A stretch of DNA of 54,809 bases, from positions 1 through 54,809 of the forward strand of contig KZ538671.1 of assembly GCA_000934665.2 (NCBI GenBank), read 5' to 3'. The stretch comes from Catajapyx aquilonaris (Eukaryota). The notes under the pieces were generated by a model. The model had not been told where the DNA came from and searched no databases. It saw only the letters and a list, made by a program, of their open reading frames with translations. Both the position numbers and the translations under genes were made by a program. Of this stretch, positions 1-54,809 are shown piece by piece. How positions within the stretch are numbered: the stretch's first letter is position 1; each line of letters begins with the position of its first letter.

Positions 1-38
1 GGGGGGGGGGAGAGAAAATTTTTTGGAAATTTTTAAGA

Positions 39-111
39 CTCTCACCCGGGATTTGAACCCGGGACTCTAGATTGAGAGTCGAGAGCGCTGCTAACACGGC
101 CAGATTGCACC
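39..111 (-). mobile_element. tRNA-derived SINE head or tRNA pseudogene fragment
   Basis: The reverse complement reads GGTGCAATCTGGCCGTGTTAGCAGCGCTCTCGACTCTCAATCTAGAGTCCCGGGTTCAAATCCCGGG. It has a Pol III B-box (GGTTCAAATCC) in a perfect T-arm and an imperfect anticodon arm (CTC), but no pairing acceptor stem. Confidence 0.55.
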
Positions 112-380
112 ATCTGCTTTCATATGTCGATCGGAAGGTCTAGCCTATTTACCAATTCAATATTTTTGAAGAAGAAAAAATAATAATTTGTACAACTTAA
201 GATGAAAGGCTACCTGTTACGGCGCAGTGGCAAGCGCTCTATTGGCAGGGTAAAGAGTAACCATATGCACCGTATACTCATCAACCAAATATTTTTAATG
301 CCAATGGTTTTCGCCTAAGGACTAGAAAACACACAATCGAGTACAACAATGCCGTGTCCGTAGTTTCTTCCTCCGGATGA

Positions 381-813
381 TCAGTAGTGGCCCACAGGAT
401 GGTCGCTGTGCCATCCGAAAGCACCGTGTCCTCCGGTGTACGCGCTGTAGTCGACGTACTCGTGTCCACCTCCTCCGAATCCTCCTCCTCCACCTCCACC
501 TCCACCGGCCTGTCTCTGGTACCGACTCTCAGACTCCTCAGGGTCCAGCAGATCCTGAGGCACAGCACGACGGACCACGACGTGACCTTGCGGATTGAAA
601 TGGTCTCCCTCGGTCACCTCCACAACTTGCAGGTCATCGATGGGGATGGCCACGTAACGTGCAAACCCCACATGCACCATGCCAATCATCATCAACACCA
701 AGCTCTGAAAGAACACTACTTTTCAGACACATTCACATAACATCCTATGGATATCCATGATGGATATCCATAGGATGTCGCATGGCGTTTCAATAGTAAC
801 TTACCAGCTTCAT
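381..813 (-). CDS. Small secreted glycine-rich protein (~110 aa, 2 exons: 813-805, 704-381), cuticle/secreted-peptide-like
   Basis: ATG AAG CTG|GTAAGT splices to TTTCAG|AGC TTG, giving signal peptide MKLSLVLMMIGMVHVGFA. It has a poly-Gly tract and C-terminal HEYVDYSAYTGGHGAFGWHSDHP, which resembles a conserved insect small-protein motif (from memory). Confidence 0.8.
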
Positions 814-892
814 GGTTCGGCTGTAGGTCCAAGGAATGGTTATATGAGTAGAGCTGATGGACTTATGCAGAAGAGTGGACTCGGACAACTCC

Positions 893-902
893 TTTATATA
901 TG
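893..902 (-). promoter_or_regulatory. TATA box of the Gly-rich gene
   Basis: TATATAAA on the minus strand ~80 nt upstream of the ATG at 813. Confidence 0.6.
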
Positions 903-1357
903 GGGGGGGTTGTCCTTTCATATTTCGTGTGTCTCTCTGCGTGAAGATGGCGGCCACTACAACCAGGGGACATCGGCCCCAAAGCCTCAAAATGCAAAAA
1001 GCTTTTCCTGGCCGTGATTTTCGGCATGAGTGCTCATGTTGGAGGCCCACAAGAAGTGAGAGAGAATGGTTGCTGTCAAAGAGAGAGTGAAGAGGGCAAA
1101 CATGGAAGAAGAAGAAAAAAAAAAGTATATAGGGCCTACTACCGAAAGTGTCATACCCAAGCACGGAGCGGTAAATCATGCACATGTCGTGACGCAACGT
1201 AAAGATTAAATCACAACAGTTCCGGATCGGAGGACACGGTTACGCCGTATTGCTTCGTTATGACACACCTGGTGATTGGAAGGGAGAAAAGAGTAAGAAA
1301 TGAGGAAATCATATTGCCTACTGCGACATTCAGGTTTAGGTTGCACCAGGCGCAAAG

Positions 1358-1634
1358 ATTCGATTTCCGCGTCTCTCTGTTTGGGGCCGTTGCCAAGGCT
1401 GGCGGCCATTTTGAAGTGTGGGGAACGCCAACGAGGGTGCAGGCAAAAATAGGGTCCGCCATCTTTGATTCGCGCGTGTTCTTGCCATGTAGTTGCCATG
1501 GCCGCCAAAACCATCAAAGATGGCGGACCATATTTTTGCCTGTACCCTATTTATACCTCGTTGGCGTTCCCCACACTTCAAGATGGCCGCCAGCCTTGGC
1601 AACGGCCCCAAACAGAGAGACGCGGAAATCGAAT
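1358..1634. mobile_element. MITE-like foldback with ~112-122 bp inverted arms
   Basis: 1358-1469 (attcgatttccgcgtctctctgtttggggccg...gccatctttgat) is the near reverse complement of 1513-1634, with a 43-nt spacer. Confidence 0.75.
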
Positions 1635-3256
1635 GTTTTCGCCTCTTATGTAGTATATGCTCCCTGGTTGCACCTAGTTTCCACTGCCGGTTTCTCCATA
1701 TATACTTGACATGTCATCATTGTAATACTGTACTGTTGGCTACAGTACAGGTATGCCCCACCATGGCCCCCATACAACAAATATACCACAGTAAACAGCC
1801 AAACATTGGCCCACTGACCTTTTAACCGCGCTGTTGATACACATATTGGGTGGTGTACATTATAATGGTGTCGTACTGGTACCGCTTAATTTATCAAAAT
1901 CCATCAGTGCGAAACATAGAAAGCAATGTATTTTTTTTCCTGGGGGATGTACCTTTCTGCATAAAACCGTCGGGGTGTACAACGGTAGTGGTAGCGTGCA
2001 CGTTACTTTCTCCTTTGTGTGTCAGCATGTCAGCGAAGGAAAGGAAGACGAGTCGACACGCGGTTTCCTTTTCGTGGCATTGAACTTCGATAGGAAGAGA
2101 GAGTGGTCTGTTGGGAGTCCCACAAATACTTTAAAAAAAAAAAATCCATTTTGAGTATCTTCCGCTTCTGGGTTGTACTTCTGGTGGTTCCCCCAAAATG
2201 TCCCATTGACGTTGGAGGATAACTAGGGGACATTTTGTGGTGAGATTGAGAGTGTCAGGAAATTGTCGTCATGAAAGTCGTCACATCCGGGAAACTTAAA
2301 TTGCGCAGCCAAATGTTTCAATGACGACACTCTTGGTGGGGCAAAACCCACCACCAGACACCAAGTGTAAACTATGTCAAGAGTCGCAGGTCAAGAGCAA
2401 ACAAATTGGGAGTGACATGCAGCGACCTTCATGTGAGGTCGTTGTGCACGGCGCAAACAAGTTTTGCCACCACAGTTGCATAATGGCATTGAAATGTGTA
2501 GAAAACACCTCATTAACGATGCAATTACAACATAATCTTGTAATCAAGAATAATTTAATTTGCGGTACATTAAGTGCACAGCAGGTACTTGGAAAGTGCG
2601 CCGCTCTTTATGTACCCGCCAACTGGATGGGATTCAATTGAGTGGAGCCGTAATGGACGACTATAAGCACCTCCCTCCCCATCACGGTCATAGTGCGTCA
2701 GGCACACTTAAGAGGGACCATTTGAATTAATCAAACTGTTTGGGATGGGAACCGGTACGATCTGGTTTGACCATAACGTTTCATGGAGACCGTCGTTTTT
2801 ATTGGTACTTCCGGGGAGCATAGAGCCCGAGTCAAAACAGTAAGAGTGGGTTTTTCGCCTTACGTCTTTAAGCTCGGAGCGCTCCTAACAATGCGACTAC
2901 TAACTTGAAAGAGACAAGACGAAAAATAATAATCCAAGAATAAATCAGAAAATGCCCATGTGTATTTTTTTCATACAGTTCATCCGCCAAATATACATGA
3001 TCGGAGTTTAAAAAAAATTGTAGAAAAAAAAAAGTGGGCATGCTCTTTGAGAAAAACAGAAATCCCAATATGAATACATCATAGAGCTATGATGTTTACA
3101 ATGTGCATCCTCCAAAAAACAATAATGGATCATTTCAAATTAAAATACTGGGCAGGGAACATTATGAATACAAATCTAAGAAACGGATGCGTCCTAACGA
3201 AGAGATGAAAACAAAACTTTTTCTCGCATTTCTGCAAACACAATGGCTCTTTTGAT

Positions 3257-6200
3257 TCAGGTTGTCCCATTTTCATTGGTTACTGCTGCTGCGGGCTTTT
3301 CCCACTCTGCAAATCCGAACTTCACCAACTCACATCCGACGTTGACGTCCTGCAACGATATGGTAGGTATGATTCGGCTGGATTTCAAACGCAGGAAAAA
3401 TGCTTACGTACCTGCGGCCCACTGCTGTCCACAAGCTCAACACATGGCACTTTCCTGCCGCCCGGCTCCTTCTCCTTGTACTGGATCACAGAAGCCAATA
3501 TGACCTTCCATTCAGCCGCGTGACTCAGCTCCTGGAACATATCCGTAGCCTCCTCGCTCCACTCACCTCCCCTAGAACAAACAAATTTTCATACAGATCA
3601 GTATATGACAACCATGTCGATGGCACTCGTAAAGACAATCACTGGTTACAAGTGGTTACTACCTATTTACTGATTAAGGATGCGGTTACAACCAGTTATA
3701 GGTCGTTACTCCTTCACATAACAAGCAGTTCTCAATATCGGTAGCGAATCCACCAGAGACAAAAGTATATGTCGGAGAATCACATCACAAGTTACGGCAT
3801 TAAAAATGAAACGGCATGTGTGCGTCACAATTAATTCGCTAAACTGTATGATTGCAATGTACATATTTTCTCGTGGCTGTTTACACCGCTAACATAATCC
3901 GCCCCGTAGCGTTTCCTTAAAAGCCATTTCAGACCGACTTGGACCAGACTAGATTATTTAAACGAGGTCTTGGAAGGGCATTGAGACAAACAGGATAACG
4001 AGACGTAGTGTTGACTGTGGGGTGGGGGGGATTGATGGTAAACAACAAGCTCCCCTTTGGCAGAGGAGTCATAGGAAGGCCGGCCGGCACATGTGCCAAA
4101 GTGGTGGCCCATTCAGAGGTTGGCAGTCGGGGCTGGGTTTCGTAGGCAGGGTGGGGAGGAGGAGAGGATCATCCGGCACTATATAAAGCTAGTTTCAGGA
4201 CGACCTGATAAACAGTCAGCTCGAAACCATCATTTGGGATACACCAGGCCATCACACTAGATACGCAAGGTAATGTCACTTGGCGTTGACCAACCAACCT
4301 GTTTTTCTGCTACGCAATTGCATTTTCACCCTGTCATTTTATCGTTTTTCGTTCTCTCTTAGCATGCTAATGACGCAGAAGTCGGAGTCAAAGGGATGCC
4401 CCTCGGGTATGGAGATCCAGGTACGGAACATGCTGGACGTCACCTTCCGTTACACGTGGGTGGTGGAGGACTACCTGCAGCGGACGTCTGAGAAGCGGGA
4501 CATGGACAGCCTTCCCTTTGAGGTCAATGCCAACGGCCTTCACACTCGTTGGTCCCTGGCAGTACGGTTCTGGACTGGACCAGACGGGCAGCGGATATCC
4601 AACCCGGTGGTCCTCTGCCTCAATCTGGTCGGTGTGAACGTGGAGGTATCTGAAGAAGTACGACTGCGGTACCAGTTTGGGATATACAACGATGCCGTGA
4701 AGCAATACGAGTTGATGCCAGCCAGCGGTGCAGATCTGACCCTTGAAACTAACGACCGCATTTCATCAGTCGGATATCGGGACATGTCTGTACTCGACAG
4801 GCACCGGGATGCTCACGGAGATGTACGATTTGCAGTACGTTTGATGCTGGTACTACGCCGACCTGGTGAGCTCCACACATTGCCCCTGGATCTGCTTCAG
4901 ATGTTGATGGGTGGCGATCATGCAGACGCAACACTATGCGCTGAAGATAAGGAGTTTCGGGTCCATCGTGCCGTCCTGAGTGCAAGATCGCCAGTATTCG
5001 CTGCCATGTTCAAGCATGGGATGCGTGAGGCACTTGATGGGAAGGTGACCATCGAGGATATATCATCCGAGAACCTGCAGTCACTCCTACAATACGTATA
5101 CACCGACAGGGTTGAAAGCATCGATGCGCAAGCCCAATCGCTGTTACCAGTAGCCGAGAAGTATCAGCTGATTGGCTTGAAGGCATTATGCGAGAAGGCT
5201 CTTATTGACGCAATCACTCCGAGCAACGTGGCTGCGACTTTGCTGATGGCAGACAGCTTCCAGTGTGAGAACCTGAAACGTGCAGCACTGGCATACTGTG
5301 AGGACAATGCCAACTCGATCGTGAAGAATGTTGGGTGGAAGGTGATGGAAGAAGTCCATCCAGAACTGTTCCAGCAGGCGTGTGAGGTGGTCGTGCGAGA
5401 ATCTTGCGCATGTCACGTCGACTGCGTACGGCAGGAATCGCCGAAGGGGGAGGTCAGGGTTCCCTGAGTCGCACAGGGTGATTATTTTGTACAGTGTAAA
5501 TAAATTACCGTTTTACGAACTCATTATCAATTTGTTGACATTTGAAGGGTTTGTTGCCGAAGGAAATTTTGTCAACAGGAGTCAACATCACCTGGACAAG
5601 TCATCTATCGCAAGGAAATTAGCAGATCGTCCAGAAGTATTTTCCTTGCCCGCATAATATTAATCGGAATGGCCTGAATTTCGTGACCTTTTTCCTACTC
5701 ATGTCATTAGAAATGCTAATCACGGATGTCACTCTCTAATGTAAACAATTTTGCGTTAGGCAAGACAGCAAAAGCAGACTTGACTTTGCCCTCATGAGAT
5801 AATCGTGGCATCTCGGAAATTCCTCATAACATATGATAATGAGGTGGCTGAAATTAGATTACGTCTACATGTGAGAGGGAGAAACGTTGCCTACAAATCC
5901 TACCCTGATGTCGACTACGCAAAATGCCAAAAAATGCACCGATAGTTTTGTTCATGACATTATGTTATGTAAATGATATGGACATGTGATACAATCATGC
6001 TCAAAGAGATTATGTAACTGTGGTGCCACTTCTTGTGTTTAATAGAGTGGGCATTTGACCGAAGCGTAGTGGGAAATATTTGGCAAATTGCCCCCCCCAG
6101 TCGGTAACAATGCACTTCCAGAGACTTCCTTGAAGACATACCAAACATATTTCGCAATTCTCCCAGCCAACATGTTGTTCTTCGTTTTGCGTACTTGTGT

Positions 6201-9120
6201 CATTTCATATTGTAAATTAAACTAATTTCCCAAGCTCGTTGCAGAACTAATTGCGGAACTCTTGCAGAATCTAACAAGCCTTCATTGTACATCTGAAATG
6301 GCAGTGTTGTTAAATATCCTTACCTGGGTAAAACCTTGGCCAAGTAGCACTCAATGGCTTGGAAGCGTAATCGCAGAAAGTCAGTTCTAATCTCGTAGAC
6401 GTCACTCCTGGAAACGTCTTCTGAATCTCCGTAATCTACAAAGTAAACTGAAATCTTTGCTTCCTCAGGAGAGTACGCATCCGTTTCCACGGCCATCACT
6501 TTCGCACGGTACCAGGACTTGTCGTGGGTAAAAGGCGCCACGACTATGTCTCCTACATTAACCTGTCATGGAAAAAAAAGAGACGTGCTAGTTAGTTCTT
6601 TCATTCCAATTGTCAGTTGCTGACAAACACATGCTGTGCAACAATGTGTACGGTGGCCTCAAATAATTCACCGAAAGGTCCTTACACTTCATGTGATTGT
6701 ACATCAGGATTAGAAAATAGAGCATATAAACAGGCAATCTAATAAATTGGAAGTCATTGCACTATTCACATGTACCGAGCGAATAAAGTCAACAGCCTTT
6801 AAAGGCATCCCTAGTCAATCACCTTGTGTCGAGATATCAAGCATTGAACTTTTCTATTGTGTCTAGAAGACAATTACATCCACAAACTCGACCGCATAGT
6901 ACCAGCTGTACCGCCACCGCCTAGATCAGGGGTGGGCAAACTCTTTTTTCTCCATGGGTCGCATAGAGATTTTTAAAAAATTGACAGGCCGCATCTAACA
7001 AAAGATATTTCAACATTCTAAAAAAGTTTCCAATCATTCCGGTGTAAACAAGTGAAGGGAGAAGGCGACTATGGACAATGCGACGTTGATGAGTATGGAG
7101 CAGGGCCGCGGGGCTTGGATGCTGTATCACCCTGTATCTCATGAAGGGATCCAGAAGGGTCAGGTAGCGCCTCCGCACCCGTAAAAAGCGTCGAAGGCAC
7201 CGAACGTGATCTACAAATCGAATGGTCGTCACCGTGTAGGCCATTTCTCATGTGACGAGGTGACCAAGACATCCCGAGGTGTCTTGATCGTCACTTCTAT
7301 TAACTACTCAGTTCCATGTTTACTAGTGCCTAATCAGAAGCACGAAAATTCCATCCGTCCTAAGATAATAGTCAGAACCTCTAAACAGTGGCTAATAGTA
7401 AGACGAAATTTCGGCCCAAAATATCCATCGTTTTAAATGAACTTCCATTAATTGCATAAATTATATTAAAATTCTCTCAAAATCAATAAAATTATCTAAA
7501 TATATCAATGGAAATGGCCTGTACAAAAACAGCTACACTTTTACATTCATGCTCTACAGAATGCATGTGCTGGAAACAATTTTACTTGCATAGAAGTCCG
7601 TAAATTAATTCCCAAAAAGATAACCGCACAGTATACCCGCTACATTTCAATCGGCTAGATTTTTCCTCCTGTTCAACTTACAAGTACTCTGAAGGTAAGG
7701 CCAAAAAGATCACTGTAAAATATAAAAATTGAAGTACTACCGGCCAACTGTTAGGCTGATTTAATTATGAAATACGCTAAAATATACAGTCTAATAACAA
7801 CCTTGAGAACCATGCCACACGAATTTGCTGAAATCGTTGTATTTTTATCAGCGACTTGAGGGAAAACTCCCAAATTAATTTCCTGAAAAGTACGACGACT
7901 TCCATCAAATTCTTGTGGCACAGTTCTCAAGGTTGTTATTCCGCACATTGTAACACATTTCATAATTAAATCAGCCTAACAGTTGACCGGCAGTACTTGG
8001 ATTATGTGGTTTTACAGCGACATTTTTGAAAATTAATTCTGGGGACTTCTAGATGAACAAACTGGTTTCCGACACATTCGTTAGTGTTTTCCATGAACGT
8101 TATTATTTGTTCACCTTTGTCAAGCCTCACCTGGTTGAGCTTATGCAGTTCCCTGTTTGTTTCCTGATTATAGTACTCAGTCATGCCCTCCACCAGCTTG
8201 TCAAGCTCAACCGCTTTCGGACCCACCGCCTGCACCCAGAAGCGTCCGGCCGTGTCCACTGCTGAGACAAACACCTCCATGAACCCATCGTTGTTGGTGG
8301 GCGATAGGTTCGCCTCCCTGTCTCCCGATCCCGCAACTTGCGTCCCTTCCTCTTCCATTGTGAGGAACAGGAGGGGCTTTCGGGCGCCATAACGAGGCCC
8401 CCTGCGGTTGGCCGACTCGTGTATCTGGCTGCGCATCTCCTCCTCCTCCGCCACCTTCTCGTCAATCATCTTCTTCGCCGTTTCTACCCCAGACGGCTCG
8501 CCACGAATCGTCACCAGCTGACGCCCATTGCTGCTGACCCCGCCAGACTGGACCTGTCAGGAACCAAGGATTAGTCCCACCTTTTCATTTACGGACATTA
8601 AACAAACCTTAATGGTGGCTCCGGACACTTTACACATAAGCCGAATATTCTCTCCGTTCCTTCCGATGATCCTTCCGCAAGCCTTCTTCGGCACCCAAAC
8701 CTCCTCTGTCAGGATCTTGGGTAGGCTGGCCATTATCTGGTAGATAAGCGCCTTTGCATGCTCGCAATCGCTGGGCTTCCCCCGAATGATGCACACCCGA
8801 TACTCCGACGCTTCCTCGGCCTCGTCAAAGTTGATCCTTGTTCCCGACTTGGCCTCCACCTGCTTTATGTTGCTCCCGCCTCTCCCAATCACCGATCCGG
8901 TCTGATCCCGATGGATCTTCATCCGGATCTCAACCGTCTTAGAGCTCCGATCAGAACAAGACACCCGTTCATCCTCATCCTACAAAAAAGGGAACAGCAT
9001 GTTAATCCCATGTCGGGGCTTCCGACAAACCGACAGTACCTTCTTGTAGTACATATACAGCAGTACCATCCCACCAACTCCGGCCGCAATTGGTAGCAAA
9101 ATAGCCGTCAGTTTCGCCAT
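3257..9120 (-). CDS. TDRKH: Tudor and KH domain-containing protein (papi/TDRKH-like), ~455 aa; exons 9120-9040, 8979-8608, 8553-8131, 6562-6324, 3571-3412, 3349-3257
   Basis: N-terminal hydrophobic anchor (MAKLTAILLPIAAGVGGMVLLYMYYKK), two KH GxxG loops (VIGRGGSNIK, IIGRNGENIR), Tudor core (SWYRAKV...VYFVDYGDSE) and SN-like extension (LRFQAIECYLA, WSEEATDMFQEL). All introns are GT-AG and the phases are consistent. Confidence 0.92.
4180..4187 (+). promoter_or_regulatory. TATA box of the nested MATH-BTB gene
   Basis: TATATAAA with an Inr-like CAGTC ~30 nt downstream, followed by a 5'UTR intron (GT at 4270 to AG at 4362). Confidence 0.65.
4364..5467 (+). CDS. MATH-BTB protein (SPOP/roadkill/TDPOZ-like Cul3 substrate adaptor), ~367 aa, single coding exon
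   Basis: Divergent MATH-like N-terminus (FRYTWVVEDY), BTB signature (DATLCAEDKEFRVHRAVLSARSPVFAAMF...LLQYVYTD) and BACK-like helices (AEKYQLIGLKALCE...LKRAALAY). The ATG follows a splice acceptor at 4362. Confidence 0.9.
   Translation: MLMTQKSESKGCPSGMEIQVRNMLDVTFRYTWVVEDYLQRTSEKRDMDSLPFEVNANGLHTRWSLAVRFWTGPDGQRISNPVVLCLNLVGVNVEVSEEVRLRYQFGIYNDAVKQYELMPASGADLTLETNDRISSVGYRDMSVLDRHRDAHGDVRFAVRLMLVLRRPGELHTLPLDLLQMLMGGDHADATLCAEDKEFRVHRAVLSARSPVFAAMFKHGMREALDGKVTIEDISSENLQSLLQYVYTDRVESIDAQAQSLLPVAEKYQLIGLKALCEKALIDAITPSNVAATLLMADSFQCENLKRAALAYCEDNANSIVKNVGWKVMEEVHPELFQQACEVVVRESCACHVDCVRQESPKGEVRVP
7737..7993. mobile_element. MITE with ~38 bp TIRs flanked by TA (Tc1/mariner-type)
   Basis: ta|ctaccggccaactgttaggctgatttaattatgaaat ... 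atttcataattaaatcagcctaacagttgaccggcag|ta, located in a TDRKH intron. Confidence 0.75.
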
Positions 9121-11411
9121 CCTTGTGGCAATGATCTGAAAACAATATTTGAAATAATTAGGCTCAAAATAAAATATTTTTTTTTGGCAACCAAACACAT
9201 TGTATGACGTCATCCCCTCATTTTTTTGCATATGTACTTGTGTTTAATTAATTCTAAACATGTTAATTACCTAGTGGTCCGGTTTGTGCCAAATTAAGCC
9301 GCAGTCACATCGCCTTCAAGTTTTAACTTGGTTTTTAACTAGGTTTTTAATTAGAAGAAGAGAACGCTTTTTTTTTAGCGGCCGCAGCGAGCCGCCATTT
9401 TCTTCTCCAAGAGTTACAAGGTCGAAAAAAATATTCTTTCACTATATTATATAAATCCGCAATTGTTAAAACTAAATTTTAAATTAAAAGTTGCTGCGGC
9501 ATATAGATTTAAATATGTTTATAAAGATTAATTAGAATTAATTGGAAGAACAGTGTTGCCAGATGGGGCGCCCATTTTGTATCCAGAATTTGGGCGGGAA
9601 TTTTGAACAATGTTCATGAAATTCAATCACAGAACAAGTGATGATGTAAAACGGAACTAATTAGTCGGCCACAATTGCGAATTAATTAGGGTTAATTAAT
9701 TAATTAATTTTCACGCCCATTTTTCTTTTGTTGTGAATCATTGACTTGCCAACATTTGGCAAAAAATTTAGGAAAAAGTGCGAAAGTGGAGAGGGGGAGG
9801 CAGTAGTATCGAAGCGACATCCGACGGTGAAGTGCAGAAGTAAGCGAGTCGCCACCAAGGAGGTGGCGCCTGGAACGGCGGAAATGGGAACTCCGTGGAC
9901 CGGCCGCGGTCGGTTTTTTTGTTCGTTTTTTGAATTTTACAAAGTCCCTCATCACCGTTTCTAATAAACAAAAGTAGTTTGCAAATATAGAAAACATTGC
10001 TAAAATTTTGACACCACTCCCAAATCTGTAGCCCGTACGGTACAGGAGAAGTTTCCATCACAGTAGGGTATTAATAAGATAGATGCACTTATCTTCCAGC
10101 ACCAAACAGGATGGGCTAATTAGGCTAACTGTGCTAAGTAAAAGTATATCACCCACATCTTGACCTTGCAATTATCGTGAAATCCTCAAGGTACGTGAGA
10201 TCTTAGTGAATATACGTATATCTTCATGTCCAATACGCTCCTTAAGACGTGAGAGTCATAAACCCCGTAACAATGTCTCAATTCCTTATAGGACACATCG
10301 CATAGTGACATATCCGGTTCCTGGGTCCTTCAAGGGAATATTGAGTAGTTGCCGTAACTGCTTGTCAGGCTAGGTAATTACGTTAATTAATCACATGGTA
10401 ATGTCTTGCATACAATTTTGGTGAGTGCTTGGCTTGTTAATTTTCATCCGAGATCATTAGACCCTGACGAGTGAGAGTGTTTTCACCATCGTAATACTGG
10501 CTCTTCTCCAATATTTCGTCATGGACGAGCGAGTATGTTAGTGATGTATGAAAATAACAGGGCATGAAAAATTGCATTATTATTTTTTTAAATAATATTC
10601 AATTAGTTTAGAGAAGCAATTTACTTGTTGTCATTCTCATCCTGCAAACAGAAACTTTAAAAAAATAAATTGTGATGACAGGATCAACTATTTTTAATGC
10701 TTTCTATTTCCTTCCTAGTGATATAAACTTAGCATTGCTTCGCCCAGTTTAATTCATATCCCAAACTGTAACATACTCATTAAATATAAATAGTCCGCAC
10801 TAACTCACAGCCAAAAATGGCACCGGATATTTTCACTTTTCAGGACCTAAAAGGTCAGTATATTACACCCAATGATGTCATAACACATCAAGGAATCCAT
10901 AATTACGGAGATTACAGAGATGTAATACTTTTTTTTGTGTGGAGATCATGGCCAACAAAAGTGCACAAATTACATCCTGTACCCATCATTTTGCTGCTAA
11001 TTACTGTGTAAATGTTGTCATGTAAGTAGGGCATTTCTCACTTCATATAGTTTGCCAGTAATTACGGATTTGTTATACGGCGGCTTATTTTTACTCCCAG
11101 AAAAAAACACATTTTTTTTGATCGTTTCCTTACAAGTGATTTCGTTGTGTCTACACTCTTCTTGATCCAAAATAAAAATCGTGATCCGCTTCGTGATCGG
11201 GCGTTGTCACATTTTCAGCAAAATCGGGAAAACCTCTTGGAGTTGGAAGGATTGCCTTGAACAATCCTCACGTTAAGGCCATTAAAACCAGTGGCACACC
11301 AACCGGTAGCAGACGTCAACAATACTGTTCAGACATTTATCTTATTTCCGAAAATTAAACAATCAAAGTCACACCCCGGCACGAAAAATGCTTGGTTGTC
11401 CTACTTATCAT

Positions 11412-11800
11412 GAGTAATTCGCAGAATAAATTGATACAAGTTTGTCAAACATTAATTTTTGCAAATTTGTTAAATTCCTTGCATAATATGTGAGTAATTC
11501 CCAGAATAAATTGATTCAAGTTTGTCAAAAAATTAATTTGTGAAAATATTCAATTTCTTTTGTAATCTTTGAGCGATTCGTAGAACAAATTGATGGAAGT
11601 TCGTCAAAGAGTTTTTGCATATTTATTGTTCAATTTCTTTGCGTAATGTTTGAGTAATTCGCAGAATAAATTGATGCAAGTTCGTCAAAAAACGATATTT
11701 GCAAATTTGTTGGGCAATTTTCTTGCGCAATATTTAAGTAATTCGCAGCAAGTTCGTCAAAAATTAATTTTTGCAAATTTGTTTAATTTCTTGCGTAATT
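11412..11800 (+). repeat. Degenerate AT-rich tandem repeat, ~80 bp unit, ~5 copies
   Basis: Recurring gagtaattcgcagaataaattgat(a/g)caagtt(t/c)gtcaaa...ttttgcaaatttgtt at ~11412, 11491, 11571, 11652 and 11737. Confidence 0.8.
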
Positions 11801-13371
11801 TTTACGTATACAAACGAGTGTCGCAATGCAGTGCGTGTTGCGCATCCAAACAATTATTTCACATACAAAAAGAAAGCTGCAAATTTAATTTATTACAATA
11901 ATATTTCCTTCCAGTTTTATTGGCCTTATCGAGCACATGTTACTTTCATACGATACGCATGCTTGATATTGTTAAACGTCGCATTGACACCATTCAAGTT
12001 ACAGGACAATAATTCTATTTGGCAAAATATCCTTGAGGACTCCTCATCAATTAAACTACTCTTTTTTTTGCACAGTTGATGGCCAGCGATTGACTCGATT
12101 CTTCGGGCCACAAAAGACTCGTAATGAAACCCAACTCCTGATGGGTAACCGAGGCTAAGTAGGTTAAGACCCGTCGTCATCAATCACCAAACATACCACA
12201 GGAGGTGAATGTTGGTTATCCAGATCCACTCTATGGTCTCTTTCAAATAGTTTTTTTTATTTATTTTTATTTTCTATTCGTGACCTGGTGGGATGGTCTT
12301 ATGGTGCTTGTTTTAGGTGAGTGTACAGGGTGAAAGATAAGACCTGTTGTAAGTGTACACTTACAACAGGTCTTATCTTTATTGTTGTTTGTTGCAGTGG
12401 CCTATAAAGCATGATAATGACGTCAGGTTTCATATAAATGTAGATCGGGTCAGCACTGTATGCCAACATCGGCCCAATATCGAATGCCAACGTCGGCCCG
12501 ATGTGACAAAAAGTTAACCGTTTTACATTGGCCCGACATCGTGCCCCAACATTGGCCCGATGTCATTTGCCGACATCGGGCCGACGAAGTGTGCTAATGG
12601 TGTCATTTATGGGGAACAATAATCATCGCCAATTTTTTAACTATAAATATGAATTTTTATGAGCTCAAATAAGTGCGCACCCATACTCGCGCACGTCTGT
12701 CGGCCATTTTGTTCCCCTAAGTGTAGCGTTGGAAATAAAAGTGCAGCGCTGTACAAACCAATTTTTTGTCCAATTTTGAAGCAACCTCCGAGCATCAGAG
12801 TTCACCCTGTACTATACCCAGCATTTTCGGTCCAGTTTCACTTTCACTGGCGAAGCGTGACGGCCTAATCATGGCCCTTCCTGAGCACTCCAATCTTTCA
12901 CACTCTTCTCTAATTAAACGCACAACTTTGAGAAGGTGAGCCAGAAGAATGGCGAAAACTGTTTGAAAAGAATAACCCTACAGCGAATAATATTTTGTCC
13001 AAAAAATTTTTGTGTGTGTGTAGCTTTCACCATGAATCGTGTGGTAATGACATAGATAAGAAGACATCATTATCAGGTAGTTGCGCAACTACCATGGTAT
13101 ATAGAGATTACTCTCTTCCTAGTCAGGATTCCTTCGCATTGTCTGGTTTGCTCCACTAAAACTAATGAGCCTCATATATTTATTAATCTAAGAGCGACGT
13201 TCACCGACCTTTTGCTCTCAAAAAAAATCTCATGGTACAGTACAGTTGGTCATCGGTAGCAAGCACTTTCTTTTTTCCCCTCTCTATAGGTGTCAGCCCT
13301 ATTTGAGCTTCTCACGGTACGTCACGTGGTGTAACAACCAATGCAATGTAATGTTGGAAAGTGAAAAAAAA

Positions 13372-13439
13372 NNNNNNNNNNNNNNNNNNNNNNNNNNNNN
13401 NNNNNNNNNNNNNNNNNNNNNNNNNNNNNNNNNNNNNNN
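13372..13439. other. Assembly gap
   Basis: Run of N between poly-A and poly-C tracts. Confidence 1.
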
Positions 13440-14318
13440 CCCCCCCCCCCCCCCCTTTTTATGTGAGAAGGTGTCCAGTGATGGTGCTGCCCTTTCCAGT
13501 GCCCGTGGCTGTATAAATATAAGGCAAGAGGTACTGGAGGGAACCAGTGACATTCATTAGGAGCTGGGAACAACACCGGTGGACACTCTTTGGTGACGGT
13601 GAGTGACCCAATTCTTTTATTTGGACTCCTACTGTGCTTTGGTGACAAATCTTGATTTTGAGAGGACAGGTTGTGAATGTGAGTTACGTGACTAAGTGCA
13701 ATATTTTTTTTTTTAAAAAAAAAGGAAAATGAAGGACATAAATAGTGAACATTGCCTGAAATGCACTTTTCAAACTTGAATCTTACATAAGCAGAAAGTT
13801 AGTCTGTATGTATGTCACGGATATTTAACCCACTTCCGGACTACCATACTGATGGTTAACGTGCAGAGTCGCATAATGTCCGACTTTATTCAAGTTTGTT
13901 AAATGCTTTTTTTAAAAATTAAATTAAATTTGATCCCTTCACATCCTCCATCAGATTTTATGGAAATAATAATATTTTATGAGAATAATCTGCCGCATCT
14001 CTCTAAAAGTTTTTGAGTGACAATGTCACTAAAAAAATAATAATCAATTTCACAAAATGGCTGTTTTTAAGTGAAATTAACTCCGCAAATATTTATTTTA
14101 ACTCGAATAAAGTAAGGAAAATTTAATTTCGCTCAATTTGTGTGAGTTTTTGCTCGAATTTTCTACCTTCCCGAACTATAACGGATATCATTGTTTTTTG
14201 TTGCATAATTTGATGTGGATAGATCCTAGTTAGGCATATAATGATAGTTAAATATATTTTTGCACATCGTTTCAGGACTTTTCCTTATTTCGACCCCCAC
14301 ATCCGACATGCTGACAAG

Positions 14319-17300
14319 ATGACTTCACACTTGATCATTTGTCTACTAGGTAAGTACCATTCAAGTTAAAATTTACAACCAGTCTCGTACCCAATTCGAG
14401 TTGGAGAAAGGCGGTACCACAACCATTATTAAATCAAGGACAATTGTCACCCCCACCTGCGTAGGTGTGCGTGTCATGTGAAACACATAAAAGGGAAAGG
14501 TGGTATGCATCTTCCTTTGTGATCACACATTTAATTAGGGGGCTCATCCTCTGTGTAATCAAGGTTATAAAATGGAATGCGATCGCCACAGGAAGAGAAA
14601 GGGTTTTGAACTTATACGTTACAACTATTTGGGACGTCTCTTTTTTGAAGTTACCAAGAGATGCTGCGGAGGTTTAGTGAATGTCTGGCTGTAGGCTAAT
14701 GTGGACCTTGCGTGGGCTCGAATGGTCACGATTCCCATTATGATCGGTTTGGGCGGATTTTAAAACTGCAAGACGAAGCTCTTCTCACGAGGAAGAAGGG
14801 AGGGTCTGTTGCTTTTTTTTTATTTCGTTAAAGGAGTTCAACCAGTTTGAATAGATTTCATAACTAGCCCAAGGATACCCTGTCAGGTGGAATAGAAATG
14901 ACAGGAAATGTCTCAAAGAGTCGAACCGATTGTTGAAGCAGTCATTCTTATTGACGCTTTTCTCACGGTCCTTTCTCATTCACACATTGTGGCGACAAGC
15001 AAAAAAAGAAGTTCATGGCCTTTTTGTTTCTTATTTTTTTAAAAAACTAGAGCGTGAGTACTTTTAACCAGCCGTTTTTATGTTTCAGGCTTACTCCTGC
15101 TTCCTTCTGATTTGGCCCAGACTCCATCGCAAAATGAACTGACAGATCAACCTCAGCAGTTCTTCTCAAGTCCTAAACCTTCACACAGGTTCGCAACTCC
15201 GGTACGATTCGCCAAATTTCCAGGAGTTCGAGGAGCCACCGAACCTCCAGAGAAAACAGTGCCAATAAGTGGACCTCAACGTGGACCTAACCGTCAACCT
15301 ATAAGGACACCTAACCGGCAGCTTAATAACGGAAGAAACGATGATACCAGGCATTTTGTGGGACAGAACGAGGATAACAGGTTTAATGGAAGGAACGACG
15401 AACGGCAGTTTAACGGTCGAAATGATGAAAGGCCGTTTATTGGACGGAGCGAAGATAACAGGCCGTCTATTGGACGGAGCGAAGATAACCGGGCGTCTAT
15501 TGGCCGGAGCGAGGATAACCGGCCGTTTAGTGGCCGGAGCGAAGATAACCGACAGTTTAGTGGCCGGAGCGAGGATAACCGGCCGTTTGCAGGTCAGGAA
15601 CAGGTTACACCTTCGCAGAAGTTAACACCTGCACAGTTTAACAGAGGAAATGCGGTTAGAACCCATTTTACCAGCCCTCCAGAACATACTCGTCGACGAC
15701 CACCACCACAGTTTGATGCCTCCAGTTCAACACGGCCGGTTCAAACGACATTTTCGACTGTACCGACACCGACCAGATTTGTTGACCATACCTTCAGAGG
15801 TCAGTCGTCCAATAGTTTGCCGGTCACCACACCGTTGCCACCTAGAAGAACTTCGATTCCTCCTCAACAGCCACAGGGACAGTTTAGATTCAGTACTAAG
15901 AACCAGGCCAGGCCATTTACCGAGGGAAATCCGGAGAGGTCGTTCGATGATCAAGGACACAATAGGAGAAACCAGCAACAGTTTCCGGAGGAAACGTTTC
16001 AAGAGGGTCAATCGTCCAACTTTAATTTCGGTCCGTCGAATAATCAGTTCGAGAGGAGGAATGAAGAAAGCGGGACGGTCACTCCCATCCAAGAGCGTGA
16101 AGATTTCTCACGATTGCGAAGCCAGCCGAAGACCTTTGACCTCCAGCAGCAGAGACCCAACCCACAGCAATTTCAACAGCAGCCGCAAAGGTTTGATCGT
16201 CCAAGGCAGCAGCAACAACAGACCAGTCCTCCACCCCAATTTCAACAACAAGAAAGGTTTGACAGACCTGTTCAACAAAGACGGGAACAGCCGGTACAAC
16301 AAAGACAGCAGCCTACACCACCACCAGTACAAAGGAGACAACCGGTTCAACAAAGAAGGCAACAGACGACACCTCAAAGGCAACAAACCACCCAGCAGCC
16401 TTTCTTTGACCGACGGTCATCGCCTGCTCCAGTTGACCAATTTGACTCCCAGTTCAGACAACAATCGCAGAGTACCAACCAGTTCTCCCAGCAGCTTCAG
16501 GAGGACCAGAGGGCCAATTTGAGGTTCCAGCAACGACAGCAGCAGGAACGACAACAGCCTGACAACCAATTTCGGCAGGAGAGACCTGCTGCTCAACCTA
16601 GACCACAGCAGCAGGACCAAGAACGAAGAGATGACCTATTTCAACAACAGCAGCAACGACGACAGGAGCAGGAGAGACGACAGGAGCAGGAAAGACGACA
16701 GGAGCTGGAAAGACGACAGGAGCTGGAAAGACGACAGGAGCTGGAAAGACGACAGGAGCAGGAACGACGACAGGAGCAGGAAAGACGACAGGAGCTGGAA
16801 AGACGACAGGAGCAGCAGAGACGACAGGAACAGGAGAGACGAAACCAGCAGTCTGAACACGACAGGTTCAGACAACTGGAGTTGGATCGACGAGCAAGTG
16901 CACCTCAGTTCAAGCCTGAAGACTCCAGAAGGAACCAGCAGCAATCACAAGACAGTGACCTGAGGTCAAACCCCAGGCAGTTTCAGCAGGACAGCAGGCC
17001 ACAAGCTGAGAGTCGACGACAACAACCTGAACCTCCAAAAGACAACCCTCAACAGGATGAATCCATCGACTATCCTTACGATATCCTCAACACAATTCCA
17101 GGTATGTGTCCAAAAAAATAATTGTTTCGGACATATTCAACAGTAGAGCTCAATTAGTGTCCGAAACAATTTTTTTTGCCAATGTTGTTTATTAATTATG
17201 ATTTTTTTTTAAAATTCGACAGGCGAGCCAGGAAAGGACTATCCGACGTTCGCAGGAGTGGAAGTAACCGAATTCAAATGCGATGGACGATTAGGTGGTT

Positions 17301-17802
17301 ACTACGCAGACCCAGAAATGCGGTGCCAGGTACAGGAACACACTAATATTTCCAACCCCATTCTTTTAACACACATAGTTTGGCCTTTGAAAAGGACCTT
17401 AAGGGCGCGGAAGTCGGAAACGGATAGGCGTGGGAAACAGACTTTAGAAAAATGAAAAGTGCATTCACTTCCACTAATTGTGTGGGAACAAACCTCGCGT
17501 AACTCACACACTACTTCTTTTAATTTTCAAATTTCCGATTGCTAAAATATTAATTTTTACAGGCCTGGCATATATGCGACGTGGATGGTCGACAACAGAC
17601 TTTCCTTTGCGCCAATGGTACTGTCTACTCACAGGACAAGCGTATATGCGACTGGTGGTTCAATGTCAACTGCGACGATGCCGCCAGCAATTATTCGATT
17701 AATGAGGACCTGTACCTTATCCCACCCCACATACTGGAGCAACAGAAGAACAAGAACAACCAGCCCAAACCTGAGGAACGCCCACAGCAGAGGTCAAAGT
17801 AA
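14319..17802 (+). CDS. Secreted Q/R/E/P-rich low-complexity protein with C-terminal chitin-binding type-2 (CBM14) domain, ~796 aa; exons 14319-14349, 15089-17101, 17223-17329, 17563-17802
   Basis: Spliced signal peptide MTSHLIICLLGLLLLPSDLA. The C-terminus is IPGEPGKDYP...FKCDGRLGGYYADPEMRCQAWHIC...FLCANGTVYSQDKRICDWWFNVNC (6-Cys ChtBD2, CPAP1-like). A TATA-like box lies at ~13512 with a probable non-coding leader exon. Confidence 0.88.
15361..15594 (+). repeat. Coding 27-30 bp tandem repeat (GRSEDNRPFS-type units, ~8 copies)
   Basis: Repeated gg(a/c)cggagcga(a/g)gataaccggccgttt within exon 2. Confidence 0.9.
16657..16842 (+). repeat. Coding 18 bp tandem repeat (RRQEQE/RRQELE, ~10 copies)
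   Basis: Repeated agacgacaggagc(a/t)ggaa units. Confidence 0.9.
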
Positions 17803-18648
17803 AAAAAATAAATAAGTAAAGGATAGTTCACACGATGGTCGTTGGTTGCTCGTTTCTAACGTGATCACTCGGTTTGGGTCACTGTCGATTTGGACAACGA
17901 CCAACGACAACGACGCTCGTGTGACCTCTATCGTTGTTCGTTGACCGGATCTACCAACAAACCAGCAACATGAACGACGAACGACATCGTGTGAACTGGC
18001 CATAAAAAAATTGAGGCCATTACTCTATTGCAAATTACGTCACATCGATCTCTCTCCATTTTAAAGAAGAAAAAAAAAGATACTTGAAAAATGATTCAAT
18101 GTCAGTATGTGTAACAAGTGTGCAGAACTTTCTTTCGCACAACTCGGAAGAACAAATTCGGGTCCATGATGCAGGAAGATTTCCATCTTTAAAAGTAGGC
18201 CATCTTAAACTTCTTCACACTATAGTAAAAGGGAATAACTACCGGAGAGAGTGGTTTTTAAAAAAAGAAGGAAAAAAAGGGTGTGGTCTGCTGACACATG
18301 AAGCGAAAGTTAGAAGCAGACAATAGCAAAATACCACTGCACATATGCAGCCTTTTTAAACACAATTAAAATTTTTTTTTGCCAAATTTATAATATTGGA
18401 GTTTACCCACAGTGCAATTGGTTCCATGTGAAAAAAAGGGAAAACGTGCTAAATTGCGTGGGATTTTTTCACATTGTCGGTTCTGTACACCAGTTAATGA
18501 GATTTCCTGCAAGGAAGTAATACATAACAATGTAACCACCTGACTGGCTGGATGCTAAAATATTGTGATATTGTGTGTGTATTATTTTTTTTAATGAGAT
18601 ATTTTTATGATCTTAAAATGTATGTTTAATGCCCTCGTTTTTATTTAT

Positions 18649-19391
18649 TTATTTGCGTACTGCGTCTTTTGTCAACGATTCTGATTGGTCAGTGTTGCTG
18701 CTGTCGACGTCATTGTTGGGTTCTTCAGAGGTGTCGTACAGCCTATTGTTGCGTTGGTAGAAGGTCTCAGCATGGGAGCAATCCACGTTGTACCACCAGT
18801 CACACACAAAATGCTCTTGGTTGAAAATAGTCCCATTTGGACACAGGAAGGCGTGTCCATATGTCTTTTGACACATCCAAAACACCTGGAATGTAATCAT
18901 ATTGTCACAAAATAATGTTACACGTACCCATGTATACTGACCTGGCATCTGGACATGGTGTCAGCGTAATATCCAGGCAGCTCGTGGTCCTTGCAGCTAA
19001 ACCCGGTTTTAGGTACCTGCGAATACACTGGATAATCTTCACCAGCGACACCTGGTATTGTTGATTCCAGGCCAGGCTGCATTTGTTGTCCGCTCTGATC
19101 TAAGCTGTCAGCAAATGTCTGAAGCAACTCGTAGTCATCCGTAGGAATAATGGCCTCTTCCATTACATCATTTACATGCTGGTAATGAGCTTCATCCGGT
19201 TCTAAGGCCGGTTCTGAACTGGATGGCTCGCCTGTGTTTGACTCGAATTCAGTTGTTGCTGTTACGCGAATTTGTCTGCCGTTGCTTACCATCACTGTTG
19301 AGAGTTACAATTTGTTAATTATAATTATTAGCTATAGTAAATTATTGAAGGGCTTACCAATTGCCAGGAGCACCAAAATGTGACGCTTCAT
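18649..19391 (-). CDS. Secreted chitin-binding type-2 (CBM14/CPAP1-like) protein, ~207 aa; exons 19391-19358, 19294-18942, 18885-18649
   Basis: Signal peptide MKRHILVLLAIVMVSNG; IPGVAGEDYPVYSQVPKTGFSC...GYYADTMSRCQVFWMC...FLCPNGTIFNQEHFVCDWWYNVDC. TATA at 19443-19450. Confidence 0.9.
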
Positions 19392-20109
19392 ATTTCTTGA
19401 TGTTCGGCACGTGAATGCTTGACAGACTTTTAAGAGTCGCGGTTTTTATACCGGAGAATTTAGCAACTGGCAGTTTTTTTTTTTGAGTGACACTTAATGT
19501 GGAAGCTTCCAGATTTGTACAGGAAAAGTCGCCTCGGGGTGATAAGTTTGGATGGTAGATGTGTTTCGACGACAAAAGGATGTGTAAACAACGTGGAATT
19601 GAGTGACTCTTCCTGGTGTTTTGCAAAAATAAAAAATAATGTGCATAACATGCAGCTACAAAACATTTTTGAAGTGTGCATGAGGTCATTAATTTTATTA
19701 GTACTATACCAACATGACCTATAAGTACGTAGGCCTATAATGGACAGGTACGTAATTATTTTCACTAAAAATATATGCAGATTCCTATTGGAAGAAAATG
19801 ATGACTCGGTTGTTTTAATAAACGTTTATACACGGTGTCCATGGCACAAAATACTTTCAGAATAATATGAGAAGTATTTACAAAGTGATTTATCCAATTT
19901 TTTTTGCATTTTTCTGTTAGGAAATGCTGGTTGCCTATAACGGCAAATCCTAATTAAGTATAATGAACATCATTCGTGATCAGAAATTTTCGAAATTTTC
20001 ATTCGTGTTTCATTCTTGTAGCAATATGTTTATATCCTTCACACATCATAATGTAACTTTGAACCCCCACCTCCTCAATATTAATTAAAAAATAATAACT
20101 ACTAATAAA

Positions 20110-22214
20110 TTAAGCAGAACTCTCTGTTGCTTTGACCGGCAACATATCCAGTTGGTCCTCCATAAGCTTAGATTTGGACTCTTCATCAACCGGTGACTTT
20201 TCGACATTCAAATTGTTCCAGCTCTGCACCTTCCCTTTGCCAAACAGCAAAAAAAGGGTGTTTCCCACAAAATAAATAGCCGCTGAGATGAAAAACACAA
20301 TCCGCCATTGGCCCAACGATTGCTGGAAATAATTCATAAAATTATATAGGCAACTAAGGTAATAAAATGTAATATATACGTACGTTGTGATTGGTGAGTG
20401 CTCCGACAGTGATTGGTGCTAGAAAACCAGGCACTGTTCCAAGCCCATTGCTGATACCCAACATGGTTCCAGCATAGTTTGGAGCAATGTCTATGTGATT
20501 TGTGAAGTATCCTGAGGACATGGCTCCGTTGAATCCAACTGCTAAGGTCAGGAGAGCCACTGAGGCTGCTGGGTTGCAGCCAGTGTAGGATACAATCACC
20601 AGACATAAGGCTGGCAGGTACATGGCTGGAAATGGGGTCAAATTAATATAGTTTTTTCACCCTGAAGATGATGTGGGAACGTACCAATACTGTTGAATAT
20701 CTTTCGGGTTTGAGTGGTGGTGAGTATGGATTTGCTTCGGAGGTAGTCAGCAATGTAGCTCATTGCCACTCCGAATAGGAAGCGACTTAAATAAGGCAGT
20801 GAAGACAGGAATCCGTTCTGGAATGGGGCAAGAAATGTGAAGAATATTGTGAAAGCTTATAATAAGTAAAGATGAAAAAACCTCTTTGATGCTGAATCCT
20901 AGAATGTTTTTCATGTAGGTTGGTAGTTGTGTTAAGAGTGTGTACAGTGCCCAATTGTTGGCCACATCCGAGACGATGATGGCCCAAACTGCGGTTGATC
21001 TTAACATTTGGTTCCATGGAACTGGAGGAGACTATATACAAAACATGGTGTCACAATTTGGATTTTAAACAAACTTTAAAAACCAATCAAACCTCTCCTT
21101 TTTCAGCACTGTCTTTTAAGCAGTACTCTATGTATTTTCGCTCCTTAGAAGATATTCTAGGATGCTGAGACGGAGTGTCGTAAACCAGCAGCATCCACGC
21201 GATGAACCAAAAGATGGTCGCACATCCGCTGGCGTAAAACACAGATTCCCAGCCAAGTGCAGATATTAACATGCCAGATATTGGCATCGTAATTACCATT
21301 CCAAAAGTTGCTCCTGTAATATTTGGTTACTTATACTCTGAGTGGTTCATAAAATAATGATTCGAACTTACCCATGTAACTGAAAGCTACGAATTTACTC
21401 CTTTCCATTGGAGGTATCCATCTAGCAACAAGGGCATGAGCTGAAGGAAAGGTCACACCCTGAAAATGTCAGATCATAATTATTATGAAAACTGTATGCT
21501 TGGGGGGTCATAACCTGACCTGAAAGACTCCTTGAAGTATCCGGACCGCAATGAGAGCGCCATAGTGAATCCTGGCAGCCCAAGGAGTCAGAAACGCCAA
21601 CAATGCAGCAGCTATCATGGACCAACCGAATATCCGTTTGGTCCCATACACTTCGGCCAAACGACCTCCTGGAACCTGAGTCAGAAGGTAACCCCAGAAG
21701 AAAGAGCCTAGGATCAGACCCTGGGTGGCCTCGTCCCATTCAAACTCTCCTTCCTGCAAAAAAAAAATGTCTTTGTTCATATCTTTTTCGACACATAGGA
21801 TTGGTCACATACCATTGTTGGTGGAGGATCACCTGGTGGTTCATCTGTTGTGTTGCTGACCACCACTTCTGGTGGATGGCACTTGGCTTGGGCTGGGACT
21901 TGGTGGCCCAGTGTTTGCGTGGTTGTGCTGGACACCACCATGGCCACTATGGCCAAACTGAGGTTCACTCGAAGGATGTATACGCTGATGAAGCCCCAAA
22001 ACAGCAGAAGGGCCAGGACCAATCTGGTCGGAATACATTCTGCCAAATATATTATCTATGTCTTATTGTGCTTTCCCCATTATCGAGCAGTGAAATTACT
22101 GTAGAGGTAATTCACGGCCACTTGGTGCTTGGCAACGTCGCTGTCGATGAATTCGTCGCGGCAGTAAAATATGTTGCGTAATGTGCTACAAATTGCGAGC
22201 AGTTTTCGACACAT
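20110..22214 (-). CDS. SLC17-family MFS anion/Pi cotransporter (sialin/picot-like), multi-exon
   Basis: Exon fragments carry family motifs: RVNLSLAIVAMV, FEWDEATQGLILGSFFWGYLLTQVPGGRLAE, LGWESVFY, HPRISSKERKYI, LTQLPTYMKNIL, NHIDIAPNYAGTMLGISN, WRIVFFISA. The 5' exon boundary is approximate. Confidence 0.9.
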
Positions 22215-22597
22215 CTCACTGTCAGTATAAATAATCATTATGTGGTGCCAAGAATGTACCAACATAACCTGCCTAAAATATATCTATACAAAATTAGGAA
22301 ATCCATAAACAGTTTTAAATAACAAGTAAAAAAACAGGAAACTAATTATAAGCTATTTTTAGAGACAAATAACAACATTTTCAGGATAGATTAGGGTGTT
22401 GAAAGGAAGAACTAATAACGGAGTATGTTCACTGATACACAGTCATGCAATCTTATATAAATACAACGTGTGGTACTCTATTATTAAGTTGTGAACCAAA
22501 AATATCCACAAATAATGAGGAAAATGACGTCTTTGTTTATTTTTGATATAAACTCCTAATCAATGATCCAGAGTTAATGGACCGCGTTTATAATATC

Positions 22598-23390
22598 AAT
22601 TAGATCAAAAACTTTCCCTTCAGTAAAAAAAAAGAGAAGTAAGACCTCCGCGGCGGAATGAAAGTACTGAAACAAGGCAGGCGCACGTAAGACCTTCACC
22701 AATTGATTTAAGCTGTACCATAGGTCTTACTCAAGCAATTACCAATTTACTACTCATGAAATCTCCTTTCTGAAAACAAATTTGTGGAATTTCTGTCGTA
22801 CTACTAGTTACTTCTAACTTAGCAGTACCAGTGTAGTGCAATGGTACTGCTATGTTAGCAGTAACTACAAACCTATAGTTAATAGTAATAGTAGTACGAC
22901 CAAAATTCCACCTATTAATTTTCCAAGAGCCACTCCATATTAGCGTTTTATGAAATATTAGGAACTTCAATATTAAGCACCTTGAATTTCTATGCGATTG
23001 GTGCGAATTATTTCCATGAAACATTCATGCAGAATCGTCACCTCTTTTAGATGCTGATTTTAACTCTAACGTTTAATTTTTCACATGTAAACGTTAATTT
23101 GAGAATTCTCTGTCTTTTTCGATTGGACAAGGTCTGTTAGGATGGGTTTAGTTTTTCCCCCATTTTTTCTTTACATAATGAAATCCTGCCTACTGCTCTG
23201 AGTAGTTTGCAGCAGTCATTTTACGAGACGTTCCATACCGTACCTGAGAATTGCTTGAGTAAGACCTATGGTACAGCTTAAATCAATTGGTGAAGGTCTT
23301 ACGTGCGCCTGCCTTGTTTCAGTACTTTCATTCCGCCGCGGAGGTCTTACTTCTCTTTTTTTTACTGAAGGGAAAGTTTTTGATCTAATT
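22598..23390. mobile_element. Non-autonomous foldback element with ~142 bp near-perfect TIRs
   Basis: 22598-22740 is the reverse complement of 23249-23390, apparently differing only in an A/T-run length. The arms contain a repeated gtaagacct motif. Confidence 0.8.
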
Positions 23391-23580
23391 TCAGTTCTTT
23401 TTTGACAGTACATGTAACTTATGCTCTACACTATACAGTCTGCACTATGAATCCATTGGAGACGATTTTCGTCGCTTAGAAGTTCCTAAAATTATTTTCA
23501 CAGAGGTAGTCGTAAAAAAACGAAAGTCGAGTGCTACCAGCCAACGGTTAGTCTGATTTAATTAATCTGGCTTAATAGTA

Positions 23581-24011
23581 CAGTTGAATCCGGATAAAAC
23601 AAACTTCAAGAGACTGCGGAAAAAGTATGTTATAACCGAAGTCTGTTATAGCCGAATCGTCACGCAACGAAAACAAATTTCTGATTTCCATATGGATGTA
23701 CTATGCACTACTAGACTACATACCGATTAATGAAATCTGTCACAAATGCAATATTGGCTCACCCGAAAATTATGCAGGACCAAATTATCCGAAATTTCCT
23801 TCTGCCGTCTCCTTTTTGCATTTTATACCTGGAAAACAATACTGTATTTTCCCACCGAGGGTTTAAGAAATGGTCTGTCATACCGGAGGTGAGGTGAAAA
23901 TGAGTCTGTTACATCAGGAGTGCAAATACACAGTGCCTAATGGAAGCATGCCGGGACGGCCTTTATAACCAAGTATGTTATAGCCGAGGCTGTTATATCC
24001 GGATTCAACTG
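23581..24011. mobile_element. pogo/Tigger-like (Tc1/mariner superfamily) MITE
   Basis: ta|CAGTTGAATCCGGATA...TATCCGGATTCAACTG|ta, i.e. TIRs with a TA target duplication and subterminal gttata(a/g)ccga repeats. Confidence 0.85.
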
Positions 24012-27000
24012 TAAATATGTAATAAGTGCAATGCGTTCACACCAGCGGCAGGGTAACATTTGGCTAATAACAATATGGCTAGTGGGTAAACAAGATTGTC
24101 GTTTCTAGGTGATGGGATTGAACAAATGAATTAATGACAGAAAAAATAACAGGTAAAAAAATCACACCTCCAATCCTGTAGCAGTGGGAACTGTGAGATT
24201 TTGAACATAGATCCGCACCATCCCACTGCACCTTCGACCTTTTGATGAAGGAACCGAATTCCGAATAGTTATGGAGCAAAAAAATATAGACGTATTTTTT
24301 GGTGGTTTTAAATTTTTTGCGGCGTTTTGAAGAGGAATTGAGTTTAGCCGTAAATGGTAGGAATGCACTTCACGAAGGTGGGCATCTGTGTTCAAAATTT
24401 GGAAGCTCTACCTACAGCAGAACTTGAGTTAGGGCGAATAAAAAAAACGTAACAAGAAGATGTTGAAGAAATTCATTGTTGAAATCTATGCTACGGTCTT
24501 ACTAAGGGGCTATCGCCCCTTAAATATTAAACCATATTAACTGGAAGATAAATGTTTCAGAGACCTCAGAATATTTTTTTTAAAAACCACTTTCTGAATT
24601 CCGCCTGCAGCAGTGTGTTACAAATTTTTAATAGCAGCTTAGTCACATTATTACTACTTTGAGGGGTGCATATTATTGCCATAAATGCGAAAACAAGGAC
24701 AGGGCAGGTGTAATTTCAACGCCCAGATCACCCCATACATGACTTCAACCCTCGCAAAAAAAAAATGGGCCATACATTAGTGTTGGTACCCACCCTACAG
24801 TAATGAACCGTATCCTACATGAGCTAAGTGGAGTACACACACCTTTTGTTTCGAGGGCACCACAGGTCAAGAGCAGAGGTATTAATTATAGGAAAAACAC
24901 TTCCGCATTATTGAGACATACAAGGTGCGGTTGCACTGCCAAAAATGGTGATCAGACTTAACAATAAAATTAGGTTATATTGAGTCAGGTTATTTTTACA
25001 TCATATTTATTAATCAGTTTATTTTATATCCGAGCTAAATTAAGCTGCTCATAAACATTATGATTATACCCCACCATATTACCCAACAAAATTATAACAA
25101 TTAAAACCGTCTGGGAAATCATAGTTAATTACCCTATTCGACCTACATCGAAGCACATTAGAGGTGAAGGTCATTTTCGCAAGTAGCGCAATGCATGTAA
25201 ACAAATAATCCAATAATCCTTATTGTTGCGTGATATCTCGTGACATTGATGAATTAGTGGGTGATACAATATTGACGTCACATTTAGTAACGCGCACATT
25301 TTCGCAATACGACGATATGTAGTATATTTACCTATCCTTTTCCTGGAGTTATCTTCGGTCTGACTGTCCATTATTCGACGCACAGGATGATTCCTAAACT
25401 GCTGTGTTGTCTTGAGGGGGTTATTATATATCAGCTGGGAAGAGTGCTTTGCAGACGAGGCAATATCTACATCACACGCGTGCGCGTGTGTATACTTTGG
25501 GCGCCTAGTCATGATGAAACCCTCCCAGTACAAGTCACAATGCGAACAAACGGTACGGATCATTTTTGTAAGAAGTTGTTCAAGGTTGTTCGGATAATAA
25601 CAATAGGGCGATATCGGTGCATAAGTCGAAAGAAATTGGTGAAAATTAAAGGTGGTGAAAGTTTTTGGGATAAACAAAAAATCGTTTTTTTGTATTGTAT
25701 AGGGGGAAAAAAGGGAGGTTCAAGGACATGTAATTATAGGTGTTGGTTCCTAAAGGCGATTGGGAGAAATTTTTTTCTGGTAGGGTAAAGGACCTCCGTC
25801 GATTTTAATTAGTTTTTTTTTTCTTTATAATAAAAATGATAAGAAAACATCATCCAATAATGTCATTTCAGGGTCTTGGAATGTATTAAAATTTAATATC
25901 TCTGCCAGATCGTTTATATTGATCAATAATTGCGACAATAAAGTGTCACGTGTCATATCTAGCTCACACGAAGTATTGACACACATTAGGTAACTTGAGG
26001 AAAAATTGTTGGGAGTTATCTTTTTTTCCGATTGTTTTAACATGATGGGTGTTGACGTTTTTGTGAAAAAAGGGCGTGTAGTTTTAACACGCGCGCTTAA
26101 AGTCATATCGTTACTAAAACTTCCAGGAAATGTGTCACTTTATACACTTCCCTTATCAGGCTACAGTTGCTGCTATAAAATATACTAATAGGAGTGTAAA
26201 ACTAACGGTATTCTACAGCTTTTTCCTATGTGAATGAACTGTATGCAAATTGCAATTGCAATTACTGCACATGTCAAATCACCACATGATGTCCCCCTGT
26301 CCCACTTACCTTCTTTTCAAAATTCATGGGCGTAAATCACATGGAACGATAAGGAGTTTCTCCCATATCTTTATTTAGCCTCTCAACCCGTTAATGTCAT
26401 CGTTCTAGTGCCCTTGATATATACAGTGTACTGTTCGAAGGACATTGCATCGGATGTACTCGTCTGCCTTCGATGGACCAAAGACCTCTTAGTGATTTCC
26501 TGAGCAGGAGAAGGTCAATTTTGTCCGGTTTTTTATGATCAACTATAATGATATTCGAAGGGCAGACTTTGCCAATTTAAAGTCTTCCAAGGCTGTTGAC
26601 CTCCGGTTCAATCATCTCTGCAAGGTCACGGAGAAGGACGACCTCGCATAATTTTTCTTCCGCCATAAAACCAAGGTATTGCGACATTTTCAAAACACGT
26701 TTATTGCACACTTGAACACAAAAATAATGTACATAACATAAAAAAAAAATGGTGTCATCACAATCCGTACCCACTTTTTTTTTAAATGTGATGTGTGAAT
26801 GACTACCCTAGGGCGGGGTTTGTATACCTTTCCAACTTTGATGTGACACTTTTAAAGGAAACGTCTTGAGGCAATGCACCTGTACAATAGACCGGAATTA
26901 GCTTGTAACATAATAAATCTCTCTGAAGGAATAATTTCCGACAAATCACTCAACTGAATTCGCAGAAAAGAGTGAAAGTCAAGGCAGATTTTTTGGGTCC

Positions 27001-27966
27001 CCTCCACCTTTTTTTTTTTTTTAAAAAAAGAGGTCGTTGTTGTGTCAAAAAAAAAAACTTTCACCCCATACATTCTCCATATGACATCACACGTGGGCTG
27101 CAGCAGCAACAGACACCGAAGGAGAAACGAAGAAGCGGAATTTTCCATGGGTCATACAACTAGTAATTAATTTTTGCTCGACCATGACTTGATTTATTTG
27201 GCGGTAACTAGTTACCTGTTTTTTCGCAACTGAACTGTACAGGCTTCTGGAGATTAATTTTGTAAATCGGTTGCTAACGATAGAATTCGCTACTGTAGAA
27301 TCTAGTGGCACGGAAATGAATCTGAGGTGTCCGTAACTTTTCTTATTAGATTGTCTGTACGTAACAATGCCAATAATGTTTCATAAAATAATGTGAACCT
27401 GTCAGAATTGTATACCGTATGAGCAACAGGGCACATTATGATATTAATAGTGAGCAATGGCTCCAGTCAAATTGTGCTGCCATTTCAGGTGGGATAGTCT
27501 TAGCTTGTACAATCACGAGCAAAATTGTCTCATTTTTAAAAGGTTCGAACTGACGTCACAATAAGTCATTACGAAAAAAAAAATGGCAACAAAGGTGCTG
27601 TCAGTTCTACTTACAAGACGTTGGCAACAGAACGAACAATAAAAGCCACAACATGAGGTAATTCGAGTAATATTTTGCTCGTGACTATTAACTGCTACAA
27701 GTTTATAGCCTTCTGATCCAAAGTCATCATCTTCACCGGAAGGTCAGCCAAACTGGCATTAAAAATCCAGTGTTAAGTCACGTTTGGCACTTCAGAAATA
27801 AACTCACCCAGCAATATAACACTTGCTCTCTCTCTCTCTCAATTGTCCACCACTTGTTAACCTTTCCGATAACTTCCTTATTATTATTTTCTTTCAGGTG
27901 TCCGAATGGGAAAGCTGGCACCTGCTTTTTTTCCTGTTCCTCTCGATATTCAACCAGTGTGACCAG

Positions 27967-28377
27967 TTACTTGGCAAGCCCTGCGTCTTTGAGCAATGAG
28001 ATGATCTTGTGTCTAGGAACCTTGTTGCTTTCCCATTGTTCCATAGTCAAAGGCATCTCTTCTGGTGTGAGTCTGCTGGCTTCTGCCAATCTGCTGGCAA
28101 GAACTGGATCGGCGTAGAACGGATTTCGAAGCTCCCTTGGCAGCTTGGACTCCAGCATCGCTGTCCGATACACCTCAGGGATGTAGTGGGGGTTCGGATG
28201 TCTTTGAAGAAGCTGCTGGGGACGTCGTTGAAGCTGGGGTGGTAGGAAGAACCGAGGCTGTGGTGGTGGTGGAGGTACCACAACGTCGTTTAATGTCGGA
28301 AGGTTTTGAGATGGTAGAAACAGGACCACTGCCAAGCATGGGCTCAGCAACGTCAGGGATACAATCAGCAGCTTCAT
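27967..28377 (-). CDS. Small secreted Pro/Gln-rich protein (136 aa) of an uncharacterised arthropod family
   Basis: Signal peptide MKLLIVSLTLLSPCLA and a splice acceptor right before the ATG. The C-terminal ESKLPRELRNPFYADP...EMP...KIISLLKDAGL resembles a conserved insect protein family (from memory). Candidate TATA at 29713-29720 with a leader exon. Confidence 0.75.
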   Translation of the reverse strand: MKLLIVSLTLLSPCLAVVLFLPSQNLPTLNDVVVPPPPPQPRFFLPPQLQRRPQQLLQRHPNPHYIPEVYRTAMLESKLPRELRNPFYADPVLASRLAEASRLTPEEMPLTMEQWESNKVPRHKIISLLKDAGLAK

Positions 28378-30356
28378 GCTGAATGGGACAAAATTTTTTA
28401 ATTAAAATCATACAGCTGGACAGTTCAACAATACCTTCAGACAATAATCTCTTGTGATCTATGTCATTATTTTAGCTTCCACGTGTTTTTCTCGTGTGTG
28501 TTCCGTGGAACCGTTCTGGTTGTTGGGAGCCAAAATTGCGTCAAAGGAACAGTAGCTTTCACGTTGTGTAATATTGTTTTTGAGTGAGGTGCTCGCACGA
28601 AGAAGTTTGCGGGGGAATATTAGACACGGGCATGCTACACCTTGAATGTCTCAGGAGAAAAAGCACGCTTTGTCAATAACTTTTGGAGGGGTTTTTCCGA
28701 CAAGAAAGGAGCCTTGTACCCAGCACGGGCTGCTAAACTACTCATTGTTTTTTTGTAAAAAAAAATTGAAATTATTGCTGCATTCTTGAACCTGGCAGTA
28801 CGAACAAGCACAATTGCACTAGTACGAAACAGGACCTGGAAAAACTATGGCGTTTGTAAACTTGAAGAGAAGCTTGTGAAATTTTTATTATTATTTAAAG
28901 AATATTTTTTACGCAATATTTAAATCAAATATATTCAAGATATGAATGAATAAGGCTAGATTATGAGTGATTGACATTTTTAGCTTTCTTTCTAAAGTAG
29001 GCGAATATGACCTTCAAAATTTCTATCACACACTTAGGCTATTGGAAGTTGAAATAGCCATGCAATATTTCAACATAATTTTAGCATAATTTAACATACC
29101 GTCCTCGAGAAAGTATTATCTCCGTTAAAATCAGCGGTGTCATTGATGCATTAAAGTGGTCAGCTTAAGTTAAATATTTTTCACTTCACTGCTTATTGTT
29201 ATTCAGTAACTTAAGGACGGATAATATTAATAAATTTGTAAATATTAAGTGGGAACTACAGGATTTCTTCAGGCACTAAATTACACAAAATATTAGCCTA
29301 ACAACTAACATATTAACGAAATAAATCACCAGTACATTGCTAAAATCTCTGCTACTGACTATCCTGTCAAATAAAATTTAAAAATTTAAAAATAAAATCA
29401 TGCCATGCCATGTCCATTGTGTGTGTAGCAAGTGTTATTTTATCAATCACTTATAAATATTAATAGTTGTCACAAATGTTAGTTAGTCCTAATAAATAAT
29501 ACATGAAAGAAAAATTAGCAAAAAATCTCGGTTTACGTATGGTTATTCAAAACCCTTTTGCAAAATTGACCGCACTAATTCCATCTAACCAACTCACATC
29601 ACCCACCTTTGCAATTCAAAAAGACGTTGAGGACCCTGTCCTGTGAGAGGTGTGCTTCTTCCGAAGACCACGAGCAAAATACTTCCTGGCGGAAGGAGGC
29701 CCTCCTCTTTCACTTTTATACGTCGAGCTCTTGCGAAAGCGGTCAAGGGTGGCCCAGGGGTGGGGTGCCCACCTGGCTACTCCTTTTTTTTCTCTCTCTC
29801 TCTCTCACTGTTCACCTTCTCTCTTTTTTTTCTTCTCAACACCAAAATGTGACCCTGAGCTCAATGATATGTCATCACGGGATCAAAGCCAAAAACGAAG
29901 GAACCACCAGACTGAAGGATAACACACTGATACGGTTACGCGAATATTGTGTGTGAGAGAGTTATTTTTTTCAAGGGAAAGTTCTTATATGACTTTGCGT
30001 AATACTTGGTAACTTCTTGGGTAGGTTTTTGACTAATATATTCACAAAAATGTTTCCTGGCTGGAGGGAGAAAGCCAAGGTCAATTGTTTAGGTATACAG
30101 AGCGTGACAGTTTTGTGAGTAGCTAAATAGCCGATAGCTTCCGTGCTTGAATTAGATTGATTAATATGCGATAATCGGGCATGCATGGCTGGTTATTATC
30201 GGATCTATTGGTCCGGAGGGGAGGGGGGGTGAAAGTGGGAAGGTTTGAAGCACGTTGAAGTGTGGTCTCCTTTTTTCGTCAGTGTCGACAGCATTTCCTG
30301 ATGGCGATTGGCACTGGTACTGCTCATATTGGCTAGGGGGCAAAAAAAAGTGTTAT

Positions 30357-30690
30357 TATTATGCGATTCACGAGTCCTGGCCTGTTAGGCTCCTCCCCCG
30401 TCCTCCGCCCTCTGAAGGCGAGGTTGCCACGTCCGCGTCCGCGTCCGCCATGGCCTCACACGCCTGCCAGGAGGATGGGGGAGAGCACTTGGCAGCAGTG
30501 GATCGCATTGGGGGGGGACAACCAGGCCTGGAAATACGACGAACCATCTATCCCTTGTTGAGACCGAAGCCCGCACCAATGGCTCCTACTCGCGAGAATC
30601 ACGAGCATTCCAGGCCTGATTTCTTCCGCCGCTGACGTTGGGAGGAGGTGGGTGGAGCCTAACAGGCCAGGACTCGTGAATCGCATAATA
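30357..30690. mobile_element. MITE with 37 bp perfect TIRs and GC-rich interior
   Basis: tattatgcgattcacgagtcctggcctgttaggctcc (30357-30393) and its exact reverse complement (30654-30690). Confidence 0.8.
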
Positions 30691-32602
30691 CCTACTTAGC
30701 AAAAAAAAATATCAACTTTTCCAATATTTCAGATGTACTAGTGTTATTTTAATATTTTAAATCCACTGCATGATGGCAGCTGTTCAGAGAATATTGTCTT
30801 ACAGGATATAGGTGTGGGCCTATCTACCAAGGGTTATCTCAATTTTTTAAACCTTGTTGTTGGAGAAGAGAATCAAGTTCACCCTGAGCTGATGCTTAAA
30901 AGGGAATGTCACAATGGTCTTTGTTTTGCTGGTATGTACGTTGATGAAACTACAACTGTAGTGTTTGCAGTAAGGCGTGGCCTCTCTGAATCAAAATAGT
31001 AGCAAGGACGCAGCTTAAAATAATTAAATTACAGCAAAAATGGCAGAAAAAATATCGCTACAATCACTACTTAATGTTGGAGTATCGGCCCTAAGTGAAA
31101 TGTCGCTGTCAAAATTATGATACCTTTTGCACACTTTTGATTAAAACCATCAGTATAATGAATGCTAGCTGACATGCGACGTGCTAGTAAAAATTTTCTC
31201 AAATTAAAACCTAGAGACGTTTTTAGTTCAAGGCGAGATTCAAATCTGAGTGATAGTCACCCAAAGAAGGGCAATGTGTATTTAGCACATAGTCAAGCCA
31301 TATGCACATACGCCTTCTCTATGGAAGACAAAAGACACGTACAAATTCATCGTTTCGGAAGAGCAATGACAGTAGGAGTAAATAAAAGTAATACCTCAGT
31401 ACGCAAGGACACGATGGCCATAATTGGCACATTTGAGTCGTAAACACTGTGAAAAAAAAGGCGACATGACAACAAAGTAGAACGTTTACACTTATTTCCC
31501 AGACTCAAGGACAAGGAGATAATGCATAATTTTTTTTAAAAAATGCGTATCGATTATTGTGCATTAAGTTTCTGGATCATTTGTCAGCTTATGAGTCAAG
31601 GCGAACATGCACATGCAACTTCGTGTGAGACAGAAGGTCCCTAGTTGTCCGGTTACACACAAGGCAACGGAAGAGGTCTCAATAATATTTCGACCTTATC
31701 TCTACTATACGTGAAGGGCGTTATCGACTATTGGCAGCAATGTGTATGACCCGATTTTGGCAATTACAGTTGGGCCTTGCACGTACATTGTATGACTATA
31801 GGTAAATCCCTGACTTTGATTGTGGCCGCTTACAAGATTTCCGTTCTAGGAAGTTTTGCAATCGCGGCTTTCCTTGAGGGAACGGAACTAATTGGACCTT
31901 GAACGTACGCTACTTAAGGTCATTCATACCGCTCGACAGGACGTTAACATTGAGTAACGTGTGTGATGTCAGTTTCGCGAGAAGCAAAAAAATATTCGTT
32001 GCAAGGACGACCGGTTTTTTTTGCGAAACAACAATTTTATGAAGCTCTTACTAGAGGGCGGTATGTGCTGTTGTGCGAAGATGTAACCACCTGTATAGAT
32101 TGTACAAAATATGAGTCTCCTTTGGTTGGTAATGATTCTTCGTTGGAAACAATAATACATGAATGCTAGGATATTCATTATTAACTCTACAACCGTAATC
32201 ACTGAATCAAGCGAAGGTAGGGATCAATTACGTCGTGGTATCCCAGGGCAATTAATTACTAAGTAGTTTGTCTCCAGATGAGACTAGCTATAGGGGTAGT
32301 CAGACCACTCTTGCATAACTTTTATTGCTGTGTGTATGTAAGGGAAAGAAGGAACTCACTTTAATACCTTTTTTAAAATACCGGTGCCTCTAATGTAACA
32401 TCCCATGCGTCAATGATAACAGCATAAACTCCATACATTAAATGATTTAAGGTCCAAAAATGACATTACCATTGTAATCATTAGGCTTATGCAGGTGGAA
32501 ACAAGCAAGTCGTTAGCAAAATAATGCACTGACATCAACCTTATAAAAATCAGAGGAAAATCTCAAATTACAATATTTTAATGTTGTTTAATGTTGCGTG
32601 AA

Positions 32603-34316
32603 CGAAACATGATACATCATTATTTTATCCCGGAGTAATGTTGAATACTCCACTTCACTGCAGCATTGTTGAATAACTATTTTCACTCTTATTTTGCCAC
32701 TAAGCACTAACACATGTGTACACTCTATTGTTAATGGAAAATAATAATTATGACACTCTGTGCTTTAGACTATAGAGAATTTAATGACAGAGTGATGAAC
32801 CAGCCTGAAACCGCGATCTAACATATAAACATGACATTTTGGATCAAGAACGATGTTACGCGACTACGAACGTAATCAATTTAAATCACAGAATGAGAAT
32901 TTCAGATCTTCAATAATTGTAATTAGGAAAACCTGGGAACACGGGAATCCCGTCCACGAGTTGGCATCCTGCTCTGAATAACAAAATATTGAATGAAAAC
33001 GTCACGAGACCCCCTGACGTTTTTCGTGATCATGATATCCTTGGACGCAACAGTGTCACATAAAAAATACTAGTCTACGTAACATCTCTCTATCGAAGAT
33101 TTTTTTTGGAACACAATGGAACTTGTACGTCAGGATTAACCATGCAGTTGTATAATACTGGCTCTTCATAAGGAAAATATTGATTCCAGAGGAAGGAACG
33201 AAGAAACGAAGACATATTGTCAGATTTGACAGAGACGGGTAAGTAAGTCATAGTGTCATACATTATTTGACATTAAAAAAAAATGACACATATGTTAAAA
33301 AGACAAGATTGACAGTGTGGATCAGATTGAATCAGTTGAGTGTGTGGTTTGTTTATGGGAATAGGCAATAAGGTGTTAAGAGGGGGATAAAGAGAATATA
33401 TTTCTTTGTGTGTAGTGAATTATTGAGGTTTTTTGTTATTAGAGCAAACAAGATAGGTAAGTTGGTCATTTTCATTATGCATGTTATAATATTTCAGGGA
33501 TTTATTAAAGTTTTCTTGACGATCTCCTGAAAAGTGATTAAAAATGACATATAGGTACTTTCATCGTTCAACGCTTACTGTCCAATAAGCAGGTTAGGTG
33601 ATAGCATTTTTGTCATGCATACAGCATTATCTACATTCTATGCATTTAACAGAGAGCCGACAGTAGAGATGAGCATTAGTCTATGTATTAGAGATGATTA
33701 TAATATAATTTTGTTCCGAGCAATTTTCATGAGTTGGTAAGCTAAAATGATGAGGAATAAATAATTCTTAGTTGGAAACAAAAATAAATTAAATCTTACA
33801 TAAATGTGCCCATATTCATTAACTCCACAACCAAGAGCAATCAAAGACGCATGAGTGGTCGAATGAAAAGTCTTCTATGAAGGACGCGCATGTTTATAGT
33901 CACTAAATCCAGCAATTTGTCGATATGACGTCCGTATGGTCGCAAGGACGTCCAAGGAGGAAAAAAAACCATTTTCGCTAAAATATCTCGTAATCATTTG
34001 AATCATACGAAAGTAGTTTACAGCGTGGATGAATTATACGTCGTAGTATCCCAGGGCAATTAATTATTAAAAGTAGTTTGGCTCCAGATGGCACGGGCTA
34101 GGCTGGGGTAGTCAGACCACTCTTGCATTACATTTTTTTTTTGGTTAATTGTTATATCAATGTATTCGTTGGATAATTAATTGCTTAATTAATATCTGGA
34201 CATCTAGTGGCAAGAGTGAGTCATTTCAGAGGCGAAATTCCAGTAATTTCAGATTAAAATATAATCATTTTTAGATCGTAGTATATTATGTTTAACGGAG
34301 GTTTATGCTCATAATG
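32603..34316 (+). repeat. Segmental duplication block A (copy 1); paralogous to 39493-41181 and partly to 44360-44752
   Basis: Collinear high similarity from cgaaacatgatacatcattattttatcccggag to ggaggtttatgctcataatg. Confidence 0.9.
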
Positions 34317-34510
34317 GTCAGTAGTGGTCAACTTTTATTTGAAAATGATTTAATGTGTCAAGGCATGTTTAAATTATTATATAATCAGGTTCTTATCCAA
34401 GCAAAGTCAAAAGTTCTTGCATTTTCCCACGTCACTCTCCAATCACGTGTTTCAGCTCACTTTTTCATCCAATTAGTTCCAAGCGCATCACTAAAAGTTG
34501 ACACATTTTC

Positions 34511-34856
34511 TTAAAATTCTAAGCTTGTTTACTGTATATAAAAAAAGGGAAGCACACACTGTATCTTGAAGAGGCAGATATCCAGTTTTCCTCTTCTTCA
34601 TGATTTCGTATCATCGTCACAATTGACGAGGTCATTCTTGCATCATGTAAGTCTATAAAGAACCCTCGCAGGTAGGAATATACTCATTTCTCTGGTGGCG
34701 GAGAAGAATACCGTATAGTTTCTTACATTGACATACGAGGGTAAGTGAATAGATTGTCGGTAGGAATATCAGCTGCATAATATTATGCTAAGTACTGTCC
34801 GAGATTCAGTTTTTGCAGTGGCAGGACGCGAAGGGCATTATTGGTTTGGGGGGAAT
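34511..34856 (+). repeat. Duplication block B; paralogous to ~38928-39283
   Basis: Shared ctaagcttgtt...gggaagcacacactgtatc...ggcggagaagaataccgta...gaagggcattattgg. Confidence 0.85.
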
Positions 34857-35405
34857 TTTAATACTTTCAAATAGTTTACAAGCAGGTGACCTGACAATAT
34901 TTCAAGACGACAATACGTAGTGACACATCTTCCGTATAGACACAAATATGGACCCAAAATGGGTATAAAATACGGGGCTAATGTCGATGTTTGACCAAAG
35001 TTCATAACAATCAGCGTCCAAATTTGGACCCAAAACGAAGCCAAAATTATGCAGATTTAACCAACTGCTCATTTCGAAATTTCCTCAAAAGATTTTCCTC
35101 GCAAGACAGGTATCCATTACATGCGGTATTAATGCAATGAGAATTTTCCGCCTGTACTATCCGACTAGAGTACTAGACAAACGTAATTAGATCTGCTTCT
35201 TCATTCAGACACTGTGTATGAAGGAAAAGGGAGATAAAACTTTCATTCGAATCACATTAATGAAATAATATAAGCTTGTGCCTCGTGCTTACTTATGCCA
35301 AGAGCTAATCTTGCTTATACCGATTAAAAGGTGATCCTTTTATTGCTTTTGAGATGTTTCCTTACTAAATATAGTATTTGAAGATTCCTGTGAACACAAT
35401 CAAAC

Positions 35406-35568
35406 ATGGCTGAAGAGAGCAACATGAGTTGGATGCAGCGCTTTCTTATCCAGATAGTGAAGCAAGGAGATGTTCCGCGACATGTAGCTATCATTATGGA
35501 CGGAAACAGAAGATACGCCAGGAGCAAAGGGCTGCCGGTCATTCATGGGCACAGGGAAGGGTAAATGA

Positions 35569-35638
<70 letters not shown>

Positions 35639-37145
35639 TCATAAGAAGATGTTGGAGGCCCAGGAATGGTGCAGAGAGATGGGAGTGTACGCCCTAACAG
35701 CCTATGCTTTCAGCATAGAGAACTTCAAGAGGACAAAGGAAGAGGTGGATGGACTGATGGCATTGTTCGAGGAAGCGTTTCAAGATATCGTGGACAATAT
35801 GTGAGTCGTGATGTCTGAGATAAACAATTGAAGGATTGGAAAGCAAAATAGATCTTGGAAATTGTTTCACACTGCTGGACATAATAATTTATAATCAACT
35901 AGCTCATAGATTCGCAATTAAAAGTAACTGTTCCAAAGAAACTGCTAGCCTATACATATTGAGCAGTTTAGTGCCACAAATCGCAAACCACTTAGGGCAA
36001 TTTAATAGGAACATTTTGTACTGAGAATAATATGATAATGGCAATGCACATGGCTTCAATCGTTCAATGTGAGCAATATTTTCAATTATTCCAGCGACAC
36101 TTGGATCAAGAGGGGTACTCAGATCCGCGTGATGGGTCGACTGGAACTATTTCCCCAAAAACTGCAAACCCTGGCTGGACAGATCATGGAGAAGACGGCT
36201 CATTGCACCAAGGACGTCTTTACTCTGGCGGCTCCCTATACACATGTGAGTTACACCATTACCCACTTTGTTATACAGCAAGTGCGTGGTGAAGCACATC
36301 CTGGCAGGTTTGCACCCAACCACACACGGATCACGTGCAAAATATCACGCTCTGCGAGTGCTGTATTCGCATAGGAAAATGTGGTTATGCATGGTCATCT
36401 CACCCACGGTCAAATGCACTCTGAAAATGGTCGATCAGAAAATATTGGTTCCTACGGGCTACCTGTCTGCATAGTATGTTACAAATTTTCTTTCTCATCT
36501 ATGCAGCCCGTGATGACATGACCTCCGCAATTCACCAGCTGATGGACGGAGTGGGCAACGGTCTGTCAGAGGGACTGATGGAGAAGTGTCTCCAGACCAG
36601 GGACCTTCCTCCTGTGGACATGCTCGTTAGGACATCAGGGGAAATGAGGTTCTCGGACTTCATGCTCTGGCAGGTCAGTCCCAAGTGCTGCTGCAGCTTT
36701 AGGTCACTATAGTTATGTAACTACTATTTTGCAGAGCTCCTACAGCTACATTTGCTTTGAGCAAGTAACATGGCCTGAATATGGATTCTGGAACTTCCTT
36801 GGAAGCATCTTGCTCTTTCAACGTCATGCACACCATTTGAAGGTATGGTACAGTATGTCCTCTTTCGGTTTAACCAATTTACGTTATCTCCTATAAGATT
36901 GCATCATTCAACCGAACTTCACATGGTTGCTAGTATTACAAAATAATAAGCTTATATTGAAATGTTATTCGATATCACTGAATATTGACACAATCCTGTT
37001 ACAGGATCGTCTGATGAAAGCTGGGCAAGAACTGCAGAGAGAACGATTAGAAGCGGACAAGGGAAGCAGGATTAGTAGTTTCTTGCATACTCTGGACAGA
37101 AATTACGCCCAGTATGTGACGAGCCTGTCCAGTAATTCGCCATAA
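35406..37145 (+). pseudogene. DHDDS: cis-prenyltransferase (DHDDS-like) copy 1, apparently frameshifted; exons 35406-35560, 35639-35800, 36095-36245, 36507-36673, 36735-36842, 37005-37145
   Basis: Motifs [25 protein letters not shown] and [19 protein letters not shown]. Exon 3 is 151 nt versus 149 nt in copy 3 (+2 frameshift), and exon 4 lacks 18 nt. Confidence 0.75.
35570..35635 (+). repeat. (ATT)n microsatellite filling most of intron 1 of cis-PT copy 1
   Basis: ~22 perfect ATT units between the GT donor at 35561 and the AG acceptor at 35638. Confidence 0.97.
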
Positions 37146-38411
37146 AATATTGCGGCCAATAGGGAATATCAGTTCATAGAGGGTGATGGAGTGTATGCGT
37201 TGGGACCCTACCTTTCTAATGAATGGAAAAGGATCATTAATATTTTGAAATGATTTCTTTTCGTCCTTCTTTCAGTCATTGGGATGCTGACGAATTACTT
37301 TAAAGTCTGTAGAAAGTTGGTTTGCTGGGAAGATGTGACCCTAAGTGAAGGACGTTATCATTTGGGATAATTTTAATAGTTTTTGGAATATTCAGGAAAA
37401 GTTGCATTCCTGACAAAATAATCCTTCAAAAACAAAGTCCCACAATGCAATGCTTGAATTTATAAGGAATTGTCTGTAAACGCTTTGGAGTGACGGATAT
37501 GTCAATAATCTCGAATTGGTAATTGATAATAATCTGATGAGCATGCAGGATGTTTTTCTCTCCCGTCCAAGAGGAAACCCCATTTTTCCCAGGCAACGAA
37601 AGCTTCGTGCAGGCCTTACGTAAGTATGAATCGCTCGCACCTCACCACAAACCACTAATTTTGTTGTCAGAACGTGTGTTGTGCCTGCAATTACCACGTA
37701 CCGTATGTAAAGATGAAATAACATTAATTTTGAACCATTGGCGTCTGCAAGAGAGGAGATGAGTTGAATTCAGGATCAATGGAAGGAATGGAGAAATTTC
37801 TTATCCGGTCTAAACATATCCATTTCTGATGCAGTGTCGTAAATAGTGAAATCAATTGTTCAGACACCGATCTTTAGTTGACTTACAATATTCTTTATAG
37901 AATTCTGCATTCCTTCACTAATTATTGCTCTCCGAGTGAGGCAGTCTTCACCTTTTCTTCATCATCTCAGTTTGCACCTCACTCATTCGTTTCAAAAAAA
38001 AAAAAGCCGGCTTCTCATAGCCTTGAGCATGGCCAATGTAACCCAATAAAAGTCGCAGTTACTACGTTCAGAGCAAGAATGGGATAATCAAGGCAATAAA
38101 CCTAAAAAAACTCAAGACTGAGAAGATAACAAAATCATGATTTTTGCATAATAATCAATGTCAACATGCAATTTACACTTCGAGTGAGAGGTAGCGCATT
38201 ACACAATCTCATTGCGTATCATGTGGCGTAATTAAATGTATACGTAGTGTTCAACGTCATTTTCAAATTCACATGACATAAAACAACCCTGGACCGAAGC
38301 CTCAGACGTAAGGGGCTGTAATGGTTAATTTATTTTCCCATCACGATCACGAATCACGTGCTTCTTGACTTGTTCTTTCAACAAAAGCAAGCGATAAGAC
38401 AATCAATAACA

Positions 38412-38563
38412 ATGGCTGGAGAAGGCAACATCATGACTCGGATGCAGCGCTTCATGATCCAGATAGTAAGGCCAGGAGATGTTCCGCGACATGTGGCGGT
38501 CATAATGGACGGAAATAGAAGATACGCCAAAAGCAAAGGGCTGCCGGTCATAGAGGGTCACAA
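38412..38563 (+). pseudogene. cis-prenyltransferase copy 2, exon-1-only fragment
   Basis: [51 protein letters not shown], then abrupt loss of similarity; no downstream cis-PT exons before 50705. Confidence 0.85.
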
Positions 38564-38752
38564 ACCTGAAGACGTAAGTGTCCTTTTTGCCATGCAGTTA
38601 GACCATAGAGTAAAAGGAACATGTGGAAGCCTGAAGAGAGAGCATTTTCATTGTCTTTGTATATTACTGCAGCTTATTATAGATTTCTTAAGCGAAGAGG
38701 ATTACAGGACTCCAGCAGCTCCAGAATATGGAATGATGAGGAGATGATGTAA

Positions 38753-38896
38753 GAGGAGGTGGAGGAAGAAGACATGCACAACGATTTCAGGGACATCGCA
38801 GAAAAGGATGATTCTTTGGCTTTGACTGGTCTGGAGAAAAACACCGTGGAGTACATAGCAGGCTATTGGCCAAGAAATGCCTGAAAAGATTTCCGA
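38753..38896 (+). mobile_element. Decayed P-element/THAP9-like transposase C-terminal fragment
   Basis: Translates (with one frameshift) as acidic tract + LTGLEKNTVEYIAGY(L)AKKCLKRFP. The YIAGY motif is typical of P-element transposase C-termini (recognised from memory). Confidence 0.5.
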
Positions 38897-39492
38897 CGTC
38901 ACTGTCCAAGTCCAAGTCGAGAAATTTTTAAAAATCCTAAGCTTGTTCACTGTATAAAAAAAGGGCGGGAAGCACACACTGTATCATGAAGAGGCAGAGA
39001 TAGAAATTTTTCCCTATTCATGAATTCGTGATGTCGTAATGCCAGAATTGACAAGGCCATTCTTGCTTCTATTTTAACGAATTATAATGAACCTTCGCAA
39101 GTAGGAATATACGCATTTCTCTAGTGGCGGAGAAGAATACCGTAAAGTTTCTTACATTGGTATATTTACGAAGGTAATTTAATAGATTGTCGGTAAGAAT
39201 ATCAGCTACATAATTTATGAGTACTCTCCGAGATTCAGTTTTGGAGTCGCAGAACACGAAGGGCATTATTGGGTTGGGGGAATGAATATGAAATCCGTTT
39301 GCCGCTATCTTTTGCGGTTGAGACCCTGATAGGCTACCTGTCCATAAACGGACAGCCAGACAGCCAGAGCCGTTCCTTAAGACTTTTTTTTTGATGATGA
39401 GGAAAAGTCTACAACTACATACTATAACGGTATCAAAAAAGTAATAAATTGAAGGATGATTGCCAATTGCTACCTTGCTTCGTTTATAAATG

Positions 39493-41181
39493 CGAAACAT
39501 GATACATCATTATTTTATCCCGGAGTTGAATACTCCCCTTCACTGCACCATTGCCGTTGAATAACTATTTTCACTCTTATTTTGCCACTAACACATGTAT
39601 ACTCTATTGTTAATGGAAAATAATTATGACACTCTGTGCTTAAGACTCTAGAGAATTTAATGACAGAGTGATGAACCAGCCTGAAACTACGATCTAACAT
39701 AAACCTGTCGTTTCGGATCAAGAACGATGTTACACGACTACGACCGTAATAAATTTAAATCACAGAATCAGAATTTCAGATCTTCAATAATTGTAATTAG
39801 GAAAATAGAGAAACACGGGAATCCCGTCCACGAGCTGTCCTGCTCCGAATAACATAATATTGAATGAAAACATCACGAGACCCCCTGACGTTTTTCATGA
39901 TCATGTCATGTTATCCTTGGGCGCAACAGGGTCACATAAGAATATGACGTAACATCTCTTTATCGAAGATTTTTTTGAACACAATATTATGGAACTTGTA
40001 TGACCGGATTAACCATGCAGGTGTATAATGCTGGCTCTTCAGAAGGAAAAGATTGATTCCATATGAAGGAACGAAGCGACGAAGACATATTGCCAGATTT
40101 GACAAGAGACGGGTAAGTCATACTGTCATGCATTATTTGACATTTTTTTTTTCAAAAAATCGACATGTTAAAAAGACAAGATTGGCAGTGGGGATCAAAT
40201 TGAATCAGTTGAGTGTGTGGGTTGTTTATGGGAATAGGCGATAAGGTGTTAAGAGGGGGATAAATAGGATATTTCTTTGTATGTAGTGAATTATTGAGGT
40301 TTTTTGTTATTAGAGCAAACAAGATTGGTAAGTTGGTCATTTTCATTATGCATGTTATAATATTTCAGGGATTAAAATTTTCATGACGCTGTCCTGAAAA
40401 GTGATTTGAAATGACATAGGTACTTTTATCGTTCAATAAGCAGGTTAGGTGATATTTGTATACCGGTTATCATTGACTTAATCAGGCCAAAATGTGTATC
40501 TAAGCGGTGGAATATTAAATTTCGAAAATGGCACACAACACCAAGAAGTCAAATAAAAACTATTAGGAAAAATGATGCTACTTCACTAACACACAATAAA
40601 CATAAGCTAAAAATGATGAGGAATAAAAAAATAATTCTTCGTTGGAAGCAAAAAAATTAATTAAATCTTAAATGCATTTTCATTAACTCCACAATCCAGA
40701 GCAAACAATTACACAAGAGTGGCTTAATGAAAAGTCTTCTATGAAGGACGCGCATGTTCATAGTCACTAAATCCAGCAGTTTGTCGATATGACGTCCTCA
40801 TGGTCGCAAGGACGTCCGAGGGGGAAAAATTCGCGAAAATATCTCGTAATCATTTGAATCATACGAAAGTAGTTTACAGCGTGGATGAATTATACGTCGT
40901 AGTATCCCAGGGCAATTAATTATTTAAAGTAGTTTGGCTCCAGATGACACTGGCTAGGCTGGGGTAGTCAGACCACTCTTGCATAACTATTTTTTTGTTA
41001 ATTGTTACATCAATGCATTAGTTCCTCGGATAATTAATTGGTTAATTAATATCTGGACACCTAGTGACAAGAGTGAGTCATTTCAGAGGCGAAAGTGTAA
41101 GGAAATTCCAGTTTCAGACTAAAATAAAATCATTTTTAGATCGTAGTATATTACGTTTAACGGAGGTTTATGCTCATAATG
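39493..41181 (+). repeat. Segmental duplication block A (copy 2)
   Basis: Collinear with 32603-34316. Confidence 0.9.
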
Positions 41182-41384
41182 TACAATGTAAGCGTGTGAA
41201 GAAGGAGGAGAGTCGGCCAAGCGGCATGTGCTGCAGGTCGACAAAGGCTAAATAAAGCAAAAAATAAACAGAAACAAACAAAACAACAGTGTCACAAATA
41301 AATATTACGCGTAACATCTCTTTATCGAAGATTTTTTTAACACAATAATATTATGGAACTTGTACGTCAGGATTAACCCTGCAG

Positions 41385-41908
41385 TGTTAATTTTATTTTC
41401 TTCTGCATTAATAAAATTATTTTACGTACTGGTAATCACGATACCCAACTGAATCTCGCAGACGTTGATGTGAGTCATTTAAAATAACATTGCCTGACGT
41501 TCTTACACCTTGAAAAACAGCGCCAGAAACACTGCATGGCAAAGCTACGTAATATATTACGTAGCTTTGCCATGTTCTGCAATAATTAATCATATATATG
41601 ATTAATTATTGCAGAATGAGTGTTATTACTTGGCGTAACTATATACTAACCACGAGTGAAGAAATGACGCTCACCAAGATTTTCTCACTGGCCATGTGTA
41701 TTTGCCAGGTCTATAAAAGAAAGGGTACGCGTATCTCATAACTCACTTCTTGTTGCTATAGGAGAAAACATCGCAGATTAACCTACAGGTGAAGTAAGCC
41801 GTATCATCTTATAACGAAATTAAGGGTTTCAAAGTCTGCAGTGCACAATTAACCAGAAATAGGGAAATTTACCAGCCATCATTTCCGCATTTTTCAAAGA
41901 TTTGACTT
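41385..41908 (+). promoter_or_regulatory. Orphan duplicate of the cis-PT promoter plus non-coding first exon (TATA ~41712, donor GTAAGC ~41794)
   Basis: Near-identical to 53200-53695, which lies directly upstream of cis-PT copy 4; related to 50155-50236 upstream of copy 3. Confidence 0.75.
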
Positions 41909-41929
41909 TTTCTATTATTAATATTATTA

Positions 41930-43772
41930 TTATTACACGCTTTATATCAGCTTCACTTTCTTGTCTGTGAGCGGATGTTTGTGTGTCCGTGTGTCCACCC
42001 CTCTCTTCGCCATTGCCCCGCCATCTATCGGTAGGGATTAACGTTAGGGGTGATTTCGCGCCTTCCTACACCATCTAGCGGTTGGTTTTCACATTAGGTA
42101 GTCACGTGATTGGCTGTGTTCGCTACCTCCCTACCATCTGGCGGTAGAAGTCACATGATGGGTGAATTTGCATCTTCCATACCTACTAGCGGTAGTAGTC
42201 ACGTCATTGGCTGTGTTCGCTACCTCCCTACCGTCTGGCGGTAGTAGTCACATGATGGGTGAATTTGCAACTTCCATACCTACTAGCGGTAGTAGTCACG
42301 TGATTGGCTGTGTTCGCTACCTCCCTACCGTCTGGCGGTAGTAGTCACATGATGAGTGAATTTGCAACTGCCATACCTACTAGCGGTAGTCGTCACGTCA
42401 GTTGGTCCCTTGCCCCACCATCTCAGGTACTTCCGTCACCTACTTCCCCCCTTTCCACCCCTTCTTCCTTTCCACCCCATTGGTGGGGTGGGTGGGGGGG
42501 GGGGTTCTCTCCCCACACCATCTAGCGGTTGGGGTTCACATTAGGGGTGACTATGCCACATCAACGCCAGATGGCGGCAGTAGTCACGTGAGGTTGTCAC
42601 ATCGCTACACATCTCCGTCGCTACTTCCTCCACATCATCGGGAGGTAGTCACGTGATTGGCTGTGTTCGCTACCTCCCTACCATCTGGCGGTAGTAGCCA
42701 CATGATGGGTGAATTTGCAACTTCCATACCTACTAGCGGTAGTAGTCACGTGAGTCGGTCTGTTAGCAATCTCCACACCAGTCACCGGAGTTACTGGCTC
42801 TCAGTATCCAGTTCGCTTCCTCCAAACTACAGGGCGGGAGTAAATACTCCAGACTGTTTTTTAGTGACAAAGTGAAAAGATTACAAATCACAGCCTGGCA
42901 CCATTCAACTAACTCCCCATGTACTATACATCAGTCATTCCTTCCACTTTATCACTAAAAACCAGTTAAAATAAAAATATATAAAAAACCTTTTTATTAC
43001 ACGCTTTATATTAGCTTCACGTTGTCTGTGAGTGTGTGTGTCCACCCCTCCGTTCGCCCTTGCCCCACCATCTATTGGTAGGTATTAACGTAAGGGGTGA
43101 TTTCGCGCCTTCCCACACCATCTAGCGGTTGGTATTCACATTAGGGGTGACTTTCCTACATCAACGCCAGATGGCGGCAGTAGTCACGTGAGGTTCGCAC
43201 ATCGCTGCACATCTCCGTCGCTACTTCCCCTACATCATAGTGAGGTAGTCACGTGATTGGCTGTGTTCGCAATCTTCATGCCATCTAGCGGCAGTAGTCA
43301 CGTGAATGGGTGGATTTGCAACTTCCACAATTAACGTTAGGTGTCACTTCGCAACCTCAACGTCATTTGGCGTAGTAGTCACTTTAGTTTATGAGGTCGC
43401 TTCGTCTTCCACCGCATTGTTTGGGTGTCATCCGCCACTTCCACACCATTATCTGAAGGCAGTTCGGGAGGCAGTCACGTGAATGGGTGAATTTGCAACT
43501 TCCATACCTACTAGCGGTAGTAGTCACGTGAGTCGGTATGTTAGCAATCTCCACGCCAGTCACCGGAGTTACTGGCTCTCAGTATCCAGTTCGCTTCCTC
43601 CAAACTACAGGGCGGGAGTAAATACTCCAGACTGTTTTTTTAGTGACAAAGTGAAAAGATTACAAATCACAGCCTGGCACCATTCACCTAACTCCCCATG
43701 TACTTTACATATGTCATTCCTTCCACTTTATCACTAAAAACAAGTTAAAATAAAAATATATAAAAACCCTTT
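41930..43772 (+). mobile_element. Two tandem non-autonomous elements (Helitron/Helentron-like) with an internal GC-rich minisatellite
   Basis: Both units (~41930-42990, ~42995-43772) start ttattacacgctttatat(c/t)agcttcac + GT-rich microsatellite, contain ccatct(a/g)gcggtagtagtcacgtg repeats and share a ~280 bp 3' end. The family assignment is inference. Confidence 0.55.
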
Positions 43773-44245
43773 TAAAGAACACGCTTTATATTTCCAAGTG
43801 CACTAAAAAGTAGAAAATAATTTTTCTTCCTCAATCTTCAGCTTTCTCTTTTACCTTGAACTGAACAGAAGATTCATGACTTTCTTTCCATGGAATTCAG
43901 CTACTGCAGTATTGTCTTGCTTTACTTATATTCTTATACGGCCTACATGACGAAAAATAAAGCGTGGGCACTAAAATTTTAATACTGTACATGGTTATAT
44001 TTCATGCCATGGAAGTAGATAATGTGTCATTTAGTGCCCACGCTTTATTTCTCGTCATGTAGGCCGTATAAGAATATAAGTAAAGCAAGACAATACTGCA
44101 GTAGCTGAATTCCATGGAAAGAAAGTCATGCATCTTCTGTTCAGTTCAAGGTAAAAGAGAAAGCTGAAGATTGAGGAAGAAATTATTTTCTACTTTTTAG
44201 TGACCTTGGAAATATAAAGCGTGTTCTTAAAAAGATTTTTATATA
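43757..44245. repeat. Long inverted repeat (~220 bp arms, ~54 bp spacer)
   Basis: 43757-43975 is the near-perfect reverse complement of 44030-44245. Confidence 0.92.
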
Positions 44246-45025
44246 TATATTTTTACACATACAGAGTCGGCCGAGCGGCATGTGCTGCAGGCCGACAAAG
44301 GCTAAATAAAGCAAAAAACAAACAAAAACAAACAAAACAACAGTGTCACAAATAAATATTACGCGTAACATCTCTTTATCGAAGATTTTTTTAACACAAG
44401 AATATTATGGAACTTGTACGTCAGGATTAACCGTGCAGGTGTATAATGCTGGCTCTTCAGAAGGAAAATATTGATTCCAGATGAAGGAACGAACGAAGCG
44501 ACGAAGACATATTGTCAGATTTGACAGAGACGGGTATATCATAGGCCGACTGTCATCCATTATTTGACTTTTTTTAAATTTACACATATGTTAAAAAGAC
44601 AAGATTGGCAGTGTGGATCAAATTGAATCAGTTGAGTGTGTGGATTGTTTATGAGAATAGGCGACAAGGTGTTAAGAGGGAGATAAAGAGAATATATTTC
44701 TTTGTATGTAGTGAATTATTGAGGTTTTTTTGTTATTAGAGCAAACAAGATTGTAAAATCACAGCATGAGCGTGAGTAGACGAGACATTTTCTCATTCTT
44801 TCAAGTAGACTTGTACGGATAGAGTGAACCCGAAAAACTGGAAGTGGGTTCCAGTGCTTATCTCAATTTTGACGTTTTTGTGGGTTGACCCAATATTGCA
44901 TAACACCGTCCATACAGCTTCAGTGTGCAGCGACTTGAATAACACATCGACTGCGGAGCACCAACAGAAACAACTACTCCCGAGTGTCTACTACTAATAT
45001 TCCCTTTCAGAAACTTATTAAAGAG

Positions 45026-46817
45026 ATGGGGTCTAAGAACCTAGACACAGACTCTTTTTTGGCGCTGACCTCTGAGGTCATTAAGAGCCTGACCATCTCC
45101 GAAAAGCACGACCAGGGCCTGAGAGACTTTGACAGTTGGTTCAAAAAGGTCAGGACTCTAATTAGATTGTGAGCAGGTCTCTTCACACGTATTTGTCATT
45201 GCAGATGTTGAACTACAACCTTCTCGGAGGGAAACTGAACCGAGGCACGATGGTGGCCAATTCATTTTCCGTCCTGGCAGAGAAGGAAGATGTCACAGAG
45301 GAGAACATCAGGTTGGCACACTTATTGGGCTGGTGCATCGAGCTGGTCAGTTTTAGTACAGTGCTCTTGCCTGAACCATTAAGCAGAATAAATTATAAAT
45401 TTCGGAACCAATAATTCCATACGTAATGTTGTTTCCACAGCTGCAGGCAGCCTTTGTGGTGGCGGACGACATAATGGACAATTCCGAGACCAGAAGGGGT
45501 CATCCCTGCTGGTACTTGACCAACGGACTGGGGCCAAAGGCCTTCAAGGACGCCTTGCTCATGGAAAGGGCCGCCTTCAATATCATGTGGAAGTACCACC
45601 GAGACCAGACCTACTACAACAAGTGCGTCGACCTATTTAACGAGGTAATGCTCCAGAAGCGTGTTTTTAATAGAGGGAAACATTTACTCTGGGAGACATC
45701 AGGTGGTGGTCATAAACTCGCTCAAAATCGGGCTACATAACCCTTCGTGCCTGCATTATAACTACTACCCCAGGCAGCAAAGTTAATCGTTGTTATTAAT
45801 AATAATTATTGGAAACTATTATGAAATACAGACTGAGATGCATAAGTTGTGGACATGCTTTTCTTTCAAAGATTATTTTCAAAACGAAGAAGGGTCGGTG
45901 CCTGGACCTCCTGACCTCATCCGGAAGCAAGCCCCAGCTCGACCTCTGCACCGAAGAGAGATACGCAACAATAGTCAAGTACAAAACTTCATATCACTCC
46001 TTTTATCTCCCTGTGGGACTAGCAATGATCATGGTGAGAAATCTACAATATTAATTACGATAATAATTACAATAATATGTAATACAATACAGGGGGCAAT
46101 AAAAAGGCCACTTTAGAAAAAAAGCAGCACAGTAAAAATTGTCCTCACTGGAAGTCTATGAAGGATCTCATAAATAATTCACAATTTTTTTCAATGTATT
46201 CTTTCGGTGCATCTGATAAATCATGATGTAGTGTACAGTACGTATATGTTGCCACGAACATTATTAATTCACAATTACTGTATTAGGCTGGAATGTTTGA
46301 CGAAAGAAGTCAGTCGGAGGTGGAGGGAGTCCTCTTGAAGGTTGGTCACCTTTTCCAAGTCCAGGACGACTACTTGGACTGCTTCGGTGACCCAGAGGTC
46401 ATGGGGAAGGTGGGGACGGACATCGAGGAGGGAAAGTGCTCCTGGCTGGTGGTCACTGCCCTCAAGCACGCGGATCACCATCAGAAGATGGTCCTGGAGG
46501 TACTGTTGTACATCAAGGGCGCCATGTTCTTTGTTTCTTCTGGTGGCTGCTTCATGATGAATTTCTCAGCGTTTTGTTCGTGTCCTGACCTCCATCGCAT
46601 GTCCCTCCCATTTCAGAAGAACTACGGATCAGAGGACCCCAAGCACGTGTCCCTAGTTAAGAACCTCTACAGGGACCTCGGTCTCCAAGAGATGTACAGG
46701 GAGTTCGAAAATGACTCCAAGAACTCGATCCTGAAGGATATCTCCAACATGAAGAATCCGAACATGCGGGACCTCTGCACAACCTTTCTGAACAAAATCC
46801 TCGACAGGAAGCGATAA
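45026..46817 (+). CDS. FPPS: FPPS-family trans-isoprenyl diphosphate synthase, ~347 aa; exons 45026-45148, 45205-45345, 45441-45644, 45872-46033, 46287-46499, 46617-46817
   Basis: GGKLNRG, GWCIELLQA, FARM DDIMD + RRGHPCWY, YKT, FQVQDDYLD (SARM), GTDIEEGKCSWL and basic C-terminus RKR. All introns are GT-AG phase 0 and there are no internal stops. Confidence 0.93.
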
Positions 46818-47138
46818 ACGTAGCTGGCAACTAAACAGAGAAGACAACATGCTATAGTTGGTGTGAGAATGTAGTATGTATATAGTGTTATGATGAAAAA
46901 TATACACACATGCTTGCAGCAGTAGCCAGTCAGTCATGGTCAAGATTGGATCACCAGAGGAAATAAAGAGAAAACAAATTCACTTGCTTTCAGACAGTAT
47001 CAGACACCATTTCCAAGTGTTGCGAATGTCTATCCTGCCTCTCAAGTCTCAACGTACAGTTACTGTGCAAGAGAAAAAAAATATTAATCATCAAAATGCC
47101 GAGTAGGCCCTATTATGTTCGCAGACCAAAGATCCAGA

Positions 47139-47414
47139 CGGGTAAGGATGATCTAAAAAAAACATTTCACGGGGATACTACATGATGAAGTGGACATTTT
47201 TCGATCCAGAATTAATTTTTGAAATGCCAACTTAGGATTATTGTATCATTGTTATTGAGTAACAATGAGAAGGGCTGACGCTTCATAAGTGGGATATCTG
47301 ATTGTTGCTCAATAACTATTGCTAAGTTGGCAGTTTTAAAATTAATTCTGGATCGAAAAATGTCCACTTCATCACACATCCCCGTGAAATGTTTTTTTAG
47401 ATCATCCTTACCCG
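47139..47414. mobile_element. MITE-like element with ~78 bp inverted arms
   Basis: cgggtaaggatgatctaaaaaaacatttcacgggga...tccagaattaatttt and its reverse complement at 47338-47414. Confidence 0.75.
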
Positions 47415-48296
47415 ACAATAAAAATTCTCAAAAAATCCCGAAGCCAACTCCTTTCTCAGAAGCACTTAAAATGCATAACATGTTGTGTAGGTGGCATATA
47501 ATGGGACTTCCGTGCTCCACATTTTGCGGAAATCTCTAGAAAACATTTCTGGTGCAATTTCGAGTGCCATTCAAAACAAAATATCCTATTAATGAGAAAT
47601 GTGAAAAATCGTAATTTTGGACGCCATTTTGGATCCAAATTTTTGGATTTTATTAAGATGAGAATATCCATCTTACAGAGTGCGAAAATACCTTTCCAAT
47701 GCACACATCAAATTTAGGATTTGTACTTATCCTATTGGAGGTATGGTAATCCAAGTGACTGCATGAGAAGCAAAAGTCCATTCACGGGTTGCGTTTCGGG
47801 TTCTAGCTCGTGAAAGACCAAATTCGTCCTCGGAGACTTTTCGGAAATAACGGCCCGCCATGTCCAGCTTCATTTTCGGGGTCATTAAAAAATCTCAAAA
47901 GGGTCCAAGTTTGAGAAAAATTAAAATCAAAATTTGAGCGCCAATTTTTGACTTTGAATTTTTGATTCTCATAATCGTCAGTATGGCCATCCCATAAACA
48001 TAAAGCGTTAAATTAGGTATCTAACCAAGTATCCAACGCACAGATCAAGTTTCGGGTTTGTACTTATCCTCGTGGAGTTATGGTAATCCAAGTGACTTCA
48101 TGCGAAGGAAAAATCCGTATAAATTGGTAGATTCGGCACCCTGTGGTTACGCAACCACGCAACGCAGAAGTATAAAATTGTGGCTTCCTGCATAGGTCGA
48201 TGAGTAGTAGGCTACTGTACATGTCACTAAAATTTGGTCAAGGTCCTCAAGGATTTATCGGAAAGGTGGCTCGCTTGACGTGGAATGCCTCATATA

Positions 48297-48595
48297 ATAA
48301 TTAATAATTTGATACCCCATTATCAGCCTACGGGCTTTCCTAGGGGGGGATTTCTCCCAATTTTTTGTCTGGAACTCTTCCATTTTTACTATTTTTCTCA
48401 TCACCGGAATGAAGCAGGGAAAGGGTAGGAAGGAGGCGGCTGTGGCCTATATTACGGTAACGACCCCGGAATTATCCTGCAAGGACCATGGGAAACCACA
48501 GAAAACCATGGTCAGGGTCGCCGGCCTCCGGGATTCGAACCCAGGACCTCCCGATTAGCAGTCGGACACCATACCACTACACCACTACTGCTTCG
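48297..48595 (-). mobile_element. Full-length tRNA-derived SINE with 17 bp target-site duplication
   Basis: On the minus strand: A-box TGGTGTAGTGG, B-box GGTTCGAATCC, anticodon-like arm (GCT) and AT-rich tail. It is flanked by the direct repeat gtggaatgcctcatata (48280-48296, 48596-48612). Confidence 0.9.
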
Positions 48596-49433
48596 GTGGA
48601 ATGCCTCATATATACACTATGTATATGTTTATTTACAAGATGAATAAAAAAAATGAATTTAACATAACCTAAAAGCATCAAATGACTCAACTGACATTGT
48701 CACATCCATCTGATCAAAGAAAAGAGAGTGTCCCACACCTTGCCCTATAAGCCAGCCCCCAGCCGGTTTTTATTTGTGTCCTTTCCATCTTGTGAACCTC
48801 AAAAATTTCATAATAACAATAATTAATTACATGTCAGTGAGATAACTTCAATAATATATTCTACGAGAGGCAGTTCTGCAAGTTTTTATCCCCATTGTAA
48901 ACAGGGTCATTTGTTTCGCCACATTAGGAACGTCAAGGGCTATTGATGCACAAAACCGTCGATAAAATCACGTAGTCTAATTTACCTGTCAATTGTCAGC
49001 TTTGATTGCTGGCTTTTTTGATGTTGCTATATTAACATGCAAATTACACAAATTGCAACAAAATGGAGACAGGTGTTTCCCAGCCCTCTGGAACGTCTCG
49101 CACGCGTCTATTGGCACGCACACTGATAAATTATGTGTATTTTAATTATTTCTCTCTTACACATCGTCCTTGAAAGGTGAGGCAAGGTCGTCAAGAGAAT
49201 AAGAGTACTGTACTTCAATAAGGATTATTTGACACCTTGCATGACTTCCTTTTGATTTCAAAGGAAAATTAGCTGCAACTTTTATTCGACATAGTCGGTA
49301 CGAAGGGAGTAATGCAACTTACAACGTGAATTTCACATCTTATTTAAATATTTTGAGGTGACGTTACCAATTTTGAAAATTTACACAAAATTCAATTAGC
49401 AAGTATACCCATACTCTTGATGCCAAAATGTTC

Positions 49434-49494
49434 ACGCCATGTTGAGGTCACCTTGCATGAGGACACCTCATGCAAGGTGACCTCAACATGGCGT
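49434..49494. repeat. Perfect hairpin (29 bp arms, 3 nt loop)
   Basis: acgccatgttgaggtcaccttgcatgagg-aca-cctcatgcaaggtgacctcaacatggcgt. Confidence 0.95.
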
Positions 49495-50154
49495 CTGGAT
49501 CGCGCAAGCTCTAAAATAATTATATTTAATCCTTCTCTCTCTCTCTCTCTCACTAATTATATGGCGCAATAAGGCACATAGTGCGTCATGCTAGGAGAAA
49601 ACCAGGGCTTCAATTAAAAGTAACTATAATAATTCATTAGAGGATTTTGCAACGGAGCAGGTCATGCTTCTCGTGTATCATGCATTGAAGTAATCTACAT
49701 GACGGAACACACAAAGGTGTCGAAATATTTACCAGGTAGATGTAACTAACCAATATGTTTTTCTGTTAGTTCTCACAATTTTTAGCGAAATTTAAGCCAT
49801 ATTCTTTCGTGTTACGACGGAAATCCGCAAATCGCTCCAGAATGCGACAGGGGAACCCTAGATAATATTTTTTTGTTGTTGAAATTGTTATGGCAATGGC
49901 AGGTGACGAATGTTATTTGAAATTGCTGATTCCCACAGAGGTTAACGTAAGTCATTCAAAATTGGCATGATTTTCTACAGTTTCCCACGTTTTACTGCCT
50001 TGCAAAAAAGACAGACGGACATGGCATGATGAGGTCATGAGAGATGTGATTTAATTGCAAAGAAAATGATGATAATTTCTTGACGTAACTAGAACAAATA
50101 TGCTGATCATATAACTCTTACGACTCATATCTCGCCGTAGTTATTTGCCAGTAC

Positions 50155-50236
50155 TATAAAAGAAATGGCATCGCAGCGTTCACTTCCTGTTGCTGGGAGG
50201 AAAACATCGCAGATCAACTTTCAAGAGGAGTAAGTG
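50155..50236 (+). promoter_or_regulatory. TATA box and non-coding first exon of cis-PT copy 3
   Basis: TATAAAAGAAATGG...TCACTT (Inr-like)...gaaaacatcgcagat...|GTAAGT, homologous to the leader upstream of copy 4. Confidence 0.65.
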
Positions 50237-50704
50237 TCATCCTGTAACAGCAGTAACGATTTCATAATACTTAACAAGTAATATGGAAAGTTACAAGACA
50301 TTATTTTCACATTTGATATTACATGGACGTTTCCCAGCTGCCAAAAAAGAGTATTGATGTGAAAAATTAATGAAAGTTATTTAGGACTAGAAATCTCAAT
50401 ATTTAAAACTTATTCAGATTTGAGTCAACTAGTTGAGGATTAATAAGATCATTATTTTCTAGTAGTATTTATTGTGAATAATCGGAATAATCAAAAACCC
50501 AAATATTAGGATGAAAAGCAATAAAATATATTAACTCCAAAATTAAACGAAGAAAGTTACCTATACTCGAACATATTTTCGTTCGTATCATTTCATTTAC
50601 AAGGTTCTCACATTACTGGAATATGCTCCAGTAAGTTCATATCATTGAAACATCTTTAATATTGGAATCTTTGGTCAAAGGTGTCGTTGTCCAGCCAACT
50701 AACA

Positions 50705-52241
50705 ATGGCCGAAGAAAATAACCTGACTTGGATGCAGAGCTTTTTCGCTTCAATAGTGAAGCAAGGGGACGTTCCTCAACATATGGCCATCATCATGGAC
50801 GGGAACAGAAGATACGCAAGAGAAAGAAAATTGCCTCTCATTGAGGGACATAAAAATGGGTGAGAGATTATAAACAAGCACATTCCTGCCAAATGAAGTC
50901 GATCTTGGTGAGAGTTGATTCTTTCTCTATAGCCGATAGAAGTCATAGTGATTGAACTGCAATAATATAGTTATTGTGGTTTTTCTAGGGATATTCACAC
51001 AGGCGTTAATCCTAAATATGGAACACTTCTCTTTGTTGCAGCTATAAGAAGATGCTGGAGGTTCAGGAGTGGTCTAGAGCAATGGGAATCTACGCCTTAA
51101 CAGCATATGCTTTCAGCATAGAAAACTTCAAGAGGACTGATGAAGAAGTAAATGGGCTGATGGATTTGTTTGAGGAAGCGTTTCAAGACATCCTGGATGA
51201 TATGTGAGTCTCAACATGTTTTGTTGTCTGATTAATTTGTGTTATTTCCTATTTCCCGCCCAAGCTCCATAAATCTACCCACATATCCTCTGGTAGTCAT
51301 TCATTTTCCACGTCCTACATGCCACAAGATAATAACAAACGGCTCGTTTCAGCGATACGTGGATCAATCGAGACACTCAAATACGTGTGATTGGTCGACT
51401 GGAACTCTTTCCGAAAAGGCTGCAAATCCAGGCTGGACAGATCATGGAGAAACTGTCAGGCTGCAAAAAGCACGTCTTCACTCTGGCATGTCCTTACACG
51501 TGTGAGTATTCCATGACATACAAGAGTAAGGATTGGGCATCAACAAGTAACATTCATTTTCGTCCAGCCCGTGACGACATGACCTCCGCAATTCATCAGC
51601 TGATGGACGGAGTGGACGAAGGTCTGATCGAACCAGAGGACGTGTCAGAGGGACTGATGGAGAAGTGTCTCCAGACCAGGGACCTTCCTCCTGTGGACAT
51701 GCTCGTTAGGACATCAGGGGAAATGAGGTTCTCGGACTTCATGCTCTGGCAGGTCAGTCTCCATTTGCACTTTTCCTTCATTATTTGGTATGTAACAGTC
51801 ATTATCTAATTATAAATATTTTTCTGATTCAGAGTTCGTACAGTTATATCTGCTTCGAGAAAGTAACATGGCCACAGTATGGATTCTGGAATTTCCTGGG
51901 AGGCATCTTACTCTTCCAACGACATTCGTATTTCTTGAAGGTAGGATAACTATGCAGAGTATAGCTAGATTAATTGGTATAAATTAACGTGAAACCATCA
52001 GGTGGTTATCCGGATATACACGAAGACTATGATTCAAAAAGAATATTTGAATACATTTTTTTTTTACCGCCCGACAATTTTGCAGACAACTGATACTTTT
52101 TTTTTGCAGGATAAATTGAAAAGGCCGCAGGTCGAGCTGGAGCAAGAAAAATCTGACCCGGAGAAAGGAACACGAATAATTAATTTTCTGGGGAAGCTTG
52201 ACAAGAATCACATCGAGTATGTAGCGCACTTGTCACAATAA
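50705..52241 (+). CDS. DHDDS: cis-prenyltransferase (DHDDS-like) copy 3, intact, ~296 aa; exons 50705-50859, 51042-51203, 51353-51501, 51568-51752, 51833-51940, 52110-52241
   Basis: All five cis-PT conserved regions are present: [46 protein letters not shown]. The C-terminal helix is DHDDS-type ([10 protein letters not shown]) with no RxG tail, and the 891 nt spliced ORF is in frame. Confidence 0.93.
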
Positions 52242-53498
52242 TGTCGAAAAGAAATTAATGTGATTTCGCATGATAACTCCCTACACTGTTAGGATAAAGA
52301 TCACTTCTAAATTATTTTTAAATGACAGCTTGTTCTTCATTACAGTAACAAAATATTTGTCATACACTATTCGGTTTCTCTGTAGACCTCAATTGATATA
52401 ATTAGTTAAATCGGATTATTTTCATCATACGGTAGGAATCTGCTGCAGGTAGGCCTACACATGTCGTCTTAGGGCATTTCAAAATGGTGCAGTGAAAAAG
52501 CTAAGTAGACCTTCTGGGTCCATCCATTGCTTCCTATAAATAAGTGCTGATGTAACAGAAAAATAATAATTAGCAGTTCATCACTCACGCTATATAAGTG
52601 TTAGTTACATGATTCATGTTGGTGAATTCACATGCCGATCGCAATACCTTCATTGACGAGTTTTAGGAAATCTTGAATCGTACACTGTAATTCAAGTTTA
52701 TAACTATTTACTTACACTTACAACAAGACATATTATGTAATAAATAATATTAAAATGCATTTTTGTTATTGACTCTGATCGTCCAACTACCCTGAAGACC
52801 ATTTAACATCGCCTGATTCAGGTGAGTTAAATCCGGTTAAATCCTTGCTGAAAGCAGATAATGGTCTTGACGCACCTTTACTTAAGTTAATAGCGAAACA
52901 CTGATAATGGTTCAGCTTGTGCTACTTTTACGACATGCACATATTCTTTTTAAGCATATACCATAATATATCTTTCCTTTCTCACGAGTAATTAGTAATC
53001 ATTAGTATATACTCAATTTTTAGGTACAATTTTAGCTTCATGACTGTAAGGAAAAAAGAGGACCTGGAATGCAGCAAGTATTGATGGACATGGTCTTGGG
53101 ACATTTTATGGACGGTTTACCACGAGGTAGTGCAGCATTAGGGCAATCATTAGGGGCAGTGGATTGCCGACCATGCAGAAGCACATCAGTGGAAGGTAAG
53201 TGTTAATTATATTTTCTTCTGAATTAAGAAAATTATTTCACGTAATGGTAATCACGATAGATACCCAACTGAATCTCGCAGAAGTTGATGTGAGTCATTT
53301 AATATTGAGGCAACATTTCACATTGCCTGACGTTCTTACGCCTTGAAATACAGCGCGAGGAACACTACATGGCGAGGCTACGTAACATGATTAATTATTT
53401 CAGAATGAATGTTATTACTTGGCGTAACTGTACTAACCACGAGTGAAAAAATGACGCTGGCCAAGATTTTCTCACTGGCCATATGAATTTGCCAGGTC

Positions 53499-53586
53499 TA
53501 TAAAAGAAATGGTACGCGTATCTTACAACTCACTTCTTGTTTCTATAGGAGAAAACATCGCAGATTAACCTACAGGTGAAGTAAGC
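53499..53586 (+). promoter_or_regulatory. TATA box and non-coding first exon of cis-PT copy 4
   Basis: TATAAAAGAAATGG, TCACTT Inr-like ~30 nt downstream, donor GTAAGC at 53581; acceptor just upstream of the ATG at 54004. Confidence 0.7.
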
Positions 53587-54003
53587 CGTATCATCTTATA
53601 ACGACATTAAGGGTTTCAAAGTCTGCAGTGCACAATTAACCAGAAATTGGGAAATTTACCAGCCATCATTTCCGCACTTTTTAAAGATTTGACATTTTTT
53701 TTGCACGTACAGGTTTCACAGCTGCCAAAAACGTATTGATGTGTAATAGTAATTAATGCTAGTTATTTAGAATCAGAAATTGTACTGAAAATGATGCAGC
53801 GTTAAGTTAATCCGTTGAGGATTGTTGAAAACAGTTAAAAAAATTGTGAATCGTCTGAGTGTTATGAATAAAGGTTCAAATGGATTTCAGTCCGTCATGC
53901 AGTATAGCACAATACACATGTAGTGGATATGCAAGTGTTTCATTATTAACTTAATAGTATATAACTTTTTGTTTGTGATCATGACACTCAGAGTACACCA
54001 ACA

Positions 54004-54809
54004 ATGGCCGAAGAAAATAACCTAACGTGGATGCAGCGCTTCTTCGTGTCTATAGTGAAGCAAGGGGACGTTCCTCAACATATGGCGGTCATCATGGATG
54101 GAAACAGAAGATACGCAAGAGAGAAAAATTTGCCTCTCATTGAGGGACATAAAGAGGGGTGAGTCGTTTATAACTTATAAACTGGCCCCATTTACTCCTG
54201 CAAAATCGCTTTACGGGATGTTTAATCAGATTACTGACTGCTTCAAATCATGAAGTGATTGAACAGCAACGATAGTTATTGTGGTTTTCTTGCTCAGGCA
54301 TTCACACTAGATGTGAATCCTAATCGTTATGAAATCTTTTTTTCTTGTAGCTACAAGAAAATGCTGGAGGTTCAGGAGTGGTCTAGGGCAATGGGAATCT
54401 ATGCGACAACTGCGTATGCTTTCAGCATAGAGAACTTCAAGAGGTCAAAGGAAGAGGTCGATGGGCTGATGACTTTGTTCGAGAAAGCGTTTCAAGACAT
54501 CCTGGATGACATGTGAGTCTCAACACGTATCACGTATCAAAATTTGTATTATTTACCCATTACCTCTGCAAAGTCAATAAATATGTCCACTTACTCTATG
54601 GTATAGTAATTGACTTTCCATATTGTACGTATATACCACAAGATAAAATAACTTCAAAATTTCAGCGATACGTGGATCAATCGAGACACTCAAATACGTG
54701 TGATTGGCCGCTTGGAACTCTTTCCGAAAAGGCTGCAAATCCAGGCTGGACAGATCATGGAGAAACTGTCAGGCTGCAAAAAGCACGTCTTCACTCTGGC
54801 ATGTCCTTA
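54004..54809 (+). CDS. DHDDS: cis-prenyltransferase (DHDDS-like) copy 4, 5' part (exons 54004-54158, 54351-54512, 54666->54809), truncated by window end
   Basis: [38 protein letters not shown]...[18 protein letters not shown]; exon 1 and 2 lengths (155, 162 nt) match copy 3. Confidence 0.9.

What the first reader, a model, noticed from the sequence alone, without database searches (positions are those of the whole stretch)
35406..54809. Candidate animal isoprenoid biosynthetic cluster: tandem cis-prenyltransferases around a divergent trans-prenyltransferase
Seen: four same-strand DHDDS-like copies with a complete FPPS-like gene embedded among them. Established: trans-IDS enzymes make the allylic primer (GPP/FPP/GGPP) that cis-PTs extend, the two folds are unrelated, and animals normally carry a single housekeeping DHDDS for dolichol. 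Clustering of cis-PTs with other terpenoid genes is known from plants (tomato CPT/TPS cluster). Inference: adjacency of consecutive, non-homologous pathway enzymes, both divergent, with TATA-type leaders, suggests a specialised pathway making a Z/E-mixed terpenoid or polyprenoid (pheromone, defence secretion or cuticular lipid). I cannot confirm novelty without a search.
Basis: partly seen in the sequence, partly recalled or inferred. Interest (0 to 1): 0.9.

Follow-up and report, generated by a model that had tools for sequence, protein, structure and literature searches.

The report
Tandem cis-prenyltransferase genes flanking FPPS-like gene
An invertebrate (probably hexapod) genome carries an old, selectively maintained tandem array of dolichol-type cis-prenyltransferase genes wrapped around an intact farnesyl-diphosphate-synthase-like gene with an altered chain-length pocket, which may mark a specialised isoprenoid pathway but is not yet shown to be one.

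Summary
On the + strand of 35.4-54.8 kb lie three multi-exon DHDDS-type cis-prenyltransferase genes. cPT3 is intact. cPT4 looks intact but is cut by the window end. cPT1 needs a weak shifted splice donor and lacks 6 residues. A fourth copy, cPT2, is an exon-1-only relic. Between them sits one complete six-exon FPPS-family gene (FPPSL, 347 aa).

The cPT paralogues are old (dS about 1.2 between cPT1 and cPT3, 0.33 between cPT3 and cPT4). They are under purifying selection (omega about 0.13) and exchange sequence by gene conversion. They keep all catalytic motifs and the long-chain DHDDS architecture, and they have no RXG tail of their own.

FPPSL keeps FARM, SARM and the basic IPP-binding residues, so it looks like a synthase, not a terpene synthase. 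It carries Ala where avian FPPS has F112 (the F112A mutant makes GGPP), plus GQ->GR and Y218->H.

I could not test co-expression, synteny or whether canonical copies exist elsewhere: no genome is held and no RNA run was listed. No shared upstream words were found, and only 1 of 5 leaders has a strict TATA box. No tailoring-enzyme genes were found. A specialised pathway is plausible but unproven.

The parts
35406..37145 (+). cPT1: DHDDS-type cis-prenyltransferase gene, 6 exons (35406-35560, 35639-35800, 36095-36249 or -36245, 36507-36673, 36735-36842, 37005-37145). Doubtful: it needs a weak shifted donor in intron 3 and lacks 6 residues in exon 4.
   Evidence: The conserved donor gives a frameshift. 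The 6-aa gap removes D180, which is conserved in 94% of 54 library representatives.
38412..38573 (+). cPT2: exon-1-only relic of a cPT gene (open frame of 54 codons, followed by GTAAGT); closest to cPT1.
   Evidence: Exon-1 dS to cPT1 is 0.49; no other exon was found at E up to 50.
45026..46817 (+). FPPSL: FPPS-family trans-isoprenyl diphosphate synthase gene, 6 exons (45026-45148, 45205-45345, 45441-45644, 45872-46033, 46287-46499, 46617-46817), 347 aa.
50705..52241 (+). cPT3: intact DHDDS-type cis-prenyltransferase gene, 6 exons (50705-50859, 51042-51203, 51353-51501, 51568-51752, 51833-51940, 52110-52241), 296 aa.
54004..54809 (+). cPT4: DHDDS-type gene, exons 1-3 seen (54004-54158, 54351-54512, 54666-54809), cut by the window end; 92% aa identity to cPT3 over 153 aa.
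36507..36680 (+). Gene-conversion tract shared with cPT3 (51568-51759): exon 4 dS is 0.06 against 1.2 in exons 1-3, including 117 nt that are 100% identical.
   Evidence: (family D15).
39083..44730 (.). Repeat-rich spacer between cPT2 and FPPSL: dispersed repeats shared with 33.1-34.7 kb, a 97-nt tandem array at 42098-42405, and an inverted repeat at 43823-44182. No Pfam-matching ORF.

Best explanation
This is a genuine, old, lineage-specific tandem array of DHDDS-type cis-prenyltransferase catalytic-subunit genes. It forms two sub-lineages, cPT1/cPT2 and cPT3/cPT4, with one member of the first decayed to a relic and the other decaying. The array surrounds one intact FPPS-family trans-isoprenyl diphosphate synthase. 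Most likely mechanism (inferred): FPPSL condenses IPP with allylic diphosphates. Because it has Ala at the avian-F112 position, it probably releases a longer primer (GGPP as well as, or instead of, FPP). The cPT proteins have no RXG tail of their own, so they would pair with the species' NUS1/NgBR-type subunit and extend such a primer by cis additions into a long polyprenyl diphosphate (dolichol-like or a lineage-specific polyprenoid). Shown: gene structures, family membership, conserved catalytic residues, purifying selection, gene conversion and the unusual substitutions. Inferred: enzyme activity, product length, partner dependence, that these are specialised paralogues and not the only copies, and that adjacency reflects functional coupling.
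For: Family and integrity: Pfam matches, human DHDDS and FPPS as solved relatives, clean GT-AG models. Long retention: cPT1 vs cPT3 exons 1-3 give dS 1.2 and omega 0.13; exon 5 gives pS 0.80 against pN 0.08; cPT3 vs cPT4 give dS 0.33 and omega 0.14. Catalysis: cPT3 keeps 32 of the 35 columns that are at least 85% conserved in 54 library representatives, including the RTSGE.R.S.F.LWQ block, plus the DGNRR block. The span from E87 to G120 is 33 residues, as in 38 of 54 representatives. No RXG at the C-terminus. Signs of specialisation in the cPTs: changes shared by cPT1 and cPT3 at conserved columns, namely K98A (39 of 54 representatives have K), L148F (44 have L, 1 has F) and N149T (49 have N, 4 have T). 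cPT3 is 44% identical to a vertebrate DHDDS proxy (P0020 matches human DHDDS at E 1.6e-155) and ranks 33rd of 56 in similarity to it, while other representatives reach 50-63%. Its best library match is 45.6%. FPPSL: FARM, SARM, IBM-1, IBM-3 and IBM-5 match the published IDS patterns (patterns from PMC10108439 section 7). Ala aligns with avian F112 (offsets of chains 1ubx/1ubv). GgFPS(F112A) mainly makes GGPP (PMC7003354, passages read), and the F95M/F96S change turns a bug FPPS into a GGPPS (PMC6140472, passages read).
Against: No expression data (one search listed no RNA run) and no genome, so these could be the only DHDDS and FPPS genes of the organism. No upstream 8-10-mers are shared by 3 or more of the 5 genes. 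No phosphatase, reductase, P450 or terpene synthase was found among 101 ORFs scanned in the window. In the tree the cPT pair's stem (0.93) plus tips (0.11-0.29) is about 1.0-1.2, above the median end branch of 0.8 but not flagged as long. Its placement is unresolved, so accelerated evolution is not demonstrated. The published IBM-2 pattern allows Ala at the -5 position, so Ala there occurs in some reviewed IDS enzymes (PMC10108439, Table 1). One of the four cPT copies is a relic and one is damaged, which also fits a decaying redundant array. Adjacency of two pathway genes can arise by chance.
Confidence: 0.5

Rival explanations
1. Ordinary housekeeping genes. The array is the organism's normal DHDDS locus after neutral tandem duplication (with decay already visible), and the neighbouring gene is its normal FPPS. 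The adjacency is coincidental and there is no specialised pathway.
For: All catalytic motifs are canonical. The cPTs have the long-chain architecture. One copy is a relic and one is damaged. No upstream words are shared by 3 or more of the 5 genes, and no tailoring genes were found. The protein lengths of 296 and 347 aa fall within the range of the library and PDB relatives.
Against: Two paralogue lineages have been kept under purifying selection past synonymous saturation. A housekeeping FPPS carrying the F112A-like state would be expected to divert FPP to GGPP (PMC7003354 and PMC6140472, passages read). Several substitutions sit at conserved columns in both gene types. cPT3 is less similar to vertebrate DHDDS than 32 of 55 other sequences compared.
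Confidence: 0.3
2. A tomato-like cisoid terpene cluster. The cPTs have become short-chain Z-prenyl diphosphate synthases, and FPPSL is an IDS-derived terpene synthase, or a dedicated partner, that converts their product into a volatile or defensive terpenoid.
For: FPPSL fails 3 of the 6 published IPP-binding motif patterns: IBM-2 (L114V), IBM-4 (A216S, Y218H) and IBM-6. It also has a non-aromatic residue at -5 and GQ->GR. Characterised lepidopteran IDS-type terpene synthases keep IBM-1 but change IBM-4 (PMC10108439, section 8 read). The cPTs have a bulkier Phe at a column where 44 of 54 representatives have Leu.
Against: FPPSL keeps K71, R74, E107, Q110, R126, R127, T215, S219, F253, Q254, D257, K271 and a basic C-terminus. 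It also keeps the IDS-type Cys after the FARM, where terpene synthases have Lys (PMC6140472, passages read), and Phe at -4. The cPT span from E87 to G120 has the full length seen in most DHDDS representatives. Shortening of this region in short- and medium-chain enzymes is recalled knowledge, not tested here.
Confidence: 0.12
3. Assembly artefact: the copies are collapsed or mis-joined haplotypes or mis-assembled repeats, not true paralogues.
For: A 68-base N run lies at 13372-13439. The cPT2-to-FPPSL spacer is rich in repeats. A 117-nt tract is identical between cPT1 and cPT3.
Against: The copies differ by dS 0.33 to more than 1, with different intron lengths and different flanks. That is far beyond allelic divergence. 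There is no N run inside 35-54.8 kb.
Confidence: 0.03

Closest known systems
Human DHDDS, catalytic subunit of the DHDDS-NgBR (NUS1) cis-prenyltransferase complex (PDB 6W2L, 6Z1N)
   Same: It is the best solved relative of the cPT exons (E 1.2e-18 for a 157-aa piece). It has the same DGNRR, AFS.EN..R and RTSGE.R.S.F.LWQ blocks and the same helix-3 span, and it also lacks an RXG tail.
   Different: Only 44% identity to a vertebrate proxy. Changes shared by cPT1 and cPT3 at conserved columns (K98A, L148F, N149T). The genes are present as a tandem array; that vertebrates carry a single DHDDS gene is recalled, not tested.
DHPPS-like cis-IDS expansion in the mealybug Planococcus citri (PMC10960109)
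   Same: An insect with one canonical DHDDS homologue plus three distant DHPPS-like paralogues of unknown function, alongside an expanded FPPS-like family (sections 9-10 read).
   Different: The sections read do not mention physical linkage of the cis and trans genes. The FPPS-like genes there have a degenerate SARM (NDxxD), whereas FPPSL has a canonical DDYLD. Relatedness to the present cPTs could not be tested, because no sequences from that paper were usable.
Avian FPPS F112A and stink-bug FPPS F95M/F96S chain-length mutants
   Same: FPPSL naturally has Ala at the position aligned with avian F112. These mutants shift the product from FPP to GGPP (PMC7003354 and PMC6140472, passages read).
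   Different: FPPSL is a natural gene, it keeps Phe at -4, and it has further changes (GQ->GR, Y218H, L114V). Its product is unknown.
IDS-derived terpene synthases of insects (Hemiptera, Coleoptera, Lepidoptera; PMC10108439, PMC6140472)
   Same: They arose from duplicated FPPS/GGPPS genes, have a non-aromatic residue upstream of the FARM, and carry substitutions in IBM-4.
   Different: Those enzymes keep only about 10% of the direct IPP-contact residues (PMC10108439, section 8). FPPSL keeps nearly all of them, including K71, R74, R126 and R127.
Tomato chromosome-8 CPT/TPS cluster (recalled, not read here)
   Same: cis-prenyltransferase genes physically clustered with other terpenoid genes.
   Different: The plant CPTs are short-chain, homomeric and plastidial, and they sit beside terpene synthases and P450s. 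Here the cPTs are of the long-chain DHDDS type, the neighbour is an IDS, and no tailoring genes were found.

Membership tests
cis-prenyltransferase, eukaryotic DHDDS type (PF01255) | Significant match to the family profile | tested here: met
   9 of 9 cPT exon pieces match PF01255; best is E 5.9e-22 (78.7 bits, cut-off 27) for cPT3 exons 3-4.
cis-prenyltransferase, eukaryotic DHDDS type (PF01255) | Catalytic blocks: Asp in DGNRR, AFS.EN..R, and RTSGE.R.S.F.LWQ | tested here: met
   all present in cPT1, cPT3 and (first two blocks) cPT4. cPT3 keeps 32 of the 35 columns that are at least 85% conserved.
cis-prenyltransferase, eukaryotic DHDDS type (PF01255) | Long-chain architecture (full-length helix-3 span) | tested here: met
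   33 residues from E87 to G120, as in 38 of 54 representatives. The link between this span and chain length is recalled knowledge.
cis-prenyltransferase, eukaryotic DHDDS type (PF01255) | Heteromeric type: no C-terminal RXG of its own, so it depends on NUS1/NgBR | tested here: inconclusive
   The C-termini of cPT1 and cPT3 have no RXG. Presence of a NUS1 gene and binding to it could not be tested (no genome).
cis-prenyltransferase, eukaryotic DHDDS type (PF01255) | Orthology to the single housekeeping DHDDS | tested here: inconclusive
FPPS-type trans-isoprenyl diphosphate synthase (PF00348) | Profile match with FARM DDxxD and SARM DDxxD | tested here: met
   DDIMD at residue 97 and FQVQDDYLD at residue 233.
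FPPS-type trans-isoprenyl diphosphate synthase (PF00348) | IPP-binding motifs IBM-1 to IBM-6 (PMC10108439, Table 1) | tested here: inconclusive
   IBM-1, -3 and -5 match. IBM-2 (final L->V), IBM-4 (KTSYHSF) and the true C-terminal IBM-6 (ILDRKR) do not. Of two fungal-type FPPS controls, one passes 8 of 8 patterns and the other 7 of 8 (it misses IBM-2).
FPPS-type trans-isoprenyl diphosphate synthase (PF00348) | Aromatic pair at -5/-4 before the FARM (C15 product) | tested here: not met
   Ala-Phe where human and avian FPPS have Phe-Phe. The two fungal-type hits have Tyr-Phe.
FPPS-type trans-isoprenyl diphosphate synthase (PF00348) | Conserved GQxxD block | tested here: not met
   GRCLD where avian FPPS has GQMLD and beetle IDS1 has GQSLD. 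The fungal hits have GQ.
IDS-derived insect terpene synthase | Loss of basic IPP-diphosphate-binding residues (IBM-1, IBM-3); Lys in place of Cys after the FARM; non-aromatic residues at both -4 and -5 | tested here: not met
   GKLNRG and SETRRG are retained, Cys is retained in RRGHPCWY, and only -5 is non-aromatic.
Metabolic gene cluster (co-localised, co-regulated, non-homologous pathway genes) | Physical adjacency of non-homologous enzymes of one pathway | tested here: met
   two enzyme classes lie within 19.4 kb on the same strand.
Metabolic gene cluster (co-localised, co-regulated, non-homologous pathway genes) | Co-expression, or shared regulation | not testable with these tools
   No RNA run was listed. 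No upstream 8-10-mers are shared by 3 or more of the 5 genes, which is weak evidence either way.
Metabolic gene cluster (co-localised, co-regulated, non-homologous pathway genes) | Further pathway or tailoring genes; conserved synteny | tested here: not met
   of 101 ORFs scanned, only BTB, KH/Tudor, CBM_14 and MFS domains were found. Synteny is untestable: the metagenome scan found 7 loci, none of them close.

The most novel reading that the evidence does not exclude
This would be a true animal isoprenoid biosynthetic gene cluster. A neofunctionalised FPPS paralogue supplies an unusual (C20 or other) primer, or acts on the cPT product. Dedicated DHDDS paralogues then turn it into a lineage-specific polyprenoid or terpenoid (cuticular lipid, defence compound or signal). 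The genes would be kept together by selection for co-inheritance or co-regulation. If the host is a springtail-like hexapod, this could bear on the unexplained higher terpenes of the springtail cuticle (PMC11321324, passages read). The taxon is unresolved.
Probability: 0.2. Interest if true: 0.85.

Novelty: new variant of a known kind. Interest (0 to 1): 0.5.

Why it matters
Clusters of non-homologous pathway genes are common in microbes and plants but rare in animals. The enzymology of arthropod terpenoids beyond IDS-derived terpene synthases is largely unknown. A maintained array of DHDDS paralogues linked to an FPPS paralogue with a natural 'GGPP-type' pocket offers a concrete candidate locus. 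It could be expressed and assayed for new animal polyprenoid chemistry and for how housekeeping dolichol enzymes are recruited. If the genes turn out to be the only copies, the locus is merely a duplicated housekeeping gene next to another.

Tried and rejected
Whole-genome search for other DHDDS/FPPS copies: no genome is held.

RNA evidence: no RNA holder was listed for 44900-54809.

Word-indexed protein searches with exon pieces found almost nothing: 1 hit among 82 candidates and 2 hits among 24 candidates. This is a limit of searching with pieces, not a sign of novelty.

Earlier findings of this scan: none by place, sequence or words.

Rfam and tRNA scans of the window: nothing.

The bacterial-type promoter/terminator scan is irrelevant to a eukaryote and was ignored.

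Atlas look-up of the BTB neighbour gave only mixed phylum-level leads, Nematoda and Arthropoda.

The metagenome scan with cPT3 exon 4 returned 7 loci. The best has 40% identity over 247 aa, and none shows the cPT-FPPS arrangement in a relative. L006 looks microbial.

Literature searches for an animal cis-PT plus trans-IDS cluster found no such report. This covers only the open-access library searched.

Structure prediction and complex prediction were not attempted. Spliced proteins are not accepted by those tools, and single exons would not answer the question.

Full report
**What is there**

The window is eukaryotic, with short spliced genes. Pfam matches confirm the two families. All 9 cPT exon pieces hit PF01255, and 3 of 4 FPPS pieces hit PF00348. 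A tblastn of the exon translations against the whole window finds cPT exons only at four places and FPPS exons only at one, all on the + strand. A lenient re-scan adds nothing.

I built gene models from three-frame read-outs and checked them by coordinates.
- cPT3 (50705-52241) has six exons, all introns are GT-AG, and it encodes 296 aa.
- FPPSL (45026-46817) has six exons, all GT-AG, and encodes 347 aa.
- cPT4 (from 54004) shows exons 1-3 and is then cut by the window end.
- cPT1 (35406-37145) has all six exons. With the conserved GTGAGT donor of intron 3 its frame breaks and stops follow. Only a weak donor (GTTACA) 4 nt downstream restores the frame, adding two residues. cPT1 also lacks six residues in exon 4, including an Asp conserved in 94% of 54 relatives.
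- cPT2 (38412-38573) is an open exon 1 with a good donor but no further exons.

The spacer between cPT2 and FPPSL is full of dispersed, tandem and inverted repeats. It has no Pfam-matching ORF.

**History of the copies**

Amino-acid identity is 92% for cPT3/cPT4 (153 aa) and 73% for cPT1/cPT3. Nei-Gojobori estimates are as follows.
- cPT3/cPT4: dS 0.33, omega 0.14.
- cPT1/cPT3, exons 1-3: dS 1.2, omega 0.13.
- cPT1/cPT3, exon 5: synonymous sites are saturated (pS 0.80) with pN only 0.08.
- cPT1/cPT2, exon 1: dS 0.49.

So there are two old sub-lineages, each duplicated again later, and their coding sequence has been under purifying selection for most of that time. Exon 4 is the exception. cPT1 and cPT3 differ there by dS 0.06 and share 117 identical bases that run 7 nt into the intron. 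That is a recent gene-conversion tract. Between cPT3 and cPT4, exon 3 is also far more alike (98%) than exons 1 and 2 (90% and 87%). These divergences rule out allelic or assembly duplicates.

**The cis-prenyltransferases**

The best solved relative is human DHDDS. A full HMMER scan of 1.84 billion representatives with cPT3 exons 3-4 found 3017 relatives, none at E below 1e-30. I aligned cPT1 and cPT3 with 54 representatives chosen for near-full length (270-400 aa) from the 150 listed plus P0001.
- cPT3 keeps 32 of the 35 columns that are at least 85% conserved, including every residue of the RTSGE.R.S.F.LWQ block. It also keeps the DGNRR and GH..G blocks.
- The span from E87 to G120 is 33 residues, as in 38 of 54 representatives. 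That this span is shorter in short- and medium-chain enzymes is recalled knowledge.
- The C-termini carry no RXG. Like DHDDS, the proteins should therefore need a NUS1/NgBR partner (established for the family; not tested here).

Against a purely canonical reading:
- Both sub-lineages share K98A, L148F (1 of 54 representatives has F) and N149T (4 of 54 have T).
- The best library identity is 45.6%.
- cPT3 is 44% identical to P0020, a vertebrate DHDDS. Other representatives reach 50-63% to P0020, and cPT3 ranks 33rd of 56.
- In a quick LG+G4 tree the cPT pair has a stem of 0.93, but its position is unresolved.

'Divergent' is therefore fair in a moderate sense, but paralogy to a canonical gene is not shown.

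**The FPPS-like gene**

Solved FPPSs of plants, birds, humans and a beetle are the best relatives. I tested FPPSL with the published motif patterns for isoprenyl diphosphate synthases (PMC10108439, sections 7-8 read).
- It matches FARM, SARM, IBM-1, IBM-3 and IBM-5.
- It misses IBM-2 (final Leu to Val), IBM-4 (Ala216 to Ser, Tyr218 to His) and the C-terminal IBM-6, which is still basic. Residue numbers come from the chain offsets.
- It keeps the Cys after the FARM that marks synthases as opposed to IDS-derived terpene synthases (PMC6140472, passages read).

I therefore read it as a working synthase.

Three features are unusual.
- Ala aligns with avian F112; Phe is kept at 113.
- GQxxD is GRxxD.
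- Tyr218 is His.

The avian F112A mutant mainly makes GGPP (PMC7003354, passages). The paired substitution in a stink-bug FPPS has the same effect (PMC6140472). A longer product is thus the best prediction, although the published IBM-2 pattern shows that Ala occurs at this position in some reviewed enzymes. Identity to two fungal-type FPPSs is 38% and 41%, whereas those two share 50% with each other.

**Context**

Other genes in the window are a BTB/SPOP-like gene, a KH-Tudor gene, a Gln/Pro-rich repetitive ORF, a chitin-binding CBM_14 exon and an MFS transporter exon. None is isoprenoid-related.

The best named relatives of the BTB protein are from cockroaches (45% and 42%), springtails (44% and 42%) and other insects. 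The host is probably a hexapod that is not closely represented there. Short introns (56-294 bp) point to a compact genome.

No 8-10-mer is shared upstream by three or more of the five genes, and only one gene has a strict TATA box.

**Interpretation**

The most likely reading (about 0.5) is a lineage-specific set of specialised isoprenoid paralogues. FPPSL would supply an allylic primer, probably longer than C15. The DHDDS-type enzymes, with NUS1, would extend it to a long polyprenyl diphosphate.

The main rival (about 0.3) is a duplicated housekeeping DHDDS that happens to lie beside the housekeeping FPPS. A tomato-like cisoid terpene cluster (about 0.12) is not excluded but lacks support from the cPT architecture.

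DHDDS-like expansions are already published for a mealybug (PMC10960109). Four literature searches found no report of an animal cis-PT array linked to a trans-IDS. These cover open-access text only.

**Limits**

No genome, no RNA, no named relatives and no synteny were available. Supplements of the cited papers were not opened. The alignments in the SI of PMC6140472 and PMC10108439, and Table S4 of PMC10960109, may bear on how unusual the FPPSL and cPT residues are.

Noticed in passing
window 36507-36680 and 51568-51759; also 51347-51496 vs 54660-54809: Patchy identity between paralogues. Exon 4 of cPT1 and cPT3 is nearly identical (117 nt at 100%), and exon 3 of cPT3 and cPT4 is 98% identical, while neighbouring exons are 72-90%. 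This indicates ongoing gene conversion within the array.
   Followed up: yes
window 4274-5464 (+): Single-exon BTB/SPOP-like (MATH-BTB type) gene of about 367 aa. Best named relatives are cockroach and springtail proteins at 42-45% identity.
   Followed up: partly
window 8005-8979 (-): Exons with two KH domains and a Tudor domain (TDRKH-like gene).
   Followed up: no
window 15058-17118 (+): A 687-codon open frame, extremely rich in Gln/Pro/Arg, with 18-, 27- and 30-nt tandem repeats and no Pfam match. A CBM_14 chitin-binding exon lies nearby at 18652-18960 (-). It may be a cuticle or matrix protein.
   Followed up: no
window 21511-21804 (-): An exon matching the Major Facilitator Superfamily (E 1.7e-15); a transporter gene upstream of the array.
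   Followed up: no
window 13372-13439: A run of 68 N (assembly gap), outside the finding.
   Followed up: no
window 33116-34735, 39083-41094, 44263-44730; 41644-41911 vs 53431-53698: Dispersed repeat families (78-97% identical) lie upstream of cPT1, downstream of cPT2, upstream of FPPSL and upstream of cPT4. They are probably mobile-element remnants that may have mediated the rearrangements; no Pfam domain was found in them.
   Followed up: partly
window 42098-42405 and 43823-44182: A 97-nt tandem repeat (3.2 copies, 95% matches) and a near-perfect inverted repeat (153-nt arms, 99% complementary, 54 nt apart) in the spacer before FPPSL.
   Followed up: no
window 44996-45025: A good splice-acceptor-like site (polypyrimidine tract plus CAG) lies 15 nt before the FPPSL start codon, and the frame is open upstream without an ATG. 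FPPSL may have a 5' UTR intron or an unseen upstream exon.
   Followed up: no
L006:1546-3150: A 5.3-kb metagenome contig carries an intronless polyprenyl synthase (27% identical to FPPSL, - strand) head-to-head with an intronless cis-prenyltransferase (32% identical to cPT3). It is probably microbial and unrelated by descent.
   Followed up: partly

Follow-up and report, generated by a model that had tools for sequence, protein, structure and literature searches.

A partial duplicate of a cis-PT promoter and leader exon upstream of an FPPS-like gene in Catajapyx aquilonaris

Can a gene be brought under the control of its neighbours by a copy of their promoter alone? The question is raised by a window of 54,809 nucleotides of Catajapyx aquilonaris (contig KZ538671.1, the whole stretch analysed), where cis-PT paralogs lie on one strand with an FPPS-like trans-IDS gene. 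A preliminary description of the window had proposed that a copied cis-PT leader splices from 41793 to 45011, so that the trans-IDS would share the promoter of the cis-PTs. If the copied promoter is used, this would be a clean and datable case of pathway genes in an animal cluster coming under common control through a 0.5-kb copy.

The FPPS-like gene and its cis-PT neighbours

The genes and leader modules that the argument needs are as follows.

45026-46817, + strand: FPPS-like trans-IDS coding sequence, 347 aa, six exons (45026-45148, 45205-45345, 45441-45644, 45872-46033, 46287-46499, 46617-46817)
44988-45010, + strand: FPPS acceptor CTACTACTAATATTCCCTTTCAG, with a branch-point-like TACTAAT
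44766-44777, + strand: ATG AGC, then a candidate GTGAGT donor whose intron would begin at 44772, with the acceptor 238 nt further on
44263-44751, + strand: module c, a promoter/leader-like module of R type in the FPPS-proximal position, sharing 87% identity with 33048-33454 and 39924-40327
39493-41181, + strand: R(b), a copy of the R(a) module at 86% identity; both GTAAGT donors (40113, 40328) are intact, and no cis-PT exon lies downstream
32603-34316, + strand: R(a) module, leader exon end at 33242 (GGGTAA/GTAAGT)
53992-54162, + strand: first coding exon of cis-PT copy 4 (ATG 54004; acceptor 53991)

FPPS-type trans-IDS are defined by two DDxxD motifs, and the FPPS-like protein has them as DDIMD (exon 3) and DDYLD (exon 5). 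Four of its six exon peptides match PF00348 (polyprenyl_synt), with exons 3, 4 and 5 scoring 53.2, 27.1 and 77.3 bits (cut-off 27) and exon 2 falling under the cut-off at 22.6 bits. When exon 5 was searched, E<=0.001 was reached by 1003 of 1007 candidates, of which the best 120 were all PF00348 proteins at 54-80% identity. An aromatic pair at positions -5/-4 before the first DDxxD limits the product to C15, as is known from avian FPPS. Here the sequence is AFVVADDIMD, with Phe at -4 but Ala at -5; since the latter is not aromatic we call the gene only FPPS-like.

The cis-PT assignment rests on PF01255 (Prenyltransf), matched by all four exon peptides searched (49.2 and 55 bits, above the cut-off of 27; 25.4 and 20.5 bits, below it), and on the motif IMDGNRRYA in copies 1-4. 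Plant terpenoid genes can cluster similarly: on tomato chromosome 8, cis-prenyltransferases lie with other terpenoid enzymes. The likeness is in several tandem cis-PT paralogs (PF01255) beside a terpenoid-pathway gene on one strand; the difference is that this window looks animal and that a trans-IDS takes the place of a terpene synthase as partner. A cluster of at least four cis-PT paralogs with a trans-IDS altered at the chain-length position is notable apart from any question of promoters.

The contigs used here come from X1, the one public run found to contain this stretch, whose kind is not on record; eight of its 125 placed contig pieces were viewed. They confirm introns 1 and 2 of the FPPS-like gene by GT..AG joints. 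A contig of depth 23.8 joins the R(a) leader to its predicted acceptor at 35375, which lies 31 nt ahead of the ATG of cis-PT copy 1 (35406), and module c is a paralog of R(a). Upstream of the FPPS-like gene, R(b) makes a second leader module that reads as an orphan.

The acceptor CCCTTTCAG ends at 45010, and, as had been claimed, 15 nt separate it from the FPPS-like ATG at 45026. Cis-PT copies 1, 3 and 4 show the same layout of acceptor before ATG, and by implication the FPPS-like gene has a non-coding exon somewhere upstream. Elsewhere in the window a chitin-binding-like ORF, noted by eye, would suggest an arthropod, and an N gap lies near 13.4 kb.

Block A and its match to cis-PT copy 4

The candidate promoter lies in what we call block A, with the following features and relatives.

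41385-41911, + strand: block A, duplicated in part from a cis-PT 5' end of copy-4 type, 93.6% identical to 53199-53698
41535-41616, + strand: two abutting perfect palindromes of 40 and 42 nt, arms 100% complementary, in block A only
41712-41719, + strand: TATA box TATAAAAG, conserved in all three copies (block A, copy 3, copy 4)
41745-41793, + strand: predicted non-coding leader exon, 49 nt, with its putative start at the Inr A
41794-41799, + strand: GTAAGC donor, of two adjacent GT sites the only one that copy 3 retains (as GTAAGT)
53199-53721, + strand: counterpart of block A at copy 4, either its source or a sister of that source, with TATA at 53499, predicted leader 53532-53580 and donor at 53581
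50142-50314, + strand: older paralog of the promoter/leader, upstream of cis-PT copy 3, 80.8% identical to copy 4

In block A some 330 bp of upstream sequence precede the core promoter, which is followed by the leader exon and 118 nt belonging to intron 1. The duplication and its limits can be read directly from MAFFT and blastn (E<1e-10) alignments: homology with copy 4 begins abruptly at 41383/41385 and ends within intron 1. In a global alignment with 53199-53698, 450 of 481 aligned bases are identical (31 differences), with six indel events totalling 63 nt; an ungapped core of 268 nt (41644-41911 with 53431-53698) is 95% identical. The two halves differ. From TATA to leader end 80 of 84 bases agree, and in the intron stub 113 of 118 (K2P for the 3' half, 0.044-0.049), while the 5' half agrees at 257 of 279 and carries all six indels, so that the near identity over about 520 bp reported earlier holds for the 3' half and was overstated for the 5' half. 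The 44-nt indel is due to the two palindromes; no inverted repeats were found in the copy-4 counterpart of that region.

The described promoter elements are all present and intact. The initiator TCACTT lies at 41743-41748; its A, at 41745, comes 33 nt after the start of the TATA box. Compared with copy 4, TATA box, initiator and donor are unchanged, and one leader position in 49 differs (41755, G in block A, T in copy 4). Block A, copy 3 and copy 4 share an identical leader core, GAAAACATCGCAGAT, and TATA context, initiator and donor are also kept in all three though their flanks are only about 80% identical. Such sharing is far above chance, since the 19-nt core GCCAGNNCTATAAAAGAAA has three occurrences in the window where 0.12 would be expected, and none of 100 shuffles reached three. 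A TATA box about 30 nt before an initiator, maintained among paralogs, points to a TATA plus Inr core promoter.

No cis-PT coding exon follows block A, in agreement with the preliminary description: tblastn with five cis-PT exon peptides (E<1) found none between 38564 and 50705.

Origin of block A and the later repeat cluster

41209-41384, + strand: c', a 176-bp direct duplicate of 44263-44438, being the upstream part of an R-type module and ending just 5' of its TATA-like box
41912-44254, no strand: nested foldback/MITE-like and satellite cluster of about 2.3 kb, inserted into a T-run of the block A intron stub
44255-44264, + strand: likely far end (10 nt) of the duplicated fragment, with ACACATACAG where copy 4 has GCACGTACAG (53712-53721), 8 of 10 identical

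The flanking duplication is directly visible, as is the repeat insertion. Block A starts directly 3' of c', which matches its counterpart in module c at 170 of 176 positions (96.6%; K2P 0.035), a divergence that, set beside that of the 3' half of block A, would be compatible with a single event. In our reading a copy-4-type cis-PT 5' end, including the first ~140 nt of intron 1, is duplicated in block A as a young and truncated partial copy, which probably reached the region upstream of the FPPS-like gene, in sense orientation, through duplication with templated insertion, an event that would also have doubled 176 bp of target to give c' and c. The far end of the fragment would be 44255-44264, a short match read directly from the sequence and suggestive only; its terminal AG overlaps the start of module c. 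The 176-bp flanking duplication and a local template on the same strand are present as expected of templated insertion; both fragment junctions permit an overlap of just 2 nt (AG), weak evidence that could be due to chance.

Replication-based template switching with templated insertion at duplication junctions is known from FoSTeS/MMBIR-type events. Block A resembles these in having a short, nearby template in the same orientation placed between two copies of a duplicated target, with the 2-nt overlap allowed at both junctions; the difference is that the proposed mechanism draws here on a single locus.

The nested cluster would have entered the intron stub later, and it separates block A from its last ~10 bases. 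It comprises three units (starts 41916, 42969 and 43748); a 97-bp satellite occupies 42098-42405, and the foldback arms lie at 43763-43975 and 44030-44240. The fragment itself went into a second promoter-like module, module c. The putative intron from 41793 to 45011 would now measure 3217 nt and would be about 875 nt without the 2343-nt cluster. Acceptor-like sites were sought with a crude rule, trained on nothing (>=72% pyrimidines, YAG, no upstream AG), by which the cluster contains 12 sites rated at least as high as the FPPS acceptor, which came 13th of the 13. One strong site is at 43841 (pyrimidine tract 0.89), and the cluster also has several AATAAA motifs.

Other orphan fragments share the interval: exon 1 of cis-PT copy 2, alone (38418-38564), R(b) and c'. 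Between the copy-2 fragment and the FPPS-like gene several pieces of genes are stranded, block A among them. As it stands, the cluster of genes sheds fragments (promoter-only, exon-1-only and leader-module copies) that are raw material for rewiring. Partial and tandem duplications in Drosophila yakuba are described as shuffling regulatory elements and forming chimeric structures, with changes in expression (Rogers, Shao and Thornton 2017, PMC5460883). As that study describes such duplications, the likeness is that a duplication ignoring gene boundaries sets the promoter and 5' exon of one gene beside another; block A differs in being just a 0.5-kb fragment of promoter, leader and intron stub, moved some 9-12 kb within a paralog cluster and flanked by a 176-bp target duplication.

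Which promoter serves the FPPS-like gene

The structural half of the promoter-capture proposal stands: a duplicated promoter and first exon, with TATA, Inr, leader and intact donor, lies on the sense strand, 3.2 kb ahead of a good acceptor; none of the exons that belong to its own gene intervenes before the FPPS-like gene, and the predicted chimeric 5'UTR of block A leader and FPPS-like sequence is free of ATG. Whether the arrangement functions is a separate matter; the likeliest reading, at about even odds, is that block A is an orphan, the leftover of a partial duplication. This is favoured because the acceptor and coding exon of the source did not come along with it, because the intron stub is as conserved as the stretch from TATA to leader, giving no sign of selection on the functional parts, and because the repeat cluster with its decoy acceptors sits in the would-be intron. 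Nearer partners for the acceptor exist in module c and in the donor at 44772 with its in-frame ATG, the interval holds other orphans, and X1 contigs run through both donor and acceptor. Against it are the unchanged TATA, initiator and donor with a nearly unchanged leader, the shared strand with no intervening coding exon, the good acceptor with TACTAAT, the degraded donor of module c, and the low depth of the read-through. The equal conservation of stub and leader, moreover, cannot separate an inert copy from one in use, because the duplicate is too young (K2P ~0.05) for decay of an unused promoter.

Functional capture, in which block A would fire with copy 4 and its leader splice from 41793 to 45011, making the trans-IDS co-regulated with the cis-PTs, draws on that same intact core, leader and donor in sense orientation with no cis-PT exon between, on a strong acceptor 15 nt before the ATG reached without an upstream ATG, and on an intron that was short before the cluster arrived. 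We nevertheless consider it unlikely, its odds being lowered by the truncation of the duplicate, the 12 decoys and the two nearer candidate leaders; the AATAAA motifs in the present intron also count against it. Positive transcript support is absent among the X1 pieces viewed, where a contig at 41643-42000 is unspliced through the block A donor, beginning ~100 nt upstream of the predicted start, and another at 44701-45088 is unspliced through the FPPS acceptor (0 differences in each). These contigs have depths of 3.9 and 11 and could be DNA or unspliced precursor, and contigs can neither prove the absence of a splice junction nor show transcription starts. The intact core promoter would also suit a block A that is active but unproductive, giving a non-coding transcript that ends or splices within 41912-44254 and might interfere with a proximal FPPS-like promoter; the strong acceptor-like sites in the cluster, such as 43841, and its AATAAA motifs fit this, but the scoring of those sites is crude, and the idea seems less probable still. 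Least credible is a mis-join of repeats producing the block or the flanking 176-bp duplication. The region is repeat-rich and the window has a gap of Ns near 13.4 kb, and a bridging contig was seen for the junction of block A and cluster, not for c'/block A or cluster/c; yet the 31 differences and six indels show that block A is not a collapsed duplicate of copy 4, and the contig at 41643-42000 bridges its junction without a difference, from a run that may share the assembly's sample.

We infer that block A is inactive or has a minor role and that the FPPS-like gene has its main promoter elsewhere; the gene most probably starts in the proximal module c at 44.3-44.8 kb. The equivalent of the leader donor in module c, at 44534, is degraded to GTATAT (score 3 vs 6 in R(a) and R(b)), and the gene may use the strong donor at 44772, which scores 5, the same as the block A donor. 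Splicing from 44772 to 45011 would put the ATG at 44766 in frame with that at 45026 (MS + KLIKE + MGSK...).

Arrays of alternative first exons with their own promoters and a common acceptor are known from UGT1A and the clustered protocadherins, and R(b), block A and module c likewise stand in series upstream of one acceptor, 45011. Those systems have coding variable exons of documented use; the leaders at this locus are non-coding and predicted only, one donor is degraded, and the modules come from two unrelated promoter families, R(b) and c from that of copy 1 and block A from that of copies 3 and 4. It is doubtful that all three act as alternative first exons joined to 45011. If they did, the trans-IDS would be wired into each cis-PT expression programme by local promoter duplication, and an animal terpenoid gene cluster would be building co-regulation module by module. 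The base at 41755 (G in block A, T in copy 4) and the junction 41793-45011 tell the block A leader from that of copy 4.

The prenyltransferase gene cluster

The genes for prenyl-chain enzymes form one cluster in the window, all on the same strand:

35406 (ATG), exons to about 36845, same strand as the rest of the cluster: cis-PT copy 1
38418-38564: cis-PT copy 2, exon 1 only
45026-46817: FPPS-like (trans-IDS) gene, six exons, 347 aa
ATG near 50705: cis-PT copy 3
54004 (ATG): cis-PT copy 4, interrupted by the window end

In family profile searches PF00348 was matched by four of the six FPPS-like exon peptides, and PF01255 by all four cis-PT exon peptides tested. Both DDxxD motifs are present in the FPPS-like protein, as DDIMD and DDYLD. 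In FPPS enzymes the residue five positions ahead of the first DDxxD (position -5) is aromatic, and a change there in the avian enzyme leads to a longer product. Here the position is occupied by Ala, not an aromatic residue (AFVVADDIMD; exon 45441-45644), and judging by sequence the enzyme may make a product other than C15.

Protein searches found no close relative. Relatives of FPPS exon 5 were 54-80% identical among the 120 matches listed, and for one cis-PT exon none of four candidates was a hit; PF01255 clusters in Atlas were generic only. By analogy, the cluster may be likened to the cis-PT-containing terpene clusters of plants. A literature search, in the portions of text open to it, found no publication on an animal cis-PT/trans-IDS cluster, which does not prove that there is none.

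Exon 1 of cis-PT copy 2 is 67% identical to that of copy 4, its reading frame continues across the donor position, and later exons were not found; copy 2 is a gene fragment. Copies 1 and 3 share 117 nt at 100% identity (36564-36680 and 51643-51759) and are 77-83% identical elsewhere, a pattern that suggests gene conversion. This identity accounts for a false-looking contig joint from 36670 to 51830.

A duplicated cis-PT promoter and its origin

Upstream of the FPPS-like gene lies block A (41385-41911), a partial copy of the promoter, leader and intron 1 stub of cis-PT copy 4. The duplicated promoter and leader are real, and their origin can be reconstructed. The preliminary description had called the block nearly identical to the copy 4 leader region, and alignment bears this out: 41383/41385-41911 aligns to 53199-53698, with 450 of 481 aligned bases identical and six indel events totaling 63 nt. 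The elements it had recognized are all in place, namely a TATA element (TATAAAAG at 41712), the Inr-like TCACTT (its A at 41745), a non-coding exon of some 50 nt (predicted leader 49 nt, ending at 41793) and a GTAAGC donor beginning at 41794. The block A and copy 4 leaders differ at one position, 41755 (G versus T).

An older third copy of the core lies upstream of cis-PT copy 3. It has the same initiator, TTCACTTCC, the same sequence around the TATA box and GAAAACATCGCAGAT as the core of its leader, and its donor is GTAAGT; its conservation supports the earlier choice of the second GT (41794) as the block A donor. Since the core is conserved despite flanks only about 80% identical, it supplies the best available argument, a comparative one, that this is probably a genuine cis-PT promoter with its leader. 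Three instances of the leader core, and likewise three of the TATA context, are present, all of them at block A and at cis-PT copies 3 and 4; this search ruled out a diverged, third-type copy of the block A leader close to the FPPS-like gene or to cis-PT copy 1. As first described, no cis-PT coding exon follows block A, which rules out an intact cis-PT gene beginning at the block. Block A also contains two perfect, abutting palindromes of 40 and 42 nt (41535-41616), of each of which copy 4 has one half only. This is reminiscent of footprints left by hairpin-type repair to either side of a break, or else of copy 4 having undergone a deletion.

Similarity to copy 4 sets in abruptly at 41385 and ends within the source intron 1. 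Directly 5′ is a 176-bp segment (41209-41384) identical at 170 of 176 positions to 44263-44438, the beginning of a promoter-like module proximal to the FPPS-like gene (44263-44751, here c). Between block A and 44263-44438, at the T-run where similarity to copy 4 breaks off, lies a repeat cluster:

41912-44254: repeat cluster
41916, 42969 and 43748: starts of three repeat units sharing one AT-rich opening terminus, ...ACACGCTTTATAT
42098-42405: 97-bp satellite
43763-43975 and 44030-44240: arms of a near-perfect foldback

Past the cluster, ACACATACAG (44255-44264) matches the next copy 4 bases, GCACGTACAG, at 8 of 10 positions, and both block A insertion junctions permit a 2-nt AG overlap. K2P distances are 0.035 between the 176-bp segment and c, and 0.044-0.049 between the 3′ half of block A and copy 4, values that would fit one recent event.

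We infer that the region upstream of the FPPS-like gene received a sense-orientation copy of a 0.54-kb piece corresponding to 53199-53721, probably by template switching during replication or repair. The same step would have duplicated 176 bp of the target, and the repeat cluster would later have been inserted into the intron stub of the copied piece. Transposon carriage of block A (Helitron or Pack-type capture) is rejected: the block lies outside the inverted-repeat-bounded cluster, it directly contacts the 176-bp target duplication, and copy 4 homology apparently resumes past the cluster. An Rfam search of 39000-49000 gave no matches. The region may be compared with alternative-first-exon arrays. 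In Drosophila, partial duplications place promoters and 5′ exons before other genes and alter expression (PMC5460883); block A would therefore not represent a new mechanism.

Promoter-like modules upstream of the FPPS-like gene

The insertion target of block A is itself a promoter-like module. Its portion 44338-44751 is 87% identical to 33048-33454 and 39924-40327, which belong to two R-type leader modules:

32603-34316: R(a), upstream of cis-PT copy 1
39493-41181: R(b), 86% duplicate of R(a), GTAAGT donors intact at 40113 and 40328

No cis-PT exon follows downstream of R(b), so that a second leader module stands orphaned ahead of the FPPS-like gene.

X1, a run of unrecorded type, was the only public sequencing run with the stretch (0.30 of the words sampled), and no RNA run was listed for it; its contigs were placed on 35000-54809, with eight of 125 pieces listed. 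Introns 1 and 2 of the FPPS-like gene appear in X1 as GT..AG joints, and so it contains spliced RNA or equivalent. One X1 contig, whose depth (23.8) equals that of the cis-PT copy 1 exons, has a part ending at 44536, an extra A, and then 35375, which is preceded by a TATAG acceptor and lies 31 nt upstream of the copy 1 ATG. Its letters GGGTA+A fit R(a) exactly (GGGTAA/GTAAGT, exon end 33242) but not c, which reads GGGTAT. The stretch used for placement does not include R(a), and the contig was presumably put on c as its closest match there. This one contig points to splicing of the R(a) leader, 2.1 kb upstream, to copy 1 (33242 to 35375). Because that leader would serve copy 1 and the block A-type core is found at copies 3 and 4, the cluster appears to use two promoter families: copy 1 would have the R type, and copies 3 and 4 that of block A. 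Orphan copies of both precede the FPPS-like gene: R(b), block A and c.

The favored reading, at about even odds, is that block A is a stranded partial duplicate and that transcription of the FPPS-like gene begins proximally. The R-type donor in c is degraded to GTATAT (score 3 versus 6). A strong GTGAGT donor lies at 44772, 238 nt before the FPPS-like acceptor, and is preceded by ATG AGC (44766-44777 including the donor), whose ATG would be in frame with that at 45026 if spliced; use of this donor would start the protein seven residues earlier (MSKLIKE-MGSK...). The preliminary description had proposed splicing of the block A leader to the FPPS-like acceptor (41793 to 45011), and it placed that acceptor correctly: its end is at 45010, with 15 nt between it and the ATG at 45026. 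Such a capture we consider possible but unlikely. The core promoter and donor of block A are intact, block and gene share a strand with no exon between them, the acceptor is good and is accompanied by TACTAAT, which resembles a branch point, no uATG would occur in the chimeric leader, and the would-be intron started out short, at about 875 nt. However, the intron stub is conserved (113/118) like the functional core (80/84), so the preservation of block A reflects youth, not selection; a 2.3-kb repeat cluster now lies within the would-be intron and contains 12 acceptor-like sites that, by a crude rule, equal or exceed the real acceptor in pyrimidine content; and nearer donors and a nearer promoter-like module are present. 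These points are against capture or neutral.

The 41793 to 45011 junction is not among the four joints listed in X1 (two more were dropped at repeats), where contigs cannot show absence. Two contigs without differences from the window read through, one (41643-42000, depth 3.9) unspliced at 41793 and the other (44701-45088, depth 11) at 45010; they show that unspliced molecules exist, without excluding spliced ones. That block A is an active but unproductive promoter is improbable in our estimate, and that the arrangement is an assembly artefact, highly so. X1 gave no cover over 46898-48219, the greater part of 48881-51524, or 52186-54809, where copy 4 lies together with its leader, and these stretches were left out as evidence. 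Abundant spliced FPPS-like contigs, at a depth of about 148, carry six listed differences from the window (45115, 45241, 45300, 45985, 45988 and 45995), and one departs from it immediately past the stop codon (loose end at 46818), giving a different 3′UTR. They may derive from a near-identical paralog or a divergent allele, and thus give nothing certain on this locus.

Other features of the window

The repeat at 48220-48880 reaches a depth of about 1836 in X1 and is therefore high-copy or highly expressed. By eye it has a tRNA-related look; ARAGORN found no tRNA genes in 48200-48800. The remaining features were named by eye, apart from the gap:

4274-5467, + strand: BTB/MATH-like ORF
8002-8979, - strand: KH/Tudor-like ORF
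near 13.4 kb: N gap
15058-17121, + strand: Gln/Arg-rich repeat ORF, 687 aa, with 18- and 30-nt tandem repeats
18649-19304, - strand: chitin-binding-like ORF
20110-22055, - strand: MFS transporter-like gene

A protein search with the KH/Tudor exon gave one match, at 53%.

Follow-up and report, generated by a model that had tools for sequence, protein, structure and literature searches.

A young FPP-synthase-like gene copy of Catajapyx aquilonaris with a re-lined substrate-tail pocket

The window analyzed here, i.e., the whole stretch of 54,809 nucleotides, carries at positions 45026–46817 (+ strand) an intact gene of the farnesyl-diphosphate synthase (FPPS) family with six exons encoding 347 amino acids. 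This gene is most plausibly a young redundant paralog that evolves under relaxed constraint and in which the pocket for the substrate tail has been re-lined, a reading to which a probability of about 0.45 is assigned. In insects, enzymes for pheromone and defence terpenes have evolved time and again from duplicates of FPP synthase. A duplicate met at an early stage, in which catalysis is still fully equipped and changes are confined to the substrate pocket, would show which residues move first on the way to a new enzyme or to a dead one.

Gene structure and residues of the active site

Judged by its sequence, the predicted product is a type-I (eukaryotic) FPPS-family protein of an arthropod. 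Exon 1 (45026–45148; residues 1–41) starts with the ATG at 45026 and is followed by a GT donor after 45148. Exon 2 (45205–45345; residues 42–88) has AG/GT borders and contains GKLNRG as IBM-1, followed by exon 3 (45441–45644; residues 89–156), exon 4 (45872–46033; residues 157–210), exon 5 (46287–46499; residues 211–281) and exon 6 (46617–46817; residues 282–347 and the stop codon TAA at 46815–46817), which is preceded by an AG acceptor; all exons lie on the + strand. Introns 1–4 are each bridged by contigs of run X5, joining 45148 to 45205, 45345 to 45441, 45644 to 45872 and 46033 to 46287; X5 is a sequencing run of unrecorded kind that is RNA-like only by these joins. The aligned part of one X5 contig stops exactly at 46499, and intron 5 (46500–46616) is 117 nt long and in frame without a stop. 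All five introns are GT-AG and the reading frame is whole. With a cut-off of 27 bits, the PF00348 profile scored 53.2, 27.1 and 77.3 bits for exons 3, 4 and 5 (E 3.2e-14, 3e-06 and 1.4e-21), while exon 2 stayed below with 22.6 bits (E 7.2e-05) and exons 1 and 6 gave no match in the profile search.

The arthropod has no close relative in the databases: the best-matching protein shows 50% identity over the full length, and a full-length BLASTP among 270 proteins gave none better than P0004. A BTB gene, used as a guide to the taxon, matched mixed phyla that include Arthropoda. An exhaustive search of representative proteins with the frame of exons 5–6 resulted in 1942 matches at E<=0.001; its top match P0122 (51% identity) looks like a chimeric gene model and was set aside. 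A word-index search with exon 3 for short fragments of paralogs gave no candidate, and weak tblastn matches of the FPPS-like protein at 18875–19141 and elsewhere (E 0.5–9) were taken as chance.

The residues under study lie at positions 45441–46033, i.e., in exons 3 and 4, which read LQAAFVVADDIMD (exon 3, from 45441) and IIFKTKKGRCLD (exon 4, 45872–46033). The residue mapping was fixed by ungapped alignments of exon 3 to human FPPS (4p0v) and of exon 4 to avian FPPS (1fps); the roles of the residues were assigned by aligning the protein to solved FPPS and from the literature. Compared to canonical FPPS the predicted protein carries F112A, L114V, I143F, N144K, E182K, Q185R and Y218H and, as a further change, Q129H. 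The earlier note on this DNA had reported an Ala at position -5 before FARM, AFKD in place of AIND and an Arg in TKKGR, and these readings hold: Ala92 is encoded by GCC at 45450–45452 and followed by Phe at -4, AFKD spans residues 122–125 in the window letters with Lys124 as AAG at 45546–45548, and Arg165 is encoded by CGG at 45896–45898, next to Lys162 (AAG at 45887–45889). It had also called FARM, SARM, KxxR, RRG, KT and FQ intact. DDIMD, FQVQDDYLD, GKLNRG, TRRG, KT and FQ are present, but the statement on KT hides the exchange of Tyr218 for His two residues on (KTSYHSF, His198 as CAC at 45995–45997); Leu114 to Val and an altered C-terminal tail had not been named either. The tail reads ILDRKR (46797–46814) compared to human YKRRK, i.e., Tyr363 is replaced by Leu and Lys364 by Asp, with Arg365 kept.

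The alignment shows that every residue binding Mg2+, the allylic diphosphate and the IPP diphosphate is kept, namely in FARM, SARM, GKxxR, RRG, KT, FQ, GKxGTD and Arg365. Both Asp-rich motifs (DDxxD; (F/Y)QxxDDxxD) are present, with FARM (DDIMD, 45465–45479) at residue 97 and SARM (FQVQDDYLD, 46353–46379) at residue 233. Moreover, IBM-1 (GKLNRG), IBM-3 (SETRRG, within SETRRGH of exon 3) and IBM-5 (GKVGTD, exon 5) match the patterns for IPP-diphosphate binding given in Table 1 of PMC10108439.

Among the 120 listed homologues position -5 is Y in 57, F in 38, S in 15, V in 4 and A in a single protein (P0109), i.e., it is aromatic (F/Y) in 95. Position 144 is N in 118 and K in none, and at position 185 there is Q in 112 and never R; these 120 thus include no naturally occurring enzyme with K144 or R185. 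Tyr occupies position 218 in 113/120 (His in two) and position 363 in 113/120 (Leu in none), and position 364 is K or R in 113/120 and D in none. The Glu of TExGQ, which had been treated as conserved, is found in only 7 of the 120. For canonical FPPS it was described that the Gln at position 185 (Gln171 in PMC7815940) stacks on the hydrocarbon tail, that Tyr349 is the switch for tail closure and that each subunit of the dimer contributes its Asn144 in trans to the partner (PMC7815940). In the predicted protein the tail pocket is thus shown to be re-lined: the first capping phenyl is replaced by Ala, the Asn pushed in by the partner subunit at the pocket end by Lys, the tail-stacking Gln by Arg and the floor Tyr beside KT by His. 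The capping phenyl at -5, Asn144, Gln185, Tyr218 and the C-terminal lid of Tyr and a basic tail, which mark a housekeeping FPP synthase, are all absent or altered. The protein resembles canonical FPPS (4p0v, 1zw5, 1fps) in its PF00348 fold family, its length, the ungapped exons 3–4 and FARM, SARM, KxxR, RRG, KT, FQ and Arg365; it differs by F112A, L114V, N144K, Q185R, Y218H and the exchange of YK for LD in the tail.

Near-copies of the gene in the same genome

The sequencing runs, with X1, X2 and X4 as DNA runs, were compared as assembled contigs. On a stretch of 1851 nt 115 contigs of X1, 122 of X2 and 110 of X4 were found to lie, which are 90–100% alike (for X1, 22 at >=99%, 34 at 95–99% and 59 at 90–95%), and in each DNA run six to nine contigs differ from the window letter at position 46352. 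Contigs in such number, about 110–120 per DNA run on 1.85 kb, show that near-copies of the gene form a family in this genome. The FPPS-like copy is one young member of this multi-copy family and not the housekeeping enzyme.

The near-copies carry the canonical Asn144, Gln185, Glu182, Tyr218 and Gln129. Asn is read at 45548 by every contig of all four runs (5, 6, 4 and 1 contigs; all C). In other contigs Gln is read at 45897 (3, 4, 3 and 1 per run), Tyr at 45995 (3, 3, 3 and 1) and Gln at 45503 (5, 3, 2 and 1), as is Glu at 45887 in runs X2 and X5. The sister protein P0004 and 75–118 of the 120 listed homologues side with the other contigs at these sites, with the variable position 162 as the exception.

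The window letters themselves are backed to a different degree. The CGG codon, for which a check in the reads had been proposed, was recovered with G at 45897 in exact X1 and X4 contigs (129 nt, no other letters) and the His codon with C at 45995 in exact contigs of 331 nt; for both codons exact contigs (two of X1, two of X4) extend into the unique introns of the window. No contig carries the G at 45548, i.e., the Lys of AFKD (5, 6, 4 and 1 contigs in the four runs), and as contigs drop rare variants this Lys is unconfirmed, not refuted. The contigs of all four runs likewise lack the window letter A at 45579 and at 45585.

Since near-identical copies carry the canonical residues, N144K, Q185R, E182K, Y218H and Q129H are not typical of the lineage, and CGG and CAC are not assembly errors. 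These five changes are shown by the contig letters to be specific to this copy, the sister copies being canonical. The objection that the substitutions are shared with housekeeping orthologues fails for these five, and that of assembly errors for CGG and CAC; sharing possibly applies to the Ala at -5: no variant falls into 45441–45499 among the 40 of 93 variants from which all variant counts were drawn, although contigs are dense there. Ala at -5 may therefore be family-wide and the normal state of this animal, and Ala92 and Val94 may be common to the whole family.

Relaxed constraint or a new specificity

In the reading as a redundant paralog the presence of canonical copies would have freed this copy to drift under relaxed constraint. 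Binding and ionisation of DMAPP or GPP and condensation with IPP would probably be retained in a weaker form, the range of products being shifted: longer chains would be allowed by the Ala at -5, and Lys and Arg in the pocket would probably disturb tail binding. The altered chain length proposed in the earlier note may thus apply. In this reading the copy would be headed for loss and not for a new role. It was found that the window protein deviates at 7 of 84 near-invariant columns (median 1.5) and that its end branch in the tree is long (0.76; median 0.25). Among the 34 listed exonic variants 19 change an amino acid and 15 are silent. Furthermore, an X2 contig with the canonical Glu and Gln letters lacks 7 nt at 45941 and is flanked by contigs identical to introns 3 and 4 of the window; the deletion results in a frameshift with a stop 9 codons on. 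One contig in each of the four runs has this gap, which cannot be phased to this copy as contigs are mosaics after bubble-popping, and the window itself keeps the 7 nt. The incipient decay suspected in the earlier note gains support from this frameshifted near-identical haplotype and from the high share of amino-acid-changing differences, while the whole frame in the window stands against it.

Two observations count against plain drift. In the single contig, of run X1, that spans an intron of a near-copy three to four changes fall into 173 nt of exon, and four to five changes and a 2-nt gap into 56 nt of intron; as the exons diverge less than the intron, one or both of these copies have been under selection. 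Moreover, with P0004 as outgroup six changes are assignable to this copy, three of which fall among about 30 active-site residues named in the literature and none at a residue that binds metal or diphosphate. For the six changes such a concentration has a binomial chance of about 0.01, or of 0.08 with six ambiguous ones included. This concentration looks more like pocket remodelling than like blind drift.

A less likely reading, though the next in rank, is that the gene encodes a functional prenyltransferase in which selection has reshaped the tail pocket; the enzyme might make or accept a different chain length or use an uncommon allylic diphosphate. As a variant, the protein might act as heterodimer partner, its Lys144 entering the pocket of a canonical partner and shortening the product. 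Next to the pocket concentration, the intact open reading frame and catalytic residues fit such an enzyme, as does the role of position 144 in trans (PMC7815940). The product of FPPS changes when the tail pocket is enlarged or blocked (PMC7003354; bioRxiv 10.64898/2026.04.28.721314; PMC7815940): avian F112A yields GGPP as main product (PMC7003354), and with the engineered exchanges F96W and N127W yeast Erg20 takes the step from GPP to FPP more slowly (bioRxiv 10.64898/2026.04.28.721314). These variants and lepidopteran FPPS2 are changed at the same positions, i.e., the capping phenyl at -5 and the AIND Asn. However, they carry small or aromatic residues in contrast to the Lys and Arg of the Catajapyx copy, and charged residues are an unusual lining for a hydrocarbon pocket; K144 and R185 are lacking even in the diverged plant paralogs among the 120 homologues. 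The frameshifted haplotype argues against a selected function as well, and the spliced X5 contigs show only canonical letters at 45548, 45887, 45897 and 45995.

The genomic neighborhood belongs to this alternative: cis-prenyltransferases are primed by allylic diphosphates, and the FPPS-like enzyme would supply those encoded next to it. A tandem array of cis-prenyltransferase genes surrounds the FPPS-like gene, with three divergent DHDDS-like members and a lone first exon, all on the + strand. Copy 1 (35415–36896; PF01255 profile positions 1–215) and copy 3 (50714–51949) have five exons each and are open, and copy 4 (54013–54809) shows its first three exons and runs off the window; the three are supported by the PF01255 profile, by tblastn with P0121 and by splice models, that of copy 1 being without stops. 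Copy 2 (38433–38561) is a first exon only, matching PF01255 positions 1–21 and residues 9–51 of P0121 in tblastn. Copies 1 and 3 cover the PF01255 profile, the motif RTSGExRxSDFxLWQ is visible in the array genes, and the best solved match of copy 3 is human DHDDS (6w2l_A, E 1.2e-18; E. coli UPPS 3.6e-12). A protein search for cis-prenyltransferases gave 1 match among 82 candidates. The position inside an array of three open DHDDS-like genes speaks for a selected specificity. On the other hand, with many family copies the landing beside cis-prenyltransferases could be chance, and the array copies are old (77–84% alike in exons) whereas the FPPS-like copy is young.

We regard it as improbable, yet worth naming, that the FPPS-like copy and the divergent, C-terminally short DHDDS-like genes form an animal terpenoid gene cluster. 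The trans-IDS would provide an unusual allylic primer or, via Lys144 in trans, reset the chain length of a canonical copy, and the cis-enzymes would add Z-units, so that prenyl diphosphates peculiar to the lineage would arise, with a use in signalling or defence. Should the linkage be functional, terpenoid gene clusters, which are rare in animals, would gain an example, and a pathway with Z-configured or unusual prenyl diphosphates would be indicated; the literature searched for arthropods gave no trans-IDS copy physically linked to a divergent cis-prenyltransferase array. In the mealybug Planococcus citri trans-IDS and DHDDS-like cis-IDS genes are likewise both expanded, the extra cis-IDS copies being very distant from ordinary DHDDS (PMC10960109). 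However, SARM is non-canonical (NDxxD) in the FPPS-like copies of the mealybug (PMC10960109), compared to the canonical SARM of the Catajapyx copy, and the passages cited mention no physical linkage between the two families. The terpene cluster on tomato chromosome 8 similarly places tandem short-chain cis-prenyltransferases beside another terpenoid enzyme gene (bioRxiv 10.1101/2020.02.21.960112; PMC7422722), but in this plant the partner is a canonical TPS, whereas the partner of the Catajapyx array, whose function is putative, is a trans-IDS. No fitting case was found in literature searches on FPPS expansions in arthropods or crustaceans.

Terpene synthase, ordinary FPPS or artefact

The earlier note had also considered a terpene-synthase side activity. 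An IDS-derived terpene synthase, in which IPP condensation is lost and GPP or FPP is converted to terpene hydrocarbons as by the stink-bug and flea-beetle enzymes, is very unlikely here. The copy shares with harlequin-bug MhTPS and flea-beetle PsTPS1 the origin from an FPPS duplicate in an arthropod, the non-aromatic residue before FARM and the disturbed IBM-4 (PMC10108439; PMC6140472). IBM-4 is broken by Y218H, and IBM-2 (L114V) and IBM-6 also fail the patterns of Table 1 in PMC10108439; predicted TPS-like proteins of fire ant and medfly have lost the aromatic residue at the same IBM-4 position (PMC10108439). The IPP prenyl-tail residues of IBM-2 and IBM-4 are thus changed as in insect TPSs. 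However, only 71, 79 and 73 of the 120 listed ordinary homologues pass IBM-2, IBM-4 and IBM-6, so that with such strict patterns these failures are weak evidence. The characterised beetle and bug TPSs all lack the basic IBM-1 residues (PMC10108439), and MhTPS and PsTPS1 lack the basic residues of IBM-1 (K71/R74) and IBM-3 (R127) that hold the IPP diphosphate; the Catajapyx copy keeps them as Lys51, Arg54, Arg106 and Arg107, and IBM-5 is intact as well. No aromatic residue was gained in the pocket. As the basic IPP-diphosphate residues are kept, the terpene-synthase reading is weakened and the suggested side activity loses its support: the predicted protein departs from what has been published as typical of IDS-derived terpene synthases.

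Even less probable is an ordinary FPP synthase of the lineage, with the odd residues as norm of the clade and (E,E)-FPP as product. The possibly family-shared Ala92 and Val94, the Ala of P0109 and the Ala permitted at -5 in the IBM-2 pattern of PMC10108439 would agree with it, but it is contradicted for residues 124, 165 and 198, where the near-copies and P0004 read Asn144, Gln185 and Tyr218.

Finally, that sequencing errors or collapsed paralogs produced the odd codons can practically be dismissed: this would account for the letters at 45548, 45579 and 45585 and for the 7-nt difference between window and contigs at 45941, but CGG and CAC stand in exact contigs reaching the unique introns and the frame of the window aligns to human and avian FPPS without gaps.

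Structure, relatives and substituted residues of the FPPS-like gene

The flagged interval 45441-46033 corresponds to exons 3 (45441-45644) and 4 (45872-46033) of a + strand gene with six exons, the others spanning 45026-45148, 45205-45345, 46287-46499 and 46617-46817. Every intron is bounded by GT and AG and lies in phase 0, and the stop-free frame encodes 347 aa. In the profile search PF00348 scored above the cut-off in exons 3, 4 and 5 and just under it in exon 2, while exons 1 and 6 gave no Pfam match. A search with the protein found no second copy within the window, the remaining matches having E ≥ 0.5. Contigs of X5, a run of unrecorded kind, splice exactly at four of the five predicted introns (45148/45205, 45345/45441, 45644/45872 and 46033/46287); for intron 5 the aligned part of one contig stops at 46499 and another begins at 46615. 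The spliced contigs deviate from the window in several letters and therefore derive from related copies; they back the exon structure and not the expression of the window's own copy. Intron 5 (46500-46616, 117 nt) has no in-frame stop and would, if retained, add 39 residues leaving the protein unbroken. The match of the spliced X5 contigs to the window ends upstream of 45018, just past an AG at 45011-45012, which suggests that there is a further non-coding exon upstream or that the 5' ends are particular to each copy. Identity to the window over 45000-45088 is seen in one X5 contig, which continues upstream.

The closest full-length match is the database protein P0004 (387 aa, 50% identity), and none closer emerged when 1.84 billion representatives were searched exhaustively. 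It is followed by a termite FPPS (47%) and by FPPSs of a bivalve, a ray, a springtail and a barnacle (45-48%). For the tree, the window protein was combined with 47 of 120 homologues (every named animal, together with three plants, one alga and the highest-ranked others; the 73 left out are mostly plant proteins). In these 48 rows the window protein pairs with P0004 (SH-aLRT 98) in a half shared with springtail, mite, barnacle and insect FPPSs, and its end branch measures 0.76 compared to a median of 0.25. P0004 carries the canonical motifs AFFLVADD, AIND, GQ and KTAYYSF. The relatives indicate that the source is an arthropod from a lineage with little sampling.

The unusual motifs described in the earlier note, LQAAFVVADDIMD, AFKD and TKKGRCLD with the CGG codon at 45896-45898, are all present in the window. 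When the protein is aligned without gaps to human and avian FPPS, so that the window residue plus 20 gives the avian/1zw5 number, the changes are F112A, L114V, Q129H, I143F, N144K, E182K, Q185R and Y218H and, in the C-terminal tail, Y363L and K364D. The homologue set comprised the best 120 of 852 matches among 991 candidates, over half of them plant proteins. Among these best 120, the position -5 before the FARM is Y in 57, F in 38, S in 15, V in 4 and A in a single protein; Asn144 is kept in 118, Gln185 in 112 (Arg in none), Tyr218 in 113 (His in 2), Tyr363 in 113 (Leu in none) and K/R at position 364 in 113 (Asp in none). The Glu of TExGQ, presented before as conserved, occurs in 7 of the same best 120 of 852, so that E182K alone carries little weight. 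Of 84 near-invariant columns, the protein leaves the consensus in 7, compared to a median of 1.5 in the best 120, of which 18 depart in at least 7; the protein is unusual, not extreme.

With the IPP-binding patterns as given in section 2.3 and Table 1 of PMC10108439, the protein passes FARM, SARM, IBM-1 (GKLNRG), IBM-3 (SETRRG) and IBM-5 (GKVGTD) and fails IBM-2 (L114V), IBM-4 (KTSYHSF) and IBM-6 at the true C-terminus. These last three patterns are strict, being passed by just 71, 79 and 73 of the best 120 of 852 homologues, respectively. By alignment, the residues holding Mg2+ and diphosphate are all present, and the changes are located in the hydrocarbon-tail pocket and the lid. According to PMC7815940, the tail pocket is lined by Phe98, Phe99 and Gln171 in mature numbering (112, 113 and 185 here), and Tyr349 (363) serves as the switch that closes the basic tail, a closure essential to catalysis. 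Two further sources agree with the background on avian F112A and the pocket-shaping Asn N127 that the earlier note had taken as established: avian F112A yields GGPP as main product (PMC7003354), and yeast Erg20 substituted at the two corresponding positions (F96W and N127W) is slower in the step from GPP to FPP (bioRxiv 10.64898/2026.04.28.721314).

Near-copies and copy-specific letters

Three DNA runs from the same sample (X1, X2 and X4) and X5, from another study, supplied Logan contigs, which were mapped to 45000-46850. The 1851 bases collected 115, 122 and 110 contigs in the DNA runs, and at single places up to nine contigs per run carry a letter other than the window's; the genome thus contains several sequences 90-99% like the gene. 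In X1, 22 contigs are at least 99%, 34 are 95-99% and 59 are 90-95% like the window. Summed contig depth is no measure of copy number.

Of 93 variant rows, 40 were translated and set against P0004 and the best 120 of 852 homologues. Canonical letters are found in X1, X2, X4 and X5 at 45897 (A, Gln185; 3, 4, 3 and 1 contigs), 45995 (T, Tyr218; 3, 3, 3 and 1) and 45503 (G, Gln129; 5, 3, 2 and 1), and at 45887 (G, Glu182) in X2 and X5. The window's own G at 45897 (CGG) is present in X1 record 4 and X4 record 19 (129 nt each) and its C at 45995 (CAC) in X1 record 5 and X4 record 20 (331 nt each). No further letter differs in these four contigs, records 4 and 19 lacking 7 nt at 45941. The shorter pair begins in intron 3 and the longer extends through intron 4, both introns being unique to this locus. 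The CGG codon, which the earlier note wished to see in reads, is hence real, as is CAC, and both substitutions are specific to the window copy. At 45548 all contigs of the four runs (5, 6, 4 and 1) carry C (Asn144) and none the window's G; contigs drop rare variants, and Lys144 of AFKD is unconfirmed. Since the 40 of 93 rows contain no variant in 45441-45499, the near-copy family may share Ala at -5 and Val114.

Relaxed constraint or a selected specificity

On balance the data favour a young, redundant duplicate evolving under relaxed constraint, a reading to which we assign a probability of roughly 45%. The same 40 rows hold 34 exonic variants, 19 amino-acid-changing and 15 silent, a replacement share far above what a housekeeping FPPS would show, with several copies being pooled. 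Moreover, every one of the four runs has one contig missing 7 nt (45941-45947), which in the window's frame results in a frameshift and a stop nine codons on; these contigs have the flanking intron sequence in common with the window. In X2 this contig has the canonical letters at 45887 and 45897, and the contigs on either side of it match introns 3 and 4 of the window exactly. The window itself retains the 7 nt, and the contigs are mosaics after bubble-popping so that the gap is unphaseable with the window's own letters. One X5 contig lacks one G of the run 45496-45499. On the plainest reading a near-identical allele or twin copy is broken, and the locus is therefore dispensable.

A selected new specificity is possible but less probable. 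Neither the frame nor any splice site is disrupted, and in X1 record 1, the sole contig spanning a near-copy intron, the exons differ at 3-4 of 173 positions and the intron at 4-5 of 56 plus a 2-nt gap. Comparison with P0004 assigns six replacements to the window copy (Q30, H109, K124, R165, H198 and G224, window numbering), of which three fall on the approximately 30 active-site residues named in two reviews and none on catalytic residues. The binomial chance of this concentration is about 0.01, or 0.08 with six unassignable changes included; the residue set was fixed from the literature, yet it was precisely these changes that drew attention to the gene, which makes the figure too favourable. 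The earlier interpretation is supported in part. The enzyme is non-canonical, with key substitutions that are copy-specific; the proposed terpene-synthase fate is improbable on current criteria. A normal housekeeping role is contradicted and very improbable.

Just upstream of the gene lie a 0.5-kb palindrome (43751-44255, 90% alike) and, with 87-97% similarity, several dispersed repeats (39924-40327 versus 44338-44753; 41209-41384 versus 44263-44438), possibly mobile-element remains linked to the duplication.

The surrounding cis-prenyltransferase array

The gene sits within a tandem array of PF01255 cis-prenyltransferases on the same strand, which is the more novel item of the two. Copies 1 (35415-36896) and 3 (50714-51949) have five exons and open frames, copy 2 (38433-38561) is a lone first exon, and copy 4 (54013-54809) is open over its first three exons, which reach the window end. 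A profile search of both strands found no other Pfam domain in 34-54.8 kb. IMDGNRRYA is kept in copies 1-4, a 10-residue motif in the three longer copies and a 15-residue motif in copies 1 and 3. Among solved structures human DHDDS matches best (E 1.2e-18, versus 3.6e-12 for E. coli UPPS); with approximately 265 aa the array proteins are C-terminally short compared to DHDDS (330 aa), and they are distant from the database, a word search giving one match of 32% identity among 82 candidates. At the DNA level the array exons show 77-84% similarity, so the array is older than the split of the FPPS copy from its twins.

Cis-prenyltransferases take trans-IDS products as primers, and the linkage could therefore be functional; it could equally be due to chance, given the many FPPS copies in the genome. 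In the literature searched no case of such a linkage was found in arthropods. The nearest parallels are the FPPS-like and DHDDS-like expansions of a mealybug, described with no mention of linkage (PMC10960109), and, in plants, the chromosome 8 cluster of tomato.

Elsewhere, the window contains an assembly gap (13372-13439, 68 N), a 687-aa open frame (15058-17121, +) that matches no Pfam profile, contains ERRQEQ-type repeats and is rich in Gln, Arg, Glu and Pro, and a TDRKH-like gene (8002-8979, -) encoding two KH domains plus one Tudor domain, in which a stop, probably within a short intron, splits two open frames. An intronless BTB/BACK (SPOP-like) gene at 4364-5464 (+) encodes 367 aa, and its nearest protein-atlas clusters are in nematodes, arthropods and plants.
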